From: a virus | Lineage: Duplodnaviria; Caudoviricetes | IMG/VR virus record: IMGVR_UViG_3300021959_000045 | Location: 1-56,998 of that record | Length of the DNA: 56,998 nucleotides | Reading direction: 5' to 3' (one strand) | Shown here: positions 1 through 56,998 of the stretch, piece by piece | Layout of the letters: the number at the start of each line of letters is the position of its first letter | How positions within the stretch are numbered: the stretch's first letter is position 1 | The notes under the pieces: generated by a model | What the model was told of the DNA's origin: nothing | Seen by the model: the letters and a program-made list of their open reading frames with translations, nothing else | Database searches by the model: none | Position numbers and translations under genes: made by a program

Positions 1-3000
1 TACTACTTCCAACCTGTGAGTCGGGTCTGCGACATTTATTCCCACGTTGCCTGTGGAATCGATGCGCATACGTTCTACTACAGCAGATCCTGAATCCGTC
101 CAGAAGCTCATATCGGCAGTGGCAGTGCCTGCACCAATTACGGCAATGGAGCCGTGTCTTGGATACGGATTTGGACCGTTGTAATAATCAAATGCAAATC
201 CATCACCACTCGTTCCGCTAAAGACTGGTGCAGAAGCTGATCCTCTAAAGTTGCCAGTTTGAAGTCCCCAAGCAGGCGTAGTCGTACCAAGCCCAAGCGC
301 CGATGCCGAAGAATCCCAGAACAAGCCTTGTGCAGCCTCGTCATCGTAGAAGCTGATGTCGCCGTTATCGTCGATTAAAACTCTATCGGCTAATGAACCA
401 GCAAAACCAGTGCCAAACGTAAGCGAACCAGCACCGCCAGTACCCGTCATAACTGAACGGATATAACTGTTTACACCCGGATTTCCTGTATCTGATGTTT
501 CAAACTCAACTGCTCCAGTGTACTGACCAGCACTAACAGTAGTATCTAAATCTTTTATTATTATCGTTGGTGTTCCAGTATTGCCTGAGTTATTAGTAGA
601 ATTAACAGTAAGCCCATCCATCGTGGCTGTGCCAGTTATGTCGATGCCTGTGTTGGTTGTGGTTATCTTGCTTGCACCTGCATAATAAAGTGTGACCCCT
701 TGGTTGGCTATTGCAGCTAAATAGTTTTCATTGTGGGCAGTATTTTGAAGATATAAGTTTTCACCGCCAATCTTAAAGTCGCCTGGACCACTTTCGGTTA
801 TAAAAGAGGTGCCAGCATTATGATAAATCTGTAGGTCGCCGTCAGCTCCGAAGACTAATCTACCATTATCTGGGAAATAAGCATCATGATTGAATATGGC
901 ACTACCAGCATCAGACATATTAAGGGTGAGGGCTGTGATTGCTGAGCCAGCATCGTTACCTTTAAAAATAATATCTTTATCAGAAACTTTAGATTTTATC
1001 TCTAAGTTTTGTCCTGCCATCTCAATGTGACCGACTGATGTGCCACCATCATTAAAATTAATGTTTGCCCCACCTGCATCAAGGGTGATGTCTCCAGAAG
1101 CATCTACTAGATATTCCCCTGTAACATTAGTAGTAAAGTTACCCCCAGATGTTTGGGTAAATGTGGTACCTGAAACAATTTCTATAGAAGTTCCAGCAGA
1201 ATCTTTTAAAGAACCTGTCACATTACGGATAAGATTACCAGTCCAATTTTCAGCATTGTTATTGCCTAGATTATATTGAACTCTTAGACTACCACCATCT
1301 CTTAGGTAGATATCGTTGCCATTCGCATCCAGTGTGATGTCACCCTCTGCATCAATCACAACATCATCAGGTGCTGTAATAGTATAATCAGCATTGTCCG
1401 CCAATGTATGGGTTACAACATCACCACCCGTTCCATTCTTAAAGACGATATCATTACCATCAGCGTCTAAAGTAATATCGCCAGAAGCGTCTACGAGATA
1501 ATTTCCTGTAACATTTGTGGTAAAGTTTCCACCCGTGACAGTCTGAATAAAACCCGTTCTTGCCGTTTGACTAATTGAAGTTCCAGCAACAATTGTATGA
1601 GTTGTTCCGGCAGAATCTTTGATAGCTGCTGAAGCGTCCAATGAATAGTTACCTGAACTTACAACATCGGAAATGCCTAGGCCACCAGTACGAGTTATTG
1701 TGGTACCAGAAGTTTCTTCAATGGTAGTGCCAGTCGTTAAAGTATATGAACCATCGGTTGCCGTTTGTACAAGATTGGTTCCAGCTACAATTGTGTGCGT
1801 TGTACCTGCGGAATCTAGAATAGTTGAACCAGCATTTCTTTCTATAGAGTTGGTTACGTTTTCTGTGGTTGACCCACCAATCGTAGTTGTTAAACTACCT
1901 GCCAATCCAATGTCAGTTGTTGCACCTAATGTATACGTGATGCGTGTACTTCCAGCATCTTTAAAGTAAATGTTATCCCCGGCAGCATCTAGTGTAATAT
2001 CTCCAGATATATCTAATATCAAATCACCTGTTCGGGATACTGTCCCATCTGTGGCAAACTGATATTCAGTTGTTCCACCATCTTTAAAGAAGATATCTCC
2101 ACCGTCAGCATCTAAGATAATATCTCCACCAACATCAACGGTGTAGTCGCCTGTTCCGCTTTGAGTAATAGTATAATTAGCGTCATCTGCTAATGTATGA
2201 GTTACTGTATCGTTACCCTGACCATTAGCGAAAATAATATCATTACCATCAGCGTCTAAAGTAATATCGCCAGAAGCGTCTACTAAGTAATCTCCCGTTA
2301 CGTTGGTTATAAAATCATCGGCAGAAGTTAACGTGAAAACATTTCCGGAAATAATATCTACAGAATCACCTGTAATAGATACTTTATTACCCGCTGTTAA
2401 TGTATACTCTGTTCCTACCGTATCGGTTGTCCTAGTACCCGAAGTTCTAGAAGTAGCGCCTTCCGCATCGAGAGTTATGTCTCCAGAAGCATCTATGAGT
2501 ACATTACCAGTAACAGTAGTGGTAAAGTTTCCACCAGACACCTGATCGAAGGTTGTTCCGGAAGTTTGATTAATAGAAGTTCCAGCAACAAGAGAATATG
2601 TTGTGCCTGCGGAATCTGCAATCGAGCCATCTACATCAACCGTATAATTACCTCCAGCAGTCAACGTGTAATTTGTGCCGACTGTTTGAGTGGTGGTGGT
2701 TCCGGAAGTTTCTGTGATTGAACCATTTAATGCAGTTTGTAAAATATTAGTGTTTGCAGTCAACGTATAATTCGTTGCCGCAGAATCTTTCATATATGTA
2801 CCAGACTTGGTTACATGAAAACCTGAACCTGTTTCAGTATAGTTTCCAGTAATACCAAGAGTCGGTGAAGTTGCTACGCCAAAAATAAATTTATCGGCAG
2901 TAATAGCACGAAGATGAATCTGATCTCCATCAGCTTCAAGAAAAATGTTGTTTGATGCGTCAAGGGTAATATCCGTACCCGTCAATTCTTGTGTAGTAGT

Positions 3001-6000
3001 AGAAGACTGAACAATTGAACCCGTACCTGTTACAGTATAATTACCTGTTACATCGAGTTGCGGTGTCGCATCAAGATTGAATACCATCCTTGTATTGGTG
3101 GCATCCAAGAAATTAATTTGTTGACCAGCTGCATCTAAAGTAATGTCGCCGACCACGTCTACAGTATAATTACCAGGAGCATCAATGTTATAGTTAGTGT
3201 CATCTGCTAACGAATGAGTAACTTGGTCGCCTCCCGCCCCGTTCTTGAAAATAATATCGTTACCATCAGCGTCTAAAGTAATATCGCCGACCACGTCAAC
3301 AGTATAATTGTTTGGAGCAGTAATGGTATAGTTAGCGCCATCCGTTAACGAATGAGTAACCGTATCAACACCAGCTCCATTCTTAAAGATAATATCATTA
3401 CCGTCTGCATCTAAGATAATATCCCCACCGACATCAACAGTATAGTTATTAGGAGCAGTAATGGTATAGTTAGCGCCATCCGTTAACGAATGAGTAACCG
3501 TATCAGCACCAGCTCCATTCTTAAAGATAATATCATTACCGTCTGCATCTAAGATAATATCCCCACCGACATCAACGGTGTAGTCACCCAGTCCGCTTTG
3601 AGTAATTGTATAAGCGCCAGTATCCGCTAATGTATGAGTAACCGTATCAGCACCAGCTCCATTCTTAAAGATAATGTCATTGCCGTCTGCGTCTAAAGTA
3701 ATATCTCCAGATATATCTAATATCAAATCACCTGTTCGGGATACAGTACCGTCTGTAGCGAATCTATAATCTTCTACTCCTCCATCCAGAATAACGACAT
3801 CGCCACCATCTGCATCGAGATTAATATCTCCTGCCACATCGATTGTAAGATCACCAGATGGTACATCGATCTCTTTATTGGTTCCAGCGATAAATTCGAA
3901 CTGAGTAACAGCATTGTCTTTGAAGAACCAATTACCACCATCCGCGTCTAGGGTGATATCAGTTGAGACATCTAGGGTGTAATTATTAGGAACAGTAATG
4001 GTATAGTTAGCGTCATCCGCTAACGAATGAGTAACTTGGTCGCCTCCCGCTCCGTTCTTAAAGATAATGTCATTGCCATCAGCATCAAGAGTAATGTCGC
4101 CAACAACATCAACAGTATAATTGGCAGGTGCAGCAATGACAAAATTACCATCGTTTGCTAAAGTGTGAGTAACAGTATCGCCACCAGCACCATTTTTGAA
4201 TACGATGTCATTGCCGTCTGCGTCTAAAGTAATATCTGTGACAGCATCAACAGTATAGTTATTAGGAGCTGTGATTGTATAATTGGCGTCATCTGCTAAT
4301 GTGTGAGTAACAGTATCGCCGCCTGCTCCATTCTTAAAAACAATATCATTACCATCAGCGTCTAAAGTAATGTCTCCAGAAGCATCTACGAGTACATTAC
4401 CAGTAACTGTTGTAGTGAAGTTCCCTCCGGACACCTGATTAAAGGTTGTTCCAGAAGTTTGGGTAATTGTTCCTGTCGTTGCCGTATCAGATATATTAGT
4501 GCCAGCAACTCTTGTGTAGGTGGTTCCAGCAGAATCTACAATAGAACCATCAACGTTAGTGGTTAAATTGCCAGCTAATGCAATATCAGTTGTGGCGCCA
4601 AGAGTATATGTTACCCGAGTACTACCGGCATCTTTAAATACGATGTTATCGCCAGCAGCATCAAGAGTAATGTCGCCAACAGTATCTACTGTATAATTGG
4701 CGGGGGATGCAATTGTGTAATCGCCAGTATCTGCTAATGTATGAGCGACCTGATCACCTCCAGATCCATTCTTGAAGATAATATCATTACCGTCTGCATC
4801 TAACGTAATGTCACCAACAGTATCTACTGTATAATTGGCAGGAGAGACAATGGTATAATTAGCGTCATCTGCTAATGTATGAGTAACAGTATCTCCACCA
4901 GCACCATTTTTGAATACGATGTCATTGTCATCCGCATCTAACGTAATGTCTCCACCTACATCAACGGTGTAGCCATTTGTTCCACTCAGAGCAATTGTAT
5001 AAGCACCATCGTCTGCTAATGTATGAGTAACAGTATCGCCACCAGCACCATTCTTAAAGATAATGTCATTGCCATCAGCGTCTAAAGTAATGTCACCCAC
5101 AACGTCTAGATCATAATCACCAGGAGCAGTAATTGTATAGTTAGCGTCATCTGCTAATGTGTGAGTGACCGTATCTGCCCCAGCTCCATTCTTGAAGATA
5201 ATATCATTACCGTCTGCGTCTAAAGTAATGTCGCCAACAGTATCTACTGTATAATTGGCAGGGGATGTAATTGTGTAATCGCCAGTATCCGCTAATGTAT
5301 GAGTAACAGTATCTCCACCAGCACCATTCTTAAAGATAATATCATTACCGTCTGCATCTAAAGTAATATCTCCAGAAGCGTCTACAAGATATTCACCAGT
5401 AACATTAGTGGTAAAGTTGCCGCCAGAGGTTTGTGTGAAAGTAGATTCTGATGTTTGTGTGAAAGTAGATTCTGATGTTTGTGTGAAAGTAGATTCTGAT
5501 GTTTGTGTGAAAGTAGATCCTGATGTTTGTGTGAAAGTAGATCCTGATGTTTGCGAAATACTAGTACCAGCAGAATCCGCAATCGAACCATCAACGTTAG
5601 TGGTTAAACTACCGAGCATTGAAATGTCGGTTGTAGCGCCAAGAGTATATGTTACCCGAGTAGTGCCAGCGTCTTTAAAGAAGATGTTATCGCCAGCAGC
5701 ATCTAACGTAATGTCGCCAACAACATCAACAGTATAATTGGCAGGTGCAGCAATGACAAAATTACCATCGTTTGCTAAAGTGTGAGTAACAGTATCGCCA
5801 CCAGCACCATTCTTAAAGATAATGTCATTACCGTCTGCGTCAAGAATAATATCTCCAACCGTGTCGATAGTGAAGTCACCAGACATCGGGGTGATAAGAC
5901 TCAAGTTACCGGCTGCACTATCATATAAGAATTCAGCAGCAATAGTTGAAGTGTTGCCGTTTTGAATATAAAGACTACCTCCGTTTGCACGAAGATACAA

Positions 6001-6210
6001 ATCATTACTTGTTTGATTTATTCGATAATCAAGTTCGATTAAACTGCCGACAAGGTCACTGTCAGACGCAAGAGAGGTTCCCGTATCTGTTAGTAAACGT
6101 CTCTTGTCTCCCAGATCGTCACTGATCTGATTAACTTTACGACGAAAAGTATTGACGTTATCGGTAAGGTCTACTAAAGTAGGACGATCATATCCGTAAG
6201 GGTCTGCCAT
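1..6210 (-). CDS. Giant repeat-containing tail fibre/appendage protein, >2070 aa, 3' end outside the window (absent from the ORF track)
   Basis: ATG at 6210 overlaps the upstream stop (TAATG) and reads MADPYGYDRPTLVDLTDNVNTFRRKVNQISDDLGD. The same frame reads ERMRIDSTGNVGINVADPTHRLEVV at positions 75-1, a typical marine-phage fibre motif. About 25 copies of a GDIxLDADGNDIIFKNG core. I checked both ends and sampled the middle rather than translating every codon. Confidence 0.88.
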   Translation of the reverse strand, partial: MADPYGYDRPTLVDLTDNVNTFRRKVNQISDDLGDKRRLLTDTGTSLASDSDLVGSLIELDYRINQTSNDLYLRANGGSLYIQNGNTSTIAAEFLYDSAAGNLSLITPMSGDFTIDTVGDIILDADGNDIIFKNGAGGDTVTHTLANDGNFVIAAPANYTVDVVGDITLDAAGDNIFFKDAGTTRVTYTLGATTDISMLGSLTTNVDGSIADSAGTSISQTSGSTFTQTSGSTFTQTSESTFTQTSESTFTQTSESTFTQTSGGNFTTNVTGEYLVDASGDITLDADGNDIIFKNGAGGDTVTHTLADTGDYTITSPANYTVDTVGDITLDADGNDIIFKNGAGADTVTHTLADDANYTITAPGDYDLDVVGDITLDADGNDIIFKNGAGGDTVTHTLADDGAYTIALSGTNGYTVDVGGDITLDADDNDIVFKNGAGGDTVTHTLADDANYTIVSPANYTVDTVGDITLDADGNDIIFKNGSGGDQVAHTLADTGDYTIASPANYTVDTVGDITLDAAGDNIVFKDAGSTRVTYTLGATTDIALAGNLTTNVDGSIVDSAGTTYTRVAGTNISDTATTGTITQTSGTTFNQVSGGNFTTTVTGNVLVDASGDITLDADGNDIVFKNGAGGDTVTHTLADDANYTITAPNNYTVDAVTDITLDADGNDIVFKNGAGGDTVTHTLANDGNFVIAAPANYTVDVVGDITLDADGNDIIFKNGAGGDQVTHSLADDANYTITVPNNYTLDVSTDITLDADGGNWFFKDNAVTQFEFIAGTNKEIDVPSGDLTIDVAGDINLDADGGDVVILDGGVEDYRFATDGTVSRTGDLILDISGDITLDADGNDIIFKNGAGADTVTHTLADTGAYTITQSGLGDYTVDVGGDIILDADGNDIIFKNGAGADTVTHSLTDGANYTITAPNNYTVDVGGDIILDADGNDIIFKNGAGVDTVTHSLTDGANYTITAPNNYTVDVVGDITLDADGNDIIFKNGAGGDQVTHSLADDTNYNIDAPGNYTVDVVGDITLDAAGQQINFLDATNTRMVFNLDATPQLDVTGNYTVTGTGSIVQSSTTTQELTGTDITLDASNNIFLEADGDQIHLRAITADKFIFGVATSPTLGITGNYTETGSGFHVTKSGTYMKDSAATNYTLTANTNILQTALNGSITETSGTTTTQTVGTNYTLTAGGNYTVDVDGSIADSAGTTYSLVAGTSINQTSGTTFDQVSGGNFTTTVTGNVLIDASGDITLDAEGATSRTSGTRTTDTVGTEYTLTAGNKVSITGDSVDIISGNVFTLTSADDFITNVTGDYLVDASGDITLDADGNDIIFANGQGNDTVTHTLADDANYTITQSGTGDYTVDVGGDIILDADGGDIFFKDGGTTEYQFATDGTVSRTGDLILDISGDITLDAAGDNIYFKDAGSTRITYTLGATTDIGLAGSLTTTIGGSTTENVTNSIERNAGSTILDSAGTTHTIVAGTNLVQTATDGSYTLTTGTTIEETSGTTITRTGGLGISDVVSSGNYSLDASAAIKDSAGTTHTIVAGTSISQTARTGFIQTVTGGNFTTNVTGNYLVDASGDITLDADGNDIVFKNGTGGDVVTHTLADNADYTITAPDDVVIDAEGDITLDANGNDIYLRDGGSLRVQYNLGNNNAENWTGNLIRNVTGSLKDSAGTSIEIVSGTTFTQTSGGNFTTNVTGEYLVDASGDITLDAGGANINFNDGGTSVGHIEMAGQNLEIKSKVSDKDIIFKGNDAGSAITALTLNMSDAGSAIFNHDAYFPDNGRLVFGADGDLQIYHNAGTSFITESGPGDFKIGGENLYLQNTAHNENYLAAIANQGVTLYYAGASKITTTNTGIDITGTATMDGLTVNSTNNSGNTGTPTIIIKDLDTTVSAGQYTGAVEFETSDTGNPGVNSYIRSVMTGTGGAGSLTFGTGFAGSLADRVLIDDNGDISFYDDEAAQGLFWDSSASALGLGTTTPAWGLQTGNFRGSASAPVFSGTSGDGFAFDYYNGPNPYPRHGSIAVIGAGTATADMSFWTDSGSAVVERMRIDSTGNVGINVADPTHRLEVV
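1070..5860 (-). repeat. Degenerate 138-bp (46-aa) coding repeats in the fibre gene
   Basis: The core tct(a)aagtaat/tcaagagtaat recurs at 5357, 5219, 5081, 4937, 4799 and 4661 (spacing 138/138/144/138/138). Unit is approximately VGDITLDADGNDIIFKNGAGGDTVTHTLADDANYTITAPNNYTVDV. Confidence 0.9.
5429..5553. repeat. 24-bp tandem repeat, 5 copies plus a partial
   Basis: gtttgtgtgaaagtagat(t/c)ctgat at 5429, 5453, 5477, 5501 and 5525; encodes TS(G/E)STFTQ on the minus strand. Confidence 0.97.
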
Positions 6211-6434
6211 TATAGTTTCTCTAATATCTGGGTTAACATGTGTTTGATATCGGCAACTTCATTTTCTAAATGGTCGACCTGAGATTCAAGTTTTAGTTTT
6301 TCTTCTCGAACTTCTTGCCTGCGTTTCTTTCTTTCGCGTGCCGTCTCAACTTCTTTTTTATTTATATTAATGATTGCACCAGTTTTAGAATCCCTTCCGA
6401 GACCCGTATGGCCATCTACTTTTACTAATTTCAT
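6210..6434 (-). CDS. Small conserved phage protein with C-terminal coiled coil
   Basis: 74-aa ORF coupled by TAATG overlaps on both sides. LxRDxxTGAIIN motif typical of marine T4-like phages. Confidence 0.8.
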   Translation of the reverse strand: MKLVKVDGHTGLGRDSKTGAIININKKEVETARERKKRRQEVREEKLKLESQVDHLENEVADIKHMLTQILEKL

Positions 6435-9400
6435 TAATCCACCAAAGCAATTGCTCTTAAATCCCTAATCACTGGAACTTTAGATGAGTTCTTAGAACGG
6501 AAAACCATTTTTAATTGGAATTCGTTAAACGCATCCAGAGATCCACCTTCACCACCCATTAAGTTTGTATACTCTCTGAAAATCGTGGGATTTTCGTCAG
6601 TAGGCAAAGTATTTTCTGGAGCATCATAAATCCAATTTTTGGTGGTAATGTCCTCGCCATCTACTGACGTTCTGTAATACAACAAGATTTCAGTATTTGG
6701 AGGAATGTTCGCAGCATATAAAACTTTTAAACCAACCGCATCTTCAGCTAAAGAAATCGGTTTAGTAATATGTTTCGCAGGATGCGAACCACTATATGGA
6801 TCTGTTTCAGAAGTATATCTTATTGGAATGTTCTTAAAGTCTGAGACATCAGCAGAGTCTTGAAAATCAACAATATTTTCGATCAAAGTCAATGAACATC
6901 TTTGGAGATCTAACATAGGTGAAATAAATTCATGACTACTCTTTAGATCAACTTTAATCTCACAAGACCTTTGTTGAAAACCAACAGTAGCATCTGTTTC
7001 GTTATAACGATTTGCAATCTGTCTTGGAGCATCAAAGGAAGTGTTTATTTTGGGAGTTATCCTCTGCCATTGAGTATTTTTATTGTAAGAGGTTTGATTA
7101 CCAGCAATAGAACTACCCGTTGTAAATTTATATCCAGCAGAAATCGAGGTTGCATCTGGGTTAGCAGTTTCAATATTTAAATTAGCAATATTGAACTGTA
7201 TATTTCTATCAGAAGTAATTCCGGTTCCACCAAAAGTACTGGTTGTTGGTGCAGCACTATCAGCATTAAAAACATATCCAAATGTATCGGCTTTAGTAAC
7301 TGTTCTACGAACACCATTAATTGTCAACATAGAACTGCCCAAAACACCAGTCCCTCCACCATATTTTGCTGATGAATCGAGACCCAGAAGTTCAGCTTTA
7401 TCACCGACTCTTAATCCATGATCATAATGATTAACATAAACTTCAGTAGAACCTGCTGTCGTGTTAATGGGGTCTGGATCTAAAAGTTCTCTCGGTACAT
7501 CAGCGTTACGGAAGACAGCCTTACCACCATAACGGAATTGTGCACGATATAACTTATACATCATATCTACCTGTTGATCAGGTTCCCAAAGCTGAGAGTT
7601 TTGAGATCTGAAGAACGAACCCAATGAAGGTTGTGTTAGAATTCTTTCTGAAGTTGAACCCAACACCCACTGTTCCATTTCTGAAACATATACCGTATAA
7701 TATGGTGTATTGGATGCAAGTACACAAATTGCATATTCGGTGAATGGACTGAGAAAAACTGGTTCATCAAATTCAAATACGGTTTCGGTGCTCTTAACAG
7801 TCGCGAAGTTTTTAAAATCCACTCTTGCGGGAACCTGAACCTGAGAAGATGCAACAAACTTACTTGCAATAATTTTAGAAGATGACGGCACCCCATTTAC
7901 GGTAGGTCTAATCTGAACCTGTACAGGAATAGTTGGATCTTTAGTAGCAAAGAACAACCCGACTTTAGTAATGAAAGTACCATATTCATTATCTACCATG
8001 AAAGTTTGTGCGATAGGGTCGTGATACCTACACCGCCTGACCTGCTCAGAATTATCGCCTGTTCTATGTGCACTAGAAACTTTAGTAGCGTCGGGTTCAT
8101 CGACATTATAAACATAAAGGGTCTCACCCCCGGCATTGGTATAAGTAGTCTGATCATTGGTTGCGGCCGCCGTCTTACCCCCTTCAGTTGCCGTTAGATT
8201 ATTGGGAATCGCTCGGGTATACCCAAAACTTGCAGCTGTATCATTCCCACTAGTTGTATCCGGTCGCACTCCAGCAGATACCACAACGATCTGGTCCAGT
8301 TCGTTAAACGATCCGTCAGTTATGCTAACAGTCGCAACTTCGTTTGACCCAGAACCTTCATAGGTAACATCGATAGCATTAGCGGTTCCAATGACTGCCT
8401 CACCACCATTGTTAACATTGAACACTGTGGTGGCAACAGCTTGAGTCCCAGAACTTGAACCACCAACTCCTGATACTTCTTCTTCAATAACCACAGATTG
8501 TACAGTTGTTGTTCCTTGAGCAATTACACCAGAACCCTGATCATTGGCATTACCAGTATCTTGGCCAACTCCACTATTTTCAGTAGTTACAATAGTTTCA
8601 AGGGTTGCCCTATTATTGGCAACAGCATCACTAAGGTTTTGGTATTCGTTATTTAGAGCGGTAACTTCAAGTTCTGTATTATCAAGTTCTTCTTGAATAA
8701 TATCAATTTGACTTCCGAGCTCGGCAATTTCACTCGACATATCTTCTACTGTGGACAACAATTCTGTGAATTGATTAGCGGTAGTTTCGTTTTGTACCAA
8801 CGAAGTGGCAGATGTTGTAGAAACGTGGAAACTTTCACTATAAAAATCTGATGAAGCTTCATGAAGAACACGTGTACTCAGAACATCTTTTTGTCTTTGA
8901 TTCAAGACACCCTTAGCACTGTAAACTGTAAACGCTCTTGAAGTTGCTGCATCATCCAGTGGTTGCGTGATATCTAAAAGTTTAAACTCTAAAGAACCCG
9001 CAGGGAACCTATCAACATCTTGTGCTGGATCATATGTTTCAATTCCAAGGATAGTTTTGTAATAAAGATCCGCATTGATAACCCGTGGAATTAGGAATGA
9101 ACCGGACACTTCTCCAAATTGATTGGTTATCAGAGTAGTTGGACCGTCTGGGTGCTGAGTATATTGTGTGTTAATATTTCCTTCATCTTCTTCTCTGTCG
9201 GAGAAAAGAACAAAACTTTCTTGTCTACACCATTTAGAGACCTTCTTGTTATTAAAAAACGGAAAAACTCTGACACTTGGTCGCAACCCTTCAGCCTTGA
9301 AATAAATTTTTCTGGAACGCATCCAAGGAATACTATAAACCTGAACTATTCTGTCACCAACAACTTCTTCGATGGTTTCTTCACTCACGATCTTGGTGAC

Positions 9401-12400
9401 AGTATGTTTGGTAGTAGTTGTGGTGTTAGTAGTAGTCGTATCTGTTGTGATACTTTCAACAAACAAACCATCGCCATCGGTAGTCGTTGAGTTTGTTACA
9501 TCATAAGAATTTGAATTGGATATTGTCGAGTTAACACCAGTTACCTGTCCGACTTCCAAATCATCGGGATTTTGACCAGACCAGTTGGTTTCGTGCTCGT
9601 TCCAAATAAACCCAACATCGGTACTTTCAATTCGAGTACCATTAGGAATAATTTTAGGTGCTTTATACTTGGTGTCTTTCCACTCATCAGATGCGGGAGA
9701 CAGACTCATAAACCCGTCAAAAATATTGATGATAAATGGGTTTACTGGTTCATTACGAGAAGCTATTAGAATAGATTTCCAATTAACCTCGGCATAATCA
9801 AGATATAACATATCTCCTTTTTTAATAACACCAGAAGAGTTTGCTTGATCCCAAATTAATCGGATATTATCTGAGGAAAATTTAGGTCTAGCAACATTAC
9901 TTTGGAAGTCTAATGAAGCACGATAATCTTTAGATTTCGTAGCAGAGAGAGTTTGATCTTTAAAATTCTCTACAAAAAATCCAGATTTTGTTCTGATATT
10001 ACCATCTGCATCTAATAGACTAAGATTTTTAGTATCAACTTCTAAAAGACTTAAAGCTGTCACCTCTTCTAATCGATCAAGTTTTTTCTCTAACTTACCG
10101 ATATCTTTCATAGTATAAAGTTTGTGTTCAACTTTAGTGAGCGACAAATCTTCTGGCGTCAGAGTATTAGCGTTCATCACAACTTTATACAATTCTAGTG
10201 ATTTGTCTGGCGTCTTTTTGAACTGTGGATTTCTATCTGGAACTCCACGAATATACATTAACTTACCCTCTTGAGACATGACCAATTTGTCAGCTCTTGG
10301 TAAGTAGTAAGAGTTGTCGCCAGTTATTAAGGTTGCCCGTTTAGGTAAATGGAAAGTTTCCGTTCCATTATCATAGGTTCCGGAAACACTATCAAAATCC
10401 GGTCTAAAATCTAGGACATTGAATAAACGTGTGGCGGCATCATTAGTAGGTTTATAAGTTGGAATATCATTATATGTTATAGAAATACTAGGTCCATCAA
10501 TATAAGAATTTTTTGAATAGTAATATCCCCCTGATGGAAGTGTTACCCTTTCCCAATGTTCAAATTTAGTATAAATTGGTCCAGAATATGGAAAGGTCTG
10601 AACTAAACGTCCCTTAGCATAATGAGTATCACGTTGACCATTGTCTAATGTGAAATATGAAAAAATACTGTTTCCGTTAGCACTATCTTTAATTTCCGAA
10701 ACTGTTTTGATATCATACTGTTGTAAATTAAAGGGAGTACCAGATACTACAGTTCCCGTTATTGTCGTTTCAACGGGTCTTTTCTGTTTTGGCGTTGCGT
10801 TAGTAATTCTTTTGTAAAGTGTTGCTGTATATTGTAGGTTTGGAGTTAAATTGGTAAAATCAGCTTGGGTTCCGACAGGAGCACCTTGAGTTGCATCAAC
10901 AATGAAAGATACCGAACCTGAATCTTGACTAGAAACAATCCAGCTCGATGTGTCTGTATAAGTATCACCACTGGTTGTTATTGATGCTTCACCAGATCCA
11001 TTGGTGGTAAATGTTTGTTGTGTAATAAAGTTGTAATCTAACTCTCCATTTATCCCGCCCACAAGGGAAGGTCTGGGACGAGGTAAAGTGAATAATAAAT
11101 CTTTATTTTTTATGTCCCCTTTGATAACAGCTCGAAGAGGATTACCTTCCAACACTAAATTAAAATAATTAGTTGTTCCTGTGCCAATACTCTTAGCACT
11201 TCGGATGCTTGAAGAAATGTCACCGGAACTAGAAATGTAAACACGAGTCACTGAGTTTACGCCGCCAACAGAACCCGTAGTGCGTTCTATAGAACGTACT
11301 TTAACATTTCCTATAACCGAACCAGTTCCTCCAGGATCAGCATAAAGATTAACAGTTGAACCTAAAGTTAAAGTTCCTCTGTGCGTGGTGTTGTCAGTTG
11401 AATTGACATTAAAATACCTGTCATAAACTACGGGAACAACATCCCCAGAAATCGTTTCTGTTGCGGTTGGTTTGGGAATAACAAGTTTTTTAAGAGTAGG
11501 GTTTTCTGTTCGATAACCGTTAATATAAGAAACACCCTTAGATACTTCCAGATACAATCTGTCTTCAATAGCTGCAGAATCTATTTCAACGAAACGAATT
11601 TTATATGGTTCTACGATGTAATTACCAGATTCTTCAGCGGTTCTTTGTGCTAAGACATCATTAATTTTATTATATTCGTTTAATCCAGTTGTTGCCTGAG
11701 CAATAACGCCGTCTGCAATACGTGCCAAAAATATAAAGTTTTCTGAAGGAAGAGTGTCTTCTCGTTTCATTAACTTTAAACGAATTCTATAACGATCAGC
11801 GCCTGGTGATGTTAGGTTAGGAACAGAACCCTGATTATCGTAAAGGAGATTACTGTCCGTTGCCGTGACAATATCTTGATAGACTACAAAACCGATATCG
11901 CCAGTAAAACCACCAAAATATTTTGATAAAATTACTGCTTGTTTAGGAACCTCTACAAAATGACCCAAAACAAAATAATGTCCAGCGCCAACGCCCAATT
12001 TACTACCAAAACCAACTGGCCAAATTAAATTGTTATAATTTGAATTTTCTACAATAACAGGATCGCCACCGTTAACTGTTAGTATTTCACCCGGACTGAA
12101 TTTGACGGGCGCTGGACCAGAATTGTCAGCGCCCTCGGCGAGTGTAAGATCTGTTTCAGATGTGGGGTTACCGTTTTTATATCTTACATAAATGGTCGGT
12201 ACATTAGTCAAATCCCCTGCATCTTCTGTGCCAGGAACAAATTGAATAACTTGTGCAACCACACCTGAAGTAGAACCAGTAACATCTCTACCCACTAAGT
12301 TTGCACTAGTAGTAAATGCACTCGACTGTAAACGAACATATTCGTAAGCATTATTGACATAGATGCCGCCCGGTTTTACTGCCGCACCTTGTTTAAAAAG

Positions 12401-12571
12401 GTGACCACCCAAACGAGAAAGTTCTCTTTGGATTATTGTTTGTAATTCGTTAAGCTCTCTTGCTTGAAGGGGTCTTCCAGAATTAAACAATACCTTATGA
12501 TAACCACGATTGGGACTGTAGTCATCTTTATATGTGGTATATTCAATATTACTATTGTAAGTAGTAGGCAT
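6434..12571 (-). CDS. Large structural protein, VrlC-like / DUF4815 family (baseplate-associated)
   Basis: 2045 aa. N-terminal YxDDY...HKVLFNSGRPLQARELNELQ, YTMKDIGKLEKKL, DPIAQTF, C-terminal PVIRDLRAIAL. Located after gp8. Confidence 0.8.
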   Translation of the reverse strand: MPTTYNSNIEYTTYKDDYSPNRGYHKVLFNSGRPLQARELNELQTIIQRELSRLGGHLFKQGAAVKPGGIYVNNAYEYVRLQSSAFTTSANLVGRDVTGSTSGVVAQVIQFVPGTEDAGDLTNVPTIYVRYKNGNPTSETDLTLAEGADNSGPAPVKFSPGEILTVNGGDPVIVENSNYNNLIWPVGFGSKLGVGAGHYFVLGHFVEVPKQAVILSKYFGGFTGDIGFVVYQDIVTATDSNLLYDNQGSVPNLTSPGADRYRIRLKLMKREDTLPSENFIFLARIADGVIAQATTGLNEYNKINDVLAQRTAEESGNYIVEPYKIRFVEIDSAAIEDRLYLEVSKGVSYINGYRTENPTLKKLVIPKPTATETISGDVVPVVYDRYFNVNSTDNTTHRGTLTLGSTVNLYADPGGTGSVIGNVKVRSIERTTGSVGGVNSVTRVYISSSGDISSSIRSAKSIGTGTTNYFNLVLEGNPLRAVIKGDIKNKDLLFTLPRPRPSLVGGINGELDYNFITQQTFTTNGSGEASITTSGDTYTDTSSWIVSSQDSGSVSFIVDATQGAPVGTQADFTNLTPNLQYTATLYKRITNATPKQKRPVETTITGTVVSGTPFNLQQYDIKTVSEIKDSANGNSIFSYFTLDNGQRDTHYAKGRLVQTFPYSGPIYTKFEHWERVTLPSGGYYYSKNSYIDGPSISITYNDIPTYKPTNDAATRLFNVLDFRPDFDSVSGTYDNGTETFHLPKRATLITGDNSYYLPRADKLVMSQEGKLMYIRGVPDRNPQFKKTPDKSLELYKVVMNANTLTPEDLSLTKVEHKLYTMKDIGKLEKKLDRLEEVTALSLLEVDTKNLSLLDADGNIRTKSGFFVENFKDQTLSATKSKDYRASLDFQSNVARPKFSSDNIRLIWDQANSSGVIKKGDMLYLDYAEVNWKSILIASRNEPVNPFIINIFDGFMSLSPASDEWKDTKYKAPKIIPNGTRIESTDVGFIWNEHETNWSGQNPDDLEVGQVTGVNSTISNSNSYDVTNSTTTDGDGLFVESITTDTTTTNTTTTTKHTVTKIVSEETIEEVVGDRIVQVYSIPWMRSRKIYFKAEGLRPSVRVFPFFNNKKVSKWCRQESFVLFSDREEDEGNINTQYTQHPDGPTTLITNQFGEVSGSFLIPRVINADLYYKTILGIETYDPAQDVDRFPAGSLEFKLLDITQPLDDAATSRAFTVYSAKGVLNQRQKDVLSTRVLHEASSDFYSESFHVSTTSATSLVQNETTANQFTELLSTVEDMSSEIAELGSQIDIIQEELDNTELEVTALNNEYQNLSDAVANNRATLETIVTTENSGVGQDTGNANDQGSGVIAQGTTTVQSVVIEEEVSGVGGSSSGTQAVATTVFNVNNGGEAVIGTANAIDVTYEGSGSNEVATVSITDGSFNELDQIVVVSAGVRPDTTSGNDTAASFGYTRAIPNNLTATEGGKTAAATNDQTTYTNAGGETLYVYNVDEPDATKVSSAHRTGDNSEQVRRCRYHDPIAQTFMVDNEYGTFITKVGLFFATKDPTIPVQVQIRPTVNGVPSSSKIIASKFVASSQVQVPARVDFKNFATVKSTETVFEFDEPVFLSPFTEYAICVLASNTPYYTVYVSEMEQWVLGSTSERILTQPSLGSFFRSQNSQLWEPDQQVDMMYKLYRAQFRYGGKAVFRNADVPRELLDPDPINTTAGSTEVYVNHYDHGLRVGDKAELLGLDSSAKYGGGTGVLGSSMLTINGVRRTVTKADTFGYVFNADSAAPTTSTFGGTGITSDRNIQFNIANLNIETANPDATSISAGYKFTTGSSIAGNQTSYNKNTQWQRITPKINTSFDAPRQIANRYNETDATVGFQQRSCEIKVDLKSSHEFISPMLDLQRCSLTLIENIVDFQDSADVSDFKNIPIRYTSETDPYSGSHPAKHITKPISLAEDAVGLKVLYAANIPPNTEILLYYRTSVDGEDITTKNWIYDAPENTLPTDENPTIFREYTNLMGGEGGSLDAFNEFQLKMVFRSKNSSKVPVIRDLRAIALVD

Positions 12572-12583
12572 TTTAAATAATCC

Positions 12584-14026
12584 TTAGAATGTAATTACTA
12601 TTTTTAAATCTTGACGCGACTCATCATCTCTCGGAATTTCAGAACGATTGTCAACATACATGAGTTCACCAGAATAGTTATCTATATCTGGCGATACGAA
12701 GGTCGCGATGGTTGCCGCTGCGCCACCTTGGATTCTAGATAGAACATCACCTATCTGAAAGGTTCCATACCCAGAGGAATCGTTTTGATGATACCACATA
12801 TATCCTGTAGTGGTAATACCATCACTACTGTCATAATAGTGATCTACAATTGCAGAAGCGTTGCTGGTGCCTCCTGTAATAAAATCTCCGGGACTAAAAA
12901 ACCCTGATGGAGATGAAGTAGTCAATGAGTTTAAATTGTTTCCAGTTAAGCTTGTAAAATAATCACTATCATTTACAGTAGTGGTTGGATTTTTCAATAA
13001 TGAAATCTGTCTAAAAGATGTAGATAGTCCGGACCGAAAAGGTATGATTGTATCAGTTTCGTTACCAGCCAACTGAACATTAAACATTAATTGAGTAGCG
13101 CGTAAGTCAATAGTTGGATCAGCACCAATACCGTTTTTAGGAGAAAAAATTGGTCTAACAATTCCTGATGCACCATTAATCGAAACACTAGCGTTATCAT
13201 ATCCAGAACCGAATTGCCAACCCGTACCAACACCATTACTATCAATTTCAACGCTGATTAGATATCCGCTGCCGTCTATTCTTGCAACACCTGCCGCTGG
13301 TACTTGATTCGCCCCTGTAATTGTAACGGTTGGTGTTGAACTATAATTACCACTACCCGCATCAAGAACTTCAAATCCTACAATTGATTTTGGAACTGCA
13401 TTATCTTGCACATTTTTTTGTTGAATGTCTGTTGCGACATCATTTACGCCAGCTGAGTCAACAAATTTAACAGGAATAAATTTAGAAGTTACATAATTAT
13501 CGGTGTCAGCAACACTAATGGTATACATAAACTTCCAGAAATAACCATCGCCGGTTTTAAAAGGAACCCCGTTCAGTCCTCCGGTAGGTTGAACAGTAGA
13601 AATTGACGGATTCGGAAGAGTTTTTCCACTAATAGGATCAAGAAATACTCCGCCAGCAACACCAGCCCTCAGACACATGTAGACTTGATTCTGGTCATTA
13701 AGGACATAATATTTTTTCGAATCGTCATCGTGGTCGGTATGATCATCGTTATACTCATGATAAATCGTACCTGAAGTCCAGTTATAACGAGGGATAACAT
13801 AACTTAAATTCGTAACCAGTTTTGAAGCTTGAAAAGCGTTTCTAGTCGATTTAGACCAAGAAGGTGACTGTAGGTAGTCAACTTGTGAAACATCAGGCGG
13901 AGTATCTACTGCACCCCATTGTTCTGTTCTACCGATAACAATATAGTAGTTATCGCCAGAATCATAATCTCGTCGGAGTTCCTGAGTTAATTCCCGTTTG
14001 AATTGATCAGTTATTGTTGCTGTCAT
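12584..14026 (-). CDS. gp8: Baseplate wedge subunit gp8
   Basis: VIPRYNWTSGTIY, YYVLN...VYMCL, GDGYFWKFMYTI, C-terminal SGELMYVDNR...QDLKIVITF. Confidence 0.85.
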   Translation of the reverse strand: MTATITDQFKRELTQELRRDYDSGDNYYIVIGRTEQWGAVDTPPDVSQVDYLQSPSWSKSTRNAFQASKLVTNLSYVIPRYNWTSGTIYHEYNDDHTDHDDDSKKYYVLNDQNQVYMCLRAGVAGGVFLDPISGKTLPNPSISTVQPTGGLNGVPFKTGDGYFWKFMYTISVADTDNYVTSKFIPVKFVDSAGVNDVATDIQQKNVQDNAVPKSIVGFEVLDAGSGNYSSTPTVTITGANQVPAAGVARIDGSGYLISVEIDSNGVGTGWQFGSGYDNASVSINGASGIVRPIFSPKNGIGADPTIDLRATQLMFNVQLAGNETDTIIPFRSGLSTSFRQISLLKNPTTTVNDSDYFTSLTGNNLNSLTTSSPSGFFSPGDFITGGTSNASAIVDHYYDSSDGITTTGYMWYHQNDSSGYGTFQIGDVLSRIQGGAAATIATFVSPDIDNYSGELMYVDNRSEIPRDDESRQDLKIVITF

Positions 14027-14044
14027 TTCTTTTTAACCTTTATA

Positions 14045-15055
14045 TTATGGTGTTATTGTTACATCACTTTTGTTGATTACATACCAGTTACTACCGTCCC
14101 ATATAAGATGTGCTACAGTACCAGTGGTTAACGTAAAATTAGTACCCTGTCCAAAATTAGTAGGTACAATTGCAAAATTATTACTTGCGCCTACATTTGT
14201 TACGTATTTAACTTCACCCTTTTCATCACCGTCTGGTAAAGTCCAATTATCGGTCCCTGAAGCATTGATAAAAACCGCAGGTTGGTTGGCCAAGACGGTA
14301 CCACCATTACTGGTTTGTGTTGCATACTGTCCGTCACCAAACATAACTTTAGTAGAAAGTTCAACTGCTCCTGAACCTTTCGGTAGAAGTCGTATACTAA
14401 CATCTGTATCGGTACCGTCTGCACTAATATCAACTGGACTATTAGTCAAGGCGTTACTTAATTTTAAATAGTTAACTGCTGTTCCAACAACGGCCTCAAA
14501 TTCTAAAATACCTTCGTTGCCTGCATCGACCCAAACGGTATCAGAGATAATCGCATTGTTAATAGTACAGGAATCAACTGACTTATTTTTTAAATTTTGG
14601 GTCGCATTCGCAAACACAAACGAATCATCAGATGTTAAAACCGGCAACTGAATACTAATATTTGATGCGAGTTCCGAACTATGTACCCGATAATAATGAT
14701 CTGCACTTAGATCATTTATTAATAAGTCACCATAAGAACATGAATCAAGGGTCTTATTCGTCAAAGTTTGTGTTGCGGAATCCAAGACAACGAAGGCCGA
14801 GTAATCAGGAAATTTAATAGAGTTGTTTTGTGATGGACCTACTGCACCCACATTTGTTTTATATGTCAGTGTGGGATCTTTAAAATTAATACTAGCACTA
14901 TCAAAATCAACGAAAGTTCCAATAATAAACCCATCTGGGCCAAAAGTATCATAGATCTCTTGAAAATTTTCGTTTATTTTAGACGCACCCGCTCGCAGAG
15001 TATCCCCTGTCCCGTCATTTGCAGTCGAACCAATATTAACAATTTGCCTTGTCAT
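14045..15055 (-). CDS. Baseplate wedge tail-fibre connector, gp9/gp10-like N-terminus
   Basis: N-terminal RQIVNIGSTANDGTGDTLRAGASKINENFQEIY motif; TQTLTNKTL repeats. Confidence 0.75.
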   Translation of the reverse strand: MTRQIVNIGSTANDGTGDTLRAGASKINENFQEIYDTFGPDGFIIGTFVDFDSASINFKDPTLTYKTNVGAVGPSQNNSIKFPDYSAFVVLDSATQTLTNKTLDSCSYGDLLINDLSADHYYRVHSSELASNISIQLPVLTSDDSFVFANATQNLKNKSVDSCTINNAIISDTVWVDAGNEGILEFEAVVGTAVNYLKLSNALTNSPVDISADGTDTDVSIRLLPKGSGAVELSTKVMFGDGQYATQTSNGGTVLANQPAVFINASGTDNWTLPDGDEKGEVKYVTNVGASNNFAIVPTNFGQGTNFTLTTGTVAHLIWDGSNWYVINKSDVTITP

Positions 15056-15081
15056 CGTTTAATCCATTTTACCTTAATGTT

Positions 15082-15089
15082 TATTTATA
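15082..15089 (-). promoter_or_regulatory. T4-type late promoter TATAAATA
   Basis: Exact TATAAATA on the minus strand, about 27 bp upstream of the gp9-like ATG. Confidence 0.8.
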
Positions 15090-15091
15090 CC

Positions 15092-16198
15092 TTATTTCCT
15101 ATCGAAGGTTCCGAAAGTTCCCATAAAGGTTGTCAGAGACACATCCGAATCAATAGAGAAGTCGATGTTACTATTGCCGACTCGATCAACATCTGTACTA
15201 CTATCCATATCGAACGAAGCAATCTTCGGAGTTACATAAGAAGAATCATAATCGACACCGATAGTTCCTATTAATGCATTATTTCCATCCACACCAGCAT
15301 ATGCGTCTCTTTCGCCCGGAACCACAAAACCACCAAGAGTCTTTAATGTAGTTGGTGTGAATCTTGCCAATGGGTCAAGTGAAAATTCTTCAAACTGGTC
15401 TACATGATATCTGTCTAAGTGAACTTTGATCTTTCCGAGACCCCCAGTATATGTAGAGTCGTAAATAGCATAATGACTCGTTTCACTTTGATCAGCGGCT
15501 AACTTAGTGAAAGATGCCGAATCTATGCTGATCACAACAGGCGTAGCAATTCGACCAGCACTATCCATCAAATCATAACCATCATAAGGAATGCCGCCAA
15601 ACGCAGCTTCTCCAACTGCTTGGATTTGTCCAGCAAGATAAAATCCTGCTGGGTGTGCGAACAACTTATATACTTCTCTCCATACCGTAATAGGAATACC
15701 AATTTTAATGAGAATAGCAAACGTCTGATATAATTTATCGTCCGTTATAAAACGATTACTTAAAGGTCCTATTTCTGAACTGTTTAGATTAAACACCTTT
15801 TCACTAGTATATTCAATATCCGGATCTTCACCGAAGAAAGAACGAAAAAATTGTTGAATTGCAAGTTTAGATCCTTTCGATTTATAAAGATTACTTGCAA
15901 TTTGAGCAGCACCTCTTTTATCTACAAATCCTTGAAAGTAACTTTCACCCAATAGAAGTTCGTCTTCCAAGAAACCCAAAAGAGATAAATCGGTTTCGAC
16001 TATATCTTTGGTCTCAAAAAGATGGTGAATTAGTTCAGCTGGTGATTCCTCGGATTCTATCCACTCATAATATTTCTCTAAAAATGTAATAAACTGAGGA
16101 TAGTCCTGTATAAAATGATCAGGAAGAACTTCTTTGATCTTCCTGTCATACAAGGTCAATTCACGTCTGTTATTTTCTTTGTAACCGAAATGAGCCAT
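15092..16198 (-). CDS. Baseplate wedge protein, short gp7-like
   Basis: LPDHFIQDYPQFITFLEKYYEW, LYKSKGS..FFRSFFGED, HPAGF motifs; follows gp6. Confidence 0.7.
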   Translation of the reverse strand: MAHFGYKENNRRELTLYDRKIKEVLPDHFIQDYPQFITFLEKYYEWIESEESPAELIHHLFETKDIVETDLSLLGFLEDELLLGESYFQGFVDKRGAAQIASNLYKSKGSKLAIQQFFRSFFGEDPDIEYTSEKVFNLNSSEIGPLSNRFITDDKLYQTFAILIKIGIPITVWREVYKLFAHPAGFYLAGQIQAVGEAAFGGIPYDGYDLMDSAGRIATPVVISIDSASFTKLAADQSETSHYAIYDSTYTGGLGKIKVHLDRYHVDQFEEFSLDPLARFTPTTLKTLGGFVVPGERDAYAGVDGNNALIGTIGVDYDSSYVTPKIASFDMDSSTDVDRVGNSNIDFSIDSDVSLTTFMGTFGTFDRK

Positions 16199-16202
16199 GG
16201 GA

Positions 16203-18071
16203 TTATATACTTGTTACCGAAACTGGAGTTTCGAATGAGACATCATTATCATACAACAGAATATTATTTCTCGATGGAGATACTGCACTTTGATTGCCTG
16301 GAATTACTGATATTTTAATAAAATCATCACCCCCAAGAACAGTTTCGGGGGCAAACGAAATCAAACGTACACGACCGTCTAAGAAAAATTCTCCAACATT
16401 GTCGACTAAGGCAACACCAGCGCCCTGTTGTATAACTTGTATAGTTCTTGAACCTAAACGGTTTCTTAAAAAACAGGTTTTACCTTGAAATCTAAACAAA
16501 CCAGATGTTAGTATATACTCTGAATTATTCGGTTGTTGGATAGTTTGTGGGAAAAAGAAATTATAATTTGTTTTTTTACCAAGAAGACTAATTGAATTTC
16601 CATTGTTGTCTAGTCCTGTCGGTGTAAGTCTTTGTTGCATTTTCACGTCTGCTCTACTTGATAAAACAGAGGGGTCAACATTGTCAACAAACGCCAACAG
16701 ATTAGAACGTCTAAAAGATTGTCCAAACTTCCCGATAGAGTTAGTAAAATAATTATTGACAGCGTTTCCAACCAAGGTTTTAATAGTGTTCAAACCAAGC
16801 GTTGTAAATCTAGGGTTGTATTGGTAGTATACCAAAGTTTCTATAAATGTTGTAACAGGATCTAAGAACCTAAGTTTCCACGACACTATCGATAGTCTGT
16901 TGACATAAAGTTCAATATTAACTTTTAGATCGTTAATATCGCTCTGGGATAGACCTGTTTTCCAACGAATACTCATGTATACTGCACCATACTCTGGCGG
17001 ATCATTATCTTCGCCACCCCACGAATTAATTTCTTCGATATATTCTCTAAACCTTGCAAGAACGAGAGTGGAGTAATCTCCAGCCACGACCATACGATTT
17101 TGTGTAGTATACTGAAACGGTGCGTTTCTTTTGATTGATGTGTTAGTTTCTTTTTCTGCCCCACCAATCGAGTTTGAAATAGTAGAGACAGTAATGTCAA
17201 CTTTTACGATATCGTCGTTGGTTAGTGTGACTGATAATTGTTCTGCCGCAGTAAAAACTTTACCCCCATTAGCAATACTACCAGAACAACTAATATATTC
17301 CACAGTAATTTTGTTTCCCGCTTCTGGCGTTGGCCCTAAAGTGTTACCGTTACCAAAAGAAAGTTCGAAGAAACCATTGGGAGATTCTTTGAGAACATAT
17401 ATTAATGAGTTTTCATTGATTTCAGTAGCTTCATTGATTGGTGAATAAATTTGAAAATTCGTAGATGACGGTGTATCAAAAACACGTACCGTTACCGTTG
17501 TACGATCAAGATTTTTATCAGGAATTACGAATATCTCATCTTCTTCAGAAGAACCGACAATAAAAGTTTTTGTTTTAATCACACCTTCAGAGATTGATAT
17601 TATTTCCGGATTATCGCCAGACGGAAGTTTAAAGGAATAGTTGCCCACATTGTTTGTAGCGGTTGTTGCCTCAGTAGTAATAAAAGAATATGAAATGTCA
17701 TTAATAGTAGAGTTAAACTTAAAACCTTTGGGTATGGTAATTGAAGGTGGTTCGTTTCCACCACCAATAGATGCGCTAAATTGTACCTTTGCTTTTGAGG
17801 TTGTGCGTGAACCCGGTATATAACCAATAGCAGACGCAAGAGATACAATAGAACTTCTTAATTGTGCTGTTCCAAGGAAAGATTCGTTGAGAGCATAGTT
17901 TGCAGTTAAAGCGTTATAGTGTGTATTATAAGCAAGAACATCAAGAAGATTGGATAAACCAGATGCTTCGAAATCGAAATCAGTAAATTCGTTTTGTGCT
18001 TCAAAGAACGTCTTCAGATTGTTTTTGATCGTGTCAAAATCTAAAGCTGTTGACTTAATTGTAGTTGACAT
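16203..18071 (-). CDS. gp6: Baseplate wedge subunit gp6
   Basis: LDFDTIKNNLKTF...FTDFDFEASGLSNLLDVLAYNTHYNA; QNRMVVAGDY; WGGEDNDPPEYGAVY. Confidence 0.93.
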   Translation of the reverse strand: MSTTIKSTALDFDTIKNNLKTFFEAQNEFTDFDFEASGLSNLLDVLAYNTHYNALTANYALNESFLGTAQLRSSIVSLASAIGYIPGSRTTSKAKVQFSASIGGGNEPPSITIPKGFKFNSTINDISYSFITTEATTATNNVGNYSFKLPSGDNPEIISISEGVIKTKTFIVGSSEEDEIFVIPDKNLDRTTVTVRVFDTPSSTNFQIYSPINEATEINENSLIYVLKESPNGFFELSFGNGNTLGPTPEAGNKITVEYISCSGSIANGGKVFTAAEQLSVTLTNDDIVKVDITVSTISNSIGGAEKETNTSIKRNAPFQYTTQNRMVVAGDYSTLVLARFREYIEEINSWGGEDNDPPEYGAVYMSIRWKTGLSQSDINDLKVNIELYVNRLSIVSWKLRFLDPVTTFIETLVYYQYNPRFTTLGLNTIKTLVGNAVNNYFTNSIGKFGQSFRRSNLLAFVDNVDPSVLSSRADVKMQQRLTPTGLDNNGNSISLLGKKTNYNFFFPQTIQQPNNSEYILTSGLFRFQGKTCFLRNRLGSRTIQVIQQGAGVALVDNVGEFFLDGRVRLISFAPETVLGGDDFIKISVIPGNQSAVSPSRNNILLYDNDVSFETPVSVTSI

Positions 18072-18512
18072 TTATCTTAACCTCGAAATTGTAGTTTCAA
18101 CTGTTATTGTTTGGTCTGTATTTCTTACCGAAAAACTGAGAAGGATATTTACAGCATTAATATCTTCTTGTACACCCACTCTTATGTTTCTTACCGATGC
18201 TCTGGGTTCGTAAGTTTCAATGGTACTCTTGATTTTTTCTACAATTCTACCACCAGTTTGTTCGTCTGCAAGTTCAAAAAAATAACTTTGCAAATCGATA
18301 CCAAAACCTGGTTCAAAAGGTTTATCAAATTTGTTCGAATTTAATAAGGTTTTTACGGCCTGTTTAACTGCAGCGGTTTCGGTTTTCTTAAAAATGTTTC
18401 CGATATCGCTTGCAGTAAAAGTCAGATCAATATCCTTATAGGGTCTAGTTCTAGTACTAGACGCACTAATCTTAGATATATTTGCATCTTCTTGTGAAAA
18501 AACTCTTGCCAT
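18072..18512 (-). CDS. gp25: Baseplate wedge subunit gp25
   Basis: YKDIDLTF...AVKQAVKTLL...KPFEPGFG...IETYEPR; immediately upstream of gp6. Confidence 0.9.
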   Translation of the reverse strand: MARVFSQEDANISKISASSTRTRPYKDIDLTFTASDIGNIFKKTETAAVKQAVKTLLNSNKFDKPFEPGFGIDLQSYFFELADEQTGGRIVEKIKSTIETYEPRASVRNIRVGVQEDINAVNILLSFSVRNTDQTITVETTISRLR

Positions 18513-18536
18513 TTTTAGTACTCGAAAAGTTATTTT

Positions 18537-18544
18537 TATTTATA
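18537..18544 (-). promoter_or_regulatory. T4-type late promoter TATAAATA
   Basis: Exact motif about 25 bp upstream of gp25. Confidence 0.8.
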
Positions 18545-18546
18545 TG

Positions 18547-18619
18547 GGTTTGTAAACCCCCTCTGAAACTATGAGACGGTTTTTTTTAAAAGTGAAGTTC
18601 CGGTTTCTGTTGACGATGG
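18547..18619. repeat. Circularly permuted copy of 18921-18991
   Basis: 18547-18593 equals 18945-18991 (47/47). 18594-18619 equals 18921-18946 (25/26). Block order is swapped. Confidence 0.95.
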
Positions 18620-19201
18620 AATGAGTACCTCAACAACCTCATTTATCGATAAAGTAACACCGTTAAAAGTAGTTTTGAGGTTTTTAGTATAATTTAAGTC
18701 AAAATTATAGTTTGCTTCGGGCATGACCAATACAATTTGACAGCTAAGTTCACCAGAAGGGTCATAAGTATCATAATCGAGAATAAGTTCCTGATACTTT
18801 AAAAAGTCTTTCCAATATACGGACAGTTCGAATGTGTTTTCAAAATCTATCTTGCCGTTTTCGGCGAGTAATTGATAAACAATTGCACGTCCAGTTTGTT
18901 TGTAATCGTTGATTGACCAAGAAGTTACGGTTTCTGTTGACGATGGTTTGTAAACCCCCTCTGAAACTATGAGACGGTTTTTTTTAAAAGTTTTGTTGGT
19001 AAAAACTGTTCTCATTGCTTCTGCTTGAAGATACAATTGCCTTGCTACCAATTGTTTGTCAACATCCAATTGTTCAAACTGAACCCGTGAACCACGAGAT
19101 CCTAAAAACTTAGCAATCGTTATGCCAGGCGCAAGGGGTGTCGCAGAAGTAATCTCCGACTGAAAATTTGGATTATATACGGGATCAACAAGATATATCA
19201 T
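18569..19201 (-). CDS. Hypothetical baseplate-region protein between the gp5 beta-helix gene and gp25
   Basis: 210-aa ORF, TAATG-coupled to the upstream gene. Confidence 0.75.
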   Translation of the reverse strand: MIYLVDPVYNPNFQSEITSATPLAPGITIAKFLGSRGSRVQFEQLDVDKQLVARQLYLQAEAMRTVFTNKTFKKNRLIVSEGVYKPSSTETVTSWSINDYKQTGRAIVYQLLAENGKIDFENTFELSVYWKDFLKYQELILDYDTYDPSGELSCQIVLVMPEANYNFDLNYTKNLKTTFNGVTLSINEVVEVLIPSSTETGTSLLKKTVS

Positions 19202-20643
19202 TACGGAGTAAACCTCTTACTTCTATTTTCTGCCGGGTTGTTACCCAACAGAGTCCTACCAAATTGTAAACTTGGATTTTTATTATATGCTCGACCAATA
19301 TATTGAGGACGAACATCAGCATATTTACTGGATAACCGTCCTTCACCTATTAACGCACCAATCAAAGTTGCGTTCTGAAGATTTGCAGGGTCTCTTAATT
19401 TAGAACGTATTTCGTGAATACTGGGTTCTCTATTAAATAAACCATCATAATCGTCAGTCTTTAGAATTTCTAGCTTCAATTCATCGCCTGGGTCAACATT
19501 TACATTTCGTATACCGTAGTTGCCAGACGATAATAAAGGTGTCATGATTGCGGTTGTTGGCATATCTGCTGTGGGTTTAATTTGAATATAAGGCATTTCC
19601 GTTGGATACTTCTCAGTATCCCTCACAGCAGAAGCTCCAGTAGCTGTGTTCACCTCAGCAGGAGCTGAGAAGGCAAAGCCGGCTTTGTTGGCAAAGTCTG
19701 ATGTGATCGCTTCTGTCGCTTTACCGATAAAGGTCCCATAATGTGTTGTAGCACCTAATCCAGAACCGCCTGGTGGTCCTGAGAAGACTTTACCATAGTG
19801 GTCAATTAACTGTCCACCAATTGTTCCTGTCACACCAATAACGGAAACAGTGTCACCTGATATGTTTGTGATTTGAGAGGAAGCAACCCATTCATCAACA
19901 GCGGTGGTAATTAGTTTTTTACCACTGGTGAATTCAACATTACCTTCAACAAAGTTGTTTTGTTCTCCCTTGACAAATACGTTTCTGTCTGATAACATAG
20001 TTTCAGTGTTAACATCAACCACTCGAAGAGACCTAGAACCTTTTACCACATGGTTTTGATTTTCGTCTACGGTCTTAGTGTGATTGCGATGTATCTTTTC
20101 GGTTTTATTACCAGCAGTAGTAACGTTAATGTTACCTTCGACTTCTAAATTATAATCCCCAGCAATTTTAACATTGACGTTGCCTTTGTATACGAGGTCC
20201 GCTTGACCTTCCACAATCACAACATCATCACCGCCTGTTACAGAAACCTTTTTGTTTACTGACGAAAATAAAACACTTCCATCGGCTCTCAATTCTAGTC
20301 CCGCTCCTGTCCTATGTTTGATTAGAATTCTTTCACCGCCTGGTGTATCATCCACATGAATAGCATGACCAGAAGTAGTTTCTTGTACTTGATTGTAAGG
20401 AAACTGTGAGGGGTTTTGGTCAGAAAACTCAACGGATACATCATAATCACCACCACCCGCAAATAGAGATTCTATTGTTTCTCCCCGAGCGGATTTATTA
20501 ATAGACGAACCGAAGAAGTAGTCTCTCTTGGGAAACTCTCCTGAGGCCTCATTAAAACCTTCTCTAGGAACACCTTTCGTGTTCTCTTGTCCTGCCCCTA
20601 AAGTTTTGATCCGGTTTGAAAAGTTGTCTAATGTAGTTGTCAT
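19201..20643 (-). CDS. gp5-like spike, beta-helix portion
   Basis: FPYNQVQETTSGHAIHVDDTPGGERILIKHRTG followed by VxGxxxxx octapeptide repeats. Confidence 0.85.
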   Translation of the reverse strand: MTTTLDNFSNRIKTLGAGQENTKGVPREGFNEASGEFPKRDYFFGSSINKSARGETIESLFAGGGDYDVSVEFSDQNPSQFPYNQVQETTSGHAIHVDDTPGGERILIKHRTGAGLELRADGSVLFSSVNKKVSVTGGDDVVIVEGQADLVYKGNVNVKIAGDYNLEVEGNINVTTAGNKTEKIHRNHTKTVDENQNHVVKGSRSLRVVDVNTETMLSDRNVFVKGEQNNFVEGNVEFTSGKKLITTAVDEWVASSQITNISGDTVSVIGVTGTIGGQLIDHYGKVFSGPPGGSGLGATTHYGTFIGKATEAITSDFANKAGFAFSAPAEVNTATGASAVRDTEKYPTEMPYIQIKPTADMPTTAIMTPLLSSGNYGIRNVNVDPGDELKLEILKTDDYDGLFNREPSIHEIRSKLRDPANLQNATLIGALIGEGRLSSKYADVRPQYIGRAYNKNPSLQFGRTLLGNNPAENRSKRFTP

Positions 20644-22382
20644 AATATTTTACTTTCGTTTATTTCTTTACTAGTAAACGGCGATTGAGAAGATGGATCA
20701 GAAAATAATGATTTCTTTCCAAACACATCTTCACAAAAATCTCTTACATCAAATCCTGGGTCATCCTCCAACGAGTTCAAATCATTATGTCCTAAAATCT
20801 GACCGCCTGGAAAAGTACGATAAAACGCTTTACATATCTCTTGAAATGATGTGAACTGACTTCGGGTCAAAGAACTTGATGACTTATATTCTAAAGGGTC
20901 GGGTGTTCCTGTAGGCGCATTAATACCTCCTACAAATACAACTCCTATACTCCTTTCGTTGTGACCGTTTACATCAACATGTTCACCTTGTATATTTACA
21001 GGTCGACCTCTTTGTACAGAACCATCTCTTCTTATAACATAGTGATAACCGATGCCTTTTAGACCCAAAGATATCTGTGTTTTATTTATTTCCTCACTAC
21101 CGATGTTAGAGTTAGAATAAGTTTCTGTCCAATGCACAACCATTTCGGTCACTTCTCTTGTGATTGATCTAAACTCAGCATCTAATTCTTCTAATGAGGA
21201 TATAAAAGAAAACGTAAAGTTTTCTGCGCCGACACCATTATTCCAAGGTGTTTGACCTTTAATGTCAAACGGATCGTCAAAAACACTATTAGTATTATCA
21301 ACGATAATTGAACCCGCTATTGTAGAATCTAAAGCATTAAGAAGATCTTTAGCCTCTTTAGGTGTCTTACTATATTTTTTTTGCAAAATTCTTCGGGCTT
21401 CGGCTTTTTGGACCTGAGTTCCTTGTGATAAACGAATGATTTCATCCCGATCTTCTTTAGTTGTTATAATTTTGTTAGCAACAAAAACATTATCTAAACT
21501 ATTAGTATCAAGTTTACGAACCAAGTTTTGTGCAAATCCAAGTTTTCCTATTGGAAAACTTCGCTCCAAAGATGATATGAATTTGTTTCTCTCATTCACA
21601 ACACCGGCTCTAGTATTTTTATAATTACGAACCTCTTTAATAACATCCTGACCTTTTCTACCAGTTACCGCACCCAACACACCACCAACATCAGGAGATA
21701 TTGCAGTAACCACAGTATTTGCAACATCAGTAATAGCGGAACTTCCTTCATTTTGAAAAGCTGTTAACCTATTGGTCGAACCTGTTTTACCATCCGTAAC
21801 TGCATTAGTTACGACATCGTTAATAATACTTTGAGTCCTTGATGATAGATTGTTTACTGCACCAATACTAGAAAAAGCCCCAACATTTCCAGCAACAGAG
21901 TTAATCGATGTATTAAGTCCCTTTGAATTAGCATTTGAAATCATTTTTTGTAGATAACCAGGCGCAACCCCCAGGCCAGTTATTCCACTCAAGATTGAAG
22001 ATAATGAACCACTTTCTTTTTTAGCGTATGATATTCCAGTGTTACGCCCACTGTCATTATATGTTATTGAAACACCAACTCCAATCTCGGAAGACAGACT
22101 ACTGATATCTGTATTAAGTGCTGGATTAATAGAACCATCCAGAGCTCCTGAAGTTAAAACCCCTTCAGTTGGAGTGAAATTTTCTGCACCAATAATATCA
22201 GTTTTACTTGTGACAGATTTAACTCCGCCTATAACCTGATTTGTTTCTTTACCCACTTCCGTTGATTTTACAACATCAAAGGTTTCTTGTACTTGAGATG
22301 AAGCATTATCCACACCACTATAAGAAACTGTTGTTTTCGTTGAGTTTAATTCGTTGTCAAAACTTTCTTTACTAATAGCCAT
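20640..22382 (-). CDS. Protein with long S/G/T/N-rich N-terminus and C-terminal N-acetylmuramoyl-L-alanine amidase (Amidase_2, T7-lysozyme-like)
   Basis: MVVHWT, IGYHYVIRRDGSVQRGRP, GHNERSIGVVFVGG, ILGHNDL...DPGFDV. Confidence 0.85.
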   Translation of the reverse strand: MAISKESFDNELNSTKTTVSYSGVDNASSQVQETFDVVKSTEVGKETNQVIGGVKSVTSKTDIIGAENFTPTEGVLTSGALDGSINPALNTDISSLSSEIGVGVSITYNDSGRNTGISYAKKESGSLSSILSGITGLGVAPGYLQKMISNANSKGLNTSINSVAGNVGAFSSIGAVNNLSSRTQSIINDVVTNAVTDGKTGSTNRLTAFQNEGSSAITDVANTVVTAISPDVGGVLGAVTGRKGQDVIKEVRNYKNTRAGVVNERNKFISSLERSFPIGKLGFAQNLVRKLDTNSLDNVFVANKIITTKEDRDEIIRLSQGTQVQKAEARRILQKKYSKTPKEAKDLLNALDSTIAGSIIVDNTNSVFDDPFDIKGQTPWNNGVGAENFTFSFISSLEELDAEFRSITREVTEMVVHWTETYSNSNIGSEEINKTQISLGLKGIGYHYVIRRDGSVQRGRPVNIQGEHVDVNGHNERSIGVVFVGGINAPTGTPDPLEYKSSSSLTRSQFTSFQEICKAFYRTFPGGQILGHNDLNSLEDDPGFDVRDFCEDVFGKKSLFSDPSSQSPFTSKEINESKIL

Positions 22383-22387
22383 TTAAT

Positions 22388-23314
22388 TCACACCGTAACT
22401 TCATTATATGCTTTGGTAGCATTTTTGATTGCTGTATTTATTCTTCGGTCATTCCTCATAAAGAAAGTTGTTTCTACACCAGCAATGAAACGATTTTTCA
22501 GATACAATCTACTAATAATATCCACCGAACCACCAGTCCCATCGATTAGTTCTGATTTTAAAAGTTTTGCGTTTGCATTAGAAAATCGTGTTCTTAATTC
22601 GTAAAGCACATATTGTAATTGCACCGAATAACGGTTTATTGTTGTTCTTGTTTGAATTTGTGTTGCGAAAGTTATGAGGTTTTTATACCTTGTCCCATTC
22701 TTATCCCATTTGGCTATACCGAAAAATTGACTATCGGGTTCGTCCGGTGTTGATGTTACGAAACGAGAAACCGCCTCCAAACATCCAGTAATACCCGCAG
22801 CTTGGCGAGCGGTATAACCGTTGTTTATGAAAAATTTCATACTTTGACTTCTTCGGGTTCCCAGGTTTCCTTCCGACAAACTATCATCTACCATTTCTTC
22901 CGAAACGATATCAACCTTTCTGTCGGGATTATATTCCGATTTAAAACGACTTAATGTTTTGTCTTTGGATGATCTTGCCTGAACATCTGTTGGAAATTCT
23001 ATTTTATTTAACGAACCTAATATTAACGGTGTTTGAGATGATTTGCCATCCATAAAAATACCGTACACAAAGGCCCCCGGCAATACTTGAGGCACTCTAC
23101 CGATTCCAGAACTACCACCTTCTGTCAAAGGTAACACAACGGTTGCCCACGGTAAATCAGATTCGGAGACATTACCAGTATATGGGTCATGTATTCCGTG
23201 AATACGAACACGAACTCTTCCTTCTAAACCTGGAGGAGGAGATGAACTAATCACCGTACCAACAAACCATCGGGTTTGATCACCATAATATTCTGTTTCT
23301 ATTGATCTAAGCAA
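22388..23314 (-). CDS. gp5 N-terminal OB-fold fused to a degenerate phage tail lysozyme (Phage_lysozyme2-like) domain
   Basis: WFVGTV...GRVRVRIHGIH...LPWA...VYGIFMDGKSSQTPLILGS, then GYTARQAAGITG...FGIAKW...QLQYVLYEL. Confidence 0.8.
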   Translation of the reverse strand: MLRSIETEYYGDQTRWFVGTVISSSPPPGLEGRVRVRIHGIHDPYTGNVSESDLPWATVVLPLTEGGSSGIGRVPQVLPGAFVYGIFMDGKSSQTPLILGSLNKIEFPTDVQARSSKDKTLSRFKSEYNPDRKVDIVSEEMVDDSLSEGNLGTRRSQSMKFFINNGYTARQAAGITGCLEAVSRFVTSTPDEPDSQFFGIAKWDKNGTRYKNLITFATQIQTRTTINRYSVQLQYVLYELRTRFSNANAKLLKSELIDGTGGSVDIISRLYLKNRFIAGVETTFFMRNDRRINTAIKNATKAYNEVTV

Positions 23315-24689
23315 AATCAGTTACTCCCGTTCTCGCCTGTACAGGGAAGTCCTTTGTTATTTTGGTTGCATTGATAGAGACCGAATGTTTCGAGTCTCTA
23401 AACATATGACGAGTAGCATAGATTAAATAATTACCAGATTTTTGTTTGTCTATCAATTCTTCAGCATTTTTGACATTAGGATCTGCTGCACTGGAGTTAA
23501 ATACACACCTCATAATATCTCCAACGCTTGCTTTGGAATACATAAACGCAACTCCAGGCACAACAACATTAACCATATTTCTATACAAAGCATTTCTCAG
23601 TGCTGAATTTTTTAATTTTAATGTATTGTCAAGACTATCAACAACATCATGATATCCCAAAAAGGTATCGTAAGTTCCGGAGGACGATATTTGATGATAT
23701 ACTTTGGAATCATATTCGTCAATAAATTTATTTCCAATGGACTGTGTTTCATCGAATACTGTTTGTGTTGATGTATCCGGCAATAAATCTTTACTTCTCA
23801 TATCTAGGAGAACATCTCTGATGTTAAAACGGTTTCTTGTGGTGATACCATTACCAATGTCGGTGTTAGTATAGAGAGAACCCAATGCGCCTTTAGAAAC
23901 CATCATTAACGAATCTTCTGATGATTCTTGTTTATATTTTTCAATGAGAAAACTTCTCTGGTCTTCAGATAATGCTTCAGCATTACCAGCAAGACTTGCT
24001 GAATAAATGAAAGGAACCTTTGTATTAAATGCCTTCTGTGACAAAAAACCTTCCAGACTGGAGATACGAATATTATTATCATAAAGTGATGAATGAACAA
24101 AATAAGGCGCACCAATTTCAGTGGTCATTCGGTCTCGTAACCAATCAACAGCTTCGAGAGGATTCATATAAGGTATATTTATTTTCCGAACACCCTGTGC
24201 AGATTTAGTGAGGTAGGATTGGTCAACATTTCTTTTTAGATATCCCACGATAATTTCAGTAATGGTTGTTTCCAAGTTAGCTGTAAAAGACTTGCTAACT
24301 TTGATTAGTCTATTTAAAAAGAAATGTTCTTCTACCAAAGACACCAACATTACATCTGTTCTATCGTTGGTTCGAACCGTTCTCTCAATCTTGGTCATAA
24401 TAAATGTTTTTTGTTTGTTATCGTTACCGCCTATCTCAGGTTCTAATGAATTTCCTACTCCAGCTATTTCAAATGTAATTTTTTCTGTGCCTCGAAAGTT
24501 TAAAGAATCAAAAACGGCATTATCGTCTACTAATATCATTTTTCCGGTGATATAAGGATATTCTAGATTTTCATAAAAAACAAGTTCAGGAATGAGAGAA
24601 CGAACATCAATCGTTCTCTCCCCCAGTTTATCAGCAGAAATTTCTGCCTTTAACAGTTTGTATTGTTGCGAAATATTTTGTTCTGTCAT
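23307..24689 (-). CDS. Putative baseplate hub protein (gp27-like)
   Basis: Position between gp53 and gp5; FYENLEYPYITG, IPYMNPLEAVDWL, SGNYLIYATRHMF. Confidence 0.6.
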   Translation of the reverse strand: MTEQNISQQYKLLKAEISADKLGERTIDVRSLIPELVFYENLEYPYITGKMILVDDNAVFDSLNFRGTEKITFEIAGVGNSLEPEIGGNDNKQKTFIMTKIERTVRTNDRTDVMLVSLVEEHFFLNRLIKVSKSFTANLETTITEIIVGYLKRNVDQSYLTKSAQGVRKINIPYMNPLEAVDWLRDRMTTEIGAPYFVHSSLYDNNIRISSLEGFLSQKAFNTKVPFIYSASLAGNAEALSEDQRSFLIEKYKQESSEDSLMMVSKGALGSLYTNTDIGNGITTRNRFNIRDVLLDMRSKDLLPDTSTQTVFDETQSIGNKFIDEYDSKVYHQISSSGTYDTFLGYHDVVDSLDNTLKLKNSALRNALYRNMVNVVVPGVAFMYSKASVGDIMRCVFNSSAADPNVKNAEELIDKQKSGNYLIYATRHMFRDSKHSVSINATKITKDFPVQARTGVTDFA

Positions 24690-25501
24690 GTCTTTATCAG
24701 TTTTTGGAACTCGCCGACAATCTGATTAATTATCCCAGGTCGGACTACTGCAATTTCTCTGAGCGATTGATTTTTGGCTTGGAAATTATCTTTAAAGGTA
24801 ACTCTGGTCAATCCTGTGGTATCTTGAGTTAATGGGTCGATGTCTTGATATTCGCCATCTGAATTTTCCCAGTGGTGAACACCTAAATATTCTTTAGTAT
24901 TTGAATTTAAACCAAAAGCACCAGTTAAATTATATGTTACATTAGCAGTTTCGAATTGTATGCCTGTCACTGATGGAAACGCACCTTCTACTTGCGCTAC
25001 AGAGACCGATATGGGGTTAGCATCTAAATCCGCAGGATTTTGTCTTAAAAACGTCGAACGTAATATAATTTGTCCCGTAGTTGGTTCTGCCCGAACAACT
25101 TTAGCGTAGTAACCAGCCGCACCAACCCCTGTCAAAACAAGGTCTTGTCCTTCAGTTAAAAGACCAGCAAAAAACCCATTTGTAATAAAAGACCAGTGTC
25201 GATATCTTTCTTGTATAACTTCAAACTCTCTATCGACATCTAAAGGCCAACCAGACTCTCTCAATTTATCATTCATTAAAAAGAATGTCCAGTAATAATC
25301 AGTGGTATTATAAAGTTTGTAAGAAAATGTGTCTGGTCTTTCGAAATCAAGTACTTCTTTCTTAATAACAAAGGATACATCCTGTTTAATTTCATCGAAC
25401 AAATCTATTGCGGCAGACAATTTCTGAAAATAGACTTCAGGTTCATTGTCACCAAAAGAATATTTGATAAAAGGGAAATTTCTAAAATAAAATTGTGACA
25501 T
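24686..25501 (-). CDS. gp53: Baseplate wedge subunit gp53
   Basis: YFRNFPFIKY, ERPDTFSYKLY..TDYYWTFFLMN...WPL. Confidence 0.88.
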   Translation of the reverse strand: MSQFYFRNFPFIKYSFGDNEPEVYFQKLSAAIDLFDEIKQDVSFVIKKEVLDFERPDTFSYKLYNTTDYYWTFFLMNDKLRESGWPLDVDREFEVIQERYRHWSFITNGFFAGLLTEGQDLVLTGVGAAGYYAKVVRAEPTTGQIILRSTFLRQNPADLDANPISVSVAQVEGAFPSVTGIQFETANVTYNLTGAFGLNSNTKEYLGVHHWENSDGEYQDIDPLTQDTTGLTRVTFKDNFQAKNQSLREIAVVRPGIINQIVGEFQKLIKT

Positions 25502-25503
25502 TT

Positions 25504-26580
25504 TTAATAACCGCCGTTTATAATATCTTTTCTGTGAAGAGTTCTAGCCTCTCTAAAGTTTAAAGTAATATCCACTTCTTGGAAACTACCATCGCTGTGC
25601 ATACCCATAGAAGTGTTGTTATACACAGTCTGAACACTTTCAAGGTAACATGGAAGAATTTTAGTAGCGACCCCCCTTTCATTATAAAACATTTCTATGT
25701 TAATCTTATTGGGAAATTTGTACCCTAGAGGAACTGACCCAGATTGATCTTGTTCCTCTCCTAGTAATATCTGTTCCGGATAGAGCTCTCTACGAAAAAA
25801 ATTAACCACTTTCTTTATCTCTAAACTTTCCGCCGCAGATAGTGGGATAAGTTTAAAAGAAAAAGTAAAGGCACGCATATTGACTGACTTAAAGAGCGCA
25901 CGTGTGTTTGGATTAACTGTAACTCTATTTGCAGAACGAACTCCCGCAGCGGCCGCATCCCCTCCAAGACCCGCAACTGAGTTTGCGGCGAGTTTTGCAG
26001 AACCTTCGGCTGGGCCGCCAGTAAAGGAACCTATAAGAGAACTAATCCCAGCGCCTGTGCTGGCAAGAAAACCACCACCTGTACTAACAGCCCCCTTTCC
26101 ACCCTGTTCTGCTAATCCACCGACCATTCCCAAATCAACGTTTTCATACTGAACACCATCTGCAAAGGTGATTGCTTGTGGTAAGAAAAGAATACACTGT
26201 TTACTGCCAGGGGGTGGGGATTTATTTTGTGCCGAACGATTAATTGTGCTGGTTCTTTGAGCTTGTCGAGAGGCCTCAACTTTTCGCTTAAGATCTTCAA
26301 CGTATTCTTCTGAATTCTTTCTTAACCTTTCTCCACGTTCATCAGTTGCGTTGCCATTTTCCGTTAAAGACTCCTGTTTGGTCGACATTGCCTGTTTGAT
26401 TTCATCGATATTGGTTTCTTCATCTTCGATGACGCTAAATATAACTTTACCCTGATAATCCTGTCTGTAGGTTAATGGAAAGACGGGGTTAATATCACCC
26501 TTTTCAGAAAAGGTCGTATCAGCGATGGTTTTCGCTGCAACGAGAGTGGTCTTACTAGTGTTTAGGTTTGTTTCGGCCAT
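25504..26580 (-). CDS. gp48: Baseplate tail-tube cap gp48
   Basis: NPNTRALFKSVNMRAFTFSFKLIP.S..ES..I..VV.FFR; C-terminal EVDITLNFRE. Confidence 0.85.
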   Translation of the reverse strand: MAETNLNTSKTTLVAAKTIADTTFSEKGDINPVFPLTYRQDYQGKVIFSVIEDEETNIDEIKQAMSTKQESLTENGNATDERGERLRKNSEEYVEDLKRKVEASRQAQRTSTINRSAQNKSPPPGSKQCILFLPQAITFADGVQYENVDLGMVGGLAEQGGKGAVSTGGGFLASTGAGISSLIGSFTGGPAEGSAKLAANSVAGLGGDAAAAGVRSANRVTVNPNTRALFKSVNMRAFTFSFKLIPLSAAESLEIKKVVNFFRRELYPEQILLGEEQDQSGSVPLGYKFPNKINIEMFYNERGVATKILPCYLESVQTVYNNTSMGMHSDGSFQEVDITLNFREARTLHRKDIINGGY

Positions 26581-26592
26581 TGATAGAAACTC

Positions 26593-26621
26593 GATAAATA
26601 GATTTACTGGTTTTATTTATA
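26593..26621. promoter_or_regulatory. Pair of late promoters at the divergent gp48/gp4 junction
   Basis: GATAAATA on the plus strand at 26593-26600 and TATAAATA on the minus strand at 26614-26621. Confidence 0.65.
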
Positions 26622-26629
26622 GTGAAAAT

Positions 26630-27118
26630 ATGGCATATTCTGGCAGATATACAGTTAAAAACAAATCCAAATATAAAGGGGATTATACAAAGGTTTTTTA
26701 TAGAAGTCATTGGGAAAAACACTGTATGCAGTTTTTTGACCAAACCGACGCCATCAAAGAGTGGTCTTCAGAAGAAATTGTTATACCATATCTTTATGAA
26801 GTGGACAAGAGATACCATCGTTATTTTATGGATTTCAAGGTCGTATGGGAAAACAATACAACGACTTTGATTGAAGTCAAACCTAACAAAGAAACAAAAC
26901 CTCCCACTGGCAACCGTAGAACAAAACGGTATATTACTGAAGGATATACTTTTGTTAAAAATCAAAATAAGTGGGAAGCCGCAAACGAATATGCAAAAGA
27001 CAGGGGATGGGATTTCCAAATATGGACTGAAATAGAATTAAGACGAATGGGAATTCTCCCTAAATCTACCAGACCGCTCAAGAAAATGAAACCTTTCTCT
27101 AGAAAAAAGACTAAATAA
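26630..27118 (+). CDS. gp4: Head completion nuclease gp4 (TnsA-like)
   Basis: MAYSGRY..KN..KYKGD...YRSHWE, WSSEEIVIPY, HRYFMDF, LIEVKP, NQNKWEAA. Start moved from 26525 to ATG 26630. Confidence 0.92.
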   Translation: MAYSGRYTVKNKSKYKGDYTKVFYRSHWEKHCMQFFDQTDAIKEWSSEEIVIPYLYEVDKRYHRYFMDFKVVWENNTTTLIEVKPNKETKPPTGNRRTKRYITEGYTFVKNQNKWEAANEYAKDRGWDFQIWTEIELRRMGILPKSTRPLKKMKPFSRKKTK

Positions 27119-27122
27119 AAAC

Positions 27123-27731
27123 ATGGCAAATCTTTTTCAGAAAGTAGAACAACAAGCATTCAGAGCGGGGATTACTCCTCGTTCACGGGAATCTCGTGAG
27201 TGGTTCCGCAAGAAAGTGCAGAATATGTCGATAAATAGGCGCAGTTTAATGCGCGACGATCCTATCGAACAGAAAGCTGCGGGAGCGGGGCGCCAAAGAA
27301 ATGTGATTGGTAAGATGGCGATGTTTTTCTATGATGCGAAACATAAGGACACTCTGCCCTATTGGGATGCGTTTCCTCTCATAATTATTGTGGGACCAGC
27401 AGCCAAAGGATTCTATGGATTGAATTTGCATTATTTACCAATCGCATTAAGGGCAAAATTTCTTGATTCGTTGATGGACTATACTTCTGACAATACTTAT
27501 GATGAGAACACAAGGCTTTTAATTACATATAAAAGGTTACAGAAAACTTCGAAAATGAAATATTTTAAACCTTGTTTTAAACACTACTTGACATCTCAGG
27601 TAGAACAGAAATTAGCATTTGTTCCGTCCCCCGAATGGGAGATTGCAACCTTTTTGCCAACGGCACAATGGAAAGGAGCAGGACAATCAGTTGTTTACAG
27701 AAACTCAAGAGAAAGTATAAGTGGCTTATAG
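27123..27731 (+). CDS. gp2: DNA end protector protein gp2
   Basis: MFFYDAKHKDTLPYWDAFPL, GFYGLNLHYLP, KPCFKHYL, EWEIATFLPTAQW. ACTAAATA late-type motif at 27110-27117. Confidence 0.92.
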   Translation: MANLFQKVEQQAFRAGITPRSRESREWFRKKVQNMSINRRSLMRDDPIEQKAAGAGRQRNVIGKMAMFFYDAKHKDTLPYWDAFPLIIIVGPAAKGFYGLNLHYLPIALRAKFLDSLMDYTSDNTYDENTRLLITYKRLQKTSKMKYFKPCFKHYLTSQVEQKLAFVPSPEWEIATFLPTAQWKGAGQSVVYRNSRESISGL

Positions 27732-28395
27732 TATAGAACAATTAAAAGATACTGTCAATCGAGCGGGTGGGATTGCGAAAAGTAACCTATTTCGTATCAT
27801 CTTGCCAGCACAAGAACAGGCCCGAAATCTCGATTTACTATGCCGGTCTACGACTATGCCCAGCAGATCTATACTGACTAATGATAGGACAATTGGTATT
27901 ACTAAGAACACAGTAGCATATGGTTATGATAAATCTAATGTAACTATGACCTTTCTGGTACTTAATGAACCTTATGTTAGGTACTTTTTTGAAGAGTGGA
28001 TGAATTTAATCGTTGACAACCAAACTTATCAGTTAGGATATTATTCTGACTATACTCGTAATATTAATATACAACAACTAAAACCAACTACCGACATAGA
28101 AACTTTGGCAACAAAAATAACATCGGGCAGTGATCCCACAGCAAGTACTTCGGGGAATAAACAAGATGTCAACATTCCCTACAAAGTAATTTATAATTGT
28201 TTATTAGAGGATGCTTATCCGATTGCAATGTCGGGTCCACAACTTAATGACAATCCAGACCAGTTAGTAGAAATCTCAGTTGATTTTGTCTATAAAAACT
28301 GGAGAGAAGTAAACTCTGCCAACAGTTTAAGTTCCGATTTGTCAAGAAACCAACAAAAGAACCTGATCACCAACAGCAAACCACCAGATATTTAA
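27721..28395 (+). CDS. Tail tube initiator, gp54/gp19-like
   Basis: GGIAKSNLFRI, LCRSTTMPSR, RYFFEEWMN, I.I.QL, LEDAYPI, VDFVYKNW. Confidence 0.75.
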   Translation: MAYSIEQLKDTVNRAGGIAKSNLFRIILPAQEQARNLDLLCRSTTMPSRSILTNDRTIGITKNTVAYGYDKSNVTMTFLVLNEPYVRYFFEEWMNLIVDNQTYQLGYYSDYTRNINIQQLKPTTDIETLATKITSGSDPTASTSGNKQDVNIPYKVIYNCLLEDAYPIAMSGPQLNDNPDQLVEISVDFVYKNWREVNSANSLSSDLSRNQQKNLITNSKPPDI

Positions 28396-28430
28396 TTAGT
28401 GTTATGATTTTATTATAAACGGAGAATGAA

Positions 28431-29138
28431 ATGGCGTTACCTAAACTCAATGACTCACCCAAATATTCATTAGTTATACCATCAACCCAACAAACGGTTC
28501 ACTTCCGTCCTTATCTTGTAAAAGAAGAAAAAGTATTATTGATGGCTTTTGAATCGGGCGATGAACAATCAACTTTACGTGCCGTATTGGATACGATTGA
28601 ATCTTGTATACAAGACAAGTTCAATAAAAATAAATTGACAACTTTTGATGTCGAGTATATGTTTACTCAAATACGAGCTAAGTCAGTTGGCGAGAAAACT
28701 AAGATCGGTGTTAAATGTGAACATTGTGGAATACAAAATGAAATTGAAATAAATTTAGAAGAGGTTCAGGTCAGTCACCCAGAAAAGAAGTCTAATATCA
28801 TTAAACTTACTGATGATATTTCTTTGGAAATGCGATACCCATCTTATAGACATCTTGCTGAAGGAAATGTGGAATTAAACAATTCGCCCAAAAACGCATT
28901 CACATTAATTACTAAATGTATTGATGCGATTCGCACAGAAGACGAACGAATTAGTTTAGATGATGAACCCCAAGAATCTGTTGATGAATTTTTAGAATCA
29001 ATGACAGGGGGCCAGTTCGCAATGTTGGCAGAGTTTCTACAGGACATGCCAAAAACAACTTATCATTTACAATTCACATGTACAGACTGTAAAGAGGAAA
29101 ACGATAGAACAATTGAGGGTATGCAGAATTTTTTTTGA
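28431..29138 (+). CDS. gp26: Baseplate hub assembly protein gp26
   Basis: MALPKL..PKY.L.IPST...FRPYLVKEEKVLLMA, FDVEYMFTQIRAKSVGE, two CxxC motifs, ends EGMQNFF. Confidence 0.9.
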   Translation: MALPKLNDSPKYSLVIPSTQQTVHFRPYLVKEEKVLLMAFESGDEQSTLRAVLDTIESCIQDKFNKNKLTTFDVEYMFTQIRAKSVGEKTKIGVKCEHCGIQNEIEINLEEVQVSHPEKKSNIIKLTDDISLEMRYPSYRHLAEGNVELNNSPKNAFTLITKCIDAIRTEDERISLDDEPQESVDEFLESMTGGQFAMLAEFLQDMPKTTYHLQFTCTDCKEENDRTIEGMQNFF

Positions 29139-29326
29139 TGTGCCTCTCTCATGATAACTTAGTTAATCATTATCAATTGAATTTTCAATTGATGCAACAC
29201 CATAAATACTCTTTGACAGAGTTGAATGAGATGTTGCCTTGGGAGAGGGAAATTTACGTCATGATGTTGATACAACACGTTAAGGAAGAAAACGAAAGGA
29301 TTAAACGAGCAAATGGCGGAAGATAA
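29135..29326 (+). CDS. gp51: Baseplate hub assembly catalyst gp51 (possibly made as a -1 frameshift fusion to gp26)
   Basis: LSHDNL.NHY..NF.LMQHHKYSLTELNEMLPWEREIYV. Confidence 0.88.
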   Translation: MMCLSHDNLVNHYQLNFQLMQHHKYSLTELNEMLPWEREIYVMMLIQHVKEENERIKRANGGR

Positions 29327-31517
29327 TAACATAACACGAATAGACGGAGAGTTGTTGCCGGCTACTTCTAATCTGATGGAAGTGACCAAAGCGTTACAGA
29401 TAGCAAACTCCAGTTTCGAAAAAAGTGTTGTCAGTGTAGAAAAAGTTCTCCCCACGGAAGACCTTGTCGTCCAAATGGACGATCCTTTCCGTAACATTCT
29501 TGAGTCAATGGACCAAACTCTTAAACAAATTTCTAATCATATTAGAATGTTTATGGACGGTCTTCTGAATACATTTTTTGATATAAATGAAAACCAAGTT
29601 CGGACTATAATTATCCAAGAAAAACAACTAGAACTTGATGACGAAAAGTTTACATATCAGAAAGATAAAGACCAAGATGAAAGACAAACCGAAAGTAAAG
29701 GAACCGAAAGTGAAGGATTCGGATCAGAACCCAAAGAACGTGAGGGGTTTTTGGGTGAAGTAGATAAGGCTCAAAAGGATTTTGAAGAGAAAGGTTTTTT
29801 AAATTATGTTTCTGAATTAACGGGGATTGATGGCACTATTAAGATGATTACAGATAAAATAGCAAGGTTCGCACCGTTAGTTATGCCACTTTTGACTGGT
29901 CTTGGTGCCGCCTTCAGTTCACTTTTCGCTGGCATTGTTGCTACTATGTCTGCCATTGGTGCGGCCCTTGGTACACTTGTCACTGGCATTGTTGCTGCTT
30001 TGAGCCCAATTATTGCGGCCGTGGGTGCAGTTCTTTTGCCGGTTGCTTTAATTGTTGCCGCGGCAGTGGCAACAATCGCGTTAATCAAAGGGTTTGTTGA
30101 TGGATTTACTGCTAACGCAGACGATGGGTTTGCCACAAAAATTCTAAGAGGATATACTCGGGCCATTGAGACACTGCTTGATCTGTTTATCATGTGGCCG
30201 CTGGATCAATTAAAGAACCTTGTTTCTTGGATCGCCGGAGCACTTGGGTTTGCTGATGTCGAGAAGGCACTGGACAGCTTTAGTTATCAAGAATCGTTTG
30301 CCGAAATAATGGATAGTTTCGAAGAATGGATAACTTCTATACCCACTGCTATTTCTGAATTTTTCTCCGACATGATCGACTCCCTCGACATTGGATCGAT
30401 CATAGATACTATTGGGGAAAAACTATCTAATTTCATAGAAACTATTGGGGAAAAACTATCTAATTTCTTCGAACCAGTCTTCGAACCAGTCATATCAATC
30501 ATAAAAACTATTGGGGAAAAACTATCTAATTTCTTCGAACCAGTCATATCAATCATAAAAACTATTGGGGAAAAACTATCTAATTTCTTCGAACCAGTCA
30601 TATCAATGTTCTCCTTTATTGGTGATATCCTAGATGATGCCGGTAATGCGATCGCAGAGTTTTTTTCGGGCGATTTCTTTGACCTATCAAAAATCAAGAG
30701 CATGTTGACTAACCTGTTCGCTGAGATTGGTGTACCCCGTATAGAGTTTGATGTTCCTGTTATTGGTAAGGTGGGGTTTGGTCCTTTCTATCCGTTTATG
30801 CCTGATCAAGTTACTGATCCTGACAGTGGGAAAACACTTAACACTACCGTTGTGAGTGCAACAGAATCAGCAGATACCGAGTACACAACTACTATGGATT
30901 CTGCTGGAAATGTTGTGGAATCGGGCAACGAGAGAATCACAACGGCGATCACTTCATTAGATTCTGGATCTGTTGGAAACCCATACTCAGAAGGTATGAG
31001 TTCGAGTTTCCAACAGCAAGAATTGGTTACAGAGAATGGTGGTGACGCGAAGTTCAAAAACTCGTTAGGTGCTTTTGATTTTGAAAAAGGCGAGGGAACT
31101 ATTAGTATATCTCAGACCGACCCTTCTAACGAACTTAATGAAATTATGCAAGAGTATAAGGTAAGCGGTATTACTTTTGGTCAAGTGAGACGATTGATTG
31201 ATGACGGTGCCTCACCAGATGAAGTTGAAATGTTTTTAAAAAATAAACAGAAATCCATCTTCGATAAGCTTAGTGATTTTTTATCAGCACCAGCAGAGAC
31301 TACACCCATTGATGTTGCGGCCGTTGAAACTAACCGAATGGATACCGCAAACGAACTTGCTGTTCAAACCGCAGAAAGAGAAGAAACCAAAGCGACACAA
31401 TCACAACAACCTATTAATGTTGTCAATGCGCCCACATCTAATGTGAGTAATGTCAGTCAAAGCACTGCATTCTTTGATACCCCATCGGCTGTCGATGGTC
31501 TTTCAATGAGTTACTAA
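29313..31517 (+). CDS. Putative tape measure / hub protein (gp29-like)
   Basis: Follows gp26-gp51; helical, with an Ala/Gly-rich hydrophobic segment, internal amphipathic repeats and C-terminal NVVNAPT.N motif. Confidence 0.65.
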   Translation: MAEDNNITRIDGELLPATSNLMEVTKALQIANSSFEKSVVSVEKVLPTEDLVVQMDDPFRNILESMDQTLKQISNHIRMFMDGLLNTFFDINENQVRTIIIQEKQLELDDEKFTYQKDKDQDERQTESKGTESEGFGSEPKEREGFLGEVDKAQKDFEEKGFLNYVSELTGIDGTIKMITDKIARFAPLVMPLLTGLGAAFSSLFAGIVATMSAIGAALGTLVTGIVAALSPIIAAVGAVLLPVALIVAAAVATIALIKGFVDGFTANADDGFATKILRGYTRAIETLLDLFIMWPLDQLKNLVSWIAGALGFADVEKALDSFSYQESFAEIMDSFEEWITSIPTAISEFFSDMIDSLDIGSIIDTIGEKLSNFIETIGEKLSNFFEPVFEPVISIIKTIGEKLSNFFEPVISIIKTIGEKLSNFFEPVISMFSFIGDILDDAGNAIAEFFSGDFFDLSKIKSMLTNLFAEIGVPRIEFDVPVIGKVGFGPFYPFMPDQVTDPDSGKTLNTTVVSATESADTEYTTTMDSAGNVVESGNERITTAITSLDSGSVGNPYSEGMSSSFQQQELVTENGGDAKFKNSLGAFDFEKGEGTISISQTDPSNELNEIMQEYKVSGITFGQVRRLIDDGASPDEVEMFLKNKQKSIFDKLSDFLSAPAETTPIDVAAVETNRMDTANELAVQTAEREETKATQSQQPINVVNAPTSNVSNVSQSTAFFDTPSAVDGLSMSY
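30408..30607. repeat. In-frame tandem repeats in the tape-measure-like gene
   Basis: actattggggaaaaactatctaatttc at 30408, 30441, 30507 and 30561; exact 54-bp unit at 30480-30533 and 30534-30587. Confidence 0.95.
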
Positions 31518-31524
31518 CACAAAT

Positions 31525-31548
31525 AAAAAGGGGACTGTAAAGTCCCCT
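31525..31548 (-). terminator. Intrinsic terminator between convergent transcription units
   Basis: Perfect 8-bp stem aggggact-gtaa-agtcccct followed by a T run on the minus strand. Confidence 0.85.
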
Positions 31549-31556
31549 AGTAATTG

Positions 31557-31658
31557 TTTTGGTGATTTTAAGTGTTTATCTCAACACGACACAACACTCC
31601 CGTCTTATTTGTGACTTTGGTAAAGTCGCCGCAGGATACCCAAGGTAATCAACCAACG
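31557..31658 (-). ncRNA. Candidate structured RNA between the gp32 stop and the terminator
   Basis: About 100 nt non-coding with four nested stems found by eye; no family recognised. Confidence 0.45.
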
Positions 31659-31668
31659 TGTGTATTTT

Positions 31669-32565
31669 TTATTCCTCTGCAGCCAACTTGGCGAAGTATG
31701 ACATGGTGTCATCATCATCATCATCGTCATCATCTGTAGATGATTTGATTTCTGGAGCGGGTGCAACCTTCATTGCAGGCGCCGGTTCTGCTTTAAACTC
31801 TGGAAAATCAGACTGAACCGCCTGACCAAGTACCAGATGTAACCTTGCTTCTAGTTCAGCATAAGTCTTGTAGTTTTCAGGATCAGAGAACTCGTTCAGG
31901 TCATATAACTTATTGTAAATAGATTCGAGTTCTTCTTCACTTTCAGAGAGAGGTGAAGGTGAAGCAAACTCTGACTTATCATAATTACGATATCCTTCCA
32001 CATTACGAATCTTCAACTTGAACGAAGCGCCTTCCCAAAAATCATAAGGGTTCATTGGTTGTTCATCTTGAAATTGGGGTTGCATTACATCCATAATCTT
32101 GTCAAAGATTTTTTTACCGAAAACAAAGAGCATTACCTTGCCTTCGTTTGCTGGGTTTGCTGGGTCAGACTCGACAAGAACATTGGAGACGTAATGTAAA
32201 CGGCGCTTACGCTCACGAGCAACATCTTTGTCGCGGTCGTTACCAGAGTTCCACAATTTGCTGTTAGATTCTGATACAGGATCTTGTTGACCAATCGAAG
32301 TCAAAGACTTCTCGATATACCACTGACCAGTAGGTCCCTTAAAGCCATGATCCCAGTATCTTACCCATGGCAGTTCGTTACCTTCGGGTGCGGGTAAAAA
32401 ACGAAGAACAGCATAACCGTTTCCTGCTTTATCAACGGAAGGTTTCCATTGACGTTCATCAACGTAAGACTTGGTTGTCTTTTGTTGTGAACCGGCATCA
32501 CCGGCAGCTTCGACTAGTTTAGAGATAGAGTTAGCACGATTGCGCTTAAGATTTTCAAACGACAT
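31669..32565 (-). CDS. gp32: Single-stranded DNA-binding protein gp32
   Basis: DERQWKP.VDKAGNGYAVLRFLP, HGFKGPTGQWYIE.SLTSIG, acidic tail ending YFAKLAAEE. Start moved to ATG 32565 (AAGGA RBS). Confidence 0.95.
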   Translation of the reverse strand: MSFENLKRNRANSISKLVEAAGDAGSQQKTTKSYVDERQWKPSVDKAGNGYAVLRFLPAPEGNELPWVRYWDHGFKGPTGQWYIEKSLTSIGQQDPVSESNSKLWNSGNDRDKDVARERKRRLHYVSNVLVESDPANPANEGKVMLFVFGKKIFDKIMDVMQPQFQDEQPMNPYDFWEGASFKLKIRNVEGYRNYDKSEFASPSPLSESEEELESIYNKLYDLNEFSDPENYKTYAELEARLHLVLGQAVQSDFPEFKAEPAPAMKVAPAPEIKSSTDDDDDDDDDTMSYFAKLAAEE

Positions 32566-32635
32566 ATTTATTTCCTTGTATGTACAGTGTATTTTTAGTA
32601 TATTTAAGTTTATCCACAAAATTCATAATATAGAC

Positions 32636-32669
32636 TATTTATATTACCAAAAAAGACATCGAATGTCAA
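32636..32669 (-). promoter_or_regulatory. Overlapping sigma70-type and late promoters for gp32
   Basis: TTGACA (32669-32664), 17 bp, TAATAT (32646-32641), overlapping TATAAATA (32643-32636). Confidence 0.75.
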
Positions 32670-32677
32670 GTGGTAAT

Positions 32678-32914
32678 TTACTCAAGTGGTGAAGCATCAC
32701 CGTCCTTCTCAAGGAAGTTTAGGTTTTGTGCTTCTACCGCAAGTTTGTTCTTGACGATTGGTGTGACATATTTTTTTATATCTTCAATCTCAAGGTTGTT
32801 TTTTTCACAAAGGTGAACGATAGCATCCATATAGGACAAACCATCGTATAATACAGCATCTTCAACCATCTTTGTAAATTTGTTTTTTGTTAACATTAAT
32901 CCTTCAAGATCCAT
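32678..32914 (-). CDS. gp33: Late transcription coactivator gp33
   Basis: F..MVE..V...LSYMDAIVHLCEKNNLEIE...K.KL..EA..LNFL. Start placed at 32914 (GGAG RBS). Confidence 0.85.
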   Translation of the reverse strand: MDLEGLMLTKNKFTKMVEDAVLYDGLSYMDAIVHLCEKNNLEIEDIKKYVTPIVKNKLAVEAQNLNFLEKDGDASPLE

Positions 32915-33398
32915 TTTCTTTTGCTCCATAAAATCCAATATCGTCGTAAAAATGCCCTTGGGTTCTTTTTATCTCGCCATTTTCATAAGCGTTAGCCACA
33001 ACTCTCCAGACTGTTTTGTGTTCTCGATTTTCACCATATCGAAAATCAGACCAGATCCCTGTACTCAAATAGTTTTGCATATTTTTCACATATGTTTCTG
33101 TTATCTGATACTCGTTCCTTTGAGACCTATCCTTTGAATCTTTCCAATATTTCATCCCATTAAGTTTTGTTTTCCAGATTTTTAACCAGTCCTTTACTTT
33201 TTTGGGTGACAAATAGTGATCATCGGGCAAATCACGGAGATTTTCTGGCAACGATAAGTTTTTAGACGGACCTTTGGCCTCTCTTGCCAGTTTAAGTCTT
33301 TCAACGGCTGCAGCCTTTTGTTCTGCTGACATTGGTTTACGTTTACTTCGGATTTTTTTACGTTTCGTTTCGTTATTAGGTTCTTCCCATTTGCTCAT
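32904..33398 (-). CDS. Conserved hypothetical phage protein, basic N-terminus
   Basis: 164-aa ORF; RKPMSAEQKAAAVERL..AR motif. Confidence 0.75.
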   Translation of the reverse strand: MSKWEEPNNETKRKKIRSKRKPMSAEQKAAAVERLKLAREAKGPSKNLSLPENLRDLPDDHYLSPKKVKDWLKIWKTKLNGMKYWKDSKDRSQRNEYQITETYVKNMQNYLSTGIWSDFRYGENREHKTVWRVVANAYENGEIKRTQGHFYDDIGFYGAKENGS

Positions 33399-33595
33399 AG
33401 ATTATCCAACCATTCTTTTTCCCCTACGTGAGTGGGGAGAGTGTCATCATCTAAAAGTTCGTTTACCAATTTTTGTACCCGATAAAGTTTTTGTTTTTGA
33501 TACCAAGTAGAAAAACCATCCATGTTTGGATCTTTAATATACGAGATCCAATTTAATATATTTTCTTCTACTGATTCATAACTTGCACTAATCAT
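33395..33595 (-). CDS. Hypothetical protein
   Basis: 66-aa ORF overlapping both neighbours. Confidence 0.7.
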   Translation of the reverse strand: MISASYESVEENILNWISYIKDPNMDGFSTWYQKQKLYRVQKLVNELLDDDTLPTHVGEKEWLDNL

Positions 33596-34364
33596 TTCTA
33601 TGCTCCTCGTTTATATCCACTATTGCGTCTAGAAGTGGTGATTCAATTGATATGTATCTTAAAGCTGCGATATCTTTAGGCAAACAGTGACCGCCAAACC
33701 CAAACTTACCATCAGGACCGGGCACTTGCGTGTGAGATCTGCCTATGCGAGGATCAATTGTGATCGCATCAACCATCTGATCAAAACCCTCAAACCCAAG
33801 GTCCTTATATATCTGATACATCTCATTGAAGAATGACACTTTTGTTGCGAGAAATGTATTCTCAACATATTTGGCAAACGCTGCTTGTTGCAATGAACAG
33901 TACTTAACCTCTTTTAATTCTGGTAATACAGGTTTAAACAGTTCATCCCAGAATCTAGGATCGTGACCACCATAAATTGCATAGGTTTGTTTCTCAAACT
34001 CTTCTAACGTGTTGCGGTTGATATTTGAACTACCTAGAAACTCGGGCGAAACAGTGAAACTACCTTCTCGGACACCAGCTTCCCAGTCTATCCATACGGG
34101 ATCAACCGCAGACTTGATGAGGTATTTAGTTGTTCCATACTTATCAAACACTTCTTCGACATGATCTGTGTTGCAAGAACCGTCTTCTCTCATAGGAGTC
34201 GCAACACAGACAACCACAGCGTCTGGTGGATCAACATGTTCATCACGGTAATAGTGGAAACCTTTAGCTGAATCATCAACAAAAACATCGACGCCATGAT
34301 GTTTGGTCAGCACATATTCTACCGCTTGACCAACAGGACCATAACCAGCTATTATAACTTTCAC
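33588..34364 (-). CDS. UDP-glucose/GDP-mannose 6-dehydrogenase family, short form
   Basis: GYGPVG Rossmann motif, VCVATP, IKS, SPEFL, KYVENTFLATKVSFFNE, DPRIG, GFGGHCLPKD. Confidence 0.88.
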   Translation of the reverse strand: MKVIIAGYGPVGQAVEYVLTKHHGVDVFVDDSAKGFHYYRDEHVDPPDAVVVCVATPMREDGSCNTDHVEEVFDKYGTTKYLIKSAVDPVWIDWEAGVREGSFTVSPEFLGSSNINRNTLEEFEKQTYAIYGGHDPRFWDELFKPVLPELKEVKYCSLQQAAFAKYVENTFLATKVSFFNEMYQIYKDLGFEGFDQMVDAITIDPRIGRSHTQVPGPDGKFGFGGHCLPKDIAALRYISIESPLLDAIVDINEEHRND

Positions 34365-34645
34365 AGAATAATTCCACTACAAGATTTTCGATACTCTTTC
34401 GCTACAGCAACGGCCGTTGGGACCACTACAATAACACCGAATTTATAAAAATTGACTTTATCAATTTTGGGTTCGCCGGTCATGGCGACAGTAGGCATAA
34501 ATCCGAGGTTGTTTCCGTCAGGAGAAACAATGTGGGGGTCTTTTATAGTGATATGTTCCGGTGTTTCTTTCACAAATTTGCCTACATATTCAGCACCAGT
34601 TACGGCTACTATTGTAACGATATCATTTAATTTCATATTATACAT
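34361..34645 (-). CDS. Small hypothetical protein, possibly Sm-like beta fold
   Basis: DIVTI...TGAEYVGK...ITIKDP; C-terminal SGIIL. Confidence 0.7.
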   Translation of the reverse strand: MYNMKLNDIVTIVAVTGAEYVGKFVKETPEHITIKDPHIVSPDGNNLGFMPTVAMTGEPKIDKVNFYKFGVIVVVPTAVAVAKEYRKSCSGIIL

Positions 34646-34686
34646 TTCCTAAATATAAGTACTATTTTACCATAAATGGAGTTAAC

Positions 34687-34965
34687 ATGTCAACCTCTGA
34701 CATTTTTGATTTTGGTTTTACTGCTGTAACAGAAGAAGAATTGGACGCAGTACAACAGGCAAATCAAACAATACAATCAGTTTCTACTGAAGCGAGTTCA
34801 ACGCAAGAAAGACTTGATAAACTCTTTAATGCTATTCAACCGTTGTTAAGTAACCTAAAGAAGAATCCTGAGAAAGATTACATTTATTGGCCTAAACGTT
34901 TGGAAAAGGTTGAACAGTTTGAAGATTATATTCAAACAATTTATAAGGGAACCCCTAGTATATAA
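34687..34965 (+). CDS. Conserved hypothetical phage protein, lone plus-strand gene
   Basis: GGAG RBS; CTAAATA late-type motif at 34649-34655; FDFGFTAV.E.EL...NPEKDYIYWP motif. Confidence 0.8.
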   Translation: MSTSDIFDFGFTAVTEEELDAVQQANQTIQSVSTEASSTQERLDKLFNAIQPLLSNLKKNPEKDYIYWPKRLEKVEQFEDYIQTIYKGTPSI

Positions 34966-35249
34966 TTTTCTGCGATATCTTCGGCATAATTAAGACTATG
35001 ATTGTTAGCATCTACGGTACGAACATAACGACTTTTTTCATATAGTTCTACCATATATCCTTTCGCTGTCTTTATTATTATAGCCTCTTTTCTACCATCA
35101 GCCGAGAAGTGATTACTGATCTTCACGTTTATGATATCTCTGTCGTTTTCATGCTTCAAGTTTTTTCCTCCGAAAATAATGTCCCAATTATGATCAACCA
35201 ATTCTGATTCTACTTGGGTGGGTCTTCTCTTTGAACCTTTACCAGCCAT
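34941..35249 (-). CDS. Hypothetical protein
   Basis: 102-aa ORF with GGAG RBS. Confidence 0.75.
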   Translation of the reverse strand: MAGKGSKRRPTQVESELVDHNWDIIFGGKNLKHENDRDIINVKISNHFSADGRKEAIIIKTAKGYMVELYEKSRYVRTVDANNHSLNYAEDIAENYILGVPL

Positions 35250-35254
35250 TTGTA

Positions 35255-35872
35255 TTACTCCAATATTAAACTATTGTTATTGTTTAGTGCACCTAGAGTT
35301 TTATTTTTTTCCTTTGACTCAAACTCTGTCCACCAAATCGGTTTATCACGTTTGGTCCACTTTGCAAAAGACCTCTTTGCTTTCCAATAGTAATTTCTGT
35401 ACGAAGCAACAATATTGTTTTCTACAATACATTCAACATAGTTACTCATCGCAGCTGGAGGTTCTGTCATACTCTCCTGTTCAATGTTCATAGGTGGGGT
35501 AGATAAAGCATCAGCCAACTTGGAAATTGATTTGTGTGTCCTACCATATCTATAAGAATACTCTTGGCCTAGACACCTCCACATCTTGTACAACCAGTTA
35601 TAGTTTTCTACTGACTCACGCAACCAAATATTGCAGGGGTGGTTGATGTGACTAGCAAGGTATAACTTATGATTCATATACGAATCTTCGAGGTAGTATC
35701 GTTTGACTTTTCTACCTGTTTGAGTTCTTCCTATCCACAACTCACCGTCCACAACTCTGTGTGCTGTAGATAATAACTGAGCATATTCAGTACACATTTT
35801 GCAAACATGTTTGTCGATGTGTTCTTTAGCACATTGTACTGGATTTTTATCCAACACGAATACATTCATCAT
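35255..35872 (-). CDS. Pyrimidine-dimer DNA glycosylase-like family protein
   Basis: MNVFVLD.NP..CA..H.DKHV.KM..EYAQLLSTAHR, H.NHPC.IW.RES..NY.WL, EY..RYG..H. Confidence 0.65.
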   Translation of the reverse strand: MMNVFVLDKNPVQCAKEHIDKHVCKMCTEYAQLLSTAHRVVDGELWIGRTQTGRKVKRYYLEDSYMNHKLYLASHINHPCNIWLRESVENYNWLYKMWRCLGQEYSYRYGRTHKSISKLADALSTPPMNIEQESMTEPPAAMSNYVECIVENNIVASYRNYYWKAKRSFAKWTKRDKPIWWTEFESKEKNKTLGALNNNNSLILE

Positions 35873-36545
35873 TTAAATCCTCTACCGCTTTAACCACATC
35901 AGGAAAATGTGTTCCTAAAATATCCCAACATCTATCAGCTACGTCTATATGTTCTATCTGGGTGCCGTGACCTCGACGAAGTTCACAATAATGAATCCAA
36001 GAACGAAGAGTACCAGACATATACAAAGTAGTTTTTGTAAGTCCTTCCGGAAGAAGAGCACGTGCCTGTTCTTTAGCAATACCCGTGTTCAACGCCATCT
36101 CGTAGTAATCTTTGGCTACCTTTGCAACCTCCGCCTGCATCTCATTAAAGACCTCCTGCGCCTTTTTCTGTCTAGGTAGGTCTTCATCTACCATAGACAA
36201 TTGTCGGTTTGTGGGGTGTTGTTTACGCGCCTGGCGAGTGGTATAGAACCCTTCACTGACAGCATAACGCTGAGAAAATTCTTGAAACGAGAAAGAACGG
36301 TGACGCAAAATTTGGCGAGAAATATCACGAGTCGTTTTGATTTCCATCGTGACACTCACCATCTCAAAAGGAGACCAGTGACCTTCTTTAATGAGATACC
36401 GCAGCAACTTGGGTGCAGTCTTCTCATTGTTCTGATTATTGGGATTGCTTACCCTTGCGGCATACGCAATTAATTCATTTGCAGTGTTACACCCAGTTGT
36501 GGCACTTGGCATCGTCATACCAACTAAACTCACTTCACTTGTCAT
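35847..36545 (-). CDS. thyX: FAD-dependent thymidylate synthase
   Basis: GHWSPFE and ThyX motif RHRSFSFQEFSQRY, EQARALLP. Start moved to ATG 36545. Confidence 0.95.
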   Translation of the reverse strand: MTSEVSLVGMTMPSATTGCNTANELIAYAARVSNPNNQNNEKTAPKLLRYLIKEGHWSPFEMVSVTMEIKTTRDISRQILRHRSFSFQEFSQRYAVSEGFYTTRQARKQHPTNRQLSMVDEDLPRQKKAQEVFNEMQAEVAKVAKDYYEMALNTGIAKEQARALLPEGLTKTTLYMSGTLRSWIHYCELRRGHGTQIEHIDVADRCWDILGTHFPDVVKAVEDLNDECIRVG

Positions 36546-36732
36546 ATTTTCCTTCCTCATAGGTTCCGGGCACACTATTGTATGCAATCACTTGTTTAAA
36601 TGCTTCAACCAAAGTAGTATCACGAATACTATCTTTGTCCATAGTACTTTCAAAATCCACAAGTTGTTCAATTAATTCGTCACGAAAAAATTGTTCAAAT
36701 GCATGTTCATCAAAATCGCTTCTTTGTATCAT
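36535..36732 (-). CDS. Hypothetical protein
   Basis: 65-aa acidic ORF with AGGA RBS. Confidence 0.7.
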   Translation of the reverse strand: MIQRSDFDEHAFEQFFRDELIEQLVDFESTMDKDSIRDTTLVEAFKQVIAYNSVPGTYEEGKYDK

Positions 36733-36743
36733 TATATTTTTTC

Positions 36744-37142
36744 CTAAAAAATGATCGTTACTAAATTCATCAATACAGCAGTACCAGACACGGCACTACC
36801 AATCATAATTGCTTTATCATTCCAAACACCTCCGACAAAGATCCAGCTACACGCTGCTATCAAATATGCTAATTGCCCAGCTGTTCCAAATCCTGCACTC
36901 ATTAGAAACACTCCGACGACGCCTGTTATAGTTGCAATCCACTTTACATAGCTGTCAATTGTGCCGGTAGGTGTAACCGGAGTCATGTCATCAACTTGAG
37001 ACTGTAGATCTTCCATCTCTTCTTTGAGACGTTTTTTCTCAGCGTTGAGTTCCATTGCCAAACGACCCGCTTTGGACATAGTACTTTCTTTATACTGTTC
37101 TTTTGCTTCGTCTCTAATTTCTAATGTTTTTTCTTTAACCAT
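36744..37142 (-). CDS. Hypothetical membrane protein with N-terminal coiled coil
   Basis: Three hydrophobic C-terminal segments. Confidence 0.75.
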   Translation of the reverse strand: MVKEKTLEIRDEAKEQYKESTMSKAGRLAMELNAEKKRLKEEMEDLQSQVDDMTPVTPTGTIDSYVKWIATITGVVGVFLMSAGFGTAGQLAYLIAACSWIFVGGVWNDKAIMIGSAVSGTAVLMNLVTIIF

Positions 37143-37268
37143 AATAATTCCAAAACAATACAGCTGCCCTCCTCAGTATCCACTACCACCCCGCACTGTA
37201 TCCGACGATTCATTAGTAATGCAGAAACATATAATCGTCTTAGCCACTAAAATATATAGGAAGTACCG

Positions 37269-37439
37269 CTAATCCTTTTTTTCTTCTGCTTTGAAAGTAA
37301 TATCAAAATCAGGAACATTGTTTAATACAGAAATCACTTCTTCCATATGAGACTTGTATCCTAGTTCTCTACCAACATAGTAACTAATAGAACTAATCAT
37401 CATGATGAGTAAAGTCAACTCTAACGGATTAAAGAGCAT
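37269..37439 (-). CDS. Small membrane protein, 56 aa (not in the ORF track)
   Basis: MLFNPLELTLLIMMISSISYYVGRELGYKSHMEEVISVLNNVPDFDITFKAEEKKD; GGAGG RBS upstream. Confidence 0.7.
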   Translation of the reverse strand: MLFNPLELTLLIMMISSISYYVGRELGYKSHMEEVISVLNNVPDFDITFKAEEKKD

Positions 37440-37817
37440 TTAGAACGGCCTCCCAAAATCAACATTAGACCAACCTTCACCATCGACCATCCAAGCAGTA
37501 CCACACTTCTCGTTGACGACAATATCACCAACAGAAACCGAATGCATTCGAGTGAACTTCTGAATGCAAGACCCTTCAGGACCATATCCGTTACCTACAT
37601 GGAACACGTCTTCGAGGGTATCAACACCAGTAACACGAGCAACCGAAGCGAAGTGATCTGACATCCACGATTCATAGTTCTTAGAACCACCCATGAACTT
37701 GACATCACGGTGGATAACAATCTCAGGAAAATCTCCAAAGTCGCCATCCCAACCAACTGAATTCAAGTGGTCTCGGGCTTCTTCTGATAAGTGAAACTGG
37801 TGAATTAAATATGACAT
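37440..37817 (-). CDS. YodL-like domain protein
   Basis: TLEDVFHVGN...MHSVSVGDIVV...WMVDGEGW resembles YodL-like LE.IF..FN / SLSVSDIV / YVD..GF. Confidence 0.55.
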   Translation of the reverse strand: MSYLIHQFHLSEEARDHLNSVGWDGDFGDFPEIVIHRDVKFMGGSKNYESWMSDHFASVARVTGVDTLEDVFHVGNGYGPEGSCIQKFTRMHSVSVGDIVVNEKCGTAWMVDGEGWSNVDFGRPF

Positions 37818-38008
37818 TATACAGTCCTCACAATGTAAGCGGGTTTAGTTGGATCAATTTTGATCTCAGGATTAGTCACTTCTGTCACTTCATCCCAGAT
37901 TTCTGCATTCTTCAATGCGTCAAACAGAAACTCTGAAACGGCGGCGTGACGCCCACGATTAGCAACATACTCAGCGTAGGTGTCAAAGTCAGTGATTAAG
38001 TCAGTCAT
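37817..38008 (-). CDS. Hypothetical early protein, 63 aa
   Basis: Start moved to ATG 38008, downstream of a promoter and a purine-rich RBS. Confidence 0.7.
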   Translation of the reverse strand: MTDLITDFDTYAEYVANRGRHAAVSEFLFDALKNAEIWDEVTEVTNPEIKIDPTKPAYIVRTV

Positions 38009-38035
38009 ATCTCTTCTCTCATTCATTAAAAACAT

Positions 38036-38064
38036 ATTATCGCATATATCTGAACATTTGTAAA
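38036..38064 (-). promoter_or_regulatory. Sigma70-type early promoter
   Basis: TTTACA, 17 bp, GATAAT with TGn extension. Confidence 0.65.
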
Positions 38065-38068
38065 GTGC

Positions 38069-38129
38069 TAAGTTATTGATTTTAAAGGGGTAAATATTAA
38101 AGAAAAAACCTTGTATAATCAATGACTTA
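38069..38129. promoter_or_regulatory. Two inverted IHF-consensus boxes
   Basis: AATCAATAACTTA (minus, 38081-38069) and AATCAATGACTTA (plus, 38117-38129) both match WATCAANNNNTTR. Confidence 0.6.
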
Positions 38130-38163
38130 CAATCGAATTTTTTACATGAATTTTGGGAATACA

Positions 38164-38379
38164 TTATATTCCAGATATTCCTCTAATCTCGGCTTTGGTG
38201 AGGTCTCGGAACTTACGACGAGACACGGACCACTGTTTCTTAGGAGACGAGAAGATTAACGCCTCATTAGAACCCTCTGGCACGTAGCCGATGAGGTTTG
38301 TGCCCTCGGTTAGGTATATGTGTGAGGGTACCCGATACTCGCACTTGTCCCACACAGTGATCTCCTGGCGCACTCTCAT
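38164..38379 (-). CDS. Hypothetical early protein
   Basis: 71-aa ORF, GGAGG RBS, ATGA overlap. Confidence 0.75.
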   Translation of the reverse strand: MRVRQEITVWDKCEYRVPSHIYLTEGTNLIGYVPEGSNEALIFSSPKKQWSVSRRKFRDLTKAEIRGISGI

Positions 38380-38756
38380 ACAAAAGCCTCCAATAGTCCA
38401 GAACGAGAGGGATGACGTAACTTACGCAACGCTTTTGCTTCGATTTCCCGAATGCGTTGTCCGTTTACGGAGAACTGCCGCCCGACTTCCTCAAGAGTTT
38501 GGTCGCTTGGAACACCTATTCCGAAACGTGATCGAAGGATTTTAGCTTCTCGTGGAGTTAACATACCTAACATTTTTTCAACCACATCTTTGAGTTCTTC
38601 GGTATCGAAGTTTTCCTCGTAGGTAAGTCCATGATTTTCTTCATAAAAATCACAAGATACAGCCGTGTCCAAAACTTGAGGAGTAGTTGGTTCATCTAAA
38701 AGGCGAACGCCGCGATAGGTTTTTCTATCTGGGTTATATGGTCTCATGTGATTCAT
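38376..38756 (-). CDS. Stand-alone sigma70 (RpoD) region 4 protein
   Basis: LTPREAKILRSRFGIG...TLEEVGRQFSV...RIREIEAKALRKLRHPSRS is nearly the RpoD C-terminus; no region 2. Start may be 38747. Confidence 0.9.
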   Translation of the reverse strand: MNHMRPYNPDRKTYRGVRLLDEPTTPQVLDTAVSCDFYEENHGLTYEENFDTEELKDVVEKMLGMLTPREAKILRSRFGIGVPSDQTLEEVGRQFSVNGQRIREIEAKALRKLRHPSRSGLLEAFV

Positions 38757-38779
38757 TCCTTATCGTTAATTACAAAGTA

Positions 38780-38808
38780 ATTTTCGCACAGAATGACGAG
38801 TTTGTCAA
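38780..38808 (-). promoter_or_regulatory. Sigma70-type early promoter
   Basis: TTGACA, 17 bp, GAAAAT with TGn extension. Confidence 0.65.
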
Positions 38809-38855
38809 TGGTTTAAACCATGAAATCTAGGAATACGTTATATTCCGCTTTTTCA

Positions 38856-39521
38856 TTAATTGGGGGAGCTCTCATAGAGTTCTACAGTTTCGATTAACTT
38901 ACCAATCCACTTATCTCTCGTTTCGATAAAGATTTGGGGGTCTTCATCGTCTACAGCGATGATGGTAACGAGTTGTTCAATGGGCATTCCAGTTCGCTCT
39001 TCCCACATGACAGCATATCCAGCCTCTTGACAGAAGTAGTTTTCGACATACTCTATTCGTTTGAGTTTTTTGGAGGTTTTAAAGTCAATGATTGATATCT
39101 TACCATCAAATTCAGCAACACAATCAACACGACCAGCAAGACGTAAATGATCGGAATAAAGTGGACATTCCTGACCATATACTTTTCCAATCCGTTCATC
39201 TAAAATATCTTTGACGGATAGGAAGTTTGAGATGATGTTTGGCATATACCCCGAAAGATACCCAGAATCGTTGTTTATATATTTTTCAATCAACTCGTGG
39301 ACAGCGGTTCCTCTCTGAGAGGCACGAAAAGAGATTTGATTAGCTTTCTCTTCACCAATTCTTTTTTTCCATTTCGCAATCGAATCTTTTGAAAGAATAC
39401 TAAGAACTGTAGTTATTGATGGGTATCGTGTGCCATCAGGTGTGGAGTACTTACGACCAGATTCTTCTGTAACCGCATTGAGATCATCATAACCAAGATC
39501 AATTTTTATATGTTCAAACAT
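38856..39521 (-). CDS. PD-(D/E)XK exonuclease
   Basis: YPSITTVLS, RGTAVH, E.PLYS..L.LAGRVDCV, IIDFKTS, QEAGYA. Confidence 0.88.
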   Translation of the reverse strand: MFEHIKIDLGYDDLNAVTEESGRKYSTPDGTRYPSITTVLSILSKDSIAKWKKRIGEEKANQISFRASQRGTAVHELIEKYINNDSGYLSGYMPNIISNFLSVKDILDERIGKVYGQECPLYSDHLRLAGRVDCVAEFDGKISIIDFKTSKKLKRIEYVENYFCQEAGYAVMWEERTGMPIEQLVTIIAVDDEDPQIFIETRDKWIGKLIETVELYESSPN

Positions 39522-40302
39522 TTTTTAATTTGCCCTTTCGAAGTCTTGCTTCGTAGGATCTCCTTTGTTTACGGTTAAGTTTAGAGAGTTCTTCTGATGA
39601 AAGAACTCTAGTTTGTATTGCTTCGTCAAGTTTCTTTTTTTCTAGTTTTTCTTGTTTTTTACTTTTATGAACAGCAATAGTTACATTTTTCCCTTGAGGA
39701 ATTTTTATTTCATCATGGTCATGATGTAGGATAAATTGTACTTCATTTTCAAACTCTTTAAATAAATGATACCATATTGGACGCCAGTTATTCAAGAGCC
39801 TATAATTATTTGAGTGAGACCTATCACTATTTAAGTAAACATCTGTAATAGAACGCATGTTGAAATCTAATATAGTATCGAATCCATACATGTGAATTTC
39901 TTTAGGTTTAAACTTCGTTGCAGCAAAGTGTGTAGCCATATGACCACAATTGAAGTTTGTGGCAGACATCGGGTCTCCTTCTGGTCCACAATACTTCGGA
40001 ACAGTCAGATAGAAATCTCGAATATTCTGAGCGTACTTTAAATAAAATACTGATTGACCAGGATCGTTCATCCAGATTTTAGGACGGTTACCCAAAACCC
40101 AACGAAACATGTCAAGATTTACATGACCTTCCGTTAGGGCCAGCATCATCTTAAAATCTACCATACATGTTGCATAAACATTTTCAATATGGAATGGGGG
40201 CATATTACAAACGAGCCTTGTTCCTGAAGGTTCGTTCATATCATCCCAAAAAACGGATTTATCTCCGTTACCTATAATGTGGACAACATCATTACTTCTC
40301 AT
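39514..40302 (-). CDS. Putative Maf/DUF115- or GT42-like transferase
   Basis: HIIGNG.S, CN, VD, NCGH.A, EIHMYGFD spaced as in the sialyltransferase-like fold. Confidence 0.5.
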   Translation of the reverse strand: MRSNDVVHIIGNGDKSVFWDDMNEPSGTRLVCNMPPFHIENVYATCMVDFKMMLALTEGHVNLDMFRWVLGNRPKIWMNDPGQSVFYLKYAQNIRDFYLTVPKYCGPEGDPMSATNFNCGHMATHFAATKFKPKEIHMYGFDTILDFNMRSITDVYLNSDRSHSNNYRLLNNWRPIWYHLFKEFENEVQFILHHDHDEIKIPQGKNVTIAVHKSKKQEKLEKKKLDEAIQTRVLSSEELSKLNRKQRRSYEARLRKGKLKNV

Positions 40303-40957
40303 TATACATCAATTTCCGTATCATTAACTTGCCTTTATATCCGGTCCAGTGCATCGCCAACTTGTTTGGATTATCGTGTCCGTCGTTTTCCAACTGAACC
40401 CTTAACCAGTTGTATATATTAGGTAACGAAACAATAGTTCCGATACGCAATATCGGATTATCACGTATTAGTGAATGAAGAGTTTCTTGATCTCCTTGTA
40501 TGGGGTTGTCAATACACGCTTGGGCCCAACTCGTTAAAATTTGAGGTTTATTCTTTATCGCAACCACACCACTGTTATGCCAAGTCTCGCCGGTTCGTAT
40601 TGACCAAGGTTTATCTTCAACCATCGCTAATGTTTTTTCTTCTGCATATCTAAACACTCCCGACATGTCACCTAAAATTTGAATATCAGTATCTAACCAA
40701 CACGCATATTCACTTTTTATTTTTAGAAGAGCTGCTGGTTTTAAAAACCAAGCCACTTTTTGTCCTTTTTTAATAGGAATGACATCGTCAAATCCACTAA
40801 CTTGATATGCCCAAGCACGTGTTTCTTCTGTTAATCCAAAGTCCATAAGAACAATGGGTGTGTCGTTATGTTTGAGGTAGTTTTTTAGAAACCAAGGCAA
40901 CATCCATTCTGTTTTATCGTCACAACCAGTAATAAAACATTTACTGTAAGATTTCAT
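40292..40957 (-). CDS. GT-A glycosyltransferase
   Basis: ITGCD, DFGL, WFLKP, WLDTD (DxD), NSGVV, GDQETL, HWTG. Confidence 0.8.
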   Translation of the reverse strand: MKSYSKCFITGCDDKTEWMLPWFLKNYLKHNDTPIVLMDFGLTEETRAWAYQVSGFDDVIPIKKGQKVAWFLKPAALLKIKSEYACWLDTDIQILGDMSGVFRYAEEKTLAMVEDKPWSIRTGETWHNSGVVAIKNKPQILTSWAQACIDNPIQGDQETLHSLIRDNPILRIGTIVSLPNIYNWLRVQLENDGHDNPNKLAMHWTGYKGKLMIRKLMYNEK

Positions 40958-41588
40958 AGTTCCTTCCCCCTTTCCAATTGTGTTTTGCTAGACACCCAGC
41001 TTCTTTTTGTAATGTCGTAAATGAATCGTTTGCCATAACCGGCCATGGGTAAAATTCCTGTAAAAAAGGAAATAATTGCCTTCGTAGAAAAATATCAGTC
41101 GGACCGGCCATTTCTTTAGCTGTTTCGATAAGAAGTTTTGCACCATCAGGTTTAAGTCGGTAGGCGTGTGCTCCTGGAAAGTATGGTTTAGAAGTTAACG
41201 GACCTACACCAATAAACATTGGTGTATTGTATTTTCCGTAACTAGGTTGACCCAAAGATATTATCTTATCATAATTTATATGTAAAGGCAAGTTATTTAT
41301 TGCAACAGCATCGTGTTCGAATATTTGATATTCAACATTGTCTTCGACGCATTTTTCCCAAAGAGTGTAGTGAGAAAGGAATGCTGATAAACCAGATTCG
41401 AAATATGAAAACTTTTCAATAAAATTTTTTGTAGGCAAACCCTTCTCTTTAAATAATTTTTGTGGATCGTCTTTGGGGGTAAACGCATCAAACATTTTAA
41501 CATTGTGACCGGGCATAGATTTAATACAACGTTCAGCCACTGCAACTGATTTTGGGTTCGACTTAATTGTTATAACAAATGATTTCAT
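40941..41588 (-). CDS. Glycosyltransferase family 25-like
   Basis: FVITI, FDA, AFLSHYTLWEKC, IFEHDA, GAHAYRL.P.GA..LI, PTD. Confidence 0.8.
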   Translation of the reverse strand: MKSFVITIKSNPKSVAVAERCIKSMPGHNVKMFDAFTPKDDPQKLFKEKGLPTKNFIEKFSYFESGLSAFLSHYTLWEKCVEDNVEYQIFEHDAVAINNLPLHINYDKIISLGQPSYGKYNTPMFIGVGPLTSKPYFPGAHAYRLKPDGAKLLIETAKEMAGPTDIFLRRQLFPFLQEFYPWPVMANDSFTTLQKEAGCLAKHNWKGGRNYEILQ

Positions 41589-41592
41589 GTGA

Positions 41593-42177
41593 TTACGTGT
41601 TTAATGTATTTTCTAAAATAGTATAACCGACATTTGCTTTTTCTCGAAAATTTATTCGCCACGGAGTTATACCAGAACAAAAACTTTCTGCGACACGATA
41701 TAATCTATCATCCGCTCTTCCAAACAATCTAGAAGTATCATGAAGAACAATGTACTTTTTAATAGTACTTTTATGTACTTCTAGTTCTTGTATCAGGTGA
41801 GCTGGTTGATGATTACTATCAATCAAAAGTAAATCGGTTGGACTCAAAGTTTTGGTATCAGTGGAAGACATTTCTTTAACAGTTAGTCGTATATTATTTT
41901 CTTTACAGTAATCATTAAATAAGTTTTCGAAGGGTCTCCATCGGTGCATATCTATATCGACTAAAGTTACAGACTTGGGATTAGTCAAACAGGCCGCGGC
42001 TGCACTTGCACCTTGATGTGTTCCAAGTTCTTTATAACTATCACACGACTTCATTAATCTTTGCATGGCATCATGTTGCCAACAATAGTCGATCCCGTGA
42101 GCCTCTTCGTGTTGTTTTCGTATTTCAGTATAAAATTCAGGTAATGTTTTTACATGGTCTAATTTGGCATTTATCAT
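41593..42177 (-). CDS. Class I SAM-dependent methyltransferase (Methyltransf_24-like)
   Basis: ELGTHQGAS, VDID, DLLLIDSNH, IVLHDT. Confidence 0.8.
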   Translation of the reverse strand: MINAKLDHVKTLPEFYTEIRKQHEEAHGIDYCWQHDAMQRLMKSCDSYKELGTHQGASAAAACLTNPKSVTLVDIDMHRWRPFENLFNDYCKENNIRLTVKEMSSTDTKTLSPTDLLLIDSNHQPAHLIQELEVHKSTIKKYIVLHDTSRLFGRADDRLYRVAESFCSGITPWRINFREKANVGYTILENTLNT

Positions 42178-42737
42178 TGATTGTTTCTCCTACAAACTAA
42201 AACTGTGCTTGTTTTACTTCCTAAAAATTTTTCAATAATAGTCATACCTTTACTTGTAATAAGACTTTCAATTTCATTTTGAGTAGCTAAAAGTGGATCG
42301 GCGGCTTCACAAACCGAATCTGATTCACTATATTCTAAATAAAGTACTCCGGAAGGAGATAATTGATCTTTCCACGTCATTATAGTTTTTTCTGGTTCTA
42401 TTGTATGATCAAAAGAATTTGAATACAATATGTCAGCTTTTCCTATCCATTCTTCTTTGGGAATAGTAAAATCATGTTGAATAGTCATTTCAAACTGAGA
42501 AGCCGTATCACTAATTTCGGTTCCGATAATGTATGCTTCAGGAAATCTTTTCTTAAAGAATTTTTGTTCAGCGCCATTTCTCGTTCCATGACATATAATA
42601 AAACCCGCAAAGGCACTTTTTTTACAGATAATTTCAATTACATTTTCTCGAACATAAACCCAATCTAATTTAATTTTATTAACCTTTGTTTGCCATTCTA
42701 CATAATCTTCGTAATTTTTATATTCATAAATTTTCAT
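42174..42737 (-). CDS. SAM-dependent methyltransferase-like protein
   Basis: ICHGTRNGAE, GTEIS, HDF, DILYSNSFDH, L.P.G.LYLE. Start moved to 42737 (TAATG). Confidence 0.75.
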   Translation of the reverse strand: MKIYEYKNYEDYVEWQTKVNKIKLDWVYVRENVIEIICKKSAFAGFIICHGTRNGAEQKFFKKRFPEAYIIGTEISDTASQFEMTIQHDFTIPKEEWIGKADILYSNSFDHTIEPEKTIMTWKDQLSPSGVLYLEYSESDSVCEAADPLLATQNEIESLITSKGMTIIEKFLGSKTSTVLVCRRNNQ

Positions 42738-43552
42738 TAATATATTCCCCACCTTGTCTCTTCTAGATTGGTGATTCTCCACAACTTATCATAATCGTAG
42801 TCATCAGCACCACGCAATTGTATATGCACAAATTTTGTATTTTCTGTTCTAGTATCTATAACAGGTCTTCGGGGACCAGTAGTTTCCGGCAAGTAATGCA
42901 CATAACTATTCCATCCAGAATCAAGGGCAGTCCATTCTAAATTAGCAACTTCTAACATAGCATGAAGATAACCTTGGTCGGACGCATAAAAACTATCAAT
43001 TCCAGCGGAGATAATGAATTTATAAAAGGTTTCAAATTTTACGAAATTCTTTCTGCAATATTCTCTCCCTTCTTTTGTGTACAACACAACACCAGAATTA
43101 TAAACTTTCATTAACCCATCTTTACGACGAGGCAACTCTTTATTGTATATGTTTTTTATTAAGGTGCCGAACCGTTCATCCGAAACATTGTTAATCCTGC
43201 CAACCGTATACTTCTTCCTCATATCGGGTTGTAACTTTTCTTCACAAAGTCCGATGTGTTTTATGGGTATGTCAAATATGTTTTCATCTAATCCGTCAAC
43301 TGGAAATATATCTGTGTCTAAGAAAAGTACATTATCATACTGTTCAAAGTATTCGTCATAAACCACTTTGAATTGTCCATAGTGTGGGGTAAACTTACCT
43401 AGATTTCTATTTTGTTTAATTAACCATTTGGAATCTTGTTCGAAGAGGTGTTCTGCTCCAATTTTTTTGGCATATTCCTTCATTGATTTCACTGAAGCTC
43501 GTGTTCCGGGCAAATCTTTGCCGTCATAATATTGGTATATTAGATTTTTCAT
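42737..43552 (-). CDS. GT-A glycosyltransferase (paralogue 1)
   Basis: MKNLIYQYY, YAKKIGAEH, YDNVLFLDTDIF, YNSGVV, DQGYL, WN, FVH. Confidence 0.8.
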   Translation of the reverse strand: MKNLIYQYYDGKDLPGTRASVKSMKEYAKKIGAEHLFEQDSKWLIKQNRNLGKFTPHYGQFKVVYDEYFEQYDNVLFLDTDIFPVDGLDENIFDIPIKHIGLCEEKLQPDMRKKYTVGRINNVSDERFGTLIKNIYNKELPRRKDGLMKVYNSGVVLYTKEGREYCRKNFVKFETFYKFIISAGIDSFYASDQGYLHAMLEVANLEWTALDSGWNSYVHYLPETTGPRRPVIDTRTENTKFVHIQLRGADDYDYDKLWRITNLEETRWGIY

Positions 43553-44451
43553 GCGAAATAACTATCGTAGGTTTCTTTAATGGCCGTTTCAAATGGTGTG
43601 AATTCATACCCAAACTCTTGATTGAATCTGGTTCCATCAATGGATTGATAAGGAATTTCTTTATAGTTTCCGGGCTTTTTAACTGTAATAGGTCCAACGT
43701 CATGTTTCAAAATTTTAGTTATATTTTTAGCAAGGTTACTAATAGATATAGAAGAATTGGAACTTAAATTATAAGCCTGATGTTTGGTCTTTTCAGTTGC
43801 TAAAATATAAATCATTTCAGCGACATCTTTTACATAGATGAAATCTCGAAATATATTATCACCTTCTTCGTGTACAGGAATACCTTTACCTTCCCGAATA
43901 CATTTCATAGCTTTAGGAATAATTCTACTATAAGAATAATCTCCCGCACCAAATATGTTAACTGGGCGCACACTTACAATGTCCATAAGATACTGTTTTC
44001 TATAAAAATCACAGAACTGTGCCGCCAAGACTTTAGAAAATTCGTAGGGTGAGTTAGGATTTAGTGTAGCATTTTCCTTGGTAGGCACCTCTTCTTGAAA
44101 ACCATATACCTTGTCGGTTTCAATCACGATAGTTTTTTCACATCCAGCAAACTTTGCTGCTTCTAAAATAGAAGCAGTACCTAACCCATTAATCATAAAA
44201 GAATTAAAGGGGTCTTTTGCACAATCAGCAACAATAGGTTTACCTGCAATGTGAATTATTTGTCCAATGAATTTTTCACTGACAATTTGAGAAACTTTAT
44301 TTTTATCCAGAATGTCACAAGCATATTGTTGATATTCGCAGTTCTGTCTAATAGACCTTGAAAGACCAAATACTTTGTGACCTTTATTAATAAAATACTT
44401 TGCGGTGTGGTCGCCTAAAAAACCAGAGTGCCCAGTAATAAGAACATTCAT
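43549..44451 (-). CDS. NAD-dependent nucleotide-sugar dehydratase/epimerase (CDP-glucose 4,6-dehydratase-like)
   Basis: TGHSGFLG, TDKVYG, YEFSK (YxxxK), RPVNIFGAGD, RDFIYVKD. Confidence 0.88.
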   Translation of the reverse strand: MNVLITGHSGFLGDHTAKYFINKGHKVFGLSRSIRQNCEYQQYACDILDKNKVSQIVSEKFIGQIIHIAGKPIVADCAKDPFNSFMINGLGTASILEAAKFAGCEKTIVIETDKVYGFQEEVPTKENATLNPNSPYEFSKVLAAQFCDFYRKQYLMDIVSVRPVNIFGAGDYSYSRIIPKAMKCIREGKGIPVHEEGDNIFRDFIYVKDVAEMIYILATEKTKHQAYNLSSNSSISISNLAKNITKILKHDVGPITVKKPGNYKEIPYQSIDGTRFNQEFGYEFTPFETAIKETYDSYFA

Positions 44452-45107
44452 ATTAAACCCCTTCTCACTAATTCGTTATAATTTTCTATTTTCTTTCTTT
44501 TTGGTCCGGTTGGTGTTACCTTTGTTCGAATATGAATAAGAGCAGCGTTTTCTATTCCTTCTCTATAAGAACAATGACACCATTTATATTCATCAGGCAG
44601 CGTTGAGAATTTTAGGCCTGATAAATGCGCTAATCGATGCATACACCCCTCATCATAGTACGATGAGTTAAATTTTGCCAGTTCATTTATATCAATATTT
44701 TTACGCAATCTTTTCCTTTCTTCTTTGTTAAATCTGTATATTGCACCGCCCCAATATGGGTATGACATACTACCCAAAAGTGGGAATTTTCTAACCAAAC
44801 TGCGGTGTAACGATTGTTGTATGCTTGCATACATTCCAATGCCTTCAACATCAGTAAAGATGTTTTCTTTTTGGTTTTTTCTTTCGAACATATCAATGTC
44901 TAACATAACAACCATATCATAATCATCATACTTATCGGAGAGTGCACACAATTTTTGAGACTGAACAGAAAGTTCTTTTCCCATTGGTTGTCCTAACACC
45001 AATTCATATTCACCACCACATTTCTTAGCATAGTTAGAAATGTTATCGACAGATAGTTTTTCTAGTTCACCAAGTTCACCATGATAGTGTTGTAAAATTA
45101 TATTCAT
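44448..45107 (-). CDS. GT-A glycosyltransferase (paralogue 2)
   Basis: MNIILQHY, YAKKCGGEY, YDMVVMLDIDMF, DEGCM, LIHIR. Confidence 0.72.
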   Translation of the reverse strand: MNIILQHYHGELGELEKLSVDNISNYAKKCGGEYELVLGQPMGKELSVQSQKLCALSDKYDDYDMVVMLDIDMFERKNQKENIFTDVEGIGMYASIQQSLHRSLVRKFPLLGSMSYPYWGGAIYRFNKEERKRLRKNIDINELAKFNSSYYDEGCMHRLAHLSGLKFSTLPDEYKWCHCSYREGIENAALIHIRTKVTPTGPKRKKIENYNELVRRGLI

Positions 45108-45112
45108 GTATT

Positions 45113-45847
45113 TTAACCTTCTTTAATAAATTCAACCATCACATTTTTATCGTGATTAACCCATCCATGCCAATTTCTATGATTGTTGCCGAAGGGTTCA
45201 CTTATGATTTGATGCCAACCATATTCAGCCGCTCGCAATCTTTTTTCTGTATGAAGTTTTGTTACATCATCATGATTGAAAAATGAACGAGGATGAATAA
45301 TCAATTGGTCTAGTATCCACTTTCTCATTTTTGGATTGTTAACATAGTTTGATTCATAAAGTTTTTTAAACTGTGGTTTTATGGTTACTGCAAAACAATT
45401 CGCTCTATTGTTTTCATAAGAATCTACAAGATAGGGTGTAAAATCTACTCTATTATTATTCCATATAAAAGCATCAAATCTTGTTCTGACTATTATATCA
45501 TATTTTTCTTTTAGAGTGTTTACTAACATTGAATGAATTAAAATTTGTTTTGTGTGATGTTTAGTCCATTCTATTTTATTAGCTCTAATGACCCAAGCTT
45601 TTGTTTCTTCCCAATCTTTAGATGAAAAATCTTTAATATCCATATAAGGGTGGTATAACATTACTGGCTCTTGAAAAGTTTCACACTTATCGTCTGGAAA
45701 ATGTTTATAGAATAGTTCTTCCCTACCTTTCCAAGTGGCGTAATAAAAATCCGCATCAGGAAATTTTTCTTTTAAAACCCGATTGTTTCTTACCTGAAGA
45801 TTATATCTACTTTCAGGAACACCAGATACGCACACCGCTACTTTCAT
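45113..45847 (-). CDS. Hypothetical glycan-island protein, possible transferase
   Basis: MKVAVCVSG, F..TW, YDIIVRTRFD motif seen in LPS/capsule-locus proteins. Confidence 0.6.
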   Translation of the reverse strand: MKVAVCVSGVPESRYNLQVRNNRVLKEKFPDADFYYATWKGREELFYKHFPDDKCETFQEPVMLYHPYMDIKDFSSKDWEETKAWVIRANKIEWTKHHTKQILIHSMLVNTLKEKYDIIVRTRFDAFIWNNNRVDFTPYLVDSYENNRANCFAVTIKPQFKKLYESNYVNNPKMRKWILDQLIIHPRSFFNHDDVTKLHTEKRLRAAEYGWHQIISEPFGNNHRNWHGWVNHDKNVMVEFIKEG

Positions 45848-46582
45848 TTATTTTGTTCCCTGAAAGTATATCCATTGTTTGTGGCTACACCCAGGCCCGG
45901 TGGGTCTTAAATCAGTAAGAATATCTTTGAACCCAATCTTTTCTAGATCTCCAATCACTTGTTTTTCATTAGTAACACTAACATCATGAAATCCATTTGT
46001 AGTTCTCGCTGAGAAATCGTTATCATAATAACCAGCCGTCATTATAATGTTGTTCCTAATATAGGTCATATAATTTGAACTTGTCACATCTCTTCCACCA
46101 TATCCCATCTGGAAACAGATATGACCGCCTGGTTTGAGAACTCTGTAAGCATCTTCTAAAATAGAATACCTAATATCGTAACTGGCGATGTGTTGTAAAC
46201 AGATAACACTAAACCAAACGTCATAAGATTCATCATCAACTGGCGTGGTTTTTCCATCACATACGTATAAGTTACTGTCCTCTATACCAGCACCTTTTAA
46301 ATTTATCTTTGCGTTTTCTATATTTGTTTTTCCAATATCAACACCATCAATTCTTTTAAATCTATTATTAAACTTAATGATGTTTCTTCCTGGGCCAGTT
46401 CCGTAATCTAAAGCAACCAAATCGTTAGTGATAAAATTTTTAAACAGAAAAGTATCATAATCTTCCCATAAATTATGTTTATCATATCCACCAACAACCG
46501 GATTTTTATTTTTTAAAGACCATTTAGAAGCCGCATTTTCATAATGATCGAATTGCATTTTTAGATATTTGTCTATCGACAT
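45848..46582 (-). CDS. Class I SAM-dependent methyltransferase
   Basis: ALDYGTGPGR, GVDI, CDG, YD..FSVICLQHI, RVLKPGG. Confidence 0.9.
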   Translation of the reverse strand: MSIDKYLKMQFDHYENAASKWSLKNKNPVVGGYDKHNLWEDYDTFLFKNFITNDLVALDYGTGPGRNIIKFNNRFKRIDGVDIGKTNIENAKINLKGAGIEDSNLYVCDGKTTPVDDESYDVWFSVICLQHIASYDIRYSILEDAYRVLKPGGHICFQMGYGGRDVTSSNYMTYIRNNIIMTAGYYDNDFSARTTNGFHDVSVTNEKQVIGDLEKIGFKDILTDLRPTGPGCSHKQWIYFQGTK

Positions 46583-46584
46583 TT

Positions 46585-47940
46585 TTATTTTTCCTTTATA
46601 AAATATTCTAAATCTTCAGGTGTTCCCAATCCCCACATTTCTTTCGCAGTACTTGTTCGAATCTTTTTACCGTCTGCAATTGCTTCGTTGAACACAGGAC
46701 ACACATAGAACTCATTGTTGACACGAATATCTTTCTCGATCATCTGTTCTGCATACTTGACAAAATCGGAACCGTGTTTCCAATAATAATAACCTACGGT
46801 TGCACAATCACTGATCGGATTCTTCTCTGCAACTTCTGTTACTAAACCCGTTTTCATATCTACGGCAGCATAAGACCACTTAGGATGTGTTGCTTTAAAT
46901 ATAACGATACCACCATCAGCATCAGACTCTTGCATATCGTACATGAACTGAACTGGATCCCAATCAACCCATTGATCACTATTGGCAAAGAATAAAGGTG
47001 AATCGTTGTCAATATATTCTTTTGCTAGTAATGCGGTACATGCGGCACCTTGAGTCATCTCATCCACTTCTATTATCTTACAGTCACGACCATCAGGAGA
47101 AATCAGGGGCAACATGTTTTCGAGGTGAAACTTTTCACGGTGTTCTTTCTGCACTACGAAGATATAATTGGCATCAAGTCCTAAGTTTTCGACTACAACC
47201 TGAATCATAGGTTCGCCGTTAACATCAATTAAAGGTTTGGGAAATGTGTATCCTGCTTGTTGAAATCGAGAACCCGCACCAGCCATCGGTATGAGTACAT
47301 TTAATTTTTCATCACTCCAGTAGTTTTTAATTTTTTCTGATTTTAATTTAGGCATAATATTTTCTCTAGTCACTTCTTTAGGACTCTGTACTCTTATATA
47401 TGAAGCTCTTGATCGTTCTGCGGCAAGAAGGCCGGGTGGAGAGTCTTCAATGATTACTGTTTCTTCGGGAAGACAACCCATCATCGACATCGCTTTCCAG
47501 TAAATTTCCGGATGAGGTTTTGAGTTCTTTACATCTTCATTCGATAGAATCACTGAACAATATTCTATAATACCAGATTTCGCAAGCGCTGTCAAGACAG
47601 TTCTGCGGATACTGTTGGAACACACACCAATAACATATCCTTGATTTTCCAACTCTTTGAAAAGTCCTAAGGCATGTGTGTTGATTGGCAGGGTGTGCAT
47701 CATTTTAACCGTTTCTTTTTGTTTACGGTCAAAAATAGATTCATGGAGTTCTATAGGAAGGCCTTTAGATTCCGTTAACATCTGAAGTTTTTCTTTGGTC
47801 TTTCTACCATCATAAATGTTACGGTGTTCTTCGAGAGTGATAACATATTCTTCAGGAAGAGCTTTGTTCAAAGACACGTAGTGAATATTTTTTGCGTCGA
47901 CTAAAACACCATCCAAATCAAATAAAACTAATTTAATCAT
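46585..47940 (-). CDS. HAD-family phosphatase fused to a sugar-phosphate nucleotidyltransferase
   Basis: N-terminal FDLDGVLVD...KPHPEIY...EDSPPG; C-terminal IPMAGAGSRF...PKPLI...NSDQ...VAEK...LGTPEDL. Confidence 0.88.
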   Translation of the reverse strand: MIKLVLFDLDGVLVDAKNIHYVSLNKALPEEYVITLEEHRNIYDGRKTKEKLQMLTESKGLPIELHESIFDRKQKETVKMMHTLPINTHALGLFKELENQGYVIGVCSNSIRRTVLTALAKSGIIEYCSVILSNEDVKNSKPHPEIYWKAMSMMGCLPEETVIIEDSPPGLLAAERSRASYIRVQSPKEVTRENIMPKLKSEKIKNYWSDEKLNVLIPMAGAGSRFQQAGYTFPKPLIDVNGEPMIQVVVENLGLDANYIFVVQKEHREKFHLENMLPLISPDGRDCKIIEVDEMTQGAACTALLAKEYIDNDSPLFFANSDQWVDWDPVQFMYDMQESDADGGIVIFKATHPKWSYAAVDMKTGLVTEVAEKNPISDCATVGYYYWKHGSDFVKYAEQMIEKDIRVNNEFYVCPVFNEAIADGKKIRTSTAKEMWGLGTPEDLEYFIKEK

Positions 47941-47963
47941 TTTGAAAGGATATTCTTCATTTA

Positions 47964-48362
47964 TTATTCCCCTGTTAAATAATACATTTTTCCCTTTTTA
48001 ATCACTTCAGGGTTTCTTTTTCTAATATATTCGTTTTTCGATTCACCTTTATATAGGTCACGATTAACAGAGAAAGAATTTTCACATTCAGCACCTTCAA
48101 AATCATTAGGCATATACTCATGCCATGAGGGACATATCATCTGACCCTTTTTTAATTCTAAAAATTCGGTCATCATTCTGTAGGTTGGAATAGCGTTATA
48201 ATTTGTTACAAACACGTTGGGAAATCTTGCGTGATTAATACCGTTCATCACGTTCTTTGCAAAAACAATTTGGTACTTGGGGTCATCTTTATATTTAAAA
48301 TACAGTGGGTGCCAAAACGGTTTTAAAGTGTTATCACCTGTAACTACTATGGTTACTTCCAT
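47964..48362 (-). CDS. Hypothetical protein, possible degenerate GT fragment
   Basis: 132-aa ORF inside the glycan island. Confidence 0.6.
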   Translation of the reverse strand: MEVTIVVTGDNTLKPFWHPLYFKYKDDPKYQIVFAKNVMNGINHARFPNVFVTNYNAIPTYRMMTEFLELKKGQMICPSWHEYMPNDFEGAECENSFSVNRDLYKGESKNEYIRKRNPEVIKKGKMYYLTGE

Positions 48363-48964
48363 AATTTTTTAGCCTCAACTACGGTAGAATGCATCGCACG
48401 AATTTGACCAGGCGTATCGATATTATTAAAATCTGCCAAGGAACTTTTGCCATATTCATACTCTTTTACATTCTGAAAACCAAGAGATGATAAAGTGTCA
48501 ATCATTTCTTGTTTGCCCCAGAGATATAAATGTTCGCCCTTCTGATAAAGAAGACCTAACGCAACCTGTTCTTGAATTCTTTTGTTTTTATGACCAGCAG
48601 CACAGAACCTTTCTTGAACAATGTATCTTTGATAGTAATGTTTAACAAACGGATGATTAGATAAATCTTCTTCCCCAATCAACCACTCAACAACATCATA
48701 TGATGGCCACACAGTTCGAATCACACCGCCCGGTTTCAACACCCTCATAACTTCTTTGAATATGTTCACGCCTTGATACTTGTATAGGTGTTCAATAAAA
48801 TGTTCTGAATACACTCCATCATAAAAATTATCGGGAATTCCTTTGATGGGTAGGTTAGTTAGGTCATGAAGTTTTACCGATTTGTCACCATAATTACTAC
48901 TGACGTTTACAGCGTCCCAATTCAAACCACGCTTACGATTCGCGGCCAATTCTAAGAACATCAT
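48353..48964 (-). CDS. Methyltransferase type 11-like
   Basis: HDLT.LP, YDGVYSEHFIEHL, RVLKPGGVIR..P. Confidence 0.82.
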   Translation of the reverse strand: MMFLELAANRKRGLNWDAVNVSSNYGDKSVKLHDLTNLPIKGIPDNFYDGVYSEHFIEHLYKYQGVNIFKEVMRVLKPGGVIRTVWPSYDVVEWLIGEEDLSNHPFVKHYYQRYIVQERFCAAGHKNKRIQEQVALGLLYQKGEHLYLWGKQEMIDTLSSLGFQNVKEYEYGKSSLADFNNIDTPGQIRAMHSTVVEAKKLWK

Positions 48965-49710
48965 ATACACATTCCTCTTTTTTCCAGTTTAGGCATATTA
49001 AATTTATGACGTGCCAAGAAGTGATTGATATATCCATCAGGTTGACCTGGCCATTGATAGGGAAGTCGATTCCATTTATTGTCTAACTCTGTCACTTTAA
49101 AAACAGATTGTGATAACTGAAGATTGATATACATCTGTTCAGTGTATCTTGTGTGTATTACATAATCATCTAGCGAAGTAAAATGTTCTCGGGCCTTCTC
49201 CCTTCCCTGTTTTGACCAAAGTTGTAAACCGCCGTTCATATATCTCCACCTTTCCTGTGGGTATAATGATGACTTAGGGAACATCCAATCGTCACCAAAA
49301 AGTTTTTTACCATAGGCGATAATACCTCTTTGGTCAAGGGGTACATACATTACCTTCGACAACCATCCACCCATCTTTTGATGAACACCAACTTCATGTA
49401 CCATTGCGACATCTTCGATTGGTATATCAAAAATATTTTCTCGGGTGGTGATAAGCATATCAAGGTCAAGAACCAAAATATTATCGTACTTGGAGAATTG
49501 TGAGTCGTAGTGAATCCTACTGGAGTCTAGTCTGGGGTCAAGGTCCGGAAAGAACCTATCGTGAAGCAACATGTAATCAGCACCACAAAGTTCTGCATAC
49601 TTTTTAGTACACCTAGAACCTGTCTTAGCCCATTCAGGCATTTCAACACCGCCTAGATGAGTATCATTCGCCTCATAGGGAATGTAGTACTGAAATATTA
49701 AATTTTTCAT
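48961..49710 (-). CDS. GT-A glycosyltransferase (paralogue 3)
   Basis: MKNLIFQYY, YAELCGADY, YDNILVLDLDML, MNGG, EQMYIN, WN, NHF. Confidence 0.78.
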   Translation of the reverse strand: MKNLIFQYYIPYEANDTHLGGVEMPEWAKTGSRCTKKYAELCGADYMLLHDRFFPDLDPRLDSSRIHYDSQFSKYDNILVLDLDMLITTRENIFDIPIEDVAMVHEVGVHQKMGGWLSKVMYVPLDQRGIIAYGKKLFGDDWMFPKSSLYPQERWRYMNGGLQLWSKQGREKAREHFTSLDDYVIHTRYTEQMYINLQLSQSVFKVTELDNKWNRLPYQWPGQPDGYINHFLARHKFNMPKLEKRGMCI

Positions 49711-49725
49711 AACAAAGTTCAGTGT

Positions 49726-49881
49726 TTAACGATAATTATATTTTTGTAATAAACGTTCGGTTTCTTCGTTCCAATCGTTTTTAGATGACGGATCATTTTT
49801 ATTCTTTTTATTCTTTTCCGCCCTGTACTTATCGTTTCTCTTCTTCTTGTTTTTGGGATCGAATCTAGAGTACTTAGCCAT
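49726..49881 (-). CDS. Small basic protein, 51 aa (not in the ORF track)
   Basis: MAKYSRFDPKNKKKRNDKYRAEKNKRIKNDPSSKNDWNEETERLLQKYNYR. Confidence 0.7.
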   Translation of the reverse strand: MAKYSRFDPKNKKKRNDKYRAEKNKKNKNDPSSKNDWNEETERLLQKYNYR

Positions 49882-50048
49882 TATTTTTTCCAAAATTTTC
49901 CTTGTATTAGTTTTTTACACACCATAGTCCAGTGATAGTAGTATCTAAACTTCCATCCATACTAGGCATAGTCTTGTTCATATTGCCAACGATAACACCA
50001 CTTTCTTGCGGCAAATTCTTTAAAGAATCTACACTTTTCTGCGTCTAT
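49881..50048 (-). pseudogene. Probable disrupted small gene (ATA start, in-frame TAG at 49962-49964)
   Basis: Frame reads (I)DAEKCRFFKEFAARKWCYRWQYEQDYA*YGWKFRYYYHWTMVCKKLIQGKFWKK* and ends in a TAATG overlap with the next gene. Confidence 0.4.
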
Positions 50049-50592
50049 TATTCCTTATTTTGTTGATCAAAGGTACGAAGGGTATCGCCTCTGCTATCCT
50101 ACCTCTTTGATATATTTTCTCAGGTAACCCCTTCGACCTTTTTATTTGCCATAAGTTTTCTGAAATAAACGCATACTCCGTATCACTACTTATATCAACA
50201 CCATTTTTATATATTTCTTTACCATGAGGTTTAAACCATCTAGTGTTGTTTGGTATAAAATCTCCAGTCTTATTAAACCATTCGGTCTGTTCTCGATGTT
50301 TTTCGAATGTCTCTGATGTTATGATAGAGATGTCAAGCAACTGCCCAACTCTATGAGCGGAATTGCATAAACCAACGCAATGATCTCCGACTTCAGGCAT
50401 TATTTCAGTAACCACCATTAAGTCGACATCCCATGTGTCGGGGGTTTGCAAAAATCCACCATAAACAAAACACGGATAATCTCTAAAAAATCCGATGTTG
50501 CGTATAATGACTTCATGTAACAAATCAACGTTTGGTTTAGACCAACTAACATTAGTAGATATGTTACTTTTAACATAACTAAAGTTTTCTAT
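50029..50592 (-). CDS. Pol-beta-type nucleotidyltransferase-like protein (start uncertain)
   Basis: VYGGF...TWDVDL and a later LDI acidic motif. Frame is open upstream of TTG 50523 to an ATA at 50592. Confidence 0.55.
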   Translation of the reverse strand: MENFSYVKSNISTNVSWSKPNVDLLHEVIIRNIGFFRDYPCFVYGGFLQTPDTWDVDLMVVTEIMPEVGDHCVGLCNSAHRVGQLLDISIITSETFEKHREQTEWFNKTGDFIPNNTRWFKPHGKEIYKNGVDISSDTEYAFISENLWQIKRSKGLPEKIYQRGRIAEAIPFVPLINKIRNNRRRKV

Positions 50593-50732
50593 CTTCCTTG
50601 TCCTCTATATTTCTTGAAAGACGCTTTCTTTCGTTTGTTCAACGAAGATCTTTTAAAATGTCCGTTACCAATCGATGTTCCTTTAGGTTTACTATCAGGT
50701 TTTGTTGAATTGGAACTAAGGGATTTTGCCAT
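50589..50732 (-). CDS. Small basic conserved phage protein, KKYRGQG type, 47 aa (not in the ORF track)
   Basis: MAKSLSSNSTKPDSKPKGTSIGNGHFKRSSLNKRKKASFKKYRGQGR; GAGGAG RBS. Confidence 0.8.
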   Translation of the reverse strand: MAKSLSSNSTKPDSKPKGTSIGNGHFKRSSLNKRKKASFKKYRGQGR

Positions 50733-50735
50733 GAG

Positions 50736-50930
50736 TTATCGCTCCTCTTTTTCAGTCATAAAACAATTTTCATTGCCTAATTTAGCCCAATGCAACTCAC
50801 TAATAATTTTATTAAACCAAAGTCTATCGTATTGACTGTTGCATTTTGAAGCTTCATCAGATAGTTGTTCCATACGCATATCAATATACGATAGGTACTT
50901 TTCTATTGTTATAGGAACGTCTTTTCTCAT
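50736..50930 (-). CDS. Hypothetical protein
   Basis: 64-aa ORF with TGATG coupling. Confidence 0.7.
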   Translation of the reverse strand: MRKDVPITIEKYLSYIDMRMEQLSDEASKCNSQYDRLWFNKIISELHWAKLGNENCFMTEKEER

Positions 50931-51091
50931 CAGTCTTCAGTCTTTAAGAATGTCCAAATGCCGTATGCCAAACCACCCCACGCCAACATCTTCGCAATAC
51001 CACCAAATAAAATTACTGCAACGCAAACACTGATTAACATTGCGCCATCGAGTGTTGTTCTTTCTCCTAAAAGTTTTCTTACATATTTCAT
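50930..51091 (-). CDS. Small two-helix membrane protein, 53 aa, holin candidate (not in the ORF track)
   Basis: MKYVRKLLGERTTLDGAMLISVCVAVILFGGIAKMLAWGGLAYGIWTFLKTED; TAATG-coupled to lysozyme; GGAGG RBS. Confidence 0.75.
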   Translation of the reverse strand: MKYVRKLLGERTTLDGAMLISVCVAVILFGGIAKMLAWGGLAYGIWTFLKTED

Positions 51092-51531
51092 TAGATTGCC
51101 TCCAATCGACTCATGAGCCGTTCTGCTCGGTTAGTTACTTGACGATACCATTTTGAATCACGTCCTTCTAATGCGGCAGTCTTCCAATCACCTTCGTTAG
51201 CTGCTGCACAGAATTTCTTAAAACCGGACAAACGAGGTCTGCCCATATTGAACATCATATTGACAATAACTTGTTGTGATTCTTCGGGGAAGTCATCAAA
51301 CTCATCAAATAATACTTTGCACTCACTAATAGCAGTATCAAGATCTTTGTCAAATGCTTCCCACACACGTTCTTCTGACACAGGGGTTTCAAAGGATTGA
51401 CCCCACTCAGGATCATCAGATGTAATCAAATGACCTACACCAAATGTATGAAGACCAAGATGGTCAGCGTATACTTTATATTCCACACCCTCGTCAATCT
51501 TGAGTGTTTCGAATACTTCTTCTCTGTTCAT
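51091..51531 (-). CDS. Phage lysozyme (GH24, T4 e-like endolysin)
   Basis: LKIDEG...Y.D..G..T.GVGHLI with the E/D/T triad; NMMFNMG..L.GFKKF; DSKWYRQV.NRA.RL. Confidence 0.93.
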   Translation of the reverse strand: MNREEVFETLKIDEGVEYKVYADHLGLHTFGVGHLITSDDPEWGQSFETPVSEERVWEAFDKDLDTAISECKVLFDEFDDFPEESQQVIVNMMFNMGRPRLSGFKKFCAAANEGDWKTAALEGRDSKWYRQVTNRAERLMSRLEAI

Positions 51532-51696
51532 GTTCCGTACCTTTCTTTTCTACGTTTATAGAATATATATAATCTACAGTGCCAATAAAATACTTTTGGA
51601 TATTGATTGGGGGTGGGGACATTGAGGAAAAACTCTTCTCACCTCCGCAATCAAATCATCACCATTATCGAAAACCGACAGGTCTACAAACTTCAC
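51528..51696 (-). pseudogene. Small gene with a single extra C (frameshifted or +1 recoded)
   Basis: GTGA overlap at the start and ATGA overlap at the end; length 169 = 3n+1. Removing one C from the C5 run (51609-51613) gives a 55-aa ORF. Confidence 0.65.
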
Positions 51697-51932
51697 TTAC
51701 TACCTTCAGTCAAAATGTTTGGTAAATTGCCTGGCGTCCCACTGACGTAATCTAAAGCGTCTAATAACTCTCTGTATCGTGCTACATTATCCAGTTCTTT
51801 TTCTAATGTTTCCATAAAGTCACCATGTTCAGCCACACCAACCGGATTGTTGATAAAAGCGTGCCAGTTCGCAATATGGTATTGCATTCGTCCTTCGAGA
51901 TAACTTCTCATTGCTTTTGAAATGTGTTCCAT
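51693..51932 (-). CDS. Conserved hypothetical phage protein
   Basis: NPVGVAEH.D..E.LEKELD motif; start at 51932 (TAATG). Confidence 0.75.
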   Translation of the reverse strand: MEHISKAMRSYLEGRMQYHIANWHAFINNPVGVAEHGDFMETLEKELDNVARYRELLDALDYVSGTPGNLPNILTEGSK

Positions 51933-52627
51933 TATTTTATTCCCATCCATTCTTTTGTCATTATGTAGTCACGCACAAAGTCGCTGCGTACAATATCTTC
52001 CCATCCAAATGATATTATACTAAAATGCCTCATATTGTCAAGTATTTGTAAAAAAGTATTTACGCCCTGTTTATCTTTCTCTTGTTTAAAATCCGATTGA
52101 TGATAATCACCACACAAAATAATTTTGGTGGCTTGACCAATTCTTGTAATTACAGAATCTAATTCGTGGAAGTTTAGATTTTGCATTTCATCAACGATGA
52201 TAATGCAGTTGTCATATGTGACACCACGGATATAAGAAGTGGAGTCAAATGCGATGTAGTTATTGTGAGATAGTTTTTCATATGCTTTCATATCATCAAA
52301 CAACTCTGAACATATTGCACGATACGGGCCGGTGAACGCATCAAGTTTGTCTTCTAATGTGCCTGGCAAATATCCCACTTCTCTCGTAGGAACGACACTG
52401 CGGATGATTTGTACTTTATCGTAAGGTGTGGATTTGTCCATAACCTCTTCGAGGGCGAGGTATAGTGCGATGAAGGTTTTTCCTGTTCCAGCGGTACCTG
52501 TGAGAGCAAGATGGTCACCTTCCCTCCAGGCAGAAAATACTTTTTTTTGTTTTTCGGTTATTGGATCAACAGTAATTAGATTGTCCAACCGAATATTCAT
52601 TTGTTCAGTTTGCTTCTGTTGTTTCAT
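51932..52627 (-). CDS. phoH: PhoH family ATPase
   Basis: GTAGTGKTF, RS.VPTREVGYLPG, YIRGVT, VDEMQN, TRIG, GDYHQSD, DIVRS. Confidence 0.95.
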   Translation of the reverse strand: MKQQKQTEQMNIRLDNLITVDPITEKQKKVFSAWREGDHLALTGTAGTGKTFIALYLALEEVMDKSTPYDKVQIIRSVVPTREVGYLPGTLEDKLDAFTGPYRAICSELFDDMKAYEKLSHNNYIAFDSTSYIRGVTYDNCIIIVDEMQNLNFHELDSVITRIGQATKIILCGDYHQSDFKQEKDKQGVNTFLQILDNMRHFSIISFGWEDIVRSDFVRDYIMTKEWMGIK

Positions 52628-52857
52628 GTTTTAATTGTATTGTTCTTACCAGAATTCTTCTTGATAGCTTTTAAATGGTCTTTCCAACTGTCTGGAGTTT
52701 TAGATAGTGACGATGTTGTGGTACGAACAATTTTCATAGCTTGAAGGTGGACTTGTTCCCATTCTCCCAATTTAACCAGTTCTTCTTTCTCAGCAATTTT
52801 AAGAAACATTTCTTTAATCTCGCCGGTCTTCATATTTTTCATATCGTATGTTGGCAT
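52624..52857 (-). CDS. FmdB-like small protein without Zn-binding cysteines
   Basis: MPTYDMKN.KTGE; usual position upstream of phoH. Confidence 0.65.
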   Translation of the reverse strand: MPTYDMKNMKTGEIKEMFLKIAEKEELVKLGEWEQVHLQAMKIVRTTTSSLSKTPDSWKDHLKAIKKNSGKNNTIKT

Positions 52858-52868
52858 AATAATTTCCT

Positions 52869-52891
52869 AATAAGGCACCCCGTAGGGTGCC
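52869..52891 (-). terminator. GC-rich hairpin with cUACGg tetraloop (weak terminator or stabiliser)
   Basis: GGCACCC-TACG-GGGTGCC followed by TTATT. Confidence 0.65.
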
Positions 52892-52903
52892 CGATAGATA
52901 GGA

Positions 52904-53062
52904 TCACCCCCTAATAACTTGTTGTATAGCAGCTTCTAAAAATGCTTGTTTTTTTTGCATCTTATATGCTGCTTCTGATTTCCCTTTTTTGTTTAACTTA
53001 TGGATATAATGTCCAAGGTCTCTAGAATCTTTTTTAAGTCTTTCAATTTGATTTGCTACCAT
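52904..53062 (-). CDS. Small helical protein, 52 aa (not in the ORF track)
   Basis: MVANQIERLKKDSRDLGHYIHKLNKKGKSEAAYKMQKKQAFLEAAIQQVIRG; AAGGAG RBS. Confidence 0.8.
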   Translation of the reverse strand: MVANQIERLKKDSRDLGHYIHKLNKKGKSEAAYKMQKKQAFLEAAIQQVIRG

Positions 53063-53098
53063 AGGCAGTCTCCTTTATCTAGTTGTTGGGAAACATAA

Positions 53099-53536
53099 CT
53101 AAGTTGAGATTAAATCTGGTAAGGCCTCCTTAATTAAATTTTCTGTTAATCCTTTCACAAGTGGTTTTTTATTGATCATAGACACCAAGAGTTTGGCATC
53201 TTCTGGGTGTACTGATTCACAAAGTTCAATGAACATCTTTTCTCTTCTTAACGCATTAAGAGTTTCACTTTCTCTCAAACCTTTTACAAAATATTTTAAT
53301 TTTCTATGTTGTTTGAGTAAAGTGGAAGGAACGGATTCTTCTTTATTTGGAGTGTAAGGCACACTGCCAGCTGGAAGATTCCATTGAATTTTAGGATCAA
53401 ATGTGCCTTGTAAAATATCTCTTACAGGCACTATATTATTTTCTTGCAAGACTTTGATTTTGTCTTTTCGTGTTTTAGCAGAAGATACCTTACTCAATAT
53501 CTCAAATACTTCTAGTTTTTTCATAGTAATTGCCAT
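53099..53536 (-). CDS. Conserved T4-like phage protein (DUF6433-like)
   Basis: EIL.KV..AKTRKDKI..L, FDP.I.W.LP.G.VPY, RE.MFI.L.E.VHP.DA.LL. Confidence 0.75.
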   Translation of the reverse strand: MAITMKKLEVFEILSKVSSAKTRKDKIKVLQENNIVPVRDILQGTFDPKIQWNLPAGSVPYTPNKEESVPSTLLKQHRKLKYFVKGLRESETLNALRREKMFIELCESVHPEDAKLLVSMINKKPLVKGLTENLIKEALPDLIST

Positions 53537-53565
53537 ATACTATTATCCCTGGCCAGTTAAGCTTC

Positions 53566-53594
53566 ATTATACACATAATAAACTTGATTGTCAA
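53566..53594 (-). promoter_or_regulatory. Consensus sigma70 promoter
   Basis: TTGACA, 17 bp, TATAAT. Confidence 0.85.
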
Positions 53595-53598
53595 GTTA

Positions 53599-54261
53599 TC
53601 ATGATGTTTCTCTTTTAATCCATTTTTTAGCGACTGGTTTGGTTGGTTCCTTTTCAGTAAACTTTTTAGCCCACTTATACCCTTGTTGGGTACCAGCCTT
53701 CCAATTTGCACCGTCACTATTATCTAGGACAATAAAATTCTTACCAAAATGCCCCTGAAACTTTCCAATATTGTTCTGAACTGCGCCCCACATTTTTGCG
53801 ACTTCATCATCAGGAAGTGACCTAGAACGGGCCCTATTCCTCGCCAAGGCGGTTTCTTTGTCAGTGTTGACGAATATCATTGCGGTGTCGTAACCAAGTC
53901 TCTGTAACTCCACAGACTGTTTCTTAATCTTGTCATAATCTCTACCAGTACCGTCGATCACGATACCCAAACGACCTTTAAGGTAGAGTTCTTGTTTCTT
54001 ACCAGTGAGTGTTTTTGCTCGGCCACGCAGTTCTTGACCTTGGACAGAAAAGATGTTTTCGGGGTCCATTTCTAGACCTGCTTTTTTCATAGCGTTCTCG
54101 AAAGCATCATCGGAGTTCACTACACGCATACCCAATGCCGTGAGTGCGGTCTGACCGACGATAAAAGATTTGCCTGAACCAGGCCCGCCTGCGAGAAAGA
54201 TTGCTTTGAAGATTGCGGGGTCATTAACCCCTTCGTCGAGGAATTGTTTAAATTTGATCAT
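53599..54261 (-). CDS. P-loop kinase (AAA_33 / zeta-like) with N-terminal capsid-targeting-like peptide
   Basis: AGGPGSGKS, VNSDD, IVIDGTG, ALARNRARSR lid; N-terminus MIKFKQFLDE. Confidence 0.8.
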   Translation of the reverse strand: MIKFKQFLDEGVNDPAIFKAIFLAGGPGSGKSFIVGQTALTALGMRVVNSDDAFENAMKKAGLEMDPENIFSVQGQELRGRAKTLTGKKQELYLKGRLGIVIDGTGRDYDKIKKQSVELQRLGYDTAMIFVNTDKETALARNRARSRSLPDDEVAKMWGAVQNNIGKFQGHFGKNFIVLDNSDGANWKAGTQQGYKWAKKFTEKEPTKPVAKKWIKRETS

Positions 54262-54670
54262 GTGTTAAATGTTTTGCGTGAATCTTGCAACCTATGAAAC
54301 TGTTATAGTATTTATCATTTAATAGAACATCATATTCGAATTGAAGTTTAGCTTCGTAATAAGAACAGTCGCCCTTTGTTCTACATAATTTTAAAATTAC
54401 TCTATTATATATGTCTTCTCCGTTCTTAACAACGTTTTCTTTTAAAAGGTCGTTAGACCCATAGTAGGAGCGCCAATCACTCTCTACGAGCGTTCTCTTG
54501 CGCCTCCTGCGGGTTTTAGTCACCGGCAGTATCTTAGACCTCCAAAAAAACTTTTTACCGATATACTTCATGCCAGTGGTTTTTTCTTCTATTTCATACA
54601 CAAAACCCACCAAAGAGTTGAGTTCCTCTTCGGTGGGTTCATAAGATTTGTTCTGAAAATACCAAGTCAT
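54248..54670 (-). CDS. GIY-YIG endonuclease (T4 endonuclease II-like)
   Basis: GFVYEI...KYIGKK, SDWRSYYGS, YYEAK.QF, YYN. Start moved to 54670. Confidence 0.8.
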   Translation of the reverse strand: MTWYFQNKSYEPTEEELNSLVGFVYEIEEKTTGMKYIGKKFFWRSKILPVTKTRRRRKRTLVESDWRSYYGSNDLLKENVVKNGEDIYNRVILKLCRTKGDCSYYEAKLQFEYDVLLNDKYYNSFIGCKIHAKHLTHDQI

Positions 54671-54681
54671 GGTATTATATA

Positions 54682-54822
54682 TCAGTCTGCTATAGTCCAC
54701 TCTTCATTAACATCTTCCCCGCACATAGGACAATTGCATGGAAGTTCGTCTTCACCGAAAACTTTCAATTCGCAGACACATTCGCAAGACGGACATTCTA
54801 GAGTATAGTTATACTCTTCCAT
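54682..54822 (-). CDS. Small zinc-ribbon protein, 46 aa (not in the ORF track)
   Basis: MEEYNYTLECPSCECVCELKVFGEDELPCNCPMCGEDVNEEWTIAD; TAATG-coupled to nrdJ. Confidence 0.78.
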   Translation of the reverse strand: MEEYNYTLECPSCECVCELKVFGEDELPCNCPMCGEDVNEEWTIAD

Positions 54823-56741
54823 TATGCGATCTCACAGAAACCAGCTGCGCAAGCTAGTTCTTGAGATCCTACCGTCATATCACTCATTTCATATTCTGAA
54901 AGTTCTAACCAATTAATATTTTTAGGCATACGAGATAACATGTCTTTATACTCTGGTTCAGAACAGTCCTGATATGGAGCCTGTTTGTAAGTGTGTTCAG
55001 AGAAAGGTAAGAATGACACGCCAGACATATAATCAAAATTAGCATAAACCCAAGCACCCACTTCCATCCACTCGTTTTCTTTCACAGAGATCGTCACAGA
55101 TGGTTTGTGCTCACACCAGTGTTTCTGATAGACCAACCACATTTCCAGTTGTTCGATAGCAGTCATATCGGTGCGGAACACGGCACTCTTGTCTACCTTG
55201 ACAGGAAACGAAAACACAGAAGTGTGTGAGGGATTCATCTGATCGTCTTCAACAGGGAATCCTTTGTCAATCATAAACATCGTCAATGGATCTTTTTTGT
55301 CGCCTCGTACAGTGCGAATGTAGAACGGATTGTGTCTAGCATGAATACCTGATGCGGCATCAACTAACTGTGATACCGTACCTGACGGTTTGACACAGGT
55401 GATAGCAACACTCTGATTGATACCGAGTTTCTTAGCCATCTCAGCATTGACCTTGACTGCTTCTGCTTTCAGTTCTTCTAACAGATCTGGCAGGTTGCCC
55501 AGTTTACCATTGGTGTATTTGTTGTCCATGATACCAGTCATAGACACACCAAGCAAACGTTCCTCTTCACAGTTCTTTTTCCAAGCTTTGGAGATATACT
55601 TGAAGTTCACTAGAGAGGATTGGAACGTTCCTAGAATAGTTGCGAGACGGACTTTCTCAAGTAGCGTCTCGCGGTTATCACTCGCACGAACCACAACCTC
55701 TGATAGGTTACAGAATTCACGAGAGCGAAGAATGATCTCAGAACAAGGGTTGGTGCCAAACTCGTGGTCACCCACCTCCCTTCGACCAGACTTGATTGCT
55801 GCCATATTAGCAGACTCACGATTGAAAATACCACGTTCCCCCGATTTGGAATCGTAAAGTGCTTTCCATTCGTCCATAAAAATACCAATATCAGGTTTCT
55901 CAGTGTATGCAGCAGAGTTATTTGCGAGTGCACGATGCCCATAATCGTTCCACCACTGCCCTGCCTTAGCGTGTCTCATACGGTCATCAGAGAGGTTTGA
56001 GAGGGATATGAGGGCGCTTCTACGTACACCCCCTACTACTACTATCTCCGCAATCTTACAAACAATATCATGACACTCTACGGAAGTAAGTCTTCTCCCT
56101 GCCGCAAGTTTAAATGTCTCAACACAAAAAGTAAACAAATTCTCCAAAGGTTCAGGTCCACTCGCACGACCACCAAAGGTCTTGAGAGGAGCCCCTGATG
56201 GACGAACTTTGCTCATATCCCACTGAGGAATTTGCCCTGCATACAACAGACCAACCAATTCCTTCATTGCCTTTGCCCAACCGAGTTTGCTGTCACCTAC
56301 CACAATCGTAGTGTCGGTATCATGAAACTCATCTGCTACACTTGGCAACTGTGAGATGTGCTGGCGTTCTACCGAGAACCCAACACCAGTACCGTTCATC
56401 AGCACATAGAGGATCTCATCAAACGATGAAGGTTTGTCAACTGCGATGTATGAACAGTTATAACCAGCAATGTTCTCGCGCTTGAGTGCCTCACCCGCAG
56501 TCATCAGACAACGCATAGATGGCATGACTTTCTGTGTCAGTACTGCTTCTTCTAGTTCATTGCGGAGTTTAGCGGGTAGTTTGTATTCACAAGTATCCCA
56601 GAGATGTTCGGTAAAGAAATCAAAGTAACGCCCGATTGTTTCTTCCCACGTTTCACGCCTCCCCTTTTCTGGTAACCACCTTGAGTAACGTGACAGGTGG
56701 ATAAATTCTTGATAACTGGTTGGCAAATAATTACTGGGCAT
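54822..56741 (-). CDS. nrdJ: Class II adenosylcobalamin-dependent ribonucleotide reductase, monomeric RTPR type
   Basis: PSMR, GYNCS, GGRASGP, VGGVRRSALI, GTNPCSEI, CNLSE, CVKPSGTVS, EHKPSVT, C-terminal ACAAGFCEI; no nrdB adjacent. Start at 56741. Confidence 0.9.
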   Translation of the reverse strand: MPSNYLPTSYQEFIHLSRYSRWLPEKGRRETWEETIGRYFDFFTEHLWDTCEYKLPAKLRNELEEAVLTQKVMPSMRCLMTAGEALKRENIAGYNCSYIAVDKPSSFDEILYVLMNGTGVGFSVERQHISQLPSVADEFHDTDTTIVVGDSKLGWAKAMKELVGLLYAGQIPQWDMSKVRPSGAPLKTFGGRASGPEPLENLFTFCVETFKLAAGRRLTSVECHDIVCKIAEIVVVGGVRRSALISLSNLSDDRMRHAKAGQWWNDYGHRALANNSAAYTEKPDIGIFMDEWKALYDSKSGERGIFNRESANMAAIKSGRREVGDHEFGTNPCSEIILRSREFCNLSEVVVRASDNRETLLEKVRLATILGTFQSSLVNFKYISKAWKKNCEEERLLGVSMTGIMDNKYTNGKLGNLPDLLEELKAEAVKVNAEMAKKLGINQSVAITCVKPSGTVSQLVDAASGIHARHNPFYIRTVRGDKKDPLTMFMIDKGFPVEDDQMNPSHTSVFSFPVKVDKSAVFRTDMTAIEQLEMWLVYQKHWCEHKPSVTISVKENEWMEVGAWVYANFDYMSGVSFLPFSEHTYKQAPYQDCSEPEYKDMLSRMPKNINWLELSEYEMSDMTVGSQELACAAGFCEIA

Positions 56742-56790
56742 ACGGGGAGACTCCATTGACTAATATGGTTTATTTTTTTATAGAGGAACT

Positions 56791-56819
56791 ATTATATATT
56801 ATTATTACAAATCAAGCAA
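56791..56819 (-). promoter_or_regulatory. Sigma70-type promoter for nrdJ
   Basis: TTGCTT, 17 bp, TATAAT. Confidence 0.65.
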
Positions 56820-56827
56820 GAGATGTT

Positions 56828-56998
56828 TTAGTTATTTTCTTGCCATTCTTTTGCCGTAGTCCCTTCGGACTCGGTGGTTGCTTCACGGTAGTAGATGATC
56901 AACTCTTTCTGTTGTCTCACATACCGTCGAACCTCTTGGAAGTTCTCTGCCATCTTCTCGTATCCATCAGGAGTGAGTGCGAACACGACGAACTGTCC
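56828..56998 (-). CDS. 3' end of a putative outer-membrane spanin (Rz1-like), partial
   Basis: GQFVVFALTPDGYEKMAENFQEVRRYVRQQKELIIYYREATTESEGTTAKEWQENN*. Confidence 0.55.
   Translation of the reverse strand, partial: GQFVVFALTPDGYEKMAENFQEVRRYVRQQKELIIYYREATTESEGTTAKEWQENN

Follow-up and report, generated by a model that had tools for sequence, protein, structure and literature searches.

A candidate RpoD-derived sigma70 C-terminal fragment with replaced -35-reading residues in a marine T4-like phage

A small gene of a marine T4-like phage is, as judged by sequence comparison, a captured 3' piece of proteobacterial rpoD, spanning regions 3.2 and 4 together with the end of region 3. The captured gene has been kept separate and reshaped in a small clade of marine/estuarine T4-like (Kyanoviridae-like) phages. 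It lies in a window of 56,998 nucleotides, the whole stretch of DNA analysed here, which is an IMG/VR contig (IMGVR_UViG_3300021959_000045) estimated to hold 28% of the phage genome. By profile and predicted fold, the product is a member of the Sigma70_r4 family and neither a gp33 nor an AsiA protein. Its most likely function, which we put forward tentatively, would be that of a -35-blind occupant of the beta-flap competing with region 4 of host sigma70.

The coding sequence and the parts of its product are as follows.

38376..38756, minus strand: sigma-fragment coding sequence, 126 aa from the first ATG (open reading frame listing)
Residues 9-62 of the product: rewritten remnant of the end of RpoD region 3.1 and of region 3.2
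Residues 63-126 of the product: sigma70 region 4
38445..38465, minus strand: codons of the altered recognition helix, namely N98 (38463-38465), G99 (38460-38462), Q100 (38457-38459) and E104 (38445-38447)
Equivalent sigma70 residues: N98 = T583, G99 = R584, Q100 = E585, E104 = Q589

The initial annotation had described a gene of 126 aa. The open reading frame is present at this length, but the real start is probably the second ATG, at 38747, which would give a 123-aa product. This product is the likelier one because AAGGA lies 9 nt 5' of the second ATG and directly abuts the first, and because 123 aa is the length of the record's stored protein and of four homologues. In a Pfam scan (E <= 1), the protein matched Sigma70_r4 (PF04545) alone, over residues 63-115 (45.9 bits where the cut-off is 24.1; E = 3.9e-12), and AsiA (PF09010) gave no match. 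It also matched PHROG 351, 'RNA polymerase sigma factor', at E = 1.1e-20, and its best PDB matches by phmmer were RpoD C-termini (E about 1e-23). Specifically, E. coli sigma70 residues 521-610 paired without gaps with query residues 36-125, from which query residue i corresponds to sigma70 residue i+485, the numbering used here. In tblastn against bacterial genomes and 'viral' contigs holding bacterial rpoD, residues 9-126 lined up collinearly with the final ~120 residues of RpoD; the identity was 42-48%, and for residues 36-126 it reached 53-58%; the collinear match over residues 9-126 was found in 596 of the 600 bacterial stretches examined. The likeness to RpoD, first noted for the last 65 aa, is thus real but extends over residues 9-126, and the description of the product as a stand-alone sigma70 domain 4 had to be given up, since its N-terminal half derives from region 3.2.

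The model obtained with AlphaFold2 from a 53-row alignment has confident region 4 helices (residues 49-122, pLDDT 83-92), which span residues 49-61, 65-75, 85-91, 96-111 and 117-122, while the N-terminal 48 residues are disordered. Foldseek superposed the model on sigma-A region 4 (chimeras) with an rmsd of 1.1-1.3 Å over 68-71 columns. The predicted structure has the four- to five-helix fold with a helix-turn-helix that is expected of the family. As it starts inside region 3 and has no regions 1-3.1, the protein is no functional sigma factor. Sigma70_r2 gave no match at E <= 1 in the 57-kb record, which is ~28% of the genome, and the gene upstream of the sigma fragment encodes a PD-(D/E)XK exonuclease. 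Since the record encodes no region 2 and an exonuclease lies upstream, we ruled out that the fragment is the tail of a full-length sigma gene split at this locus.

The N-terminal half comprises the last helix of region 3 together with region 3.2, KTYRGVRLLDEPTTPQVL----DTAVSCDFYEEN aligning with a 34-residue stretch of RpoD. The 4-residue gap falls at the tip of the region 3.2 finger, where the acidic run is lost. Mean identities for comparisons among bacterial rows, of phage with bacteria and within the phage family are 87%, 66% and 81% in region 4 and 62%, 22% and 85% in the N-terminal half. After its capture the N-terminal half was rewritten, and no other part of the protein is as constrained today; this argues for a function of its own, which it probably carries.

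In the phmmer alignment, VTRERIRQIE of RpoD faces VNGQRIREIE of the phage protein, which corresponds to the changes T583N, R584G, E585Q and Q589E. This agrees with the initial annotation, which had read TRERIRQIE as changed to NGQRIREIE, and its statement that F563, L607 and F610 are kept was borne out as well (F78, L122 and F125 of the phage protein). The available text of PMC2613000 assigns specific base contacts at -31 and -33 to R584 and E585. For column counts, 8 family members were aligned with 45 bacterial sequences. R584, E585 and Q589 are present in all 45 bacterial rows. In the phage family, 7 of 8 members have G at position 584, the exception being P0004 with R; at position 585 the eight members have Q, K, G, G, N, N, N and D, hence non-E in 8/8, and position 589 is E in 5/8. 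Of the 64 region 4 columns, position 585 varies most in the phage family. Across region 4, 8 columns with at least 90% conservation in the 45 bacteria read otherwise in 75% or more of the phage family. Conservative changes make up four of them (V558I, M561L, V582I, I587V), S609A is mild, and E574K/A, R584G and E585x are radical. The presence of both base-reading residues among the 3-4 radical changes would have a chance of roughly 0.003-0.006 by a post hoc estimate, and is not due to chance. Judged on these columns, the phage protein lacks the base-reading feature (R584, E585) of the Sigma70_r4 family.

Other parts of region 4 are unchanged in the phage family, including LTPREAK(I)LR(L/S)RFGI, EAKALRKLRHP, L607 and F610, and the residues of helices 1, 2 and 5 are the same as in RpoD. 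The basic residues R554, R562, R586, R588 and K593, which we take to be DNA-backbone contacts, are all retained, and their retention suggests that DNA contact still matters. According to the accessible part of PMC2988021, the beta-flap is held by residues in or near H1, H2 and H5 of sigma70, and F563Y weakens AsiA binding. The available text of PMC2613000 further describes relaxed specificity for the sigma70 mutants E585Q and R584C and a changed preference at -31 for R584A. Since these mutants relax specificity and do not abolish function, 'relaxed reading' describes the phage helix as well as 'no reading' does. The original proposal of a protein that keeps its protein surfaces and has dropped or changed DNA reading fits the sequences, but 'relaxed' is equally apt on what PMC2613000 describes.

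To define the family, we searched 5.8 billion proteins and considered the best 120 of 5327 matches. Among these best 120, the phage family has 8 members, 6 of them full-length and 2 fragments: P0001 is the protein of the window, P0002-P0006 follow at 68-82% identity, and P0008 and P0009 are the fragments. A second search with residues 1-62 only gave 8 candidates, 6 of which are the same full-length set. All 6 full-length members are intact open reading frames of 123-130 aa. P0006 comes from a 30-kb contig. A metagenome scan gave two short loci with homologues, L082 and L083. By DNA, no close relatives were found in the phage collection, and IMG/VR contigs gave only rpoD-like matches at <=65% identity.

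Two groups of matches were rejected as family members. Many short 'stand-alone' matches have 107-109 aa. Nine short matches, five of them of this length, were inspected, and all carry the canonical TRERIRQIE; the five start at the internal Met of METPIGDD and the other four are ordinary RpoD C-terminal pieces, and we read all nine as truncated-contig artefacts. Among the Vibrio phage matches to the query (59 of 91 records), the one inspected is a sigma factor of ~600 aa and no fragment.

In codon alignments of the window gene, L082 and L083, dN/dS is 0.24, 0.31 and 0.29, with a significant synonymous excess (Fisher p 1e-6, 9e-5 and 9e-4). The family is under purifying selection. Random decay had been set against systematic change of the helix as the outcome to be expected from homologues, and the comparison speaks for systematic change: R584 is lost in 7/8 members and E585 in 8/8, the reading frames are intact, and dN/dS stays at 0.24-0.31. 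A quick maximum-likelihood tree was built from 80 bacterial rows and, without the two fragments, 6 phage rows; in it the phage family forms a single clade with support 100. Its stem carries several changes per column, against a median end branch of 0.027, and this very long stem points to an old capture. The clade falls on the gamma+beta side (SH-aLRT 98), a placement that we distrust given the very long branch. Identity to RpoD is flat, at 42-58%, across alpha-, beta- and gammaproteobacteria and Myxococcota.

The record encodes T4-type baseplate and tail proteins, gp32, PhoH, ThyX, ribonucleotide reductase and sugar-nucleotide enzymes. Its gp6-like protein is nearest to those of phage C48C1 (39%), the Methylophilales Melnitz phages (37%) and Pelagibacter phage HTVC008M (33%); C48C1 and HTVC008M are classified under Kyanoviridae. 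The sigma fragment has no match in the complete genomes of these two relatives, HTVC008M and C48C1. Because the family is very rare and the gene is absent from the two related genomes searched, the sigma fragment is an accessory gene and not a core takeover device. The 4-kb stretch around it is present in runs of 10 studies whose labels are estuary, marine or seawater metagenome; in 18 rows at least half of the sampled words occur, and the source may be one of them. Contigs from several runs cover the sigma fragment, among them a piece of 1026 nt in X2 with 0 differences and a piece over 38080-38562 in X17 with 42. The sigma fragment lies in a variable region.

A gene for a known flap-binding protein is encoded elsewhere in the window.

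32678-32938: gp33 homologue, directly upstream of gene 32, as in C48C1

The gp33 of C48C1, used as query, matched 32702-32905 with E = 6.5e-20 and nothing else in the record at E <= 10; the sigma fragment shows no gp33-family similarity at this threshold. Replacement of gp33 by the sigma fragment is unlikely, since a separate gp33 homologue is present in the same window. Neither the window nor either of the two complete related genomes yielded a match to the AsiA family (0 of 3 records), and gp55 was not seen in the record, which is ~28% of the genome.

The sigma fragment and a 71-aa open reading frame form a two-gene unit with the following elements.

38819..38846, minus strand: upstream 28-nt repeat with the hairpin GGAATATAACGTATTCC, just past the exonuclease stop and before the promoter
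38780..38808, minus strand: sigma70-type promoter-like site, TTGACA-17-GAAAAT, with TG before the -10 and 10/12 consensus positions
38164..38379, minus strand: 71-aa open reading frame, whose ATG overlaps the sigma-fragment stop (ATGA)
38145..38172, minus strand: downstream 28-nt repeat with the hairpin GGAATATAATGTATTCC, where the two-gene unit ends
38064..38036, minus strand: second promoter-like site, TTTACA-17-GATAAT, after the downstream repeat

The first promoter-like site is found 33 nt upstream of the start codon of the 123-aa product. L082 retains its -10 region TGCGAWAATTAC together with a TTGCCA -35, and L083 does not. Promoter-like sites in the region do not exceed chance, with 7 found versus 8.7 expected. 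The gene had been credited with its own promoter; the 10/12 consensus match supports this, but the site is conserved in only one of the two other loci and the site count is not above chance. TTGACA-N16-18-nAnAAT sites number 4 in the window, all on the minus strand, versus 1.41 expected. The late motif TATAAATA is absent at the promoter site of the sigma fragment. It occurs 5 times in the window, in each case on the minus strand shortly before a gene start, and the genes behind it are four structural (late) genes and gene 32. Neither the promoter count nor the late-motif count is above chance alone, while strand and position are informative. A TTGACA-type promoter-like site would make the sigma fragment an early gene.

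The two 28-nt copies form a direct repeat (D1) with 86% identity and a spacing of 674, and each contains the exact hairpin GGAATATAAYGTATTCC, which has 2 sites in the window versus 0.5 expected. A composite of stem-loop and promoter-like site stands at both borders of the two-gene unit. The promoter-early stem-loop (PeSL) cassettes of T4-like phages, in the available text of PMC4122927 and PMC2839356, share this order of a stem-loop and then an early promoter at both ends of a small accessory unit in a variable region. They differ in that only two copies are found here and that mobility is merely hinted at by short metagenome joints. Specifically, contigs from 3 runs join ~38044-38083 to ~38819-38949. 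The shorter sides of these joints measure 24-27 letters with a likeness of 80%; repeats and other organisms are a frequent source of joints of this kind, and the joined contigs give a weak hint that the unit may be absent there.

The 71-aa open reading frame is probably co-transcribed with the sigma fragment; the ATGA overlap is alike in the window, L082 and L083. It has no Pfam or PHROG match, and homologues occur in 6 Vibrio phage records. In Vibrio phage Va1, the one examined, the homologue stands beside dihydrofolate reductase and thymidylate synthase without a sigma fragment, which weakens a functional link between the two genes. Between the window and L082/L083, synonymous sites of the 71-aa open reading frame are saturated; those of the sigma fragment, with a dS of 0.38-0.45, are unsaturated. 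A complex prediction for the two proteins (score 0.01, mark 0.32) is uninformative either way.

If the protein is a -35-blind occupant of the beta-flap, it would be made early from the TTGACA-type promoter and would bind core RNA polymerase at the beta-flap/RNA-exit site, normally the place of host sigma70 region 4. Polymerase carrying the sigma fragment would be unable to discriminate -35 boxes, and host promoters as well as the phage's own TTGACA early promoters would be turned down. Promoters free of -35 contact, such as extended -10 promoters and gp55-type TATAAATA late promoters, would stay usable. The net outcome would equal AsiA inhibition in T4, by way of a borrowed piece of the target. 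For this function speak the identity and fold of the protein, the selection on it, the targeted loss of base reading, the kept surfaces, the genomic context and the precedent of gp33. As described in the available text of PMC2988020, T4 gp33 binds the flap tip, does not read DNA and represses basal transcription, and a gp55-gp33 fusion competes with the sigma70 holoenzyme.

Several points count against a flap occupant. A free domain must outcompete the tethered region 4 of sigma70. With 22% identity to RpoD and a short finger, the remnant of region 3.2 may no longer fit the RNA exit channel. In addition, gp33, a user of the same flap site, is also encoded, and the family is very rare and absent from two related genomes. 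Finally, the basic residues are kept, and E585Q and R584C/A, in what PMC2613000 makes available, relax specificity and do not cause loss of function. A bolder proposal, which we consider rather unlikely, is that a mobile early cassette supplies a trans-acting sigma70 C-terminal module, whose region 3.2 would thread the exit channel and which would cap the beta-flap. Hybrid holoenzymes of host domains 2-3 and phage 3.2-4 would then read the -35 in a relaxed manner, and marine T4-like phages that have neither AsiA nor MotA would find in the module their missing early-to-later switch.

The protein may instead be the second piece of a split sigma, in which region 3.2 and a sequence-blind region 4 would serve gp55, or a sigma70 whose region 4 is displaced, and act positively at phage promoters without a -35. 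The accessible text of PMC2988020 describes T4 gp55 and gp33 as a split sigma with a non-reading flap piece. The retained basic residues would permit non-specific contact with upstream DNA, and late-type TATAAATA promoters are present. We nevertheless regard this as unlikely: the flap-binding role is already filled by the gp33 homologue (E = 6.5e-20), gp55 was not seen in the record (~28% of the genome), the related genomes searched or compared have no sigma fragment, and the region 3.2 finger is shortened with its acidic tip gone.

It is more doubtful that the fragment acts as a decoy for region 4 binders, be it an Rsd-type anti-sigma factor, activators touching 593-600 or another host or phage region-4 factor. 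The segment EAKALRKLRHP, invariant in the family, contains K593, K597, R599 and H600, which are presumably activator contact sites, and a decoy without DNA reading would stay off the chromosome. F563, important for AsiA binding in the available text of PMC2988021, is also retained. However, there is no candidate partner, AsiA being unmatched in the window and two relatives; titration of activators offers little obvious gain for a lytic phage; and the strongly conserved N-terminal half would be left unexplained.

A free-standing helix-turn-helix regulator, binding DNA at a changed or relaxed target apart from RNA polymerase, would accord with the intact fold and with the retention of R586, R588 and other basic residues. 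Such a regulator is improbable, because close relatives carry different residues at the specificity position 585 (Q, K, G, N, D), contrary to a conserved new target, and because isolated region 4 binds DNA weakly. Moreover, no repeated operator-like motif was found besides the promoter and hairpin repeats. The rarity of the family and its place in a variable region would fit a non-functional remnant of accidental host DNA capture, but this is very improbable given that 6/6 full-length copies are intact, dN/dS (0.24-0.31) is significantly below 1, family members share 85% identity in the N-terminal half, the gene is preceded by a promoter-like site of its own and by a ribosome-binding site, and the very long stem branch marks the capture as old.

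The -35-blind flap occupant can be set beside several known systems. The phage protein resembles the proteobacterial RpoD C-terminus in its fold, in the sequence of region 4 (~66% identity) and in the residues at 593-600 and in helices 1, 2 and 5. It differs from RpoD in having no regions 1-3.1, in the replacement of R584 and E585, in the 22% identity of its 3.2 remnant and the finger shorter by 4 residues, and in being phage-borne, with an early-type promoter-like site and a very long branch. Like T4 gp33 (PMC2988020, available text), it would be a small phage occupant of the flap tip that does not read DNA; gp33, however, has no sigma similarity and carries a clamp-binding tail, whereas the phage protein is a true sigma4 homologue. 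The outcome expected is the same as for T4 AsiA, which in the accessible part of PMC2988021 causes the loss of -35-dependent transcription while extended -10 promoters escape. AsiA, in contrast, binds and remodels region 4 of sigma70, and the phage protein would replace region 4 on the core. Thermus phage gp39 and Xanthomonas phage Xp10 P7 likewise effect takeover at the sigma4/flap interface, but, as far as the available text of PMC3950348 and PMC3985653 goes, they have unrelated folds that reposition or displace sigma and are not sigma copies. Mycobacteriophage D29 gp53 is also a sigma-like phage protein that competes for the sigma site (bioRxiv 10.64898/2026.10.05.756390, available text); it resembles domains 2 and 3, while the phage fragment corresponds to the complementary region 3.2 and domain 4.

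In the full-text literature searched, with subscription journals largely outside its scope, we found no description of a phage-borne sigma70 C-terminal fragment. To our knowledge, the takeover proteins that act at sigma4 or the flap, AsiA, gp33, gp39 and P7, are all unrelated small proteins. If our reading is true, a copy of region 4 without its base-reading residues would be a different solution, in which a piece of the target itself is used in a dominant-negative or swap-in manner. Marine T4-like phages without AsiA/MotA must in some way shut off host and early transcription, and the fragment bears on how they might do so.

Two exact hairpins bracket the sigma-fragment gene, an RpoD-derived remnant of region 3.2 plus region 4, together with the 71-aa gene whose start overlaps its stop. 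The features of this part of the window are as follows.

38145-38172 and 38819-38846: direct repeats of 28 nt, exact hairpins, flanking the sigma-fragment and 71-aa genes
37817-38164, minus strand: ORF of 115 aa

A promoter-like site with TGCGAWAAT comes after each repeat copy. From this sequence arrangement, the repeat-bracketed unit looks like a mobile regulatory cassette of the PeSL (promoter-early stem-loop) type. The first ~45 codons of the 115-aa ORF extend over the hairpin repeat and the promoter-like site at 38064..38036, and the true start of this gene probably lies near 38029 (MFLMNERRD...), giving a product of about 70 aa.

We compared the two adjoining genes of the window with their homologues in L082 and L083, two short metagenome loci. 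For the 71-aa gene (38164-38379), synonymous divergence has reached saturation (pS 0.84-0.86), but the sigma-fragment gene (38376-38747) shows only 0.30-0.34. This difference suggests either mosaic histories or an additional constraint acting on the sigma-fragment DNA. The shared promoter is separated from the sigma-fragment gene in L082 by a short hydrophobic ORF (MDKDLKAVIAGGVG..., about 206-310), which the window lacks. Additionally, P0007, a 167-aa protein from the homologue search encoded on a 1040-nt metagenome contig, carries two region 4 domains in tandem, joined by a DFIED-type linker and both with the canonical TRERIRQIE. Either a chimeric assembly or a genuine duplicated sigma tail may explain this arrangement.

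Elsewhere, the window contains the following genes.

32678-32938, minus strand: homologue of the late-transcription co-activator gp33, matching a C48C1 protein
31669-32619: gene 32, with the gp33 homologue immediately upstream
1-12571, minus strand: two very large ORFs, of 2070 aa (open at the window start) and 2045 aa, adjoining baseplate genes
36744-37142, minus strand: 132-aa protein matching DUF6552
33588-34364 and 39514-48970, minus strand: long run of sugar-nucleotide/transferase-type genes

The gp33 assignment comes from a sequence search of the window with the phage C48C1 protein named 'late promoter transcriptional regulator' (E = 6.5e-20). The leader of gene 32 bears an early-type site, TTGACA-17-TAATAT, overlapped with the late motif TATAAATA. 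TATAAATA also lies upstream of the first very large ORF; both of these ORFs presumably encode virion components, such as fibre proteins. The DUF6552 match (36.2 bits against a cut-off of 27) falls within the hydrophobic C-terminal half of its protein. Several ORFs of the sugar-nucleotide/transferase-type run gave no match in the family search; others encode a UDP-glucose dehydrogenase-like protein, a nucleotide-sugar epimerase, methyltransferases and a HAD hydrolase fusion, and the run may have a role in modification of DNA or the cell surface.
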